From positions 237,708,001 through 237,772,000 of the forward strand of contig OZ024741.1 in NCBI GenBank assembly GCA_964016885.1: a stretch of DNA of 64,000 nucleotides. The letters run 5' to 3'. The notes below the pieces were generated by a model that saw only the letters and a program-made list of their open reading frames with translations, was not told where the DNA came from and ran no database searches. Positions 1 to 64,000 of the stretch are shown piece after piece. This stretch comes from Eledone cirrhosa. Lineage: Eukaryota. Numbering within the stretch: position 1 is the stretch's first letter; each line of letters opens with the position of its first letter. A program made the position numbers and the translations under genes.

Positions 1-589
1 ATTCCCCAAAAAGCCATGTCGTTGTGAAGTGAACTCCTTCATATACATATAGTAAATACATTTGTTATATTAAATCAACAACATATCTCCTCATTACTAC
101 CAGCTGCAATATATAATGGATCCTCTGTCAGTTTTGACAATGAGCATTCAGTGTTGCTGGGTATTCGACTGATAATGTACTTTTAATGTAATTCTGAAGC
201 TGAATCAGTGTGATATAATGTTTGATGAGGCCAGACTTTTGACCTACATGTACAATCCATCTGACTGGCTTCCATACAGTTTCCCTTTATTTAGTTTGAC
301 TCACAAGGCCTCAGTCAATTCAAGATGCACAGTGAGATCAAACCTAGGACTTCATGATTGCCAAGCAAACTCCTTAATTACATGGCCCTGCCTGTGTCCA
401 CAATATTCATCTATACACATATGTTGCATACATCTGTATAGAAACATATTCATATTGCTACATTTTTATTTTTACACCTATCTTGGAAACAGGTGTAATA
501 GTATTATTTTAGGTAGGACTCAGAGGTAGGTGTAATAATAAAAATTTACATTAAAAATATGCGTAATCTATTTCTATTTTTCTGTGCAG

Positions 590-1275
590 GTGAGCGACCA
601 TATACCTGTTTCACATGCAACAAATCATTTTCACAGAGGAGCCATCTGAACAACCACCATCGTACGCACACAGGAGAAAAAATCTACAGCTGTGACACAT
701 GTCATAAATCCTTTGCCCAGAAGGCACATTTGACCATTCACCAAAGAACTCATTCTGGAGAGAAGCCGTTCATTTGTACAGTTTGTGGCAAAGGGTTTCC
801 TCAGAAGGTGCACATGATAAAACACGAGCGAAGCCATAGTAGTGAGGACTTACAGCGAGCATCATTCCAGCAGTCAAACAATACAACTAACCCCCAGTGT
901 CAGCACTCATCAATCATGTCTGCTTGTTCTTCGTCTAACTGCATGCTTCCTTGCCAGGCACCGTGCATGAGCTCACCATCTGTGGCGATTTGTCAGTGTC
1001 AGTGTTCACAGCTGTCCAATCAATCAATGTCCTCAAATCTATCGATGAATCCGGCTACCAGCCACGGTATGTGTCAGTGCGGCCCTCCGGAGAATGTGTC
1101 GTCTCGATCGCAGAAAAACACTTGCATGAACTCGAACATGGGTGGCAATATGTGTTCAGAACAAATACTGGATGACTGTCAGATGTGTACGAGAATGTAC
1201 TCCAAATGGAACACTAATGTCACTAACTGCTGTAATGGGAAGCAAATGAAGAACATGGACCATTCTCAGACTTAA
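590..1275 (+). CDS. Terminal coding exon of a C2H2 zinc-finger gene (3 fingers plus a Cys/Met/Ser/Gln-rich tail)
   Basis: Acceptor tttttctgtgcag|GTGAG at 589/590 falls inside a GERPY linker. Three CxxC-x12-HxxxH fingers with TGEK/SGEKP linkers follow. Stop TAA at 1273-1275. Upstream exons lie outside the window. Confidence 0.9.
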
Positions 1276-1774
1276 CCAATTTCTCTTATACATCACTCTT
1301 CTCTTACTTTGCATCTACATTTCACTGTATACACATGTGTGTTGTCTGTGAGGGCATTGAGACAGATTTCTACGTTGATATCCCATCAACAGGACATGTT
1401 GGACATATTCCTGAAATTGTTCTTGTAGTTGTTGTTGTTGGATGATAGCTGTATCACATTCTGCATGGAGGGAGGGTGGGGAGTCAGATACACCATCATC
1501 AATGATGTCACACAGAGGAAGTGGCGGTGGACTGTCCAATCCACACCATCATGATAACATTACCATTAAAGCTCATGATAATTCTGAGAATGATGATAGT
1601 AAAGAAGATAATGATAACAATAATGGTGGTGATGATAATAAAAAATAAACAGATGACAATGTAAACATTAGTAATTAGAAACAAAATTGTCTAATTTAAT
1701 AATTGTAACAAAAACTGATCAGGGAAAGTTTATAACTTGTTCACTGACATTTTCACTACACTGGATCTATTATA

Positions 1775-1995
1775 ATTATTCTTTCTAACATTGGCGTAAG
1801 ACCAGCAATTCGGAGGGAGGGGAAAGTCGATTATATTGACGCCAGTACATAACTGGTACTTTATTTTAATAACGCCTGGAAGGATAAAAGGCAAAGTTGA
1901 CCTTGGTGGGATTTGAACTCACAATATAGAATGTTGTAAATAAATACTACAAAGCATTTTGTCTGATACTCTACAATTACTGCCAATTCAACACC
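1775..1995 (-). mobile_element. tRNA-derived SINE (diverged copy)
   Basis: Contains the aaaggcaaagttgacc...gatttgaactc core shared with the cleaner copies at 13489 and 32970. Confidence 0.75.
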
Positions 1996-2618
1996 CATGG
2001 ATCTATTAGGATAGCCACCCATTTCCTATATTGGGCCCATCACTATGGTGATCCCTACATTAAACATATGGGGATGAGAAACAAAGATCTTTCATCCTGA
2101 TGATGTATTTATTTGGGGGCTATTCACATGAAGTGGACATATAAAACAGTCATTGATGTAAACTAATCTGGGTTCATTGACCTGTGAACAAAACATTTTT
2201 CATAGTTATCTGTCATTTCATAGATTACTACTATTGTTTGTTGCAGAAGACTCTACCAGCCACATACATTAAATAACTATACTCTACAACATGTATTGAG
2301 TACTACTTTTACATTGTTCATGAAGCAAAAGAAAAAATATTTCTCTCTCTTTCTACACACACACACACACATATATATACATAAACATATCCAAAAATAT
2401 ACACTTGTATATATATATGTAATATATATATATATACATACATATATATGTATATATATATATGTGTGTGTGTATATATATGTATATATATATATGTGTG
2501 TGTGTATATATATATGTGTGTGTTTAGTAGAAGTTGTTTTGGTAAAAAACAGGAATAAGCAGGAGAAAGCTCTCTACATTCGTAGTGTGTAGTTATGATG
2601 GGGATTCAGTATAAGAAG

Positions 2619-2891
2619 AACATTAAAAAAGATGCTGATATTACATAAATCGTTTATTCATTATAATTATTTCGATGGATCCCTTATGTAATCCAAGATG
2701 TAACGTATGTATTTGTTGTTGGTATGGGAATGATATCTTCAGATGAAAATCCGATTATGTGATATGCTGCAGGCAAAAAAAAAAACGTCCTTCTTGTGTG
2801 CATACATTACACCTTGGATTACATAAGAGAACCATTGAAATAATTATAATGAATAAACGATTTATGTAATATTGGCAGCTTTTTAAATGTT
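2619..2891. repeat. Fold-back unit (arms about 2619-2711 and 2799-2891), Penelope pLTR-like
   Basis: ttacataaatcgtttattcattataattatttc is mirrored by gaaataattataatgaataaacgatttatgtaa. Confidence 0.9.
2657..2747 (-). ncRNA. Type I hammerhead ribozyme (long stem II, partly decayed)
   Basis: Minus strand reads TTCAT-CTGAAGA-...-GAAA-TAATTA-TA|ATGAA. Stem I is TTCAT/ATGAA and stem III is palindromic. Confidence 0.7.
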
Positions 2892-3037
2892 AATCATATA
2901 TATATATCAGAGTGTTGTTTGTTTGAAGCATTGTTGAATAGGAAATATAAATTTAAATAATTTTAAAAGCCGTACAATGCATTAGAAAATTAAAGGTGCC
3001 AAGATAACTATAGAATTTTGCTGTAGCAAATTAAATA

Positions 3038-3077
3038 TCCCAAATATTTTCGGGTTTAAAAACCCATCATCAAAGGA
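3038..3077 (-). ncRNA. Minimal hammerhead ribozyme motif (C3>U variant)
   Basis: Minus strand reads TCCT-TTGATGA-T-GGGTTT-TT-AAACCC-GAAA-ATAT-TT|GGGA, with a perfect 6-bp stem II. Confidence 0.65.
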
Positions 3078-3411
3078 GTATTCCTGTGAAGGTCTTAAAG
3101 GACCAGTTGGAGATGTTATTAGGAAGGCAGATTCTCTCTCTCTCTCTCTCTCTCTCTTTATCTCTATATATATATATATATGTATACAGCTGTAGAAAAC
3201 CTGCCAGATACAGTTCTATACGAGTGAGACACAGTCACCCGATCAATCTTGCCTTAAATGGGACTATTCTCGTCTAACCCATGCTAGCGTGGAAGATAGA
3301 TGTTAAACGATGACGATGGTGATGATATATGTATAACAAAGAAAGTGAGGTAAGAAACCAGGTGGACCATAACGCACCAGAGTACTTGATTCTTAGGGTA
3401 GTAGAGTGGGT

Positions 3412-3549
3412 AATAGGAAAAGAGTCAGGACCTCGACGGCTGAGCTCCGGCCGTTTCGAACTAACTCAGCAGGCCACTGCTGGGTTAGTTTGGATCTAGC
3501 TGTCGAAACAGCTGGAGCTCAGCTGTCAGGGTCTTGACTCTTTTCCTAT
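3412..3549. repeat. GC-rich nested inverted repeat (long hairpin)
   Basis: Outer arms are ataggaaaagagtcaggacctcgacggctgagctccggccgtttcga and tcgaaacagctggagctcagctgtcagggtcttgactcttttcctat. Inner stem is aactaactcagcag/ctgctgggttagtt. Confidence 0.9.
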
Positions 3550-3749
3550 ATATATGTATATATATATACACATACATATACACAGTAATTCAACAGTAAG
3601 AATTCTCTATACAAAATGTATCCAAATACCATGCATATATATACACATATATAAGTGCAATGACATAAGAGGCGGGAAAGTAAGTAGATGAACTTATATA
3701 AAGATGATAAAGGATTGATTCTTACTTTCAATATATATATATCTATATA

Positions 3750-3848
3750 AAAGGTAAACAGAAATAACAACAAATGGTACAGTATATGGAAGGAATATAT
3801 TAGTTTAACACTGGAAATAGCAGGAAGAGGGTCTTAACATTTTGGACT
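3750..3848 (-). mobile_element. Penelope pLTR 3' tail fragment
   Basis: Reverse complement matches 43300-43405 (gttaagaccct..ttcctgctat..aatatat..cttccatatac), which follows a GIY-YIG fragment and a hammerhead. Confidence 0.75.
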
Positions 3849-3862
3849 ATATATATATATAT

Positions 3863-4120
3863 ATAATATATAAGAACAAAAGATGGTTAAAGGAGTTCCA
3901 TGTATTTTATTATGCGCATTTCAAAAACAAATATCATCATGCAATAATATTTGTGTTTTCATCAGATAAAACAGGAGGACATGATATGAAGGCTAAAAAA
4001 CACTTGTGGATAGTTCAGTGTTAAATCAACATATCATATTGCATGATGATATTTGTTTTTGAAATGCGCATAATAAAATACATGGAACTCTTTTAACCAT
4101 CTTTTGTTCTTATATATTAT
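3863..4120. repeat. Fold-back unit (arms about 3863-3946 and 4037-4120), Penelope pLTR-like
   Basis: Near-perfect 84-bp inverted arms: aagaacaaaagatggttaaaggagttccatgtattttattatgcgcatttcaaaaacaaatatcatcatgcaata and its reverse complement. Confidence 0.95.
3905..3971 (-). ncRNA. Type I hammerhead ribozyme, intact core
   Basis: Minus strand reads TTTTAT-CTGATGA-AAACACAAATATTAT..ATGATATTTGTTTTT-GAAA-TGCGCA-TA|ATAAAA. Stem I is a perfect 6 bp, stem II is long, stem III is palindromic. Confidence 0.88.
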
Positions 4121-4384
4121 GTATACTCCAGTCCTACAAACTGTAGAGTGCTTCTTATCCGATATCTGCATTGCTTTATTGTACTACAATAAAACTCACC
4201 TCCTACATATATATATATATATATATGTGTGTGTAAAACGAAGGAACCAGGTGGACCATAACACACCAGAGTACTCAATACTTTGGTCCAGAAATAGCCG
4301 TCGAAACGGCTTGAGCTCTGCCATCGGGGTCTTGAACATTTTCCTATTATATATATATTTATGTATATATATATATATAGAGAG

Positions 4385-4712
4385 AGATACATTGACAGAA
4401 AAATCGGAAAGTAAGTAGATGAACTTACATAAAGATGGTAAATTCCGACTAATTTCTATACAGCTGTTTCAGGGAGTAAGAGAAATAGTGCCAAATACCA
4501 AATAAATGGCACCCTCAAGACAAACCAACCCATCATCAGTAGGAATTTGTCTTACTAAACATATTAGAAATGACTAACCACCATAGATTCAAAACAGAAT
4601 CTGAACGCACATTGTGAAGATGTTATAATATAAAGATACTGGCAGGCTAATGGGGTTGCTAGAAGTAGCAACACATTTGGTCTAAAGTGAAACAGCTCTA
4701 CTAAAATTTACT
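4385..4712 (-). mobile_element. Penelope-type pLTR / non-autonomous element carrying a hammerhead
   Basis: Co-linear with 21195-21571 (gaacttacata.agatggtaaa, ttctatacagctgtttca, ccatagattcaaaa, ctctactaaaatttact). Confidence 0.75.
4451..4547 (-). ncRNA. Type I hammerhead ribozyme, intact core, extended stem II
   Basis: Minus strand reads AATTCCTA-CTGATGA-TGGG...CCCT-GAAAC-AGCT-GTA|TAGAAATT, with an inner hairpin gtgcca..tggcac. Confidence 0.85.
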
Positions 4713-5409
4713 ATATATATATATATATATATAACCCCCCCCCCCCCCAGTGCTGGTGATCTACATAATAAAAGCACTCAGTACATGTAAAGTGGTTGGT
4801 GTTAGGAAGGGTATCCAGCCGTAGAACGCCTGCCAAATGAGGGGTTAGGAGGATCTTTCAGTTAGTGTTAAAAGACACAACTTCACCTCTACACTCAATA
4901 ATGACTGTACGTAAGTAGGATACAGACTCCATTTTTATGTTGATGCCATGTTTTGAGGCAATGTTTTACAGAAGGTTCGCTTCTTACAGCATGCAGGAAT
5001 AAGGTCTAACTATTCTAAACTGAATTTACATGGTTACATATGTACATGTATATCATCATCGTCACCGTTTTACATCCATTCTTCCATGCTAGCATGGGTT
5101 AGCCAGGTCATCCTGTTATGGGCAATGCCAGGTCAGGTGATCATCTCTTGCTCATACAGAACTGATTTTGGCTTGATTTCTTCAGTTGGATGCCCTTCCT
5201 AACGCCAACCTCATTTACAGTGAGTACTGAGTGTTTTTTTACCATGGCGCCTACATGACCACTTTGCAGTGTGGACTGGGTGCTTTTTTTGTCGTGACAC
5301 CTACACACCCACTTTACAGTGGGAAGGGGGGGGGGGGGTCATGCTGTCTATATGCTTCAGCTTCGGCTTGTACCCATGGGAAGTCGGGTCTTCTGTATTA
5401 CTGCATAAC

Positions 5410-6930
5410 GCTAGAGGTCTCAGTTCTGTGTCATCACCTTTGAGAGGTGCAATTGGGCAAGATCAGCTTTTATCACCTCATCCCAGGTCTTCTTGGGTCT
5501 CCCCATTCCAAGGTTTCCATTGACCTTTAGTGCTCTGCACCTTTTTATGCAGTTGTCATCCTTCATACGCATCACATGTCCATACCAATGTAATCTCCTG
5601 CATACAGTATTTGATTCCTCTTATGCTTAGTCTCTCTCTCAATTCGTTCAGGCTTTGCCATTCACGTATATTACTATAACACATCCATTGGAGCATGCAA
5701 GCTTCGTTTCTTTCTAATCTACACAAGCTTTTTGCACACAACACCCAGGTCTCACTACCATGTAACATTGCTGTTCGTATGCATGCATCATAGAGTCTGC
5801 CTTTCATTTTGAGGGAAAAGCCTTTTACAGCTAGCAGTGGTAGTAGCTCCCTGAACTTCTTCCATCTCGTTCTTACTCTGGTTACTGTACTTTCAGAACA
5901 CCTACCTCTGCTACTAATTTGGTCACCTAGGTAGCAGAAGCAGTCAACTGTTTCTACAGAGCTCTCCCAGAATTTAGTAGTGCTTGTATCCTGTGGCCAT
6001 TTGCTGCTTACTGCCCTGGTGCAACTGCTACATGTAAAGACTACATTCTTAACTAAACTACCTGAGATCTCAGTACATCTCTTGTGTACTCATAGTTTGC
6101 ATTTGGGGCAGAGGATGGAATTTCTATCTACATCTTTCCTACATACTGAGCAAGGCCATTTCCCTGAGGGGATCTGGGTTCTGTTTTCTTGTCTACTTAG
6201 TCTTTGTCAGGTTGACTTTGAGACCCCTTCTTTCTAGTCCCTGCTTCCATGTTTGGAATTTCTTTTCTAGTTTCACCATAGATTCAGCTATAAGTGTAAG
6301 ATCATCTGCGTACAGAAGTTCCCATGGGCATCTGGTCTTAAACGCCTGCAATTTGATAATAAACAGGAGAGGGCTAAGAACAGAGCCCTGGTGGACACCA
6401 ACCTATATGCTAAATTCTTCGCTATAGTCTTTGTAAACCATACTTTGCTGACTGCTCCCCTATACATGGCTTGTACAGTCTTCACAAGCCATTCATCTAC
6501 TCCTAGTTTTCTAAGAGCCCACCAGATTATAGCACGGGTCACTCTGTCGAAAGCTTTTTCCAGATCGACACATGCTTGGTAAAGCAGCTTACTTTTAGCT
6601 AGGTACTTTTCCTGTAACTGCCTCACAAGAAAAAGAGCATCAGTGGTGCTTTTGCCTGGCATAAACACAAACTGCATCTCATCTGGATTTACCCAGTCCC
6701 TAATCAGCTGTGCTATAGCTCTTTCCGTTACTTTCATGATATGGTCCATCAGCTTTATGCCTCTATAGTTTCCTCCGTCTAGTGTGTCTCCTTTACCCTT
6801 GTAGCAGTTGACAATGATGCTGCTGCACTAATCCTTTATTAGTCTTACTTGGTTAACAATACATGTGGTTATGGTGTGACCTACTGACCCAGATGCTTTC
6901 AGCATCTTGGCAGCTATATCCGATGGACTG
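5410..6930 (-). mobile_element. RTE-clade LINE, 5'-truncated, frameshifted RT
   Basis: ORF fragments VDLEKAFDRV and KGRLYDACIRTAMLHGSETW. Same family as 43423-45660. Confidence 0.93.
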
Positions 6931-7529
6931 TATATATATGTATATGCAGTAAAATGTTCATGGGAATGAATAAGGAAAAAAGTGCTCAATCTAGTGTAAG
7001 AGAGCTAATATATTAATATTCATACACACAACATCTATTGTGTAACCTTAGGTTTCAAGGTCTAGTTGTGGCAACCACTGCAGACTGTACACATATGTAT
7101 ATATATATATATATGTGTACACGTATATATATATATAGAATATTTACGTATCGAGAGAGAGAAAAGGAGGGATAGGTGATACATGTAGTTATTTGCCAAA
7201 TAGCATATGCAGAGGGTGCTCAATATTAGTGCCAGCAATGTTAATATCTAGTGGGCGAGAGAATTAGCAGAGCGTATATATATATATATATATGTGGGAC
7301 AGCCCGTCTTACCCTTCCTAGTGTGGAAAATGGATGTTAAACGAGGGTGATAATGAGGATGATATATATACAGACATCCTGATGAAGTACTATTGTCCAA
7401 TACATTGTGACATTCTTTTTCCTTTTCACACTAATAAGGCTCTGCGTAATTGTTCTTTGTCTTTTTTTAATCTTAAACTATATATATATATTTAATATAT
7501 ATATATTAAACTATATATATATATATATA

Positions 7530-7834
7530 TAAAATAAGTAAGTTAAACATGTTAAATTTGGCTTCGTTTATTATAAATTCTCTGCTATATATATTTCAGT
7601 GACAGCTATTATTGGCTCATCAGGCAGTACAAATTAATGTAGAAAAAACAGGTAAACATGGTGTTGAAATGTGTTCCACTCTGTCAATTCATCGATATGT
7701 CCAGCCCCTGGGTGTGTTGTTAATCCTCCAAGGAACTGGAATCATATGCCAATAATAGCTGTCACTGAAATATATATAGCAGAGAATTTATAATAAACGA
7801 AGCCAAATTTAACATGTTTGACTTACTTATTTTA
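7530..7834. repeat. Fold-back unit (arms about 7530-7616 and 7748-7834), Penelope pLTR-like
   Basis: Near-perfect 87-bp inverted arms. Confidence 0.95.
7582..7627 (-). ncRNA. Type I hammerhead ribozyme (weak stem II)
   Basis: Minus strand reads CTGC-CTGATGA-GCCAATAATAGCTGTCACT-GAAA-TATATA-TA|GCAG. Confidence 0.72.
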
Positions 7835-9021
7835 CATTACTCCAGAGTAAACAAACCAACCTGCGTACTTCGTCAAGTGCTCCAACCTGCATACTGAGGT
7901 GTCGGTAAACAACCAACACATACTCAAAATTTATATATATTTATATTGAAGATTATAACATTCTGTAATGGATTGAGACCTGTCTACCAACATAAAACAT
8001 GTCATGTTACATCCACGTACCCCCTAACCTAGGGGTCCATAGTAAGTGTCCTACCCTCACTATACCACCAACTCCACCCAGTCATGGCACCTTAGTAGCT
8101 GTTTGTATTATCACTGTAAACCTCCTTCCCCACTCTATCTGAGATCACCCTCTTTTCTCACATTCCCCACCACATCTATCATTCATCCATGACACACTTT
8201 CTCCCCATGGCACACCTGTCATATGCACATAGCATACTTGTCATGCCCCACCTATAGTTTATTTCCTGTCCCCCATTCCCATAGGATAAGGAAGTCTCTT
8301 CAGTTGAGACAATGATCAGCAACCTTCCTGGTATCATGATAGAATGCACTCTGTAAAGTCATTGGTGTTAGGAAGGGTTTTGAGATGTAGACCATTCCAA
8401 CATGAGCTGAGAGAACCTTCCAGTCTCAACATGGAAAACTCTCTAGTGATAGTACCATGAAAAATGCATCCAGTACACCCTGCATGGTGGTTGGTGATAT
8501 GAAGGACATTTAGCCATAGAAACCATGCCAAAAATGGGTTGAGAAGACTCTTCAGTTGTATCATAGTCATGACAACCTTTCTAGTGTTGGTGATCTAGAT
8601 GATAAACACACCCAGTATACTCTGTAAATGGTTGGTGATAGGAAGGGCATTCAGCCAGAAAAAAACCTACCAAACAAAAGGTTGGTAGGATTCTTCAGCT
8701 GTGTTGAAGACATGACAAGCTCTATGATAAAATGAACTCACTGCACCCTGTGAGATGCAGGAATGTATGTGAGAAGTTGGTCCCCAATCCATTTGAGAGG
8801 TCAGTAACTCCAATTAAGTACTGACATAGTCTGTGACAACACACTCAACCATTGCTAGCAGGTAAAATGGATGTTAAATGGTGATGGTAATACACTCACT
8901 CACACACACACACACACAAAAGATCTATCCACCATTACAAGCACTGTACACTAAAAGTATACAGTGTAAGAGACTGCAGCCTACAGCATTTGACTATTGA
9001 AAGCTGACATGAACGTGCGCG

Positions 9022-9053
<32 letters not shown>

Positions 9054-9539
9054 CATAAATGATGATGATGTTATATTTATATATATATATACATACACAC
9101 ATATACATAAGTATCAGCACCATCATCATTCTATGTCCATTTTACATTCTGGCCTATGCATATCACGATTTTAGTTTTTCAAATTGTTAACTTCACAACT
9201 GTAGCATAAACAGTCCATCTAAGATGCTAAATAATCTAAACAAAGTTTAGAAATAGGTTTTTTTTCCTAATGACATCCAGTCCAAAAGCAATCATAACAG
9301 CCACAAATACAATGAAAAACCATAAGTGTATTTACAGGACTAAAACTTGTCATGTTACTGCTGTGAATAGTAGTAGGATGGTCAGGTAGAAACGTCTAGT
9401 TGTGTAAACACTTATCGGTCATCATCAAATTATCATACCTCTTTTCCTTTTACATACAGAAAATAGAGATCAAACAACCCACCAACTAACTCTCCTCTTC
9501 TTGTCAGGTGCAAAATTTCAATGCTGCCACTATCATCAC

Positions 9540-11480
9540 TGGCTTAATGAAATGTATGTTTGGAAAGATATGCTAGGGAGAAAACAAGTAGATATGTGCT
9601 GCATACAAAAGGTAAGATGGAGGGCAACTTCAGTGAGACTCCTTATGGCCAAGGAACAACTGTTTTTAGCTGTGTAACAATATTTAGGTAGATAATAATA
9701 TAAAATAATAATAATGAAATTATTGTGTACAGTGCATTGCAACTCATCAATGTATAGTACATAGAATAATGTTCAAATGTCAGGAAAATGAACAGTGTAT
9801 GAATCATGAAATACATGTGTAGTGAATCATGAAATACATGTATAGTGTTGATGAATTTCAGGAAGCATGGAGGTTTTAAAGGATGCAGTGTCTCGACAGC
9901 TAATAACTGATGCAGGTAGTTTGTTTCATGCTTCAGCAACTCTGAGTGTGAAAAAATGTTTCTGAAAGTCATGGGAGCTGTGCTGTTTTCTGACTTTGTA
10001 GGCATGCCCACGTGTGTTAGACACATGGAAATCAAAAAGGTACTCAGAGTTGTTGTTGGCAAGACGGTTAACGTTGTTAAAAAATGGATGAAGTAATTGA
10101 AGAATTCAGCATATGTGAGAGAATAATTAAGTTTAAACAAGTTGTTTCTAAATATGCACCACAGTCGGGATTGACATGAGCAAAAGGATCATTTCAGTGA
10201 GGTCCTTTTGCAGACCATATCTATAAAGAATGACAGAAAATTCATTACTATGGCTGGAGAGTTTAATGGACATGCTAGGAAATGTTATGATAGCTTCTAA
10301 GGAGTTCACTGAGGATATGGCCATGGTATAGGAGATGAAGAGAGAGGTACACATTTAAAGTTCTGTGATACAAATAATCTGGCCATCAAACACAAAATTA
10401 AAAAAACTGACAAGTCACCTGATCACCTGTCACTCAGGTAAATACACAAGTGAAAGAAGCATCATTTTCACCAAGAAATGGATTAGACAGCTGATTATGA
10501 ATACTTAGAGACTAGTGATTTGTAAGAACTAGAGGCACAAGACAAACTGAAGAAGTAAAATATGGGAGATGAAAGATTCTTAGGTCATATGTAGGTTAAA
10601 AGAAGCATTGGTTAATGTGGACGAGATGGTATGGGATACAAACCTATAACATAGCTGGAAGTTTCTACATAGGGACTTATAACATAGGAGATAGCTGAGA
10701 GATTCTCCATAGGGACCTATAGCATAGGGGGCAATTGGGAATTTCTACAGAAAAGTCTGAAGTGAGCACAAAACAGATCTGTAGATAAAGCACTGTTCCA
10801 GATAGAAATAAAGTGACAGTGGAATGGTATAGTAGATAAAACTATAAAAGAAACAAGCCTGGAAAGATTAAAAGAAAGGCAAGGAGTAAAGAACAACATC
10901 AACCAATTCAAAGAGAAGCTAAATGTCAGGTATATGTAGCATGAAGAGGAGCTGAAAGTAAGAGGTCTACCAATGTTTTGCAACCAGAACATCAGAACCA
11001 TGAGGTGTTCTAGATTGCAGAATAGTGTGTTAATGCATGTCAGGCTGTTGTTGGGGAAAAGTGTCTACATAATGATAGTAACACACTTGCACTAACTCAA
11101 GCTAAGAAGAAATGCTACTACATGAAGTTGGTGAATGAGGAGAATGTTTAAGAGAAGAGAAAGAAAGAGAACGAGAGAATCTAGTCCAGGTATACCCAAC
11201 AGAGGGACCTGCTATTAAAGGTAGAGAATGCAGGTAGAACATCAGGGACTGTTGTTGAGATGCTGAAAATATAGTCAGTCAGGAAAGCGTTATCCCTTAT
11301 GACTTATAGCAGTATCATCTTGAACTGCTGCAAGAGCAAAGGAAACCCTGTAGAAAGAAGCAAAGGAAACCCTGTAGAAAGAAGCAAATACAAAGGCATT
11401 GAATTAACAGAGCATGTTTTGAAACTAACAGAGTCATATCACAGCTAATTTGGAAGAGAGTTAGCTCAGATGAGATGGAC
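9540..11480 (+). mobile_element. Heavily decayed RTE LINE (APE endonuclease to start of RT), interrupted at about 9680-10140
   Basis: VDMCCIQKVRWR-like endonuclease motif near 9590. 10900-11480 resembles 43460-44080 (gaggtgttc..gattgc, gagggacc, gctgaaa, cagctaat). Confidence 0.6.
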
Positions 11481-13488
11481 AAGGTACACCTAGAGAGAAC
11501 TACAGTTGCTACACCAAGCTTGATAGGTACCACATTCTATAGTCTGGTTATTATTCCATATTGATGATATTTTCTTGCATTAGGAAATCTATTTAGATTT
11601 CATGTATGCTTGAGTTTGTCTTTACCTGCAACTAATACATCATCTAAGTAGACACCTATTACATGCTGTTAGATAGCTACATCTTTATTTGAGCCAAAGG
11701 CAAATCTTTTAAAACTCTTACAGTTGCCCACATGTTTCAAAGGTGGGGTGTGTATTGTAAGTAGTTTCTTTTAGTGGTGTGAGTTCTTTAGATCAATGGC
11801 TTTGAAGTTAATTACTAAAAAATGCTACCCTCATGAAAAATATTTATCAAGTTAATGCTTTCATATTCAACACAGATACCATAGAAATAATTATATGGAA
11901 GGGAAGAAACCAAGTTAACTCAATCATTAATATTATTTTAATTATTTCGTCAAGAAAGAAAAAGTTGAAATATTTGCCATTGGGCTAACCTTGTCTTTTC
12001 CTCATCGCAAATTATTTCTAGTAAGATTATTTTTGTTTATTGCGTTAAATAAGTCAGCACTATACGATAACTACAGTAAAACAACAATAACTACCTTTTG
12101 AATAAGTAGACTAATTTTATATGAGGAACTTTACACCGGTTACTAAGGTCAGTCACAGTCTATGTGATGGCGGATCTTTTTTGTTTCTTTGTAAATATTT
12201 CATATTCTTCTTGCTATTGTTATATTTGACAGCCGTTTGTCTTTATTTCTTAATGTCTTAATAGAATGAATCTCGTACACAGCACTTTGATCTGAATGAT
12301 CTCATTTTTGGTATGTAAATTTGTTTATTATCTTTTATTACTATTAAATGATTTTGATTATTGTGATAAGAGTGAATGCTTCAAAATAATTTAATCATGC
12401 ACAATTCCATACGTAATCTAATACTGTATATATAATTGATATTAAGACTAAACAAATTCACAATATTGTTCACAAATATGATAAAAGGGTAAATGATACG
12501 TTAAAACTTGATGGTTGCGTAAATTATAAATGTTTTCTTCAGATGAAACGTTGTCAGTAAAGCGGGGAAAAGAAATTTGATTTTTTGGGGTGCAAAATTG
12601 GAATCTGATGTTTATAATCCGAAGATTGTTTTTAAGGAAAAACTTTAGAAAGTTAGAGGTGAATGGTTTACTCATGTCAAAGCATTTACTATTTTGTTTC
12701 CGTAATTCAAGAAAGCCAAGTTAAAATTTTACATTCTCCATTATTGTTAGTCCCAATTTGAATTACGCCGCCGTGTCTACATATATAACATATTGTTATC
12801 GCAATGCTTGTGTAAATATTTCTCTCAGGGCAATACATAAAATCTACTTTGCAAAGGCTCCATATTTATTCAATAAACCATATTTTATGGTATTTAAATG
12901 ACAATATTAACCAGATCTTTTCACCAGCTAATCAAAATGATAAAATAATAAAAAAAGAGTGAAGACAACAGAAACGATCCGTCTCCGTACACTTAATAAG
13001 TGGACTAGAATATTTTCCTTCTTTATCAAAGAACCACGAATAAAGTTTATGTTAAAAAACAACCAGGACCTATTCCAAAATATTTAGAAAAGTGTGAACA
13101 CTTCAAAGGTGGAATAAATTGGTTTGGTGCGAAGAAGAAATGCCTAAAGTTTGAATTAAAGAAGAAACCATACTTTCATAATTGAGGTATCAGTGACACT
13201 AGATCTCCTTTAGAGAAAATTAAATTATCTCACCCAATTCACCGGATTCATTGAGTATATGCACGTTAGAGTTGGTTAAGGTTTCTTCGTATGAGCGAGG
13301 CATACGAAATGAATCCTTTTAATTGGATAGTTGTAGTAATTACAACTATGAATTACTCCCCCAAAAAGTTAAATTTCATTTAATCGTAGTCTACACATTC
13401 GAAAAAGTATCTTTGCAATATTTCATAAAAAAATTTACAATATCAAGAAAGTTATGAAAAAGTAAAACCGATGTTACATGCTAAACGT

Positions 13489-13676
13489 AATTGTTTCTAC
13501 TTTAGGCACAAGGCCAGCAATTATCCAGTGCATTACTAGTACTTTATTTTATCGACCCCGTGAGGATGAAAGGCAAAGTCAACCTCGGCGGGATTTGAAC
13601 TCAGATCATAAAGGGACGTAACTATGCTGGAAAGCATGGCGTCCGACCCTCTACCGATACTGCCAATCCACCGCCC
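13489..13676 (-). mobile_element. tRNA-derived SINE, full length, with target-site duplication
   Basis: Minus strand has A box TGGCAGTATCGG, B box GAGTTCAAATCC and core GCCTTTCATCC..GGGGTCGATAAAATAAAGTAC. gttacatgctaaacgtaat occurs on both sides. Confidence 0.9.
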
Positions 13677-14079
13677 GTTACATGCTAAACGTAATGTATG
13701 CTAACTTCGCCTGAGTGTTTATAATCATCAATTTGTATCCTAAACTTTACAATTCAAAACATTTTCAAAACATGATGCTCCGATTCACTTTTTTGTTTTT
13801 ATACATGTGAAATTTCCCAACTTTCTAGTCATAAAGCCCTAATCTTAATTCTATTAAATTTCTTTGTCTGACATAGATAATCATTTATTTGTTCGTATTG
13901 TAATATATACATTTATTATTAAGAAAAATATTTCTGTTTAATTGCCTAATTAGATCCCTCACTACTATAGATATCTAAAATTACTGTTATTTTGTTTGGT
14001 TGAAATTAAGGAAAATTATTAGTTTTAGCGAAATGAAGATTTTTTAAAGATAGTTCAGTAAGACAATTTTTATCATATT

Positions 14080-14186
14080 CATCCCGCCGAGCTTAACTTT
14101 GCCTTCCATCCTTACGGGGTCGATAAAATAAAGTACCAGTAATACACTAGGATAATTTCTGGCCTTGTGCCAAAAATAGAAACAAT
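14080..14186 (+). mobile_element. SINE, 5'-truncated copy
   Basis: atcccgccgag..ttaactttgcctt..ggggtcgataaaataaagtacc..ggccttgtgccaaaa. Confidence 0.85.
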
Positions 14187-15474
14187 TATTTATACCAGTG
14201 TTTACCAGCCAATGCCATCTTTTACTTAAATGACCCCAATGCGAATAACAATTGAAAGAGAGAAGAATGGATAGCCAATAATGCATACATATGTTTTTAA
14301 CGAAGTACTTGATATTTGTAACTTAGCTCACGGACCATAGTTTGTGGACTGCTAGTTTACGATTTACATGTCCGCTATATCATGTGACAGCACAATGGTT
14401 AGGTGACGATTGCTTTTTTAAGATGGTTTCCAGTTTGATTGAAGATGTAAAAGACCTCTTGCAATAGCAACTTTTCTTTGAATCACCACTTTACAATGGG
14501 TCTACATTGTTAGATTTTGAATAAGAGCATTGCTAAACATATCCTCATGGCAATGTACAATACCCCAGCCCTCCAGCAACAACAGCACAAACAATGCCAC
14601 ATACATAGAAGAGTTGACTTATCACCATCCTCAGTTTTACATCTATTTTTCGATGCTGGCATCCATTGGTGAGACTTTTTTTGAGGTGGAATTCTATTCT
14701 TTCTGAAGCCAACCCTTGTTTTTAAGTAAGATACAGATCTTCCCACATTTAACTGCTGAGCAATGGGATCTCAGTTTACATGGAACATAAACAAATATTA
14801 CTGTCTGTGATATCAAATGTGTCAATGAGAGACAGATTAGGTTTTTCACTCACTAGCAGCAATAGTCCCTCTGACAGGCTACTGTTTGCCAAATTTCACT
14901 CTTAAAGCTTTGGTCAACAAAAGGTCATGGTAAAGGATGCTTGCTCAAGGTTCTGCAGAGTGGGATTGAATCTGTAATTATGTAGTTGCAAAGTGAACTT
15001 CTTAAGAACACACACAGCCTTTTCTGCACTCATTAAATGTGTTGTAGTAATGTTGAGTAGCCAACAGGTCTGGAGATAGCAGTGTAGGTTGATGAAAAAA
15101 TATTCACAATTTTTGCATTATGTAATCCATTGGTCAGTTTAACATCATTCCTTGGCTCCTGGGTGTCTTTTGCAGAGTCATTTCTGTTGCAAACATTTAG
15201 GCCAGACCTCTTGTCTGAAGAGAATTTCTTTCTTTCCTCTTACAGGTCTCAGAGAGTGCCCTTTCCTCTCTCATTAAGGCATGTAAAAAAAAAAAAAAAA
15301 CTGTTGCCATCCTCTATATATATGTATGGATCTATAGCTCTTGATGGCGTCATAGGGGCACAATAGTGACATACTGTCTTGAATATTTTAAACCTGGCGA
15401 AGCCCATCTATATGTTAACAGGAAAAGATATTATAATTTTCTCAAAAGTGTTTTAAATTATTTTCTCAGGAAAG

Positions 15475-17106
15475 ATGTCCCAGCAACTGACAGGGGAACA
15501 GATTATTTCCATATCAAACAAAGTGATGCGCTGTGTCAGAAAATGTAACATAGTCGGTGTGAAGTCCAAACTGGATCCTCTAAAAATGCCACATCGCAAG
15601 CGTATTGCCAGCCGAAAGATCCATGGATTTACTGCATTGTTTATTGCTGTTTCATATAACAACTTGGAACTTGTACAGTATTTGTTGCATGACTGCAATG
15701 TTCCTGTTGATCAACCTGTGATATACAATGATGATGCTCAAGTAACACCATTGTTAGTGGCTGCATCAGAACACTGCAAGAATATGCTTCAGATTCTCCT
15801 TGATTATGGAGCTGATATCAATGCCAAAGACCACTTGGGCAACACTGCTCTGAAAATGTCTGTTAAAGGTGGCAATGTGGATATTGTTCAGTTTCTAATT
15901 CAAAGAGGCTCTGATGTTAATTTACCCGACCATAAAGGAGTTACCCCATTGATGGAGTCTGTGTTTAACATGGAGTTAGTTGAGCTCCTCTCTCAAAGTG
16001 ATGCTAATTTATATGCAACTGATGCAAGCGGTGACACAATTCTGCATTTTGCTGCATGTAAAGGTAATTTAGAAGTGTTTAAATTTCTTCTCCAAAAAGG
16101 TTTCAGTCCTTACACATGCAATCTCCTTGGTGAGAACTGCTTCCAGCTTGCTGCCATTCATTGGCAGTGGAGAACACTCATTTATTTATTGGTATCTTTC
16201 CCTTACCCACGAGATTCTCCACAACAATACTTTGACACTGTTACAACACAGGTATTTGTCAAAGCTCTTGAGGAAGCTGAACACCATAATGATATATTTG
16301 AATTTCCTGCACTGATGGTAACTGAAAAAATATTAGGTGCTTGCTCTACATCAATTGAGGCATTAGGTTATGCTGCCTGGTTGCAGTGTGACCTAGGTAA
16401 TGTTTCACTTGCCTGGGACGTTTATTGCCATTTACTTCGAGCCTGTCAGAGAATGAGGTGTGTAGCAGGATTTGATATTGTTACACTTCAACTGGAGGTG
16501 TTTTGGAAAATATACTGCAAAGATCAGCATTATTCAATGCCTTTTGGACAAATTATACATCTAGTACGGCAGATTGTCAATGATATCGTCATCAACTGGG
16601 AATCCCTTCAAAAATGTAATTGTGAAGAAACATCTTTGAAAAGCTCTAACAGGAAGAATGCATGGCAGACACTGTTGCTGTTTGTGGTGAACTTGCTCAA
16701 AATTCTCATTCATTACCAACATAAATGGGATTCATTAAGCTTTCAAAAGTTTTCCTGTTCTATTCTTGATAGATATACCAAGGTTCTTTCTCATACACAA
16801 CAATTAGATGCTGAACAGGAAGGAGTTACTAATGAAGATATGCCTGTAGTTTCTTTACGGCTTCATGGAAAATGGCAACTAATGGACATTACTCTTCAAG
16901 CTTGTCATGAAACACAAAACCAGTTTCTGGGAAATGCTCTCAAAGAATCTTCATACATTGTCTTTGATGCTGCTAAACTCATTCCTGTAAGAGAACCTCT
17001 TCCTCTGCAATGTCTCACTGCCAGAGTGTTAAACAAAGCAGACATTGAATTTCAGAAATACTTGCCAGCACGTTTGACTGACTTTGTTCTCCATCACCTC
17101 TCATAA
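15475..17106 (+). CDS. Fem-1-like ankyrin-repeat protein with C-terminal VHL/SOCS-type box (543 aa, single coding exon)
   Basis: N-terminal ankyrin repeats (FTALFIAV, VTPLLVAA, GNTALKMS, GVTPLMES, GDTILHFAA). The C-terminus LPLQCLTARVL..YLPARLTDFVLHH matches the Fem-1 end motif from memory. An acceptor ttttctcag lies 5 nt before the ATG. Confidence 0.85.
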   Translation: MSQQLTGEQIISISNKVMRCVRKCNIVGVKSKLDPLKMPHRKRIASRKIHGFTALFIAVSYNNLELVQYLLHDCNVPVDQPVIYNDDAQVTPLLVAASEHCKNMLQILLDYGADINAKDHLGNTALKMSVKGGNVDIVQFLIQRGSDVNLPDHKGVTPLMESVFNMELVELLSQSDANLYATDASGDTILHFAACKGNLEVFKFLLQKGFSPYTCNLLGENCFQLAAIHWQWRTLIYLLVSFPYPRDSPQQYFDTVTTQVFVKALEEAEHHNDIFEFPALMVTEKILGACSTSIEALGYAAWLQCDLGNVSLAWDVYCHLLRACQRMRCVAGFDIVTLQLEVFWKIYCKDQHYSMPFGQIIHLVRQIVNDIVINWESLQKCNCEETSLKSSNRKNAWQTLLLFVVNLLKILIHYQHKWDSLSFQKFSCSILDRYTKVLSHTQQLDAEQEGVTNEDMPVVSLRLHGKWQLMDITLQACHETQNQFLGNALKESSYIVFDAAKLIPVREPLPLQCLTARVLNKADIEFQKYLPARLTDFVLHHLS

Positions 17107-19420
17107 TTTCCACCTCCCTCACCTTCATTGGGATGGAGATGGTCATCGGCAAGAATAAGCTCTCATGCTGGTATATCTATCAGTGTATCTCTCTCCACCA
17201 CTCTTCGAGATAACACATTTGCCATTGTGTCTGCTGAGACCAGGAAGCAATCTTAAGATTTAATTTGAAAATAGCTGACACTTTATGGAATATTTCCAGC
17301 CAGTAACTGTGTATTTACCCTCCTTGTTGGATTTTTTCTGAAGTGTTCAGCTTTTTGCTGTTTTAAATTAATTTATTTTTTCATGTTTGCTGGAATGAGA
17401 TAGTTTTTGTTCTAACCCTTCCTACTGCTAACCATCCAACCATAAAGCTGGTTTTAGACCAGTCAGGGAAATGAGAACAACAGAGAGAGCCAGTAAATGA
17501 TGAGTCCTCAACAGTAGTCAGTTTATCTTAGCACCAGCACTAGGGAGGTTATCATGTCTTTGTTGAAGAATCCTCCTGACCCTTTGTTTAGCGGGCGTTC
17601 TGTGGCTGGTTGTCTTCCTATTACTAACAGATGGTATTGGGTGCATATCATGTAGATCACCGACATTAGGGAGGTTGTCATGACTTTGACACAGCTGAAG
17701 AGTCTTTCCAATTATTTGTTTGGCATGTTCTCTAGTTTGATCACCAACCACTTTACAGTGTGTACTGGGTGCATTTTTCATGTAGAGCAGCATCACTAGA
17801 GAGGTTGTTGTGTTGTTAACGCCACAGTTGACTCATCTGAACCCTGTTGGCATGGTTTCTACAGTAATATAATCTGACACTTTAATGTCATAACCATTGT
17901 GCTTCATTTAATGAGAAGTAATCAGATGAAGAGAAGTCTGGTTAGATGATCTAACTTATGAAATTTTTTTTTGTTATTTCCTCTGTTATTTGACTGTTTG
18001 GATACTTGAACTCTATGAATGGTGGATATTTGTAAAATTTCAAAGTAAAGATATCCATAACTTAAATTTCATGGCATTATGCCGATGAGAGATAAATATG
18101 AAGCAAAGTTTTTGGTTGTGGAAGAGGAATGGTGCCATAAAACCTAGCCTCCAGAGAATTTATCTGTTGTCTTCTCTGTGACGTCACAGGTCACTTCTTG
18201 GTGGCCATGTCAGTAAGAGAATTCCATGGGAAAACATTTCTTTTACTACAAATATATCCCTGGATAAGACACCAGTCTATCACATGACATTCCAAGATAT
18301 TACTTGTGATAGACAACATTAATATTTATATATATGTATATATAATGTCTTTTAGTTTGAGGAAAAGAGGTAGTCCCTTTAAGACTGGTGATGTTTAGCT
18401 GGAACACTAGTTGGCTGATCCATGTAGGTAAAATTGGGCAATATCAAGTGGGGAAATAGTGTTGTATGTGGCCCTCATGTGGAGCTGGTGATTTGACATG
18501 TAGCTTTGGCCTCTCTGTAACAGTAATAGTTACACAGTCTGAAGTCTATTGCAGAAGCATTTGTATATTATGTAAGAGGTGGCTGGTTGTTTTGCTACAT
18601 TGTTTTGTATGCTTACACCATGCAGTGTGTTAATCCAGATTGATGTTACATATGTTATTGTTTGTTGAACTGGCTGTTTCAGTTGCCTGCGATCTCTTAA
18701 CAATACCTTGGTATTTATTCTTTTAAAATCTCTTGGCCTGGATATTAAGTTTCCTATAACAAACATAATATGATACATAAACAATGTATGGTTTTCTTAG
18801 ATCAGTTATGCTTAGGTCAAGAATGTTAACGTAATTCATTTCTTGAGGGTACCTCATCATTATCATCATCATTGTTGTTTTTACATTGTCTTTTACAAGC
18901 TGGTATGAGGGCTTTTTGTTGGCTTTACAGCCATATGCCTTTCCTGGCACCAACCCTTTTAGTTGTTTCTTATGACATGCAAAGATATGGTGTATCTATT
19001 CTAAACTGGTCACACATGACCAATACTCTTGTGTATATTTATGTATCTTTATGTCAGGGTTCTGGCTTCCTAATATATCCCTGGTGTTGTTTTCACATTC
19101 TGGAGTATGAGGAAAGTTAACACTCATGTATGCACACACAATCATACACATATTGTGTGTTAGCTTTCCTCCTTGACATGCTGAAAAAGCATTTAAATAT
19201 CTTATATTGCTTGCTGCATCCTGTAGTCATCTATCTTATTTGAAAGCATCAGCAGGTCATATATGCTGTCCTACATATATATTCTTTTGTTGCATGTGTT
19301 TTTGCTAAAACAAGGGATGCAACTGAGTGTATCTTTGTCGCTTCTGTCAAAGAAAATACAACCCATGACAAGGGATGTAACTCTGGTTTGACTAAGTATT
19401 AAAAATTATATGGTTAATGA

Positions 19421-19665
19421 ATTAGGATTTGGTTTAAACCTACCTATGAAAAATCCTTGCAGATGCGTTTTTGCTCTTTTGTGGAATAACTGCATTGATA
19501 GACTGGGAAAACATCGAAATTTGGTAAAGTTCATCCTCTGTAATTCTTTATATGTTAGCTAACAGCGATCTCTGGGGTATGGATCCCTAATTTGTTAACA
19601 GTGAGCTGTCTTCCTTTGTTGGCGTGTCAGCCCTGTTTGACCAATGTAGTGTTCCACAGTGGTAG
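19421..19665 (-). mobile_element. Penelope-like element GIY-YIG endonuclease C-terminal fragment (pseudogenised)
   Basis: Manual translation across stops and frameshifts gives EHYIGQTGLTRQQRKTAHC*QIRDPY..IAVS*HI..PNFDVFPVYQC..FIGRFKPN. Confidence 0.8.
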
Positions 19666-19869
19666 TGTGCTATATGCCCTGGGCCCAGGCTTTCATTGGT
19701 ATGTGTACAGTTTTGGTTCTTTGGTTTGGTACCTAGGTCTTTTGCTCTCCATGGAGGTTAAGTTCCTACTTTTATTTCCCCTACTGCTAGAGAGGTTCTA
19801 CTGTCATTACGCTTTATTCTAGCTGCTCTCTGGTTGTTGAAAGGTTCTATATTGTTGCTACTGGTGACT

Positions 19870-20963
19870 GATGAGTGCATGTTTGTCAGTTATAGAATAG
19901 TCAACTTTGCTGATACCCTAGTTCCTTTACATATGCATAGGTTCTACATCACAAGCAGGGGCTTTTCTGTATGTTGGTGTGTATTTTATTTTCTTCTTAT
20001 ATCCTGCTTTAGTTTCTTGGGCGTGGTAAAAGTTGCAGCTGCTTATTTCGTTCATGGCTATGTCTTCCCAGTCTTTGGGTCTGGCTCTTTTTCTATCTTC
20101 TCCAAAGCTGAGATCTCTCATAGTTTCCATAGTTCCATACTTTGGACCTGTTGCTGTGTTGAGGCATCCATTCCATGTCATGTCTTTCCCTGCACCAGCC
20201 ATAGTGTTGAGACCAGCTCCGAAATTCAAGATGCTGCCGTGTACTGTTAGGTTGTCGTAGAATTCAACGTTAGTGGTATTGTTAGACGTGAATTGTTGTG
20301 CCATTTATGTGTGAATGAATCACCTTGTCTTAATTTATTTTAGTTCTCATCGCTCTCCAGTCGTGGAAGCTGTTTATTTCAGTTGTACATGATAAGACGT
20401 CAACGTCTATATTGCACTGTACAGTTTTGTTTACGTATTTTCTCGGGAATGAGTATGAGTAGGAATATTTTGGTAGGAACATTTGTGATGCATCTGTAGG
20501 TTGTACGAATTGGAATCCTCTGTTTGGTATGAAGTCTATTTTCTTTAGGTTTCTGTAACCAATATAGTTACTAGGGTCTATGAAGATTTCGAAATATGGT
20601 TGTGGATTAGGGACAAATACCTCCTTGTGTTTTGATGTCCATTCTCCACATGTTATGTGATCTATTGTTACACCTATATCTGTGATACGATATGATGTGT
20701 TCATTAGAGACAATTCGAAGTCTGTGGGTTTTATCCAGCTTGTTAAGAGGTATGGTAGTATGTAGTGCTCTGCATCTACTATTCCATAACAATAGTGTCC
20801 TATGTTGTGGTATCCTTGTTCTGTTTTGAGATATTTGGTAAATTTTACTTTAGCGGTATTCATGTTACATGATTTGATCATTTTCGGAAAGTTAGTTGGA
20901 ATATCGTCGCATCTGGTTTTTGGTTGGAGGGGGAGGCTTCCTCCTGTGTTTGTTCCTTGCCAT
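19870..20963 (-). pseudogene. Endogenous parvovirus-like capsid (VP) gene, frameshifted
   Basis: Basic N-terminus MARNKHRRKPPP (ATG 20963) joins ORF 20881-20330 by one frameshift in an A run. Motifs YILPYLLTSWIKP, YRITDIGVTIDHI and PQPYFEIFID recall hamaparvovirus VP. Continues in ORF 20304-19927. Confidence 0.65.
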
Positions 20964-21194
20964 CTGTTATTTTAGAAAAATAAGTGCCATATTTAAAATA
21001 TATCGTTGAGGTTTTGTGTTTCATAGATATTCATATCACATGCGTAGGACAGAGACGCATGTTTGTTTATATATATATATATTTATAATTCAAGGGTAAG
21101 AGATTGTCTAGACAAGTATCCACATTATGTGTGTTTGTATGATGATATAAGAAGAATTGTTATAAGATCGATTCTCACCATCCATATATATGTA

Positions 21195-21571
21195 CATAGA
21201 TACATTGCCAAAGAAATATCGGATAACAAGTTAAAGAACTTACATAGATGGTAAAATTTCAATTATTTTCAAATCAGATAACATGTAAAAAAAACTTACT
21301 TAAAAATGGTAAAATGCTGAGATTTCAATATTCTATACAGCTGTTTCATGAGTAAAAGAGAAATGGATGGTACCATAAGATGAAACACTAATCGTCGGTA
21401 GAATTTTCATTTTACTAAGCGCATTATATATGACTAGTCGCCATAGATTCAAAAGAGGAATTGAATGCACATGGTGAGGAACATAATATGAGGATACAAA
21501 CAGGCCAATGGGAATGCTTGAAATAGCAGTGGGTTTGGTCTATATAGAAGCAACTCTACTAAAATTTACTG
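21195..21571 (-). mobile_element. Second copy of the hammerhead-bearing pLTR family
   Basis: Co-linear with 4385-4712. Confidence 0.75.
21330..21404 (-). ncRNA. Hammerhead motif with mutated core (CCGACGA)
   Basis: Minus strand reads ATTCTA-CCGACGA-...-GAAAC-AGCT-GTA|TAGAAT, with perfect stems I and III. Confidence 0.6.
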
Positions 21572-21989
21572 TTAGGAGCAGAAGTATATGTATTAAAATA
21601 TTGATTAATATATAAAGTTATTAATCATATTGTCTGTCAAAAGTATAGGTTAACCCAAGTGCTACAGATTGTCACTATTAGAACCTAAAGTCAGCTCTAC
21701 TAATATAAAATTTAAGAATTTTTTTAAATTTGATATTAGTAACAATATATATTGTTATATTTGGGGATGGTCATGTTGCCAATAGAAAGAAACACATGCA
21801 CCATATAATTTTCACTTTATTTTTATTGTTCATTATTCATTTGTTTATCAAAGTTCTTTCGTTACACAATCTGTGTCTTCTTCCATGCTTATCTGTTTTG
21901 TGCCTCCTTAAACTTCTACTCCATCTTCTCTTTTGTTTGTTTTTAGGGGCGTTTTTTTGTGTTTCATGCCTGTGTGTGTGTGGGTTTGT

Positions 21990-22760
21990 ATTGTTTGCTG
22001 TTTGTGTCTTTATTCTGTCTTCAGTCATTAAGCTGCGGGTTGTAACTATTCCACTCATGTTTTCTGTTCAGGCTAGGGTTATCTTTTATTATGTGAGTGG
22101 ACTCCATAATTTGTGTTGCATCAGTTCTCTGTGTGGATAGGATCTTTATTTCTATGTTATCTATTGAGCCCTTGTGTTCTAGTTTAGCATGTTGGTATAG
22201 CACTGATGAGCTTTTCTCCTCCTTAACTTCTCACCAGTGTTCTTTTAATCTCTCTGTGTGTCGTTATCTTGTTTCTGCTTTGTCTCTGTACATCTTATCC
22301 TGTAGACTAAATTTCTAGTTTTACAGTTTATCTGTGGGCTTATTTTACAGACTATACAGTTTCTATCAGTACAAAGGTTTTTCCTAAAGGGGTATGTTCT
22401 ACTGATCTGGGATTTTAAGGCAGCTCCTGGTTTTTCTACTATTTTAATAAGGTTCATTTTTTCTAAAGCTCTTCTAAAACGGTATGCCAGTTCGTCTATA
22501 GAGGTAGTATCGACGAACATAACACTTGTATGTATTTTTGGTTGTCATACCATGAGTTAACCTTCCCTATCGTTTTCTTTGTCTTTTCTATGCTATTCCA
22601 TGATTTGCTCCTGTATTGTGGGCAAATCCAATTCATATCATTTTCCACAATGGTTTTGAATTTAGCTATGGCTCCTTTGTACACCCTGATCCTGTCTTTT
22701 GGCTATAACCAGAGAACTGCATGTGTTTCTTTAACTCTGTTGGATCGCCCGTCAGGACAT
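21990..22760 (-). mobile_element. Penelope-like element, RT thumb/linker plus GIY-YIG fragment (Naiad-like pattern)
   Basis: PQYRSKSW..WY..MFVDTT..IKIVEKPG..YPFRKNLCTDRNCIVC..CKTRNLVYRIRC..QHAKLEHKG..MESTHIIKDNPSLNRKHEW across frameshifts. Confidence 0.85.
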
Positions 22761-25429
22761 ATTTCTCATCGCCCTTACCAGGTCTGCTATCAAGATATTG
22801 AACTTATCACTATTTGAGATAGCTGACATCTTTAAGATGTCAAGTGGAGGATTTTGACATCTTTGTCTAAACTGAGCTTAAAGCAAATCTGTGTGTGTGA
22901 ACGCACAGGCAGTTTATACGTTTGCATATATCTATGCACCCATGTGGGTAATTAGGTATGTGTTAATGTTTGTTAGCAAGCATGCTACTCTAAAATCATA
23001 TAATCTGGGACACTCCTCTAGCTTCTGTCATCACCAGACTAGCTATTGTCATCACCACATCTAGTTCCTATCATCTACCAAGAAACTTATATAAATAAGA
23101 AGTATGTCTTACTGAGTTGATATTTTCTATAACTTATTTTAAAGTTCTTCATGAGGATATTCCTCACTGAATTAACAAAATGTTTTTGTTTGTGCACCAC
23201 TGGGTCATGGGTATCAATCACAAAATTAATTTGAGGTTTGCTAATTATATACTTTCTACAGTACCCATGGAACTCCATGTTTGATATCTCAGCCAAGTAC
23301 TTCCTATTAAAGTATTTTGCATTTTCCTCTAAATTGTACCCATGAATATTTTCCTCCTATCTTCTTTTTAACTGGACCCACGATAACATTGTTTCCCAGT
23401 TATATTTTCCTATCATCCTCTCAACAATATTGTTCTCATGGATATTTTTTAAACTAAAGTAATGGGTGAAAACATGACTGTGTGGCTAAGAAGTTTGCTT
23501 TGTGACTACATAGTTTTGGATTTGATCACATTGCACAACACCCTGGGTAGGTGTCTTCTACCATAGCCACAGGTCACTAAAAAATTTGTAAGGGGAATTT
23601 TGGTCGATGGAAACTGGAAGCGCATCAGAAAAAAGTTTTTGTTTTTGGTTTGTAGACTTAATGTCACCTGGTTTAACACCACCACTTGGCTCTTGGGTGC
23701 ATTTAACGGAGCCCACTCTATTGTAGGTATCCAGGCAAAATATTTGGTCTGTGGATAATCTTTTTCTTCTTCCTATATTTACAGAGGCTCTGAAAAGGGT
23801 TGTAAATACTGTCCTTTCTCTGAATAAGCCATTAAAAAAAGTGTTTGCTTTCCAAGTACCCTACTGTGTGATGTATATGGAAGGTCACTGTGTAATCATC
23901 CCTGTTTGCGATTGATCTGTTGACCACATCTATATAAACAGCATATAATCTAGCAGAGATGATTTCTCAATAAGAAAAAAAGCAAGAAAACCCTTAAGAA
24001 TTGATTGCTTAAACATTATAGCCTTCTCCCTCCACTTTTACCTTACTGCTACTTGGAATAAGTGGGACATTGAACAGAATTGCTTATGAGCTTATGTTAT
24101 GCCAATCATGCAGCATCAGCAATCGCAGTTTCTTTATTATTATCAGCTGTCTGTTGTATGAGATTCTAAATCTTGTTTTATTCAATCCCCCCATAGAGCA
24201 TTGGGGTGAATCTACTTGTCGTTTTTGTAGCAATTTGAGTACCAAAAGGCAAGGTCGTTAGCCTAGTGTGCCATCCTTTGTCCTTTCTCTATATGGGCTG
24301 GATACCAATGAGGGATAATTCTTAACCCTAGATAAGAACCCATTCCAGGTACTCTCAGATGTAGCCTGCTGAGCTTGTGTAAGGTAGAGTTGACACGCCA
24401 TGTTGTAATGACTGAGGTTACTGCCTCTTACCTTAAGATTACACAATGTCTAATTATTGCATTGAATCCCTTCGTCATTGATAATGTTAAGTTTGCTAGT
24501 CTACCAAAATGGCAAAACTTATTTGTCAATGTGTGACTCTCATGAACCTTCTAAGGTTAATTTTGATATCACATAATCAGTGGTGGGTATACTATAAAAT
24601 TGATGATTATGCTTCAGGGTCCCTCCAGATAATGAAGATGTCCCCATAACAATTCAAGCATCAAATATACCTCTGCCAAAAAAATCATATAACCCATATC
24701 TTTGTTGTAATAACTTTTTTCTCACAAATAATTGTTATTATAATATATATGTTTTCTACCATCCAACTTTATTATTATGTGTTGCAATGTTTTCTAAAAT
24801 ACAGTTCTATTATATTGGTATACTATATTTTCTGCATCACAGGTATTATTTTGTTAACATTGTATGGAAATTTATAGGCGAAATTTGAACACTTGTTTAT
24901 TTTTTTACATTACAGCCAGTGATATATTTTTTAACTATTCTATATGAATAGACAACTTCCTTATCAAATAAAAATGAAGCTGTTCATAAATTTCTTCTTT
25001 TCACCACTGCATAAATCGAACTTATGACAATATTTTTCTTTCAATAAAAATTGTTATGAAATTTTCTTTTCAATATCAATTTGTTTCTCATAAATTTATT
25101 TTCATTTCATCAATTGCTGTTGCTTTATTATTCATACCCCAGTCATTAGGAGCACTTGATATTTTCGATTTAACCCTATTTGTTATTGTATTTCTAATGA
25201 TACACTACTTATGTGTATCAATTAATTCTGATAGTTTGAAGAATTTAATGAGATAAATAAATTTCTCATTAATAAAGCTGATGTTTGAAACCTTACTTAA
25301 ATAAAATAATGATGGAATGTTTTGATATAAGTCTGAACATTTCAAAATTAGTAATTGTGAATCATAAATCTATGGTGCTTTCAGGAGGGTTGGTTTCAAA
25401 GCAGTTAAAATCTGCCAGTGATCATATAT

Positions 25430-25604
25430 AATTGTTTCTACATTTGGCACAAGGCCAGCAATTATCCAGTACATTACTTGTACTTTATTTTATCGACCCT
25501 GTAAGGAAAGTTAACCTCGGCGGAATTTGAACTCGGTCTGTAAAGGGATGTAACTATGATGGAAAGCATGGTGTCCGACTCTCTACCGATACTGCCAATC
25601 CACC
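25430..25604 (-). mobile_element. tRNA-derived SINE
   Basis: Close match to 13489-13676 with internal deletions. Confidence 0.88.
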
Positions 25605-25890
25605 ATAATGGATAAAGAAAGTGAATAGAAGGATTCTTGTTAAGATTATGGAGTGTCATTGGTTTTGAGATTGTATGATAGGAATTATTTCTACCGTTGA
25701 CTACTAGATTTTATGATGTCATAAAGTATATCTATTATTATCTTTGAATTTGTGATGTCTCCCTTACACACTGAGTAAAGTTGGAACAATAACTGACACT
25801 CACTCTAGTGCTAGTGCCACAAAAATGCACCCAGTACACTCTGTAAGGTGGTAATAGGAAGGGCAATCTGCTGTTGAAAAAGATGGTGTA

Positions 25891-25929
<39 letters not shown>

Positions 25930-26047
25930 TTAATGTTCATACACGGAACAAAGGTGCTACCGAAGGTTACAAGGCCAAAATGTGACCATACCTCCAGAAA
26001 ACAGGTTGCATCAAAATAGTGATCTTTCTTCGGGCGCTTATACGAGT

Positions 26048-26079
<32 letters not shown>

Positions 26080-26173
26080 GAGAGAATAACTATGTAAGTA
26101 TATCATCATCATCGTTTGATGATAATTTTATATATATATATAGAGAGAGAGAGATTATACATAAATATGTATA

Positions 26174-26391
26174 CAGTGGAACCTCGGCTTACGAAGTTAA
26201 TTCGTTTCTTAAGGCCGATCGTCATCCGAAATGTTCGTACACCAAAACTATTTTCTACATACGAAATCTTGAGAAAGACAGATCGATATTGCCATAGTTA
26301 CTAATTATACAACAAGTGACGATTTCCCACCGGTACTCCCATCTTGGTGCCGGCTTGCGCGAAAAATTGTTCGTGAGCCGAAGTTCCACTG
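26174..26391. mobile_element. Tc1/mariner (pogo/Tigger-like) MITE
   Basis: TIRs CAGTGGAACCTCGGCTTACGAA and TTCGTGAGCCGAAGTTCCACTG, flanked by TA. Confidence 0.9.
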
Positions 26392-26398
26392 TATAAAT

Positions 26399-26530
26399 TT
26401 GTAGTAGTTATCTCCCATCACCTTACAATATGTAGTAGTTATCTCCCATTACTTTACACTAAGTAGTAGTTACCTCGCATTACCTTACCGTGTAAAATAA
26501 TGTACCACTACCTTACACTATATAGTAATC
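26399..26530. repeat. About 30-bp tandem repeat, about 4 copies
   Basis: tgtagtagttatctcccat(c/t)ac(c/t)ttaca repeated. Confidence 0.85.
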
Positions 26531-27914
26531 CCTGTTGTTGTTGTTGTACTGGACATGCCTTGTGATATTTATTCCAGTTTCTTATTTTCTGACTTCTTGG
26601 GTGGTAGACTTATTGATATATAATTAGATTTCATCACACTGTTTGCAACCTGGTCAATGACTCAAGCAGTGTGAGAAAAATTTGAAAACTAAGAAATATA
26701 GATTAAATGTAAAGGTAAGTTAAGAGTTTTTTTGTTTCTGAATGTTTAAAATGTCTCTTCCACATTGAAATTGCTATAATAAAGTTATTAAAATATTTAA
26801 AAATTGTGTTTAATATCAAGCGATCTCTGATAAATGACCAAGTTAGGGCCCTAATATAATTAATTAATAAATCTAATTAATAATACTTATGTGGCGAGGA
26901 GAAAAAAACATTAGCTGAATGTTCAATATTATTGTAAATCTGATCAAGTTTGGGCATGTTTCAGTCTTGTTACAACTCCTCAGCAAAACATGGCCTTCTC
27001 CATATGACATTAGGATTAGAGAATTACTACATTAATGTACAATCATGTATAAGTAGAACTACATTGTCCAATGTAATCTTCATCTTTTAAAGTAATGGGA
27101 TGTAATCTGAGGGAGATTTAGTTGCTGCTTCTACCAGGTTGAATGACCATGTAGAGGTTCCATATTTTAATGACTATTAGAAATGAAATTATCATCATCA
27201 TCATTTATTGTCTGTTTTCCCTGCTAGCAAGGGCTAGATGGGTTGTTACGAGCCAAGTCATTACTTAATATATATGTATATCATGACTCATACACTGTTC
27301 ACTTTCCTGAAATAAAGTGTTTTGTTCAAGGACACAAATACACCAACCAGTCCAGGAATAGAACTCACAACCTCATGATTGTGAGCCCAACACTCCAACC
27401 AGTATGCCATGTGCTTTCACTGGATGGATATATAAGTCCTAATGACCATATTATTGCCATGAGGATCAGTGACTCCTAGACGTTATCTGCCTTGAAAGAT
27501 TGTGAGTCTGATGCAAGTAAAAGAAATACAGTAAACATTATAATCATAGGGGTTACCAGACATGTCAAGTTGGACAGATAAAGTTATATTAAAAAATGAG
27601 GGTATGGAGAAGGAAATTATTCATTTGATAAAACAACATGAAATAAGTATAACATTATTGTAAAACACACAATAAGATATGATATAAAACAAAAACATTG
27701 AGAGTTACCGATGTACACGCAGGTAGGAACCCACTAGTTAAGTTGAGTCAGAACACCCCCACCTTCCTGCTCACCCACCATTATAACTGAAGATAACTGA
27801 AATCTCCTGTAAGCATTTTTTTTGTGACTTCATCCACAAAAGTGCCCACATCTTCTGGACACATATTACTTTTCTTGTTAAAAATAAAAATCTAATAATA
27901 ATGATAATAATAAT

Positions 27915-28027
27915 AATTGTTTCTACTTTTGGCACAAGGCCAGTAATTATCCCAGTACATTACTGGTGCTTTATTTGATCGATCCCATAAGGATGAAAGG
28001 CAAAGTTAACCTCAGCAGGATTTGAAT
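27915..28027 (-). mobile_element. SINE, truncated at the Tx1 insertion
   Basis: SINE core ends at gatttgaa, immediately followed by (AAT)n and the LINE 3' end. Confidence 0.85.
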
Positions 28028-28029
28028 GA

Positions 28030-31000
28030 TAATAATAATAATTTCTTTATTGGCCACATAAATTTCAAACAACAAAAATTCCCCAAAAAGCTGGAGGCCT
28101 CCAAGGGTCACTCGTGGCGAAAACCACATAAAAGACCACGGCCACCCTGACCACCAGAGCAAGCACGCTCTCTCAGTTTTCCCACTCCTCAGTCTACAGG
28201 CGCATACTCAGAGCGGGCCCGTTCACTCGGACCAGACTCGTCACTTTCACCCACCTTTCAACAAACTTACTAGAAGACAGCACTTGCCTCTCCACCCTGA
28301 TTTTTCTCTTCAAGTGAAACTTGAAAAAGTTAATTAGGAATTGGCTGGAGAGGAAAGTGTCCATCTTCAACCCTTTCAACCTTGTCCACCACACAGTTTC
28401 TTTCGCCATGGGCACCAAGCAGATGAAAACTGCCTGCCATTCCTCCTCTTTAAAGGAGGATGGCGGGGCTATCTGCACAATGGACTCAGTCGATAACCGG
28501 ATCCGTCCTACATGCGACAGCAGCTGTTCGACATAGCTCCACAAGTCAGCAATCCTCGGGCACTGAACGAGTGTGTGCAGGACGGTTTCGTCGCCCTGCA
28601 CACATCTTGGACAGGATCGGCTGACAGCACCTCCGTGCCTGTAGAGCTTATCCCGAACCGGCAATGCTCCCCGGTAGCACTGCCAGGCCAGGGATTTCTG
28701 GAAGTTGTCCATAGGCCCCGGGCTGAAAGTTCTCATGAAGAGAGCAAACAACTGATCGTCTTCGACACCCAGGGTCTCCCTGAGAACGTCGTTGCTCTTC
28801 CCCTTCACTAGCCCTCTATAGAACGTCGAGGTGGATGTTCCACCGATATCAGTGTCCAGCTGGTAGATGGCCTGAGTGCTTGAAGACATTCCAGCTTCCA
28901 AGCGCTATCTCTCGGTTTTTCCTGATCCAGGACTGCAGTTCCGTCAAGGAGAAGAACTGAGGAAAAGCATGTCTGGCAAACGGCGACCACACCTGTTCAC
29001 CGTCAAGGAAACACCAGAGATGTCGCAGCCTCAGTGCATGTTTGTGCATCATCAGCCACGGCATGCCCAGTCCTCCACAAAATGGGTGCTGACAGCAGAT
29101 GGATTGTCTGACCATGCAAGCACGTCCCACAAAAAGTGGAACAGAAGACATGCCATTTTGGTCAGAGTTGGGCGGGGGCAAGTTACGACGGTCAAGTGGT
29201 AGCAGATGACGGACGCAATGTACGCATTCACCACCTCCACCCGACCTTTCAGAGACAGCCTCCTCACGGCCCATTTCTGGGTGAGAGAAGCCATCCTGCT
29301 CATCACGTCGCTCCAGTTTTTCTCCATCTGGAGGTCTGGACCAAACCAGACCCGAGCAATTTAACTGCCCCACGATGCTGTCGGACGGCATCGACTTGCC
29401 TCTCCAGGTGCCGAGTTGCAAGCCCACTGACTTTACCTGGTTTATCTTTGCTCCAGTCACTGCTTCATATTTCTTGAGAGCGGTGCCTAGCATCTAGACA
29501 TGTTTGGTGCTCTACACCACCACAGGGACGTCATCGGCGTAAGCCGACGCGGTCCTCCCGCATCCCAGTTTGCGAGGGACCCCCCCCCCCCTTGTGGTCT
29601 CCAATTTGTGCAGTAATGGCTCGAGCGCCAGTATGTACAAGAGGGACGAGAGGGGACAACCCTGGCGGACCGAGCGCATGATGCTGAAAGGCTGCGACAG
29701 GTCACCATTCACCCTCACAATCGAGCAGATGTCTCTGTGCATCGCAATGATGCAGCCCCTAAAAACGGGCCCGAAGCCGGCCGCCTCGAGGACCGCAGCC
29801 AGGTACTGATGGTCGACCCTATCAAAGGCTTTAGATTGATCCAAGTTAATCAGAACCCCACCTGTGCCAGGTTCCTTAATCACCCTCTCTATGATATATC
29901 ACATGAGATGGAGGTTGTTGTGGATGGGTCTGTCTGGAATGGCGCATGTCTGCGCCTCTCCCACCAGATCACTGACAACAAGCACCAATCTCTTTGCTAA
30001 CACCTTGGCCTAAATCTTGAACTCTGAGTTTAGCAGAGTTATGGGCCTGAAGTTGTCTATAATGTTCCCCTTGTTTGGGTCTTTTCTCAGCAACGCCACC
30101 CACCGCTCCCTGACTCACAAAACTGGGAATGCTCCCGTTCTGCTGCCAGTTGCAGTAAACATCTGCCAAGAGGTCGCTGAACAAGTCTAGCATGTACGCA
30201 TAAAGTTTGTTGGGCAGACCATCCAAACCTGGCGATTTACCCCTCGTGCAGTCAGACATCGCTTCCCGTATTTCACCTGTTGTTATCGGTAGTCCGTCGA
30301 GGTATGCACCGAAGTCCATACTTCGATCCGGCCGGCTACTGCTCCCGAACAATTGAGCAAAGTGCTGTTGAAAAGCCGCACACATCTGCTCGGGTTCGAG
30401 CAACATGTGCCTGTTTTGATCAGGCAAAGACCGAATTGTGGATTTGTTGCTACGTCGCGCCTCCACCACCCGAGCTCATTGAATGGTTTCGTCCCCTAAT
30501 GTCTCAGAGCACGTGCTCTAGCTCTGACAATGCATCCTTCATGCTTTGCATTGAAGAATTGGTTGAGTCAAGTGCCAATCTCGCTGCAAGCACATCGGTT
30601 GCGATGCCTGTCCTAAATGCCTCTTCTAGCTTTCTAACTAGCCCTCCCTCTACTCTATTTTCCTCAAACACTACTCCTTTGCTAAACCTTATCAATTCTA
30701 CTCTAATAGCCCTTTTCAGGGTAAACCACCACCTGTTGTTGACGATCACACCCGTCAACGCACGCTTAACTAATTCGCTAATCCGGTCTCTGTAAGCTTT
30801 GAGCGCCGGGAACGATGCGTTCAGCTTCCAGTAACCGGGCCCTTGCCTTTGGTGTTTATCTAAGTCAACTTCACAGATCACAAATTTGTGGTCCGTGTAG
30901 TTGACTACTTTAAATTGTGGACAACCTACACTAGCCTTATCTGTTTCCCTACAGAATACCCTATCTAAATACGATCTGGATGACCCGATGCGGTTTGCCC

Positions 31001-31197
31001 ATGTCTACATTGGCACATTCGGATAATCCAGTCTATACCTGTCAGACAGTTCAAAACGTCTGAGCAGGTTGTTGAGGCTTTTACACCCTCCTCCTCCTCT
31101 GTCTACTAACCCCACATAATCCCAGCGTGCATCTAAGATACCGTTCCAGTCGCCCACTAACACTAAAGAGTGGGACGTTCCAAGAAAGGTCTCTAGA
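28030..31197 (-). mobile_element. Tx1/L1-clade LINE ORF2 (endonuclease end, RT, CCHC), 5'-truncated and frameshifted
   Basis: GPGYWKLNAS, GKSPGLDGLP, LDQSKAFDRVDH, SVRQGCPLS, AYADDV, CPRC..ETVLHTLVQC. GC-rich relative to the host. Confidence 0.95.
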
Positions 31198-31338
31198 CCA
31201 CTTCAAAAGATGCGGGGTGTGTTTAAACACAAAACAATATAATTTTTTGCAATAAGTTCACAATAAAAACTGTTCAAAAATCACAAACTTATGGGAACAA
31301 AATTTCCTGCGACGTGTATACTTCCACAATAATAATAA

Positions 31339-31754
31339 CTAGCAGAATGGCCCAGTGTTGCTCGGGATTTTAAACATAGATTGGCATGTTTATCCCTTCT
31401 TTCTGAAACAGTTTCGTTGTATGTTCACCAATTGATACAGAAGTCCTAATAAAAAGTGAAGTTGCCTTGGGTGAATAGGCAAATAATTTTCCATTAAGAT
31501 TTTTCAAAAGCATGTAATTGTGTTCCATCTCTATTTTGTTGTCGAGCCTCGTGAAATAAATACATTTGTTTATATTTTGTTATTGTATATACAAAAATAT
31601 CTGTACACGAATATATAATTATATATATATATATATATATATTAAAATAACAGATTAAAGTTTAAGCGAAGAATCGCTGCTTTCACCCTTAACGGAATCT
31701 ACTGAAACTAAAACTAAAAAAATCAACAGACATTCTCTGTTTTAGATATATAGA
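31339..31754 (-). mobile_element. Non-autonomous Helitron
   Basis: Minus strand starts TCTATATA and ends CCCGAGCAACACTGGG (hairpin)-CCATTCTG-CTAG, between A and T. Confidence 0.72.
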
Positions 31755-31797
31755 TAATAATAATAATAATAATAATAGTAATAATAATAATAATACA

Positions 31798-32305
31798 ATT
31801 TACCACATTCTGAGAAATGGTATGAGCATAGGCCAGAGGCGGTGATGGAGAACAATCAGGTGAAGGTGCTGTGGGATTTTAGGATACAGACGGACAAAAA
31901 ACTGGAACACAATAGACCTGACCTGGTGGTTGTGGACAAAGAAAAAAGATTGTGTCTGATTGTGGATGTGGCCTGCCCGTTCGACACGAGAGTGCAAGAG
32001 AAGGAGAGGGAGAAAATTAACCGATACCAGGACCTAAAGTGGGAGGTGAAAAGGATTTGGAACTGCCATGAAGTCAAAGTGATCCCGATTGTCATAGGCG
32101 CACTGGGGACTATCTCCAAAAGTTTCCAGGGATGGTTAAAGAAAATCGGCCCCTTCACGCTTTTTGGAACGCTTCAAAAGGCATGCTTGCTTGGAACAGC
32201 AAGAACCCTCCGATACGTCCTGAATATCTGAGGCTGCAGGTAGTGGCTTGATATTCAATCCAACGGACTTTCCAGTTAACCAACATCAATGACTGAGATT
32301 CAAGG
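31798..32305 (+). mobile_element. R4/Dong-clade LINE 3' fragment (restriction-like endonuclease)
   Basis: VLWDFRIQTD..HNRPDLVVVD..IVDVACP..EKINRYQDL..PIVIGALG. Flanked by (TAA)n on both sides. Confidence 0.93.
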
Positions 32306-32333
32306 AATAACAACAATAATAATAATAATAATA

Positions 32334-32530
32334 GGTACAATCTTGAAGAGTTTCCATGTCAGGCTAAAGAACATTAGCCTGGACCCCCTTTTTTGGAATA
32401 CTTCAAAAGGCATGCCTACTAGGAACAGCAAGGACCCTCCAATACACCCTGAATATCTGAGGCTGTAAGTAGTAGCTTGATGTTCATTCAGGCAAATTTT
32501 CCAGTTAAATAAAATCAATGACTGAGATAT
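32334..32530 (+). mobile_element. Second, shorter R4/Dong 3' end
   Basis: Diverged duplicate of 32105-32300. Confidence 0.85.
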
Positions 32531-32543
32531 TAAATTCATAATA

Positions 32544-33159
32544 ATTGTTTCTACTTTTGGCACAAGGCCAGCAATTATCCCAGTACATTACTGGTGCATT
32601 ATTTTATCGACCCCATAAGGATGAAAGGCAAAGTTAACCTTGGTGGAATTAACTTTGCAACAGTTGTAGGAGCACTGTATTAACATACAATGTTTCTAAG
32701 GTGTTTTAAAACCTGGTGGAGCCTAATCCTCTCCAGGTCTGAATACAGCAGGTTTCTTGCAGTGAGAGAATGGAAGTGAGAAAGAGATATAGAGGAAGAA
32801 TTGACCCCAGTACTAGACTGGTACTTTTTATTTATTAACCTTGAATGGATGAAAGGCAAAGTTGACCTTGGCAGGATTTGAACTCAGAGAGCAGAGAGCT
32901 GAATCAAATACTGCAAGGCATTCTATCCAACACTCTAACAACTCTGCCAATTCGCTGCCTATATAATAATAATTGTTTCTACTTTTGGCACAAGGCCAGC
33001 AATTACCCAGTACATTACTGGTACTTTATTTTATCGACCCTGTAAGGGTGAAAGGCAAAGTTAACCTCGGCGGGATTTGAACTCAGACCATAAAGGGCCG
33101 TAACTCTTTGCTGCAAAGCATGGCGTCCGACCCTCTACCGATACTGCCAATCCACCGCC
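32544..33159 (-). mobile_element. Three stacked SINE copies (32544-32650 partial; about 32690-32960 long-tailed variant; 32970-33159 full)
   Basis: SINE core repeated three times. The last copy has intact A and B boxes. Confidence 0.88.
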
Positions 33160-33219
33160 AATAATAAGGGAAAATAAGTAATTAATTATTAATGTGATAA
33201 GCAGTGGGTTTGAAAAACT

Positions 33220-33344
33220 AAAGGAAGGGCATCCAGCCGTAGAAAACCCGCCAGACAGTCCTATGCGAGCAAGACAACCACTCTTGCCTCAAGTGGGAAA
33301 ACTCCCGTCCAAACCCATGCAAGCGTGGAATATGGACGTTAAAC

Positions 33345-33386
<42 letters not shown>
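33220..33386 (+). mobile_element. RTE-related SINE/LINE 3' end with (GAT)n tail
   Basis: ggaagggcatccagccgtagaaa...ccatgcaagcgtggaa..ggacgttaaacgatgatgat. Diverged copies lie near 3190, 4800, 5060, 8300-8900, 51440 and 56270. Confidence 0.75.
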
Positions 33387-33387
<1 letters not shown>

Positions 33388-34353
33388 CTCTAACTATTTT
33401 TGAAAATTTTCTATATATGTAATAAGCAGACTTCAACAAATATAAACAATATTTACATTTGGGGAAGTGTGTTCATTAGATATATTATATATATTACAAT
33501 GACAGTTAGAACACAAAGTATATCTTTTAATAACATTTTGGGGATGTTTCGTTTTAGGTATATACAATAGCAGACAATAAAATGGAAGTGAATGTAGCAG
33601 GAAGTAAATAAAAATGAAAAGATATCTTCTTTTTTTGCTGTAAATCTTCATCTTTTATACCCCCCCCCCCCATAAAAAAAAACTGAGTGATTTCATCATC
33701 ATCATTGTCATCAACGTCATTGTTGTTGTCGTCATTGTCTTCATGAGACCAGCACTACCACTATACAGTGTGTACTGGGTGCTTTTTATTGTGGAATCAC
33801 CACTACCACCTTATAGTGCTGACTAGGGGATTTTTGGTGTGGGTGGCACCAACACTACCACTTTGCAGGATGAACAGCATACATTTTGTTGTGACACCAG
33901 CACTGCCAGTTTACAGGGTGGGCTCGATACTTTTTGTTCTGGTGTAAAGAAGGGGATAATACTCCTATGAAATGGTGAACTTGCATCCTCGTAAATCTCT
34001 GGGTGCCCACAGTCCATATTCTTGGAAAAAGTGAGCTTTCTCTTCCAAATGCTATATTTGGGAATGTTTTTTTTTATGCTAACTTGCTCCATCACAACAA
34101 ATTGCAGTCAATTGCCACCCACCAATAAATTAACTCACTTTCATTTTATTATCTGCCATTTTATATACCTAAAGCGAAACATCTCCAACATTTTTTGTAA
34201 TGTCTTCATTACATATAAAAACAACAACATTTACAGTGAAGATAGACCTTGTAATAACATTTTCAAGTGGAAAATAAACCTCAAATATAAAAAGGAAGTA
34301 TAGTTAAAAGAAAATAGCACACAATACTTTAATTCTCATTTAAGACTCATTCT

Positions 34354-34712
34354 TTAACTTTCTGCTGAATTGTTTTGATCAAGGGAATTGCTGCAATGCT
34401 TTTTATAGCAGGTCTTTTGTGTGTTTTGTTTGATAGAATGGATACGGTATAATTTCTGGTTCTCTGCAGGGTACTGAACTGTTCCATCATTTATCTGAGG
34501 GAGGATAGCTTGGTTTTCATTATGAAAAGCTATGCTAGGACATCTTACTATGTTTGGTTGGCGAATGGCTAGTTCTCTGATTTGAGAAAGGTGAAGTTTA
34601 TATAGATAGCAAATATCATTAGATTGGTCGTCTGGACAGCTGAAAGCACGGTGCAGAATCTTCATAGCTCTTACTCTAGGGTTCACATCAATGTAGGGCA
34701 CCATAGAACGTT
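34354..34712 (-). CDS. Protocadherin exon 3 (cytoplasmic tail, stop)
   Basis: Acceptor tttcttttgtttacag|AA is phase 1 and matches exon 2. Frame is open to TAA at 34354. Confidence 0.72.
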
Positions 34713-35634
34713 CTGTAAACAAAAGAAACAAAGCATGAGAGGGGAAAGGGGATTGATAGAGAAACAAACGATGTGATGTATGCAGTAAGGGCTGCAAGTA
34801 TCATCATCATCATTTTTACATCCACTTTTTATGCTGGATTGGGTTAGATGAGATGTTTTGAGACAATGCTTCCCAGCCATATGTCCTTCCTGACACCAAC
34901 CTTTTTAGTCATCTCTTATAACATGTTGGGATACAGTGTACTTATTCTAAAAACTGAGATACAGTTTAAATTTATCCCAAAATTACTATGCCTTTTTTTT
35001 TCAGACATTTGTTTGTTCTCAAATTCTGTGACCATTTAAATTTTGGATTAAAAATTCTGACAAAGTAACTGTTTTAACAGAATAGGAAAAAGACAATATA
35101 GGAAAGAGGGTGATCCTTAAGATCAGAACAAGGAAACACTATTTCCATTGGACTCCCACCCAACTTGTTGATACTGTTTAACAATCACAACTCCTGGTAG
35201 AAGTGTCACTACTACTCCGGTGTCAGGAAGTGGGATTTGAACTGAAAATGCACAAAACTAGAACAAATACTGCAAGGCATCCCATCAATTTTGCCAATCT
35301 AACCCCTCCTCCTTGTCTGATACTTAATTAATCTATCCTGAAAGGATGGACGTCAAATTGACCTTGGCAGGTTTTCAACTCAGAGTGTAGTGGGCCAGAA
35401 GAAACTGTGCAAAGAAATTAATCTGACACTTTTATGACACTTCTGCCAATTTGCCACCATAGCAGAATAAACCTAATAGAAATATAACTCTGAGAGGCCC
35501 TTCTTTATTTGAAGCTCTAAACACTTTTGGTTAATGGTTAATCTAGTTGTGGTTTATATGGTTAGCTTTAAAGTGAAGGTTATTAACTATTCACAGGCTT
35601 AATGAGAAAAGTAGATGTAAGCTCTGCAGTAATT

Positions 35635-35840
35635 GATTTCTAATTTAGGCACAAGGGGGAAAGGATAATGTAGTTTAAATCAACCCCAGTACATGACTGG
35701 TACTTTATTTTATCAACCTTGGAAGGATGGAAGGCAAAGTTGACCATGGCAGGATTTGAACTCAGAATGAAATGAGCCAGAACAAATACTGCCATGGGAT
35801 CTTTACACAACATTGTACCAATTCTATCAATCCCCCACCC
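35635..35840 (-). mobile_element. SINE (diverged; further copies at about 35230-35460 and 36125-36260)
   Basis: SINE core ggcaaagttgacc..ggatttgaactcaga. Confidence 0.75.
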
Positions 35841-36604
35841 TTTAATGTAACATATATTGATTTCTAATTTAGGCACAAGGTCAACACAGTTTTTGGGAAA
35901 GGCTAAAGTTGATTAACCCTTTAGCATTTACATTACTCTATATTTACTATTGCATTTTTGTGGTAAACACTTTATCTCCCATAATATCGAATCTACAAGA
36001 TTTTTATATTATTTATTTTGAGAACAATAACTTAACATAAGTATGAGCAGTCGGTTATGGCTGGTTTGAACAGAAAGAGGTGAGAGAATCCTGGCTGGAT
36101 ACAGCTGGTTTAAATGCTAAAGTGTTAAATCAACCCCATTACTGGTACTTTATTTTATCCACCCCGGAGGGATTAAAGGCAAAGTTGACCGTGGCAAGAT
36201 TTGACCTCAGAACAAATACTGCAATGGCATATCATTCAATGCTCTGCCAATTCTGCTTATCCACAACTCTTAAGCTCTGCAATAATTATCATCAATGGAA
36301 ATCAAAGTAGTAGTTGTATAATGTATAGTAACAGATAGATGTAGAGGGGATGATGTTTTGTAAGTTGTTACTTTCGTTGGAAGTGGTGGGTGTCATGTGT
36401 TGAGTAGTTGTTCTGCTACTGTGTTGTAACTATAAATGTGCACAGTTGTTATAACTGTCATTGTTATCCTCATCCTCATTATCATTATCATTATCATCAC
36501 TGTCATTGCCATCATCATCACCATATCATCATCATCATTATCATTTTTATCAGTCTTTATATTAAATGTATAGAGGTGTATGTGTCAAATGAAGGCTCAC
36601 TTAC

Positions 36605-36734
36605 CTTGGTTACATGTGGTCTCAGTTCCTGTCAACTGAATCCTTTGATCTGGTTCCACCATAGCCATTGAGTTCACCCTAAATTGATTTCCATCAAGAC
36701 CACCAGAAGTGATGGCTAGTTCTTGTACACAGGT
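36605..36734 (-). CDS. Protocadherin exon 2 (130 bp)
   Basis: Acceptor cttacttcctttcccatag and donor AAG|gtaagt. Open in phase 0 (TCVQELAITSGG..TTCNQ), ends in phase 1. Confidence 0.78.
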
Positions 36735-37457
36735 CTATGGGAAAGGAAGTAAGATTTGATGAGGGTTCAATAAATAGCCTGTATTACATTGGTACATTGC
36801 TGCTTTTGTTTAAGTTATTTGACCTTTGACATTCTAAGTCCAAAAATTGGCAATTTTTTCTACAAAGTTGGGAGGAATGTATCCCACCTGAGGAAGGAGC
36901 CTTATGAGGTAGGGTGGCTGATGCAGCAGAGGTTGCTGGCTATTCTCCACGGCAATGCTTTCGCCATCATTTCTGCAGGATGTAGCTGAGATATACTGCC
37001 TAGACTTGGATGTAAAGTCTGCCTCTCCCCTCTTTATTCATTATTTAATGTTTTTTCTTTCTTTGTGTTTATTATGTAAAATATTTATGCAAATATAATT
37101 TGTAAAGTTTAGAGGTGTACATATTTACACATACACATATACACATATACACTGACATATACATATAGACACACAAATATATGCTTAAATGCATGCACAG
37201 GCACATATGTATAAACATACACATAAGTATGCACACACAGATACACATAAACATATCAACATAAATACACACAGACACATAGTTGTTCACACATGTAGAC
37301 ACATACACTTAGACATGCACATGCCTACACTCAGACAGACACACACACAAGCAAAAACATATGTATTACCATATTATGCACAGAGATTCTCCCATATATA
37401 GGAATGCACATCTACATACAAGTAAGGAATGCATACATACACACATTTAGAATATCT

Positions 37458-37730
37458 AAGGTTAACTGGTATGGAATAGCTAGGTTTAACTGGTGTGGAA
37501 TAGCTAGGTTTAACTGGTATTGAATGGCTAGGATTAGCTGGTATGGAATGTTGGGTTAACTGGTATAGAATGGTTATGATTAACTGGTATGGAATGGCTA
37601 GAATTAACTGGTATAGAATATTAGGGTTACTGGTATGGAATGGCTGTGGTTAATTGGTATGGAATGTTTGGTTAACTAGTATATATAATGTATTAGGTTA
37701 ACTTTCATATAATGGGTAGGGTTAACTTAT
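37458..37730. repeat. About 24-bp minisatellite in protocadherin intron 1
   Basis: ggttaactggtatggaatggctag-like units, about 11 copies. Confidence 0.9.
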
Positions 37731-38159
37731 ATTTTGAGCTAAATAAAGAGAGCCTCTATGTGTTTACTTGACTAGAAATAGCAACCACATTTATCACAAA
37801 TCACATTACCATCACCCTTTTAAGAAAGCAGGTCACTTTAGGTAACAAAACCTTAGATATATTATGTCTGAAAAACAATTAGGAGATGTTCAAAGCTGGA
37901 ACAATTTTGATTATACATCTGATTATCAACAACAACAGCTAGCTTGTAATGTTAGAGTTCAAACTAGGAATAACAGCATGACATTGTTCTAACAAAGTCA
38001 CCATTATGTTTTATATTCAGCTTTCATATTACCCCATATTCTATATTTGACTGAGATTTGTAGCTATGAGTAAAGATAAGCCTATTGCCATCTTATAGTA
38101 GCAACTAGTTTGGATTAAACTATTAGATATTGTTAACTTAGATAAGTGTTTCAACTCAC

Positions 38160-40460
38160 CTGATGAGTAATTTCTGTTGTTTCAAGAAGAACAGAAGAGT
38201 TTAATCCATCCAATATTGGTTGTCCACATGTTGCCCCACTTGGATGCACATTTGGATCAGGTGTACTTTGGTCTGATGGACTGATTTTGCTGTGGCAATG
38301 CTGATTGTTTCGGTTGTTGCATTTAGTAATGCACAATGTTAGAGGAATTGCAAATGATACAGATACCACAATTGCCACCAGGATTATGATAATTAATAAA
38401 TTTAAATCTAATTCCACTCCTGTTTGCTGTTCAGCAGATGTCATTGTTTTTGTGCTTTTGTTGTTAACAGTTACTGTCAGAGACAAATTAGTGAGAGATG
38501 AGAGAACAGGGGTGCCACTGTCTGTCACAGATATCTGTAGTTCATGAACACCAGAGTCATTGATGTTAATATGCCGGGCAAATAGTAGTAAACCAGAGTA
38601 ATGGTTGATGTCAAACAAGCTTCGGTTATTTCCTGTGATAATACTGTATGTGAGGAAAGCATTTTGTCCCCAATCAATGTCTTTTGCCTTCAAAACTGTG
38701 ATGTTATTTTGACTGGAATTGTAGAAAATATCAAGCGTAAAAGGATTGTCTGAAGGGAATATAAAATAAGGGGCATTATCATTTTCATCTGTAACTATAA
38801 CATTGACACTTGCTGTGCTATTGAGTGGTGGAGAGCCTTTATCAGTAGCCACAACATCAAAATTATAACTATTTTGTTGTTCACGGTCCAATGGTTCTTT
38901 AGTTGATATCATTCCATCTTTGGAGATTTGGAATGGTGTATGAGATTTGTCGGTGCAACACAAATGGAAGTGTAACTGCCCTCCTGGCCCCAGGTCTGCA
39001 TCTGTTGCGCTGAGAATACCTATTGTAGTGTGAGCTTTGTTGTTTTCTTTTGTCCAGAACTGGTAGAATTCCTTGGAAAACTTTGGGTGTTCATCATTAA
39101 TATCTGTTACAATGACTGAGAACTTATCTTTGGTCTGTAAAGGTGGGGTTCCCTTGTCATAGCAGGTGACCGTGACACCGTAGTAGTCGTCCAACTCTCT
39201 ATCAACTTTATTTTTGATAATAACTTTAAATTTCTTGGGACCTAATTCTACAAGCTGGAATTTATTATGTTTCATCTGACATACAACCTCTCCATTCTGA
39301 CCAACATCTTCATCTTCCACTTTAATGTATGCAATGAAACTACCAATTTGAATTTGTTCAGATATTATGGCAGTTTTACCTGATGTACTTGACACAAAGA
39401 TGAAATATATTTTGGGTGATTTATTCTTTTGATTTAAAATGTTTACAAGAACTCCTGTCATTGAGCTGAGAGGTGGTTTACCACCATCAATTGCTTCAAT
39501 ATACAACCAATGAGTCAATTTCTCCCCTGAACTAAATTTCCTTCGTAAGAACAATTCACCCGTCTTTTGGTTCAGTTCAAAATGGGATTTTAAATTTTCT
39601 GGTGTATTGATGCTGAAATGGTAGCTGATGTCACCATTTTTCTCCATATCTTCATCACTTGCAGATAACAGCAAGATTGGAGAAGGTTGATAATTTTCAT
39701 TGATAACAGTAATATTGTAGACATTGTGTGTAAATACAGGGGGATTATCATTGACATCGACAACTTTAACTTCAACGTCCAGAACATTTTCTTTAGTTGG
39801 AATTCCCTTGTCTTTAGCAATTACCTGCATCTTGTATACATCTTTTGTTTCTCTGTCAAGATTCTCTTCAAGATAAATCCAAAGTTCATCTGTTTCATCG
39901 AGACGTTTGGAAACAGTTAGTGAAAAGGGATCACCAGGGTTGACCTTTAGTTGATATTCTATCTCTGAGTTCAATTCTCCAATATCTTTATCAAAAGCGC
40001 TTGGAATCCTTCTTGTTCTCCCCATTTTGTCATCCTCTAAAAACTCTATTTTCACTTTACTCTTAGGAAACTGAGGGCAGTGATCATTAAGGTCAAGCAC
40101 AAATATTTTAATTTCAAGTATTTTGATAAAAGTCTCAGCTTTTTCAATAGCAATGTCTACAGTTCTAGAACATTCCCTGTTCTGAACACACATTGATTCT
40201 GCATCTAGCATTTGAGTAGTGTACAGCTTACCTGTTTTTTCTGATACACGGAAGAAAGGCAAACCATCTGTGAAACCTTGGCCCACCTGGTTGAATCGGA
40301 TGAGATCTTTCTCTAGAGCATTGATGCTATTCAGTAGCTTAGAGTCATCTGCAATGTCACCAAGAAATGTACCTGGCTTTTTGCCTTCTTCCACATAATA
40401 TATTAAGTCTGCACCAGAACAACATTGAAGGGTTATAAAAACTACTATCAATGTGAACAT
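38160..40460 (-). CDS. Protocadherin exon 1 (signal peptide, 6 cadherin repeats, TM, juxtamembrane)
   Basis: DLNDHCPQF, LDRE, DVNDNPPVF, DINDEHPKF and DENDNAPYF motifs. TM is LLIIIILVAIVVSVSFAIPLTLC. Donor CAG|GTGAGT at 38160/38159. Confidence 0.96.
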
Positions 40461-40967
40461 GACACATTGATGCTGAATACAGCGAACAGTTTAGATAGAG
40501 TGGTTTCATCCATAAAAGTCCATGGAGAATGCATCAGGCTATTCATCTACAGAGATAATACTGTGTGTACAGAGTAAGATAGTTCAGGAAGAGAGCAGAC
40601 AGCCTATATATTTATAGGAATTTCATTCTGTAAGGACCAGAGAAATTATATCAGACAGTTTCACTATTCAATAATCAGAAAAAATATATAAATAGAAAAT
40701 ACAACATATAATTTATACATTCATAGACGTGTGTGTGTATTCTTCCAGTGCACTGTGCCTATGTAGAAGCATCACCTTCAAGGATTTTAGTAAATTATAT
40801 TAACCCCAATATTCAGTCTGTTATTTATCAAATTGTTGTGGTTTATCCAAGATACATCCTTTAAAAAAGTAACTGCCCTCTATGGACTTAAATACCACAC
40901 ATTATTTACCCAAACACAGGATAAATTGTAAGTATATATATATTATATATGTGTTGGCATTAAACAT

Positions 40968-41160
40968 GTGTTGGCTGAAAAGTTCATAGGCCGATCAAGA
41001 TACTTTCATGGAATGACCAAATGAAGTTTATTTTTCAACATAGTACCTGGAAAGAGACAATGTAGTTATTAATAAGAAGAGTTGGAATTAATGCATGCAA
41101 GATTTCGTAGATCTAGCATCATTCCATCATAGTCCGCCTATGAACTTTTCAGCTGACCTT
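40968..41160. mobile_element. Mariner-like MITE / deletion derivative
   Basis: TIRs ggctgaaaagttcataggc and gcctatgaacttttcagct. Confidence 0.75.
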
Positions 41161-41374
41161 CATATATGCTTAGTTCTAGTGTTGGGGTGTGGCATTGACA
41201 CTGGTTAATGGGCTGGGTTAGTATTTACATGATAGTGAAGGGTGAATGTGTGAGTTTATAGAAAGTATTGTTTGCTACCATATAGTGGTAAGAATATCAT
41301 CGTTACTTGGCAAATTTCAGATAAATTATATTGTTTGCAATAAAAAAAGAAAACAAAAGCAAACAAAAAGTCAA

Positions 41375-41490
41375 CAATTTGAAGGGGTTGGGAAAGTCGG
41401 TTAAATAGACTCCAGTGTGTTACTGGTACTTTATTTTATCGACCCTGTAAGGATGAAAGGTAAAGCTAACCATAGTGAGATTTGAACTAA
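41375..41490 (-). mobile_element. SINE fragment
   Basis: tactggtactttattttatcgaccctgtaaggatgaaagg. Confidence 0.75.
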
Positions 41491-41784
41491 TGAAAGTAAG
41501 GGGTGAGGGAAGAAATGGCTGATTCTAGATTCCAGTCTAGGTTGTCAAGTGTGTATGTATGAGTGTGTATGTGTGTGTGTGTGTGTGTGACACAAACTAA
41601 AAATCTCATACAAAAAAGAAAATTGATTTCGTGAAATACTATATTGGCAATTAACGTCTTTCTAGTGGAAAGCGAAATAACCATTAAAAAATGCTTGAAA
41701 ACGACTTAGAAAAATTTAAATTAAAATCAAAGTTTAATTCCAAAGAGAGAAAATTGGAACATTATCAACTGAAAGTTCCTTAAA

Positions 41785-41820
41785 CTCTGAAGAAGGGACT
41801 TTTAGGTCCCGAAATATTGG
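41785..41820 (+). ncRNA. Minimal hammerhead motif (weak stem I)
   Basis: CTGAAGA-A-GGGAC-TTTTAG-GTCCC-GAAA-TA-TT|GG. Confidence 0.6.
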
Positions 41821-42049
41821 ACAAAAAAAAAGAACAACAACAACAAAAAACAAAACAAAGATTACCAGGTAACTTAGTTTTCGTTACCTCATCTTACAGT
41901 CCATTTTGAATTGTTTAGCCTTCTATCTCTTTCAATGTTATATATTATATTCAATACTTCAAGCAAACTACAACACTTTATTATGTATATAACGGCAGCG
42001 AAGATTTGAAACCGAATCTGAGCTTTCCCGCCACTGGGACAAGCTGTGG

Positions 42050-42300
42050 TTAGTTGTTTACGCCTGGCAGACCAACCCTTTGGGAGATGCTAACCACAGG
42101 TCAGATGTTGTTTACGCCTGGCAGAAAAGAGGTCAGATGATATATCCATCCTTCTAACTTCAACCGTTATAAATACAAAGGTTGTTTATGGCCGGCAGAC
42201 CAACCCCTTGGGAGATGTTAACCACAGGTCAGATGATATATCTATCCTTCTAACTTCAACCCTTATAAATACAAGGGTTGTTTACACCCGGCAGAAAAAG
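42050..42300. repeat. Modular direct repeats, possibly within a solo LTR (about 41940-42722)
   Basis: gttgtttacgcctggcaga occurs 4 times. ccaacc..tgggagatg.taaccacaggtcagatg and gatatat..atccttctaacttcaacc..tataaatacaa each occur twice. AATAAA lies near 42656. No TSD found. Confidence 0.6.
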
Positions 42301-42951
42301 TGAGACCACAGCAAAACAGGATGTATTTTCACCAACGCTGTCAATACTCCCTTCACGAAAAACAGTCTGTCCACTAATTTCTCACACGACACTCCCGTCT
42401 GGCTGATTGAATCCTACTACTGCTAAGACAAGAAAGTATACTAATACGCACACACGCACACATAGTAAGTTCACACTGTTGGAATTTTACACGTACCATT
42501 TCTGTCATATTGTATCTTTCAGATACAATACAAATTATATTATAATCGTATTCTGTGATACTTGTATTTATGTGGCTCGATGAGCCACCAGCTTATTGTA
42601 CGGATATTTCATGTTATAGATTTTATCATTCAATATTCAAATTGAATATTGTTATAATAAAATAAACTTTGTAACAACGCAATCCTGGTATTATTCTTTG
42701 CACTGAAACCATCATACCAACAATCCCAGCTATACATTACATATATATATATGCAGAACACCAGAGACATACCCCTAGATCAACAGTGCAACACTCAAGT
42801 GATGATATATGAAGTAGAAGTGACTTCCACCAACCAGAATCACCAAACTGAAGCCTGGACTTATGTAGGAATGTCTGAGAGCTGGTTCAAAAGCCATTTC
42901 CTGAACCACGGAACAACCTTCAGACTTCCTGCCAATATCTATATATATATA

Positions 42952-43029
42952 CAGGATGTCCAAAAAGTCACTAGACCATTTTATATATATATTTATATAA
43001 AATGGTCTAGTGACTTTTGGGGCACCCTG
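42952..43029. mobile_element. 78-bp palindromic Tc1/mariner MITE
   Basis: TA-CAGGATGTCCAAAAAGTCACTAGACCATTTTATATA...TATATAAAATGGTCTAGTGACTTTTGGGGCACCCTG-TA. Confidence 0.88.
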
Positions 43030-43281
43030 TATATAAATATATACACACACATGCATACGCATGCGCGCAAGTATAGCTCTTTTTTACAAAACAGTTTTTT
43101 TTCCATTTCAGGTAGACGCGCTCCATCATCCTCTTTTCTAAAAAAATAAATCATACACAAAACGCCAGAATCAACAGTTTTCCAAGTGATGTCAACATGA
43201 ATGGACCTGTTATTTTATCTAAAGACTTTTTTTCCAATTCCACCCCGCCCGTTCCTTCAATCTATCTGATTTCTCATTCTT

Positions 43282-43317
43282 TCTTCTGATGAAGGACTAG
43301 TGTCTGAAACGTTAAGA
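43282..43317 (+). ncRNA. Minimal type I hammerhead ribozyme (Penelope pLTR type)
   Basis: TCTT-CTGATGA-A-GGAC-TAGT-GTCT-GAAAC-GTT|AAGA. Stems I and II pair and stem III is the ACGT palindrome. Confidence 0.88.
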
Positions 43318-43422
43318 CCCTATTCCTGCTATATCAAGCGTTAACCTAATATATCCCTTCCATATACGGTTCCGATTGTGTTGTTATTTCTGTTAACCTT
43401 TTACATACATATATATATATAT

Positions 43423-45660
43423 TTGACGGGATGGGGGAAGTAGAGAAGACTATCAAGTGGCCAGGAGGGAAGCTAGGAGACAAATGTACTTCGCAAGAAG
43501 GGAAGTAGAGGAAAGAAAGTTCAAGCATGTTCTACAACGCGAGGACCAAAAACGTGAGGTGTTCAGGATTGCTAGGCAATGTGTCAAGGAAAACCGTGAT
43601 ATTGTCGGGGAGAAGTGTGTGCTTAATGATGATGGTGTACTTGCCATCACTGACGCTGATAAGAAGGTAGCTTGGAAGTGTCACTCCGAAAGGCTACTAA
43701 ATGAGGAGAATAAATGGGAGAAAGACAGTCTCCCCACATCAATCCAATAGAGGGACCAGCAGTGCAAGTTGAAGGTAGTATAGTAAGGCGATCAAAGATA
43801 TGAAGACAGGCAAGGCGGCTGGGCCTTCGGAAATAGTTGCTGAAATGCTGAAAGCATCTGGAACGGTGGGACACACTATGGTCACCCGGATAGTAAGTCA
43901 TACAGAATGGGGTCGTTCTGAAGGACTGGCGTAGCAGCATCATCATTAACTGCTACAAGGGTAAAGGAGATGCCCTAGATAGGGGAAACTATAGAGGCAT
44001 TAAATTAATTGACCAGGTCATGAAGGTCACAGAAAAAGTAATAGCTCAACTAATCAGAGAGCGAATTGATCTAGATGAAATGCAGTTCGGGTTTGTGTAA
44101 AAGTACAACAGACGCTCTTTTCATTGTACGACAACTACAGGAGAAGTACCTAGCTAAAAGTAAACCCCTATACTTAGCTTTTGTTGACTTGGAGAAAGCC
44201 TTTGACAGAGTACCCCGCTCCATTATCTGGTGGGCTCTTAGAAAACTAGGTGTTGATGAATGGCTTGTGAGAGCTATACAAGCCATGTATAAAGAAACAG
44301 TCAGTAAGGTTAGAATTAACAACGAATATAGTGAAGAGTTTAGCGTAAAAGTTGGTGTTCATCAGGGCTCCGTCCTTAGCCCCCTACTATTTATTATTGC
44401 CCTTCAGGCTATAACAGAGGAGTTCAAGACCGGCAGCCCATGGGAACTCCTATACGCAGATGATCTAACGCTCATAGCTGAATCAATGGCCGAACTAGAG
44501 AAGAAATTCCAAACATGGAAGCATGGCCTAGAATCAAAAGGCCTTAAAATTAACTTGTCTAAGACTAAAGTTCTAGTTTGTAGGAAGGAAAATAGGGCAC
44601 TGGTCCCATCTGGGAAATGGCCATGCTCAGTGTGTAGGAAAGGAGTAGGCAGAAACTCCATTTTATGTCCCAAATGCAAAGTATAGGTGCATAAAAGATG
44701 TAGTGGGATCACAGGTAAGCAAACTAAGAATATAGATTTTATATGTGGCCGGTGCTCAGGTGCAATAAGTAGCAGCAAGTGCCCACTGAATACTAGCTCA
44801 TTCCATTGCACAGATGGTTCTATAGAAATAGTTGACACCCGTTACCTGGGTGACATAATCAGCAGTGGTGGAGGGTGCTCTGAAAGTACAGTAGCTAGAG
44901 TCAGAACGGGATGGAAAAAGTTCAGAGAGTTTATACCACTATTGGCCGCTAAAGGGTTCTCTTTAAAAATGAAAGGCAGGCTGTATGATGCCTGCATACG
45001 AACAGCAATGTTACATGGCAGTGAGACCTGGGCATTGTGTGCAGAGGATATACGCAGACTGGAGAGACACGAAGCTTGCATACTCCGCTGGATGTGTAAT
45101 AGTAATATACGTGAACGGCAAAGCATAAATGAACTAAGGGAGAAATTAGAAATAAGAGGGATCAGATGTTGTTTACTCGAGAGAAGGCTACGTTGGTATG
45201 GACACGTGATGCGCATGAAAGACGACAGCTGTATAAAAAAGTGCAGGGCGATAAAAATAGATGGTAGCCACGGAGTAGGCAGACCCAGAAAAACCTGGGA
45301 CGACTTGATAAATTCCGACCTCACACACTTACACCTCTCCAAGACAATGTCACTGGACTGAGATCTTTGGCGCTACACAGTAATATAGAAGACCCACCTT
45401 GCCTAAGTACAAAGCGAAACCTACAGTCAGTAGGCAGTAGGCACCTCTTAACAAAAAAAAAAATACACACCCGTCCCACTACCCCCACCCCATCCACACC
45501 ACCCCTTTCAATGTAAAGTTATGTTGGTACCACAACATCCAGTCCTAAATAAATGAGGTCGTGTAGGTGTCACGACAAAAAAATACACAGTGTAAGGGCG
45601 GTGCCCCAGCATGGCCTCAGCCGGATGGCTGAAAGAGGTAAAAGAGAGTAAAAGAGAGTC
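43423..45660 (+). mobile_element. RTE-clade LINE, 5'-truncated
   Basis: FVDLEKAFDRV, GVHQGSVLSPLLF, LLYADDL and an internal Cys-rich insert. Tandem 3' tail gtaaaagaga. Confidence 0.96.
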
Positions 45661-45671
45661 CACGCTGTAAT

Positions 45672-45924
45672 GTGTAAGACAACAGGTTGAAATTAAGTTC
45701 GTTTATTGATATGCCACCAGTTCTTTGAGAAAACAACACCATACTTCGGGACAGGGCATATCAAAGGACCGAAATAACAGAGGTAAACTTTGTTTCATCA
45801 TTCAGTTTTTCTGTTTTTTCTTTCTGTCTGATGAGGTCATAGCTGTTGAATAATGGTCATCACCAAAATATATATTACAGCGAATATGAATAAACGAAGT
45901 TAATTTTAACCTGTTGACTTACAC
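45672..45924. repeat. Fold-back unit (arms about 45672-45712 and 45884-45924), related to 7530-7834
   Basis: gtgtaagacaacaggttgaaattaagttcgtttatt is mirrored by aataaacgaagttaattttaacctgttgacttacac. Confidence 0.85.
45824..45880 (+). ncRNA. Hammerhead motif (G12>A, likely inactive)
   Basis: CTGT-CTGATGA-GGT...ACC-AAAA-TATATA-TT|ACAG. Confidence 0.65.
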
Positions 45925-45929
45925 TTCTT

Positions 45930-46157
45930 GTTTTACGCTCGGAGTTGCTGAGGCGTGGAGCAAGCTACCTGCGTCGGTTGTTGGCTGTCGAGACGCTGCA
46001 TCCTTTAAGGCCTCCGTGCTTCCCGAGATCCGCCAACACTACAGCTAACACATACACACATGTACTTCCCTGACATTTGTGTGTTATTCTATGTACTATA
46101 TTGACGAGTTGTAGTGCACCTGAGCACTTTACACAATAATTTCATTATTATTATTAT
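45930..46157 (+). mobile_element. CR1/L2-group LINE 3' end
   Basis: FTLGVAEAWSKLPASVVGCRDAASFK.. then a stop, a short UTR and an (ATT)n tail. Confidence 0.8.
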
Positions 46158-46319
46158 ATATATATATACATACATACACAACACCGGCTCTATAAAAGTT
46201 TCTTGAGACAGAAAAGTTACTCAATTAAAATGAATAAAATAAAGTTATAAATCATATTAATTATAGTAGATACAATAAGTGAATAGATCATACCTGCTCA
46301 GTGCTGTGATGGTTGTATT

Positions 46320-49300
46320 TACAGTGATGTAGTTATAGTGGTGTAGGGGTTGGGGTTATAGTGGTGTAGGGGTTGTGGTTACAGTGGTGTAGTGGTTGTA
46401 GTTACAGTGGTGTAGTTATAGTGGTGTAGTGGTTGTTGCTACAGTGGTGTAGTGGTTGTGGTTATAGTGGTGTAGGGGTTGTGGTTACAGTGGTGTAGTG
46501 GTTGTAGTTACAGTGGTGTAGGGATTATGGTTACAGTGGTGTAGTAGTTGTGATTACAGTGGTATAGTGGTTGTGGTTACAGTGGTGTAGTGGTTGTGAT
46601 TATAGTGGTGTAGCGGTTGTGGTTACAGTGATGTAGTGGTTATAGTGGTGTAGTGGTTGTGGTTACAGTTGTGTAGGGATTGGGGTTATAGTGGTGTAGA
46701 GGTTGTGGTTATAGTGGTGTAGTGGTTGTGGTTCTAGTTACAGTGGTGTAGTGGTTGTGGTTCTAGTTACAGTGGTGTAGTGGTTGTGGTTCTAGTTATA
46801 GTGGTGTAGAGGTTGTGGTTCTAGTTATAGTGGTGTAGTGGTTGTGGTTCTAGTTACAGTGGTGTAGTGGTTGTGGTTCTAGTTATAGTGGAGTAGTGGT
46901 TGTGGTTCTAGTTATAGTGGTGTAGAGGTTGTGGTTCTAGTTATAGTGGTGTAGTGGTTGTGGTTCTAGTTACAGTGGTGTAGTGGTTGTGGTTCTAGTT
47001 ATAGTGGTGTAGTGGTTGTGGTTCTAGTTACAGTGGTGTAGTGGTTGTGGTTCTAGTTATAGTGGTGTAGAGGTTGTGGTTCTAGTTATAGTGGTGTAGT
47101 GGTTGTGGTTCTAGTTACAGTGGTGTAGTGGTTGTGGTTCTAGTTATAGTGGAGTAGTGGTTGTGGTTCTAGTTATAGTGGAGTAGTGGTTGTGGTTCTA
47201 GTTACAGTGGTGTAGTGGTTGTGGTTCTAGTTATAGTGGTGTAGTGGTTGTGGTTCTAGTTATAGTGGTGTAGAGGTTGTGGTTCTAGTTATAGTGGTGT
47301 AGTGGTTGTGGTTCTAGTTATAGTGGTGTAGTGGTTGTGGTTCTAGTTACAGTGGTGTAGAGGTTGTGGTTCTAGTTATAGTGGAGTAGTGGTTGTGGTT
47401 CTAGTTATAGTGGTGTAGAGGTTGTGGTTCTAGTTATAGTGGTGTAGTGGTTGTGGTTCTAGTTATAGTGGTGTAGTGGTTGTGGTTCTAGTTATAGCGG
47501 TGTAGTGGTTGTGGTTCTAGTTATAGTGGTGTAGAGGTTGTGGTTCTAGTTATAGTGGTGTAGTGGTTGTGGTTCTAGTTACAGTGGTGTAGTGGTTGTG
47601 GTTCTAGTTATAGTGGTGTAGTGGTTGTGGTTCTAGTTATAGTGGTGTAGAGGTTGTGGTTCTAGTTATAGTGGTGTAGAGGTTGTGGTTCTAGTTATAG
47701 TGGTGTAGTGGTTGTGGTTCTAGTTATAGTGGTTTAGAGGTTGTGGTTCTAGTTATAGTGGTGTAGAGGTTGTGGTTCTAGTTATAGTGGTGTAGTGGTT
47801 GTGGTTCTAGTTATAGTGGTGTAGTGGTTGTGGTTCTAGTTACAGTGGTGTAGAGGTTGTGGTTCTAGTTACAGTGGTGTAGTGGTTGTGGTTTCTAGTT
47901 ATAGTGGTGTAGTGGTTGTGGTTCTAGTTACAGTGGTGTAGTGGTTGTGGTTCTAGTTATAGTGGTGTAGTGGTTGTGGTTCTAGTTATAGTGGTGTAGT
48001 GGTTGTGGTTCTAGTTATAGTGGTGTAGTGGTTGTGGTTCTAGTTACAGTGGTGTAGAGGTTGTGGTTCTAGTTATAGTGGTGTAGTGGTTGTGGTTTCT
48101 AGTTATAGTGGTGTAGAGGTTGTGGTTCTAGTTATAGTGGAGTAGTGGTTGTGGTTCTAGTTACAGTGGTGTAGTGGTTGTGGTTCTAGTTATAGTGGTG
48201 TAGTGGTTGTGGTTCTAGTTATAGTGGTGTAGTGGTTGTGGTTCTAGTTATAGTGGAGTAGTGGTTGTGGTTTCTAGTTATAGTGGTGTAGTGGTTGTGG
48301 TTCTAGTTATAGTGGAGTAGTGGTTGTGGTTTCTAGTTATAGTGGTGTAGAGGTTGTGGTTCTAGTTATAGTGGTGTAGTGGTTGTGGTTCTAGTTATAG
48401 TGGTGTAGTGGTTGTGGTTCTAGTTACAGTGGTGTAGTGGTTGTGGTTCTAGTTATAGTGGTGTAGAGGTTGTGGTTCTAGTTACAGTGGTGTAGTGGTT
48501 GTGGTTCTAGTTATAGTGGTGTAGAGGTTGTGGTTCTAGTTATAGTGGTGTAGTGGTTGTGGTTCTAGTTATAGTAGTGTAGAGGTTGTGGTTCTAGTTA
48601 TAGTGGTGTAGTGGTTGTGGTTCTAGTTACAGTGGTGTAGTGGTTGTGGTTCTAGTTATAGTGGTGTAGTGGTTGTGGTTCTAGTTATAGTGGTGTAGTG
48701 GTTGTGGTTCTAGTTATAGTGGTGTAGTGGTTGTGGTTCTAGTTATAGTGGTGTAGAGGTTGTGGTTCTAGTTACAGTGGTGTAGTGGTTGTGGTTCTAG
48801 TTACAGTGGTGTAGAGGTTGTGGTTCTAGTTACAGTGGTGTAGTGGTTGTGGTTCTAGTTATAGTGGTGTAGAGGTTGTGGTTCTAGTTATAGTGGTGTA
48901 GTGGTTGTGGTTCTAGTTACAGTGGTGTAGTGGTTGTGGTTCTAGTTACAGTGGTGTAGTGGTTGTGGTTCTAGTTACAGTGGTGTAGTGGTTGTGGTTC
49001 TAGTTACAGTGGTGTAGTGATTGTGGTTCTAGTTACAGTGGTGTAGAGGTTGTGGTTCTAGTTATAGTGGTGTAGTGGTTGTGGTTCTAGTTACAGTGGT
49101 GTAGTGGTTGTGGTTCTAGTTACAGTGGTGTAGTGGTTGTGGTTCTAGTTACAGTGGTGTAATGGTTGTGGTTCTAGTTACAGTGGTGTACTGGTTGTGG
49201 TTCTAGTTACAGTGGTGTAGTGGTTGTGGTTCTAGTTATAGTGGTGTAGTGGTTGTGGTTCTAGTTACAGTGGTGTACTGGTTGTGGTTCTAGTTACAGT

Positions 49301-50640
49301 GGTGTAGTGATTGTGGTTCTAGCTACAGTGGTGTACTGGTTGTGGTTCTAGTTACAGTGGTGTAGTGGTTGTGGTTCTAGTTATAGTGGTGTAGTGGTTG
49401 TGGTTCTAGTTACAGTGGGGTAGTGGTTGTGGTTCTAGTTACAGTGGTGTAGTGGTTGTGGTTCTAGTTATAGTGGTGTAGTGGTTGTGGTTCTAGTTAT
49501 AGTGGTGTAGTGGTTGTGGTTCTAGTTATAGTGGTGTAGAGGTTGTGGTTCTAGTTACAGTGGTGTAGTGGTTGTGGTTCTAGTTATAGTGGTGTAGAGG
49601 TTGTGGTTCTAGTTATAGTGGTGTAGTGGTTGTGGTTCTAGTTATAGTGGTGTAGAGGTTGTGGTTCTAGTTATAGTGGTGTAGTGGTTGTGGTTCTAGT
49701 TACAGTGGTGTAGAGGTTGTGGTTCTAGTTACAGTGGTGTAGTGGTTGTGGTTCTAGTTATAGTGGTGTAGAGGTTGTGGTTCTAGTTATAGTGGTGTAG
49801 TGGTTGTGGTTCTAGTTACAGTGGTGTAGTGGTTGTGGTTTCTAGTTATAGTGGTGTAGAGGTTGTGGTTCTAGTTACAGTGGTGTAGTGGTTGTGGTTC
49901 TAGTTATAGTGGTGTAGAGGTTGTGGTTCTAGTTATAGTGGTGTAGTGATTGTGGTTCTAGTTATAGTGGTGTAGAGGTTGTGGTTCTAGTTATAGTGGA
50001 GTAGTGGTTGTGGTTCTAGTTATAGTGGTGTAGTGGTTGTGGTTCTAGTTACAGTGGTGTAGTGGTTGTGGTTCTAGTTATAGTGGTGTAGAGGTTGTGG
50101 TTCTAGTTATAGTGGAGTAGTGGTTGTGGTTCTAGTTATAGTGGTGTAGAGGTTGTGGTTCTAGTTATAGTGGTGTAGAGGTTGTGGTTCTAGTTACAGT
50201 GGTGTAGTGGTTGTGGTTCTAGTTATAGTGGTGTAGAGGTTGTGGTTCTAGTTATAGTGGTGTAGTGGTTGTGGTTCTAGTTATAGTGGAGTAGTGGTTG
50301 TGGTTCTAGTTATAGTGGTGTAGTGGTTGTGGTTCTAGTTATAGTGGAGTAGTGGTTGTGGTTCTAGTTATAGTGGAGTAGTGGTTGTGGTTCTAGTTAT
50401 AGTGGTGTAGTGGTTGTGGTTCTAGTTATAGTGGAGTAGTGGTTGTGGTTCTAGTTATAGTGGAGTAGTGGTTGTGGTTCTAGTTATAGTGGTGTAGTGG
50501 TTGTGGTTCTAGTTACAGTGGTGTAGTGGTTGTGGTTCTAGTTATAGTGGTGTAGAGGTTGTGGTTCTAGTTACAGTGGTGTAGAGGTTGTGGTTCTAGT
50601 TACAGTGGTGTAGTGGTTGTGGTTCTAGTTACAGTGGTGT
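46320..50640. repeat. Minisatellite: about 23-bp units (46320-46730), then about 135 copies of a 29-bp unit
   Basis: Unit gttayagtggtgtagwggttgtg expands to gttayagtggtgtagwggttgtggttcta. Confidence 0.98.
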
Positions 50641-50809
50641 GACAGTAGATGCTCTATGGCTTGGTATCCTTTGATCATGTGATCTATTTGTATCTGTTTC
50701 TTCACTGGTGAGGTTGATGAGGAAAGATGAGTGAATGATGACAGGTGCACGTAGACAGACACACACAGACAGACACACACACACACACACACATAATATA
50801 TAAATACAT

Positions 50810-50844
<35 letters not shown>

Positions 50845-51385
50845 TATATATATACAGATGTATATGGATATGTACACACACACACACTATATATATATAT
50901 ATATATATATACCTATGTATATATATATATATATATACACACATATATATAGTGTATGCCTGTATTTGTATATATGAAAAAAGTTAAATTCTGAGATTAA
51001 GATTTAGATAATCAACTCATGAAAGTATGAATAAAGTATGAGGCTGGTAGCAGGACTGATATCTATATATATAAAGAGAGAGAGAGGGAGAGAGAGAGAG
51101 AGAGGTAGAGAGAGGGAGAGAGAGGGAGAGAGAGGGAGTGAGGGAGAGAGAGAGTTTTACAAGGTGTGGAGATTCCAGCTAAGACACCTGATTGAGTGTT
51201 TGATGTGTTTACTTTACTGGAATATATTTCAGTTTTAAATCTGTTCAGTCTGAGGAGATTAATAATGACAGCATCATTGGTGATGCTTGTGGTGGCGGCG
51301 GTGCTAGAGATACTGTTGCTTACAGTGGTAATGGAGCTGCTTGTGTAATTGTGCCAACTATATATATATATGTGTGTGTGTGTGC

Positions 51386-51432
<47 letters not shown>

Positions 51433-51584
51433 TATACACATCATGATCATCACTGTTTAATCTCTACTTTCCACACATGCATGTTGTGAAACAAGTCAGA
51501 TCAAGTGACTCTGTCTTGCTCATACAGAACTGTTTCTGGCTAGTTTCTATGATTGGATGCCCTTCCTAATGTCAACCAGATTTA

Positions 51585-51950
51585 CAGTGTGGACTGGGTG
51601 CTTTTTATCATGGCACCAAAACGATTAATTGACAGGTTGGACTGGGTACTTTTTCATTGTGTCTCCGGTAAGACCACCATACAGAGTGACTGGGTGCTTT
51701 TTATCGTGTCACTGGCACAACTACTTTGCAGGGTGGGCTGGATACTTTTTGTCATGTCACAAACACGATCACTTTACAAGGTGGACTGGGTGCTTTTTAT
51801 CGTGTCACCAACATGGCCATCGTACAAGGTGGACTGGGTGCTTATTTGTCAAGTCACCAGCATGACCACCTTATAAGGTGGACTAGAGGTTTTTGTTGTG
51901 TCACCAGCATAATCACCTTACAGAGTGCACTAAGAGCTTTATGCCATTGC
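51585..51950. repeat. About 48-bp tandem array inside an RTE-related repeat
   Basis: gtggactgggtgctttttatcgtgtcacc recurs at about 48-bp spacing. A similar array lies at 33745-33940. Confidence 0.85.
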
Positions 51951-52461
51951 AGTAGTATTGTGGGAAAATGTGTCAAGATTTCCATTCTTGTATGCATGAG
52001 TTGAACAGGAGAGGTGTAGCAAGAGATGTGGAAGGTGGGAGGTTGTTAAGAGACCGTGTGGTGTGTTTATGCAGGAAATAAGTATATATATATGATTATC
52101 ATTATCAGCACTGTTTAATGTCCTTTTTTCCATGCTAGCATGGGCTATCATCTTTTAATGCCTGTTCTCTCTGCTAGCATATTAGCCATAAAAAATATCA
52201 GGGTTTATAGTAAAAATTATTTAATCTAATAATTCCTTGTTACAACATTCTATGTAAAGCTGCTTGAACCCTTGACTCTTCATTGACTCCCTCTTGTCAC
52301 TCTAGCCATCAACGTATTTCATTTTACAATCATTTAAAATGATTACAGTAATTTTCTTCATATTTTCATAATCATTATCACTGACCGTATAGTTTGAGTA
52401 CTCTTAACTTGACGATTGATGTAATTGGTCTGAGTCTGGTAATGTTGAGTAGTTCACTGAC

Positions 52462-52838
52462 TGGCAGTATCGGTAGAGGGTTGGATGCCATGCTTTGATG
52501 CATAGAGTTACGGCCCTTGCCATTCTGAGTTCAAATCCCGCCGAGGTTAACTTTGCCTTTCATCCTTACGGGGTCGATAAAATAAAGTACCAGTAATGCA
52601 CTGGGTAATTTCTGGCATTGTGCCAAAAGTAGAAACAATTATCACTATAGGGTGATAGATTGGCATTATCGGTAGAGCGTCAGACACCATGCTTTGCAGC
52701 ATAGAGTAACGGCCCTTTACGATCTGAGTTCAAATCCCGCCGAGGTTAACTTTGCCTTTCATCCTTACGGGGTCGATAAAATAAAGTACTAGTAATGCAC
52801 CGGGATAATTGCTGGCCTTGTGCCAAAAGTAGAAACAA
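52462..52838 (+). mobile_element. Head-to-tail SINE dimer
   Basis: Two copies, each with A box tggca.tatcggtagag and B box gagttcaaatcc. Confidence 0.92.
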
Positions 52839-53679
52839 CTAGATTATGATGACTTTGTTCTACCAATGATTATATATCTATTTATGGACTGCTATTGGGA
52901 TTCATGCTTTGTTGTTGGTGTTATTGTCGTTCTTGTTCAAAGATAGATACATTGGTAAATATACATAAATAGATAGCTATATCTTAGAGAGCAGTAGCTA
53001 TCTATTGCATGGAAAAGCAAACATAAAATGGTGATGATGATGAAGTAAGCTGAGAAGATCTAATAAGATTGAAACATGACTGTTGCTTTCACCATATTGG
53101 TATTTAAGACAAAGTCCATTTCCACTGGATTGGTTAAAAATGTCCTAAAAGATGTGGATAAAATGCTACTCTTTTGCTTGTTTTACTGGATTTAAAGTCC
53201 AAAAAGAGAATTTTAGTCTTGAAATTCCCAGTATAATATCAGTTGTTCAAAGCTTTTCCATTCACCATACTTAGAATGAGAGGCTCTATTTGATAGAAAT
53301 GTTATAGCTATGCTGTGGAACATGAGCTATTGAATGGACACAATGTCCCTTAATATACACTGTAGTGTCTTGTTGGAAGGTGTAGACCACACATCGAATA
53401 TTTAATGGAGGATATACAGCAATTAACCGCCAGGCAAGGATTCCTATATTACTTATGCCTTCTGCTGCTGGTACATTGAGGGATAATGTTTATGCCTGAG
53501 GACATAAGGCATTTAAGAGATGAGGAACACTTAACAGATGCCTACAGTCATGTTGAGGGTCATATGATATTTAATGAACCTTCCATGGATATGTGAGGGG
53601 ATGTAGGACATTTAACAGGCCCTCTACAGCTATGATGGGTTGAATGTATGAGACTTAAAGGCCTGTCATCCTCCATTCA

Positions 53680-54020
53680 GGTGGCGAATTAGCAGAGTCG
53701 CTAGAACGTCAGATAGAATGCTTTATGGTATTTGTTTCAGCTCTCTGCTCTCTGAGTTCAAATCCCACCGAGGTCAACTTTACCTTTCATCCTTTCAAGG
53801 TCGATAAAAAGAGTACCAGACTAGTACTGGGGTTGATTCTTCCTCTATATCTCTTTCTCATTTCCTCTCTCTCACTTTCTATTTTTCTCTCGAAGAAATC
53901 TACTGTACTCAGGCGTGGATAGGGATTGGCTTTGCCAGGCTTAAAATGCCAAGAAATACTGTATGTCACTACGGCATCCCTATGACTCTATCGGGAGTTA
54001 TGGGACCATACATACATACA
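53680..54020 (+). mobile_element. SINE variant with long 3' tail ending in (CATA)n
   Basis: tRNA head and core followed by gaagaaat..ggattggctttgccag..ccctatga..catacatac. A second copy is at 55615-55890. Confidence 0.8.
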
Positions 54021-54724
54021 TCCTCAATTCAAGGACTACTTATCAGACATTTTCAAGCCATGCCAAGGGATGTAAACTACTTAATAGGCCATGTCTAGCC
54101 ATATTAGGAGACATAAGCTACTCAACTGTCAACACGTATGTCACTCAATGAATCCTCTGTAGCCCCACTGCAGGATGTAGGCCACATAACAAATCGTCTA
54201 CAGTCATACCAGAGGACGCAGATCTCTTAACACTTCCTCTTTGGGCATAACAGAAAACTCAGGCTATATAAAAGATACTCAATGATAATGTTGAGGATCG
54301 TAGGTCACTGAAAGGATACTGTAAAATCATGCTGAATGATATAGGTCACTAAATAAACCCTCTAAGGTATCACAATGGAACATAGAACAGTTAATGAATG
54401 TTCTACATTTACATCAGTGGATATAAACTATTAGACAAAACATCGGAGGTCAAACTGGGAGTTGTCTTCTCTCTTCTACCTTCTATTTTCTTGTCTTGTC
54501 TTCTTCAGCATTTTGTCATATCTTCTTGTGTCTTCTGTTTTCAATCTTCTGCTTTTTACTTTCTACCCTTTTCTCTCTGCTGTCTTTTGAATTTTGTCTT
54601 CAGTTTTCTGTTTTTTGTCTTCTATCTTCTTTTTTTTTGGATTTTTATCTTCTACTTACTTCTGTCTTCAGTCTTCTGTTTTCTACCTTCTGTTTTCGTC
54701 TGTCATCTTCTGTCTTCTGCCTTC

Positions 54725-54840
54725 TACTACCCCAAAATATACTGTTTCTCTCTATTACCCCAAAATACACTGTTTCTCTCTACTACCCCAAAATACACTG
54801 TTTCTCTCTACCACTCAAGAATATACAGTTTCTCTCTACC
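54725..54840. repeat. 28-bp tandem repeat, about 4 copies, after a pyrimidine-rich tract
   Basis: tactaccccaaaatacactgtttctctc. Confidence 0.9.
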
Positions 54841-55614
54841 ATCTCAGAAGCCTTTGGTTAACTACAGGCTATAGTAAAATACACTTATTTGTTCAAGGTG
54901 CTTTGAAATGGTATTGAACCTGAAACTATATAGCTGCTTGGCAAACTTCTGAAACACACAGCCATGCCTGTGCCTGTTGGCAGGGAAATGTTTCAATAAT
55001 TGATAGATCAATAGTCGCAACATTGTTGGTTCTAAACAGAAGCTTGTCTATTGATTTACCTCATTTGATACATCCATTCTGTAGAATGTGAAAAGTGTAA
55101 GAGAAAACCAAAACTGAGTGTGTGAGACAATGCCTAATGGACCAGGGAAGAAGATAAACAGACCTGGCAGCCACTATTTCTTCTATTGAGAGACATTTAG
55201 AAATCAATTATGTTATTCAATCAGGAATCAGAATGGTATTAATCTAGAGGTAAAAAAGTAAAATATATAATAAGGAACTATTCATGTTTTTTTTTTATTA
55301 ATTCATTTATTTTTTGGCTACAGTTCTTCATTTTAAGAAGATTTTCTTTTGGAAATATTGATTCCCCCTGATGAGTCACAAAGCATGTTTTTTTACAATC
55401 AGTTGAATGAATCTTGTTACATAACTGATATTTATTTTATTAACTGTTTATTGAAGTGGTAAAAAACAATGTGAACTAGAACATGATTTGAACTTGAGTA
55501 TAGTGAGAGAGACAAGGGAGTATCTCTAACTTAGAGCAGAGTAAATACTACATGTGACTATGATTGAAAAGTATTGATGTTGTGATTTTATTGTGGATAT
55601 TTATGTTCATTGAA

Positions 55615-55890
55615 AGTCATTAGAACATTAGATAGAATGTTTTGTGGCATTTGTTTTGCCTTTCATCCTTTCAAGATTGATAAAAAAGTACGAATCCAGT
55701 ACTGGGGTCAATTCATTTCCTATATCACTTTCTCTCTATCTCTCTTTCTCTCTCCTTCTCTGGAAGAAATTGTCTATGTTCAGACTTGGAGAGAGGATTG
55801 GCTTTGCCAGATATAAAAAATGCCCCAGACATGTCATATGTTACTATGGCACCCTATGATTCCATCAGGAGTTACTGATCCATACATACA
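55615..55890 (+). mobile_element. SINE long-tail variant
   Basis: Co-linear with 53700-54020. Confidence 0.75.
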
Positions 55891-56949
55891 TATACATTGG
55901 CAATAGAAATGGGAGAAAGATATGTAGGGTCGGGTATAACATGTACATAATTCTCAATATTCAGTTGTTTATTTTTGAGGATTTATTATTTATTATAGTT
56001 TATACATTCATATTTTATGCAGTTATAATAAATCACATAATGTACATTAATACAGTAAATGTGCTTCTGTATTCTGGCTGAACCTTGGCAGTTAGGGAAG
56101 TGACCACAGGTTGGCTTTGTGAACGAGAGGAATGAAAGGATGAAGAAAAGTATTGTGTGGTCAGATTAGTTGTGGTTGTTTGCATGGACCTCGACCCCTG
56201 CACTCCTATGTATAGGAGAGAGGAGAGAGTGAAGTTGCTATTTGTATTTCACTATTCATTGTGGGCAATCTGCATGATAAACACACCAAGTACATGCTGT
56301 AAAGTGGTTGGTGATAGGAATGACATCCAGCCAAAGAAATTTTGCCAAGCAAAGGGTTAGGAGGACCCTTCAGTTATGACAAAGACATGACAACTTCTCT
56401 AGTGCTAGTGTCATGATAAAATACGCTCAGTATAGTGCAGGCCCATATGCAAATGAGATGCAGATAACTAAACTGTCTGGAAGGTTAGTGGCCCCACTTG
56501 GCTACTGACTTGGTTTCTGAAGACCCATCCAACCCTTGCAATGAAGATGATGATGACGATGATTATTGTTATGTCATTATTAGTTTGTATTTATTATCCT
56601 TGTCACAGGGCCTTGATGAAATATATTTTGCATTATAATGGTTCAAAGATGCTACATTTCCCTATACTGTATCGAAAAAACTTCCTTGTTCAATCTTTTG
56701 CTTTGTCTAACTACATTGAGAATCATGGCATTAGTATCAACATCAGCCTCACTTGCTGATGGAATATTGACTTTATCAGGTTGGTCTTTTGATTAGCTGA
56801 ACCTAATCTTTCTTTTGATTTTACTGTAAAGACCTGTCTTTTACTTTCCTCCTCATCTTCAAAACATTTTCATATTTGATCATTTTGTCATTCTTTATCA
56901 CTACTGACGTATTTCTGTCACTCTGTATTAGATTTCCAACCTTTTCAGG

Positions 56950-58480
56950 TATTTAGGAACATACAAAAGTGCATCAATACCAAAATACATTGTCAAAGGT
57001 GTTCTTATTTGATGATCCATCAATACTGAAGGGTTTTCCTTTCTTCCAGCACATAGAATTAACTGTTAAGTGAGTAGAAACATAAATAAATATGCACCAA
57101 AGCATCCAAATAACTTAGAAAAAGCTTTAACTCCCATTTTTAGTCTGTATCATTTTTTCAACCAGATCACTAGGTGCTAGTTAGTATGGTGGCATCTTAA
57201 AAGGTTTGTAACCTATCTTCTTAATGTACTCTAACAACATTTCATCATAGAATTCTGTAGCATAATCAGAAACCAACATATGTGGAACCAAATTCCTTGC
57301 AAAAATAGTTCTTAAAGCACTGATCACAGTTTTAACAGCCATTAACCCTGATGACTTCTGGTAAACCGGGAAATGTATAATCAAGTATCAGTAACAAATC
57401 AACAGCAGGAACATATAACCATGATTCATTAGATATAACCATGACTTTCGTGCAATTGTACAAGTATGTTCAGTAACTTTTGGTATGGGTTTAAGCTGGC
57501 CACATTTAGGGCAATTTCATGCATAATTTTCAACATCATTACTATATCCAGGTCACCATGCTTTTAGTTGCATTCTATTTCAAGTTGCTACAGTTCCACT
57601 CATGAATGTCTTTAATGAACATTTGATACAGCACTGCAGGAACAACAATAATGTCTCTGTTGCAAATAATTTCCTTATAAATTCTTATACCAATAAAATT
57701 TTCTTTTTATACATTTTGCATGGAACATTGAAATATCGTGCATGCTGTTTTTATAATGAATTATAAACATTTTCAATGCAGTAATGCAAGATGAGTACTT
57801 ACTGTTGATATTTTTTAGCTTTACCAGAAATTTTGATTTAATGGTAATCTTCAACCAAATCTATTTTTGCAAAATATTTCATACCTGTCAGCTTGTGTAA
57901 TAAGGTCTCAGTATTCAGGGTAGGTTCACACTTAGAACATATATTGGGATTTATTCAATCCTGTAGTCTGCACAAATACATAAATTGCTATTAGACTAAT
58001 GGGGAAGCCCACTTACGTCTTCCTAACTCAACCTTTTTATTTAACCATTATTCAGCATTTCTTCTTATTTCCCCACAAGGGAATAAAATGTATAGGAAAT
58101 TTTCTAGATTCCTAATATGAAGGTTTAATGTTATTTAGTAATTTTATTTCAACTTTATAACCTTTTAAGCACTTGTTATAAAAACTATGTATGATGAATA
58201 AGTGACGTACCATTACATCTCAAAACATCCATTCCAATAAAACCATGTTTCTTATAACATTCAATGGTAATTATGATAATTATAACATGTCTAGTTTTTG
58301 TTTTTGTATTAAAACAGTTACAAACTTTCCCATTAGTTTGATCAGTGAACCATCAAACTGTTTCTAGTTTGGGAGATACTAGCTTTATTCAGAAGTACTC
58401 AGAGATGATAGTAACACCACTGCCAATGTCCAATGGTATCTACATTTCAATATTATTCAACTCAATGGAGGTCAAAGAGC
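56950..58480 (-). mobile_element. Decayed Gypsy LTR-retrotransposon pol (protease, RT start, integrase)
   Basis: PLDIGSGVTIISE (protease), WASPLV and GMKYFAKIDL (RT), and VPHMLVSDYATEF..PPY (integrase), in Gypsy order. Confidence 0.8.
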
Positions 58481-58539
58481 TGATATTACTGTATGTATGT
58501 TATCTCTTTCTCTTAATTTCGAGTATATTTTTTTGACCG

Positions 58540-60300
58540 GCCACCTTCCTGGTAGCAAGGTTATAAAAGAAAAGAAATTGTCATCCCTTGAATCGCAAGA
58601 ATGTTTTGTAAATTTTGAAGGTGCCAGCTATCGCAGCCATTTGTAGACTATGAATTAGGGAGCTGCGCTCTTTGTCCGCAAATTCAAGTTCAGTCATACT
58701 TTGGTCCAAGCGGGTTGGTATATAACCCGTAGCTCCAATAATGATAGGTATGAAGCTAAAGGTGTATCTTGGATATTGGATTTATAAACTCCTCATCAAT
58801 GGTCCGTAGATGTCCTCCTTCTCCTGTATTTTTCTGACAACGTTTACATCAAGTGGGCAGCTGATCTCCACAACAGAACACGTTTTCAATGTGTGGTCCC
58901 AAACAACAATATCAGGCCGGTTGTGCTTTAATTTGGTGGCAGTTTTTATTTTCAGGTTCCACCAGTATTCCTTAGTGCCATCTGTCTCAATATATTCTTC
59001 CTCGTATGTTGTTAATTTTGTTTTCCGAAGTGCGTTCCAGATAGTTCTAGCTATCCCATCGTGTCTCATGGGGAGGTAGTAGAGAGATGACATTCTTTCG
59101 CAGCTGGCAACAATGTGGCTTACATCCTCGATCTTTGTTTTACATAGCCTACATTTATTGTCAGCTGATGGCCCTCCCCTTTTATGCAGCAGATATTTGG
59201 TAGGGAGTTCTTGTTCCTGTATTGCATAGAGATATCCCTCAAGGTGTGATGTCATAAACTTGTCGGAACTCCATGCCAAGCTTTTTGAGTGGTTTATCCC
59301 CCTCTATGGTCTGTGTTTTATGTCTCAAGTATCCATGCACAACTTTTTCTGTAAATTGGTCAATTTTTTCATCTTGTTTGAACATTGAATAGGATCTTCT
59401 GATTTCTCTGGGTGAGAGACTTATATCAGGCTTTATTCCATATCTCTCCTCCAGATCAGTGGCTATTCTAAAGATATATTTTTTTTCATGCTCATAAACC
59501 TGGGCAAGATGGTTGCCAACCTTTTTCCTCTGTTGAAGGTGTTGCTTCAGTGTTACTATCCGGGTCTCATATGATGTTAATATGGATTTTAGACCCCGGC
59601 CACCTTCCTTGCGTGAGAAGTATAGCCTATCCACATCACCATTGATGTTAAAGTTCCCAGTAACACTGAGAAGTTTGCAAGTTCTAACATCCATCTCACT
59701 TAGTTCTTGCAATGACCAGTTCAGCAGGCCAAATGTTGGCGTTAGAATTAGCACAGCATAAGTATTGTGGGCAATGTATTTGTTGTACGCTGACAGTTCT
59801 GATGACCATATTTTCTTTACTCTTCTGAGGTATTCAGTTCTGGTTCTCTCCTTATTTATGGGTCCATCATATCTGACATTCTCATCCTGTCCAAGATATC
59901 TGTAGTTGTCACCTGACTGTAGATGTTGTATTGTCAGGCCGTTCATCTCTAGATTTCTAGAGGAGGGCACAGCTCTTCCACATTTTACTGCCAAATATGC
60001 ACACTTGGACTCACCAAATTTCATTTGTCTGTTGAAAATTGTGTAATGAGGTCCAATTGTTTCTTGATGTCATTGATATTTGGCCCATACAACTTCAGGT
60101 CATCAACAAAGAAAAGATGGGAGATACTTCTGGACCCACTTCTTTGTCCACCTTGTTTCCTGAGTAGGTAAGATAGTGGATTTAGTGAGAGAACAAAGAG
60201 TAGCACTGACAAGCTATCACCCTGAAAGATGCCCTTCTGGTAATGTATCTTATCAGTCTAAACTTGCTCCTTCTCACCTCTAAGGATCAAATTGGTGTAC
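58540..60300 (-). mobile_element. R4/Dong-clade LINE (RT, CCHC, RLE), 5'-truncated
   Basis: GIFQGDSLS, HLFFVDDLKLYG, YRYLG, EGGRGLKS, CRLCK..SHIVASC, HNRPDIVVWD..EISCP. Confidence 0.95.
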
Positions 60301-60399
60301 CAGTATGTATGTATGTATGTATGTATGTATGTATGTATGTATGTATGTATGTATGTATGTATGTATGTATGTATGCATGTATGTATGTATTGATGCATT

Positions 60400-62120
60400 G
60401 ATGGTGGTACTTTACGAAGGAAAGGGAGCCAAAGATGACTGTGGCAATACAGAAGTATTTCACTGCTATCTGTGGCTGGGAATATCTTGTGCAGGATTTT
60501 GTTGGACATATTGATACAGCACATTGCTGTTGAGGTATTTCCTGAGTCCCAATGTGGCTTTAGGAATGGCAGAGGCACCGTTGACATGATCTTCTCGGCC
60601 AAACAACTTCAAGAGAAATGCATTGAGCAGCGCATGGACTTATATCAAGTTTTTGTCGATCTGACCAAGGCATTTGACACCATTAATCGGAAGGCTTTGT
60701 GGGTTATTTTTGAGAGATTGGGCTGTCCTGAAAAATTTGTGAATATACTGAAACTCTTCCACGATGACATGCAGGCATGGGTAAATATTAGAGGTAAACT
60801 GTCTGAGCCAATTTTGGTTGAAAATGGTGTCAAGCAAGGTGATATACCTGCACCAACTTTGTTTGCCTTGTATTTTGCAATGGTGTTCTTCGTGGCCTTC
60901 AAGGATTGTCAACACGGTATCTATCTTAGATATCGCACTTCTGGCAAGCTGTTTAACCTCAGGCATCTCACTGCCAACACTAAGGTACTGAGTACATTGA
61001 TCAGAGAATTTCTATATGGAGATGATTGTGATCTCTTTGCACACTCCCAGAATGACATGCAACACCTTACAAATTCTTTTTCCAATACGTGCAGTGCTTT
61101 GGGACTGACAATCAGCCTGAAGAAGACTGTCGTCATGTACCAACCTGCTCCAGATAAAGTTTTCAATGAACCCTCCATATACGTATACGGTCAAAAGCTG
61201 AAGGCTGCTGACACATTTGTGTATTTGGTGAGTACTCTGGATACAGAAGTTGGTCTACGTGTTAGTAAGGCAAGTGAGTCATTTGGAAGGCTCAGCAACC
61301 GTCTTTGGTGCAGGCAAGGAATCACAATGAGGTCCAAGGTGAGAGTGTATGCTGCATGTGCACTGTCAGCTTTGCTGTATGCGTATGAGACATGGGTTGC
61401 CTACAAATGGCATATCCATAGACTGGAACAGTTTCACCAGCAGTGTCTCAGAAAGATGCTCAGTATCAAGTGGCAGATGCATGTGAGTAATGTTGAGGTC
61501 CTTGAGAGAAGTGAGCATCAGAGCATTGAGAGTATCATCCACCAACAGCGTTTGAGATGGACCGGACATCTCTGCAGAATAGAGGATAATCGAATCCCAA
61601 AACAACTCTTGTATGGCGAGCTTTGTGAGAGTAAGAGACCACCTCACAAACCAAGGCTCTGATTCAAGGATTGTGTAAAGGACTCATTGAAAAAAAAAAC
61701 TGGTTTGATGATAGCTAAATGGGAGATAGAAGAAGCTCTTGAAGGAGAAACTTGGCGTGGAATGGTGAATGATGGGGTCCATAATTTTGAGGACAGACGC
61801 ATAGAGCACGAGAAGATCAAATGAGATGTGCGTAAGCAATGCCCTGGTGTATCTCTTGAAATGATCGGTGTCTCCATTGAATTGAAGTGCCCTGAGTGTG
61901 GAAAAATTTGCTTAAGCAAATCTGGTCTCAGGAGCCACAGTCGCAGCCATGTTCCAAGAGAACCAGTGAACTATGATCTCCATGGTATTGTGAGGGCTCA
62001 CAGGCAACCTGATGCAAGACCTGAGGCCAGGGAGATCCATAGTTGTCGTCAGTGTGAGAAGGAGTGCAAGTCTCTAGCAGGCTTGAAAAGCCATATCCGA
62101 GTGTCACAATACTCTTAGCA
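60400..62120 (+). mobile_element. RTE/BovB-like LINE with C-terminal C2H2 fingers, flanked by (TATG)n
   Basis: PESQCGFR, FVDLTKAFD, GVKQGD, LYGDDC and RLRWTGHL, then CPECGK..HSRSH and CRQCEK..SHIR. Confidence 0.95.
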
Positions 62121-63154
62121 GAGTTTGCAGCCATCATGTATGTATGTATGTATGTATGAATGTGTGTGTGTGCGTACGCGTGTGTGCGTGTGTACGTGCA
62201 TGCGTGTATGTATCGCTCTCACTCTGATCGATCGACAAGATCCTCGATCTCATTCACTTGCCAAGTGGGGTGGACCTTGTCAAATCGGACCAAGGAAACA
62301 ATGTTTCCATTGGCCTTTCCATTGCTGAGAACTATCTACCCTTCGCAATTCCTGGTATCCTCGTAGAAGGAGCAATGTGAAATAAAGTGTCTTGCTCAAG
62401 GACACAACGTATCACCCAGTCCGAGAATTGAACTTGCAACACCCCGATTGTGAATCCAACTCTCTAACCACGTGCCTTCTACTGTATGTATGTACTTCCC
62501 TTATTCTTGCTTTTACTTGCAAACCCTAAAAATAATCTTGATCTCTTGACTCAAGGGAATCCCCACACAAAAATCCTCACACAAAAATGCCATATGGACC
62601 ATTATTATGAACTAGCAGAAAAACCACCCTTTGGGTGGTTTCCTGCTAGTTTTTGTGTATTATACGCAAATATATAAGTATGTAGATATGATACGTCAAA
62701 TAAAATTGTAATTGAGAATATGCACAGAAATTGAAGAAAGACTGTGTTATACTCTCTTCTGTAATCAGTAAAGTAATCCATGATACATTTCAAAAAGATG
62801 ATATCATATATAAACTGCATTATGGTGAAATGTAATGAAAACGAAAAAGGAGAAAATTAGCGACAGAAATATAAATGTTATCATATAACGATGCAAATAT
62901 ATGAATGTTTATATAAGCGATATAATATAGTGTGTTATATCATAACCGGAAGTATTGACATTTGAACATTTTAAAAGAAGTGAATTTTAAAATAAGCAAT
63001 CATTATATATAAGAATATTTATGTTTAATCAATAGCTACAAAATTTAGTACATAAATTATGTAATATTCATTCATTATTTATTCAAAGTAATCCAACTTA
63101 TTTGACTAACAGGATAAAAAATACATTCAGGATACAATCCTGCTCTCTTCCCTT

Positions 63155-63334
63155 TGCCAGTATCGGTAGAGGGTTGGACGCCATGCTTTACAGCATAGAG
63201 TTACACCCCTTTATTATCTGAGTTCAAATCCCGCTGAGGTTAACTTTGCCTTTCATCCTTACAGGATCGATAAAATAAAGTACCAGTAATACACTGGGAT
63301 AATTGTTGGCCTTGTGCCAAAAGTAGAAACAATT
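63155..63334 (+). mobile_element. tRNA-derived SINE
   Basis: cagtatcggtagaggg..gagttcaaatcc..gcctttcatcc..ggccttgtgccaaaagtagaaac. Confidence 0.9.
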
Positions 63335-63708
63335 ATATTATGATAGTAAAAGAATTTTCTATTTTAACCAAGTGAATTTAATTGAATCCTGACCTGTTGA
63401 GCCCCACTTCCCCCTTCACCACTCCACCTTCATAAAGAACATATATAGGAAGAAATTTTGATGGAAAATTCATATATGCTCTAACTACTCACAGAATATG
63501 AGAACAAGCTTTTTTAAATATTTGATAAGATTGATATACCAATTGAAACTGGTAATATTTTACAAAATTTAAATCCACTTAATGTAACAAATATAAAATT
63601 ATTCATTCTGTTGGATTAAACATTTTTTTAAAATATACCTGTGTGCTTTTTCACTTTTACTTTTTACCTATAACCTTTGATTTGAGTGGAACTTTACTCC
63701 CCCTTTTC

Positions 63709-63770
<62 letters not shown>

Positions 63771-64000
63771 ATGTATGTACTTCTGGTTTTATAGTTTTAT
63801 GAATTTTTACCAATAGAGAGAGAGTCGGTTTGTAACATAGACACAAGACTTTGGAATTTAGACAACACCAGCTAGGCAGATATGTATGCATGTCTGCATG
63901 CGTGCATGTGTGCGCAGGTATGGATGTTATTGTATGTGTGGATGTGTATGTTTTGAATTATATGTGTGCATGTTTTGTATCTGTACATATATACATACAG

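Follow-up and report, generated by a model that had tools for sequence, protein, structure and literature searches.

A degraded parvoviral capsid fragment among co-oriented Penelope-like and hammerhead-bearing repeats in an animal genome

The locus described here lies in G000:C2:237708001-237772000 of a 3.0-Gb animal genome. In this stretch of 64 kb, which we call the window, there are also a protocadherin exon, C2H2 zinc fingers, and an ankyrin ORF, a combination that hints at a cephalopod. Between positions 22826 and 19280, a piecewise genome search resolved six abutting pieces from six different sources, all of them sense on the minus strand. Read along that strand, they are the 3' end of Penelope family A, the hammerhead-bearing repeats X and Y, a parvoviral capsid (VP) fragment, an internal scrap of Penelope family B, and the 3' end of Penelope family C. 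The co-oriented order of Penelope parts, hammerheads, and capsid described in an earlier note on this DNA is thus real. A, X, and C end in (TA)n, Y starts after (TA)n, and two (AT)n runs bracket the Y-capsid-B-C block. The flanks at 22900-25400 and 17900-19280 match none of the fetched loci. The arrangement of six pieces on one strand has a probability of 1/32 at face value, in a locus that had been picked for this look.

The family A piece (22826-21745, minus strand) is a 5'-truncated 3' end with the RT end, thumb, a CX4CxxC linker, a C-terminal GIY-YIG domain, the 3' UTR, and an (AT)n end. It shows 74-80% BLAST identity to 24 fetched loci, which extend further upstream. The longest relatives stop at the same base as the window copy, in (AT)n. 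Against an unbroken copy, tblastn reveals four frameshifts and one stop in the window copy. The earlier note had called this module Naiad-like. The Penelope RT end, thumb, and GIY-YIG are present at 22826-22040, but the defining trait of a Naiad does not fit: Naiad is defined by an N-terminal GIY-YIG endonuclease (PMC8557442), and in the relative L161 a single 437-aa frame runs from RT through thumb and linker to a GIY-YIG that is C-terminal. The same source gives as further Naiad criteria the lack of a canonical hammerhead and a DKA motif with an insertion in the fingers, and its supplement enters 'HHR_half_core' for two cephalopod Naiads. In the relative L113, read by itself, a DKS motif and a long stretch after RT3 are found.

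A decayed hammerhead, suspected earlier at about 21890-21846, is present at approximately 21885-21845 (minus strand) as a variant within the family A 3' UTR. Family copies read TTGAGGA-GGTCACA-loop-TGTGAC-GAAAG and keep a perfect stem II and the GAAA; in the window copy, the core and stem II are altered.

Repeat X (21743-21085, minus strand) is a non-coding, hammerhead-bearing repeat of about 650 bp with (AT)n on both sides, similar to a retrozyme or a solo pLTR. Among the best 40 of 479 candidates, its copies share common ends. The intact core CTGA(C/T)GA...GAAACA...GTA is found in 7 of 29 loci, and the window copy, whose core at about 21398-21340 reads CCGACGA, is not intact. Only one weak Penelope protein match occurs among the 29 loci. 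A hammerhead pLTR had been placed here, at 21571-21195. The hammerhead repeat stands, but it is an independent element with its own ends, terminal to none of families A, B, and C, and the 105 bp of Y separate it from the capsid. Those 105 bp (21074-20970, minus strand) are the 5' part of a hammerhead-bearing element of about 600 bp that is cut at the capsid junction. They are identical at 100 of 105 bases to a copy at G000:C2:393846185, where the element continues past the cut made in the window, with CTGATGA...CGAAACGTC in the same orientation. The continuation directly past the cut is absent from the window, and on this ground we rejected a scenario in which capsid-B-C inserted into Y and Y resumes downstream. 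The hammerheads are demonstrated by family alignment; an Rfam scan of 12-30 kb returned no hammerhead and just (AT)n-driven miRNA matches, and the hammerhead strands, folded singly, showed no signal (z -0.08, -1.70, and -0.21).

The capsid fragment runs from 20969 to 20012 (minus strand) and is cut at both ends. A capsid-like gene had been proposed at 20963-19870; its parvoviral capsid origin is confirmed, but its extent is not, and the ATG at 20963 lies out of the capsid frame, leaving a fragment without a start of its own. It corresponds approximately to residues 135-465 of a 613-aa relative, with the PLA2 region and the C-terminal part missing. Two frameshifts, near 20336 and 20270, interrupt it, and its 318 codons are free of in-frame stops. 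Neither the window nor its vicinity contains a match to the 3' part that is lacking, and a nesting of B into the capsid was discarded because the remaining capsid sequence is absent. The capsid frame continues in frame into the thumb end of B, as happens by chance in one of three cases.

Searched alone, the window fragment finds nothing in Pfam, PDB, or a protein database (117-373 aa were searched in the last). Its identity comes from its relatives. The capsid matches 23 places in the genome, and with a further search 19 other loci were fetched; three further capsid loci were left out of the 19-locus analyses. The fragment is parvoviral because these relatives carry PLA2 (PF08398) and adjoin Parvo_NS1 (PF01057), the latter detected beside VP in L102 and L115 at E 1e-16 to 5e-18. 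In longer family copies, VP and NS1 share a strand, with VP upstream. In the 10-kb stretch that surrounds the window fragment, NS1 is absent. The unbroken 613-aa relative matches three unnamed full-length database proteins at 38-39%, and 135 representatives at E up to 0.001. A 53-row family profile matches solved parvovirus capsids in PDB (best E 1.3e-12), AAV-type capsids among them, and also VP3-only chains (E about 0.002) in the region held by the window. A model of the relative L072 built with an alignment has a beta-rich core at a mean pLDDT of 62.8, and a fold from a single sequence reached a pLDDT of 28.7. The sequence profile suggests a jelly-roll fold. The fragment lies inside a 416-Mb contig, and read contigs cross its joints at host depth. 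It is a degraded endogenous parvoviral element that cannot encode a capsid, and it belongs to a family of at least 20 loci, derived from a parvovirus lineage whose relatives are all unnamed.

The earlier note had left a gap of about 200 bp after the capsid. No such gap exists, as 20011-19655 (minus strand) is the family B scrap. It comprises the end of a Penelope thumb together with the linker, is truncated on both sides, and directly abuts the capsid. It matches six other places at 70-84% identity (seven matches), where the upstream frame encodes a Penelope thumb. Hydra clade elements are characterized by RWK, DKT, and CxCX5C motifs (PMC8557442, section 11). The corresponding motifs were read not in the window piece but in relatives that match B's thumb at 42-62%: L109 has RWR and DKT, and L115 has CNC, the start of a CxC linker, in a frame that ends before the third cysteine. 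By these motifs, family B may be of the Hydra type.

From 19654 to 19280 (minus strand) follows the 5'-truncated 3' end of family C, with the second Penelope GIY-YIG C-terminus that had been noticed before, a 3' UTR, and an (AT)n end. Its best other copy is at 81-82%, so that C has no close sibling among the best 40 of 134 candidates. Three stops and two frameshifts were read by eye in about 85 codons. The B/C joint lies in GAACACT, a 7-bp microhomology common to B, C, and the window. Insertion at (TA)n is recorded for Hydra and Naiad families (PMC8557442).

The arrangement of these pieces is unique. Three spanning searches, in which 15/15, 5/5, and 7/7 candidates were scored, yielded no sequence that crosses a capsid joint, and no junction of the window is reproduced in any of 200 other fetched loci. 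Four of these 200 carry two of the six pieces, never as neighbours in the window's arrangement, and the layout recurs at none of the 19 other capsid loci. In one sequencing run, a single contig spans 18953-21040 at a depth of 13.5, compared with 13.7 in unique flank. A second run of the same sample gives a contig over 18976-21040 at 12.1 versus 14.4, and a third run gives one contig over 18900-21700. Contigs crossing at flank-like depth mean that the joints are real in the reads and single-copy; the runs (X1-X3) may include the assembly's own sample, and they place the joints in reads, which says nothing about fixation or expression. The joints have no coverage in the RAD run X5. Among six candidate units for a target duplication, there are only AATATATAT microsatellite/(AT)n matches or 7-bp AT-rich ones. 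No matched pLTR pair surrounds the capsid: its flanks Y and B, like A, X, and C, belong to unrelated families. The capsid joints have no clear microhomology, which was rejected as evidence because they were judged without the donor virus sequence. The locus is not a mobile Penelope-capsid chimera. The earlier note had raised such an element and named single-copy junctions as the outcome that would speak against it; neither the capsid/GIY-YIG side nor the pLTR/capsid side recurred in the genome-wide search.

Nor is there a significant association between the capsid family and Penelope. Penelope coding sequence occurs within the 10-kb stretch at 8 of 19 capsid loci, compared with 14 of 60 random stretches drawn from matched contigs (Fisher p 0.14), and at 5 of 15 when a cluster on C12 is excluded (p 0.51); the samples are small, and a two-fold effect could be missed. 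In four of those eight loci, the nearest Penelope element is co-oriented with the capsid. Penelope-derived sequence makes up about 2.4% of control DNA with the query set used. It lies within 500 bp of 2 of 53 viral ends versus 1.9% of control points (p 0.27) when the window, chosen for this trait, is left out; with the window included, the figure is 4 of 55 (p 0.02). Both of the other viral ends near Penelope lie in the one C12 cluster. There, L109 has a direct co-oriented Penelope-capsid joint that involves a different element and order from those of the window.

The C12 cluster itself (C12:8.94-9.14 Mb, 194 kb) contains parvoviral and Penelope fragments with 45 matches on the minus and 10 on the plus strand (p 2e-6; the matches are not all independent). 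It is a candidate for a uni-strand cluster in which parvoviral fragments abound.

The pieces differ in their decay. Bases off the column majority amount to 6.8% in A (74/1082), 6.3% in X (40/639), 9.1% in B, and 14.3% in C (53/371), and these divergences are biased low, as relatives were chosen for likeness to the window copy. The differences in A are spread evenly over codon positions (16/13/18), and those in C show no third-position excess. Such a spread would be expected of copies that decayed in place. The capsid can be dated only through its lack of stops. Stops number 3 in about 85 codons of C and 0 in 318 of the capsid (Fisher p 0.009); between A and the capsid, the difference is not significant (p 0.26). 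A simple neutral model gives a stop-free capsid a probability of 0.002 if divergence is 14%, and of 0.04 if it is 7%. Since C has stops and the capsid has none, and since Y is 95% identical to its nearest copy, both the capsid and Y appear to be of more recent origin than C, and the stronger decay of C argues against a single co-insertion.

We consider it probable, though well short of settled, that a break in a Penelope nest already built on (TA)n targets was filled with viral DNA or cDNA. Penelope-type elements and hammerhead derivatives would have stacked up via (TA)n targets and (TA)n tails, and C likely joined B by the 7-bp microhomology, removing the 3' part of B. Penelope 5' joints made by microhomology and free of TSD have been described (PMC3846280). 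A later break within Y and B was likely healed with internal parvovirus DNA or cDNA, with the intervening DNA deleted. The capsid fragment would have decayed afterwards, with no matched terminal repeats to move it. We infer this order of events. A single break-repair event explains the 3' cut in Y, the 5' cut in B, and both cuts in the capsid, and the near-background Penelope proximity of the other capsid loci supports it. Three observations count against it: the co-orientation of all six pieces (p 1/32), which break repair accounts for partly by luck; Penelope-derived neighbours on both sides of the capsid, in a genome where they form about 2.4% of control DNA; and the second direct co-oriented joint at L109.

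The same observations fit a one-off retro-copy, which we regard as unlikely but the strongest of the alternatives. Here, a Penelope RT would have been primed at a broken end or at the 3' end of C in (TA)n and would have jumped templates from C to B, then to capsid mRNA and on to Y RNA, in one event, leaving a product that has been immobile since. Every piece is in the mRNA sense, Y-capsid-B-C sits between two (AT)n runs, the internal pieces are truncated on both sides, which is what template jumps would leave, the B/C joint has its microhomology, and L109 provides another co-oriented direct joint. Penelope moves other sequences in trans and template jumps have been proposed (PMC3846280), and hybrids of RNA viruses with LTR retrotransposons, made by copy choice, are known (PMC6797480). 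Against this, C is the sole piece downstream of the capsid with a Penelope 3' end and is more decayed than the capsid, it has no close sibling (best 81-82% in the best 40 of 134 candidates), the capsid joints have no clear microhomology as judged without the donor virus sequence, and Penelope is not in excess at viral ends genome-wide. A DNA virus can integrate without any RT. The retro-copying of capsid mRNA by Penelope machinery that the earlier note had offered is possible, and orientation is the only positive evidence for it. The bolder proposal that a Penelope RT template-jumped onto parvovirus capsid mRNA, with the window locus and L109 as two independent products, is more doubtful still.

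The break-repair reading also has to be weighed against a remnant of a small uni-strand piRNA-type trap, which would keep fragments antisense to a plus-strand transcript. Co-orientation extends across 3.5 kb, a strand-biased cluster of the same ingredients exists on C12 (45 minus versus 10 plus), and parvoviral EVE clusters of such a kind are reported in shrimp (PMC9357335). The window itself, for which the earlier note had suggested such a trap, is balanced, with six minus and five plus coding matches, like controls (35 versus 38), and the flanks of the locus at 22900-25400 and 17900-19280 match no fetched locus, which makes a trap improbable here. That a mobile Penelope element captured the capsid gene and spread with it draws on the layout and on the capsid frame continuing into B, and it is barely credible for a frameshifted capsid cut at both ends, in a unit without RT, with single-copy junctions, flanks from more than one family, neither paired pLTRs nor a TSD, and a layout found at none of the 19 other capsid loci.

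As it stands, the locus is one more degraded viral fossil among repeats and matters little. If a template jump did take place, Penelope would join the retroelements known to endogenise viral RNA, and a route for DNA-virus transcripts into the germ line would be opened. The earlier note held that a Penelope-capsid chimera would be undescribed. This premise may hold, as no report of a Penelope-parvovirus chimera was found in the openly licensed literature, but the locus is not such an element. A literature search for parvoviral EVEs of the host group found nothing.

Several known systems share features with the locus. X and Y resemble the non-LTR retrozymes (bioRxiv 10.64898/2026.07.22.740005) in being non-coding hammerhead repeats, which that source describes as non-autonomous Penelope derivatives; X and Y, at about 600-650 bp, exceed them in length and are dispersed. 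Terminons (PMC6431247) likewise have co-oriented ORFs punctuated by hammerheads, and include virus-like Rep ORFs. They are telomeric and multi-copy with intact Athena RTs, whereas our locus is internal, single-copy, and made entirely of fragments. In the Aedes vDNA hybrids and EVEs (PMC6797480), virus and retroelement are also joined directly, possibly by copy choice. Those hybrids were shown for RNA viruses joined to LTR elements; at our locus the virus is a DNA virus, the retroelements are Penelope, and nothing shows that an RT made the joint. Another Penelope case is the capture in Adineta vaga (PMC3846280), where an NRPS gene lies between pLTRs, again a foreign coding sequence co-oriented between Penelope sequences. 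There, the pLTRs are of one family and an 8-bp TSD is present, in contrast to the unrelated flanks, cut cargo, and lack of TSD found here. Truncated, degraded parvoviral VP/NS EVEs next to TEs, as at this locus, have been described in invertebrates (PMC5013282). The present lineage has only three full-length database relatives, at 38-39%, and in its longer copies VP lies upstream of NS1. The mollusc sequences reported there fall outside known genera and resemble vertebrate parvoviruses, and the family profile obtained here matches AAV-type capsids.

The host assembly contains a strand-biased cluster at positions 8,941,100-9,135,199 of contig C12 (G000:C12), comprising loci L209-L225, L112, L109, L102, and L113. 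Penelope elements and fragments of the parvoviral capsid (VP) and NS genes are densely packed in this cluster. Coding matches across the interval number 45 on the minus strand versus 10 on the plus strand, and the bias peaks at 8.965-9.105 Mb. The interval is a candidate for a uni-strand cluster of the piRNA type, whose content would be antiviral.

At L109:5411-5442, the RT-thumb-linker of a Hydra-like Penelope is joined directly, and in the same orientation, to a capsid fragment. This fragment is in turn joined to the C-terminus of NS1. Family A, the Penelope-like family whose 3' end lies in the window, is represented by L161:2355-3665 and L113:7459-9472. Its RT has DKS and a long stretch in the fingers region, features that we take to be Naiad-like. 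In this family, the RT is paired with a GIY-YIG at the C-terminus and with a variant hammerhead that reads TTGAGGA.

The window also carries further features. An ankyrin-repeat frame on the plus strand (15457-17106) is intronless, with 549 codons in a single frame, and is possibly a retrogene or a single-exon gene. A C2H2 zinc-finger frame (517-1272, plus strand) and a protocadherin-type exon that encodes five or more cadherin repeats (38154-40490, minus strand) were also found. A tandem satellite with a 29-bp unit (46558-51000) comprises approximately 135 listed copies, in register and with 95-98% identity, and shows strong GC skew.

VP lies 5' of NS1 on the same strand in L099, L101, L102 (twice), L104, and L111, with a spacing of only about 10-200 bp. 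In L101:4112-7440 (G000:C19), a stop-free capsid frame of 622 codons is followed by a broken NS1 frame. The placement of VP ahead of NS1 could be genuine for this parvovirus lineage, or it may reflect circular permutation; the usual gene order in parvoviruses is the reverse.

Follow-up and report, generated by a model that had tools for sequence, protein, structure and literature searches.

In the textbook layout of a parvovirus genome, production of NS1 comes first, and the protein then activates a capsid promoter lying downstream. The capsid chain of the penstylhamaparvovirus IHHNV comprises ∼300 residues and lacks PLA2, and endogenous forms of IHHNV/PstDV are reportedly known. The available excerpts of a 2024 review assign all parvoviruses a layout with NS at the left end and VP at the right (PMC11357303), and those of a 2026 paper on divergent lineages describe extra upstream ORFs, with no VP-before-NS1 genome among them (PMC13426907). 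For cephalopods, the accessible portion of Francois et al. (2016) and its supplement lists NS fragments from Octopus bimaculoides, one of them genomic and beside a transposable element, a VP transcript fragment from O. vulgaris, and NS ESTs from Sepia and Euprymna, and has mollusc parvovirus sequences branching outside the known genera (PMC5013282). Cephalopod parvovirus fossils as such are not new, fragments having been known already in 2016; within the same portion of that study, these fragments are 0.5–0.8 kb long and come without genome layout, termini, capsid fold, or gene order (PMC5013282). The lineage described here provides a layout and a likely host for them. Exact-phrase searches of open-access full text returned no capsid-first parvovirus and no layout for a cephalopod EVE.

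The window, the whole 64-kb stretch of DNA that was analyzed, carries a truncated and twice-frameshifted capsid gene fragment that lies among host repeats and is likely inert. It is highly probable that this fragment belongs to a likely cephalopod-infecting lineage whose other insertions are ordered hairpin, PLA2-capsid, NS1, hairpin on one strand, an order that is taken for the window copy from its relatives. The fragment by itself is ordinary, and its value lies in its membership of that lineage.

The fossil of the parvovirus capsid (VP) gene spans 20014–20971 on the minus strand and consists of three frame pieces separated by two frameshifts, at about 20337–20347 and about 20268–20277; it shares 43% identity with unnamed public capsid proteins of full length (E 1e-54). 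The three motifs that an earlier note had placed in the order of parvoviral jelly-roll strands, YILPYLLTSWIKP, YRITDIGVTIDHI, and PQPYFEIFID, all fall within a single 213-aa stop-free minus-strand frame (20330–20971), which aligned with the full-length public proteins P0001–P0003 at 42–43% identity over about 213 aa (E 8e-57 to 2e-53). The capsid fossil proposed in that note is real and parvoviral, with its central motifs in one frame, but it is smaller than claimed, and both of the cited ends had been misread. RNKHRRKP, put forward as a basic N terminus, is off-frame and is not the capsid N terminus because the same bases read RWQGTNTGG, a Gly-rich stretch, in the capsid frame. Similarly, GTRVSAKLTIL, taken for a late strand near 19900, is not viral because capsid homology ends at ∼20014, and 19670–20013 is a dispersed host repeat; the DNA match to the related locus L049 ends at the same point. 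The two frameshifts replace the single one that had been placed near 19900, and the supposed ∼350-aa protein is reduced to a viral part of ∼315 codons, which contain no stops.

The first VP piece (20348..20971, minus strand) covers the Gly-rich N-terminal region and the first jelly-roll strands, runs for 208 codons without a stop, and is 43% identical to residues 126–339 of P0002 (214 aa, E 3e-54) and 37% identical to the capsid of the related locus L034 (E 9e-44). It contains a helix-strand-loop-strand unit that aligned weakly with the AAV capsid (E 0.002 and 0.25) and that we take to be alphaA/betaD/DE loop/betaE, the strands being named by analogy. The second piece (20277..20336, minus strand) sits between the frameshifts and is 68% identical over 22 aa to residues 345–366 of P0002. 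The third (20014..20274, minus strand) corresponds to a large loop region, matches P0002 up to residue 456, and stops short of the last two barrel strands and the C terminus; the last two long strands of a structural model of the L034 capsid (residues 373–377 and 388–407) are absent from the fossil. At its 5′ limit, the fossil starts at the position equivalent to residue 126 of P0002, beyond the PLA2 region. A homology search of the 64-kb window found neither PLA2 nor NS1, in agreement with what had been reported from inspection of the letters, and the window copy has no hairpin and no obvious start or promoter. Weak matches elsewhere in the window (57355–57558 and 59515–59778, E 0.06–0.9) were treated as chance. 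Used by itself as a query, the window piece matched neither a Pfam capsid family nor a PDB sequence, and no homologue was found among 23 candidates of 117–373 aa.

The fossil lies on a 416-Mb contig of a 3.0-Gb assembly, with dispersed host repeats on both sides, and this junction to host DNA, together with the decay evident in its two frameshifts, identifies it as an endogenous element. To the left is a repeat at 19282..19654 with many matches (69–81% identity); to the right are a repeat at 21068..21727, also with many matches (75–87% identity), and a second at 21745..22826 with ∼76% identity to L076–L078. Directly adjoining the viral 3′ end, in the same sense and with zero spacer, is a 5′-truncated fragment of a reverse-transcriptase (RT) retroelement (19670..20013, minus strand) with 72–84% DNA matches elsewhere in the genome. 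Other copies of this segment lie after an RT core/thumb (L008 and L003) and before a GIY-YIG-like motif recognized by eye (L005), and a chain of similarity leads from L003 to L024 (E 2e-20) and on to an RT in L034 (E 1e-4) that matched Pfam RVT_1. Pfam searches gave no name for the retroelement pieces L003, L005, L008, and L024; the element is, we presume, likely Penelope-like.

One short-read contig runs ungapped through the fossil and its two flanks with a single difference, and another covers 19300–21040 with no difference; both spanning runs come from a single study that is possibly the source of the assembly. Because the breaks in the fossil are present in these short-read contigs, they are not long-read errors. 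In one of two runs from another study, short-read depth was ∼1 at 20272–20514. The finding of no stops in 315 codons places post-insertion substitution at roughly <7% per site, a bound that is a simple Poisson estimate on pieces whose ends were chosen by homology. Synonymous sites were saturated between the window copy and the four copies tested (pS 0.66–0.79), and its best DNA matches reached only 65–68% identity; it is therefore an independent integration rather than a duplicate. Most likely, the window copy is inert and goes back to an independent germline integration, which would be younger than about 7% substitution per site. Template switching by the retroelement RT may have captured the viral fragment, a tentative proposal that fits the seamless same-sense junction to a 5′-truncated element; alternatively, DNA-level insertion could have been followed by a deletion or by retroelement insertion.

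A tblastn search of its own genome with the window frame gave 23 matches, the window copy included, among 33 candidates. Dozens of related insertions are present in the genome, and they form two lineages, A (that of the window copy) and B; 38 stretches of 9–10 kb were fetched, comprising a subset of 23 VP-A and 61 NS-A search matches plus some neighbors. Amino acid identity of the relatives to the window copy ranged from 37 to 61%. In a tree of 22 single-frame rows, the window copy grouped with L046, L049, and L051 (99/95), adjoining P0001–P0003 (89/92), to which the window piece is 41–43% identical. The nearest relative is L049, in which the VP-then-NS junction is internally deleted. An unbroken 622-aa relative (L016/L034) matched four unnamed public proteins, three of them 608–621 aa long, and the contigs that encode P0001 and P0002 are 4.4 kb each, the same size as the endogenous unit. 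Scans of IMG/VR and JGI yielded no usable locus, with one confirmed stretch missed in one scan. Remote full-length capsid relatives (P0143/P0165, P0145, P0125, and P0131; E 1e-5 to 1e-7) emerged from a profile search; some of them are on large contigs and are possibly endogenous in other animals.

Both lineages encode a PLA2-containing VP1 together with an NS1 that bears HUH and Walker A motifs. The NS proteins of the two are only about 21–25% identical. The VP1 of the relatives is ∼610 aa long including PLA2, and the PLA2 family PF08398 was detected in L016/L034 (E 6e-10), in L014/L035, and in the VP-B of L036. Parvo_NS1 (PF01057) was recognized in related loci with E values of 1e-16 and 5e-18, and NS of the lineage matched AAV Rep with an E value of 3e-7. 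All 11 NS-A matches among public proteins (P0005–P0015) are unnamed, and the lineage would supply a host assignment for such unnamed metagenomic relatives. Judged by eye, the helicase pieces from Euprymna and Sepia in the accessible portion of the 2016 study look like NS-A, and the pieces from O. bimaculoides look like NS-B (PMC5013282). In L058 (C27:17609473–17610102), an NS-B helicase match lies inside a 1217-aa open frame, much longer than NS1 and possibly a fusion. The independent insertions are of different ages and could be used for dating parvoviruses in molluscs.

Different insertions of both lineages occur in tandem on one strand at C12:8.97–9.09 Mb (L036, L037, L043, L045, and L059), C25:7.43–7.46 Mb (L044 and L071), and C2:345.36–345.39 Mb (L035 and L063). 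In the virus-collecting piRNA clusters of mosquitoes, insertions also lie on one strand. This likeness at several loci, and the 208 stop-free codons of the first window piece, would suit a window copy kept by selection, whether as a host-used protein or as a small-RNA template. We regard that as improbable given that the copy is truncated at both ends, carries two frameshifts, shows no clear start or promoter, and is located away from the clusters, and that an absence of stops is equally expected of a young insertion; an inert copy remains our reading.

Because just a portion of the barrel is represented in the window piece, the unbroken capsid core of L034 (37% identical) was folded in its place. 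A first fold from 10 rows reached a pLDDT of 35, and its top 12 matches were nonetheless parvovirus capsids (Z 6.3–7.3). A second fold used 95 rows drawn from the loci and from part of the 150 profile-search matches listed, and it reached a pLDDT of 65.6 and a pTM of 0.63. Foldseek matched this model to AAV and bocavirus capsids (best E 3e-10) and to unclassified Parvoviridae (E 3e-15). When the model was compared with 48,161 chains using VIA, ranks 1–20 were all parvovirus capsids (Z 16.4–10.2), and rank 21 fell to a Z of 7.1. The jelly roll that had been read from the order of the motifs is thus borne out by the predicted fold of the L034 relative, not by the window piece itself, and on that model the capsid of the lineage is a single jelly-roll protein of parvoviral type. 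A trypsin-like viral protease suggested by the ESM Atlas for the window piece, with recognition below the reliability mark, was overruled by the homology and fold evidence.

The best structural matches were the capsids of AAV, bocavirus, PARV4, B19, and Syngnathus chapparvovirus (Z 15–16.4). The lineage has in common with Parvovirinae a PLA2 in VP1u and monosense genes; it differs in having only 10–14% capsid sequence identity to them, an invertebrate host, and VP before NS1. A close likeness to the small shrimp penstylhamaparvovirus capsid, the comparison made in the earlier note, was not supported. The IHHNV/PstDV capsid shares the jelly roll (Z 13.7, rmsd 4.0 over 237 residues), and both viruses have marine invertebrate hosts, but it ranked only 14th of the 20 parvovirus chains, and the relatives of the window copy have a PLA2-VP1 of ∼610 aa. 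None of the 95 family members matched the IHHNV_capsid Pfam family, and the relatives do not have the small capsid lacking PLA2 that is typical of a penstylhamaparvovirus. The related loci do contain what marks Parvoviridae: a HUH/SF3 NS1, a jelly-roll capsid, hairpins, and, as in most genera, PLA2 in VP1.

Gene order was assessed in the 38 loci, which had been chosen through the VP-A and NS-A searches and which contain 36 VP/NS neighbor pairs no more than 2.5 kb apart. VP followed by NS of the same lineage accounts for 22 of these pairs; the remainder comprise 4 same-lineage pairs with NS then VP, 7 mixed-lineage pairs, and 3 on opposite strands. In 12 of the 22, the end of VP is joined to the start of NS on the same strand with gaps of 9–200 bp, a configuration found in both lineages; the gap is 9–75 bp in 11 junctions and 200 bp in the twelfth. 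These junctions are not all independent, since L055, L060, and L062 look like one virus. No junction of an NS end to a VP start of the same lineage occurs among the 36 pairs, and none of the 4 NS-then-VP pairs reaches the VP start. An end-to-start junction in the canonical layout, with NS left and VP right, was found in these loci for neither lineage, and the lineage appears, from the sequences of its insertions, to reverse the parvovirus gene order.

For the termini, 24 loci and an 11-kb part of the window were scanned for perfect stems. Just upstream of VP, hairpins were found in L034, L041, L042, and L062 (folding z −6.8 to −19.2); downstream of NS, they were found in L036, L042, and L063 (z −14.1, −12.1, and −4.2, respectively); many of the scanned loci, and the scanned part of the window, gave no stems. 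Terminal palindromic hairpins around a unit in the 4–6-kb range are a property of related loci and not of the window copy. In 8 lineage-A loci, a 10-nt left-end motif and then a TATA-like site lie ahead of the VP ATG; further occurrences of the motif, four in the loci and one in the window (45440), are remote from viral homology. In L036, the unit extends over ∼4.4 kb, equal to the P0001 and P0002 contigs. L060 forms a perfect head-to-head dimer whose axis is about 400 bp upstream of VP, and in L055 the sequence folds back on itself about 500 bp downstream of NS. Perfect long inverted duplications of viral sequence are present at L060:1459–4587, L062:665–6026, and L055:1580–3003, and the VP-B genes of these three loci appear nearly identical. 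These fold-back dimers suggest recent integration of replication intermediates and, by analogy, would fit a linear hairpin genome and its rolling-hairpin intermediates. In L034, a 66-bp inverted duplication (5656–5789) stands in place of the normal end of the capsid frame.

The same arrangements might in principle arise from ordinary NS-first parvoviruses if the VP-then-NS junctions came from head-to-tail concatemers, or from circular intermediates lacking termini, at integration. Integrated parvoviruses are established to be often rearranged, several of the loci are scrambled or inverted, and six mixed-lineage neighbors read NS then VP, such as NS-B then VP-A in L036 and L039. The precision of the junctions argues against this origin: the VP stop abuts the NS start, at 9–75 bp in 11 of 12 cases, across two lineages with NS proteins only ∼21–25% identical. 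No hairpin lies between VP and NS, whereas hairpins and fold-back axes lie before VP and after NS. Moreover, a left-end motif lies between NS-B and VP-A in L036, and these genes therefore belong to different viruses. We consider a concatemeric origin unlikely and retain the capsid-first order.

A monosense genome with its capsid gene first is at odds with the textbook layout, and the lineage would have to time its replicase and capsid differently. The virus is envisaged as having a linear genome of ∼4.4 kb that replicates by the rolling-hairpin mechanism. A promoter at the left, with a TATA about 25–35 nt before the VP ATG, would give VP1 and a +1-frame membrane protein. A +1-frame ORF of ∼110–120 aa with one transmembrane stretch overlaps PLA2 in 13 of 14 lineage-A copies and in 0 of 5 lineage-B copies; an example lies over the PLA2 region at L034:3930–4500. 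This lineage-A ORF is placed like B19 X and PARV4 ARF1 as described in excerpts of the source (PMC10891878). In lineage B, splicing across the capsid gene would yield the RNA for NS1, and all six B junctions have a pyrimidine tract and a CAG acceptor-like site within ∼40 nt of the VP stop. For lineage A, we propose more tentatively that NS1 is made from an internal promoter at the 3′ end of VP; a conserved TATA-like site there is confounded with coding and provides a weak lead. AATAAA follows NS in four of the six regions checked and was found near the VP stop in neither of two.

On balance, we moderately favor the view that these viruses form a new subfamily-level branch of Parvoviridae in cephalopods, comprising at least two deep lineages with linear, PLA2-capsid-first genomes, expressing NS1 by splicing or from an internal promoter, responsible for dozens of germline invasions, some in single-strand clusters, and, to judge from the 4.4-kb contigs, still circulating. 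The dozens of copies, the C12, C25, and C2 clusters, the odd gene order, and the lack of a named relative in any sequence search could instead suggest an ssDNA virus from outside the parvoviruses, or a mobile element with hairpin ends, that borrowed parvovirus-like genes and is spreading in the genome. We regard this as very improbable. The copies that were compared diverge strongly, and their synonymous sites are saturated, a pattern to be expected if viruses integrated separately and not from transposition bursts; moreover, the family agrees with Parvoviridae in its NS1, its PLA2, its capsid fold, its hairpins, and its size.

Inspection of the remainder of the window revealed several other features. 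An intronless 549-aa ankyrin-repeat ORF with a helical C-terminal part lies at 15457–17106 on the plus strand (Pfam Ank_2, E 3e-37), and a 779-aa ORF on the minus strand (38151–40490) is presumably protocadherin-like, of the octopus type. A cephalopod host is suggested by this ORF, by the 3.0-Gb size of the assembly, and by the visual resemblance of the NS proteins to the cephalopod fragments already published. A C2H2 zinc-finger exon with a Cys/Met/Ser-rich tail was recognized by eye at 517–1275 (plus strand). A 29-bp minisatellite of 139 copies (94% matches), with a strong G/T strand skew, occupies 46600–50640.
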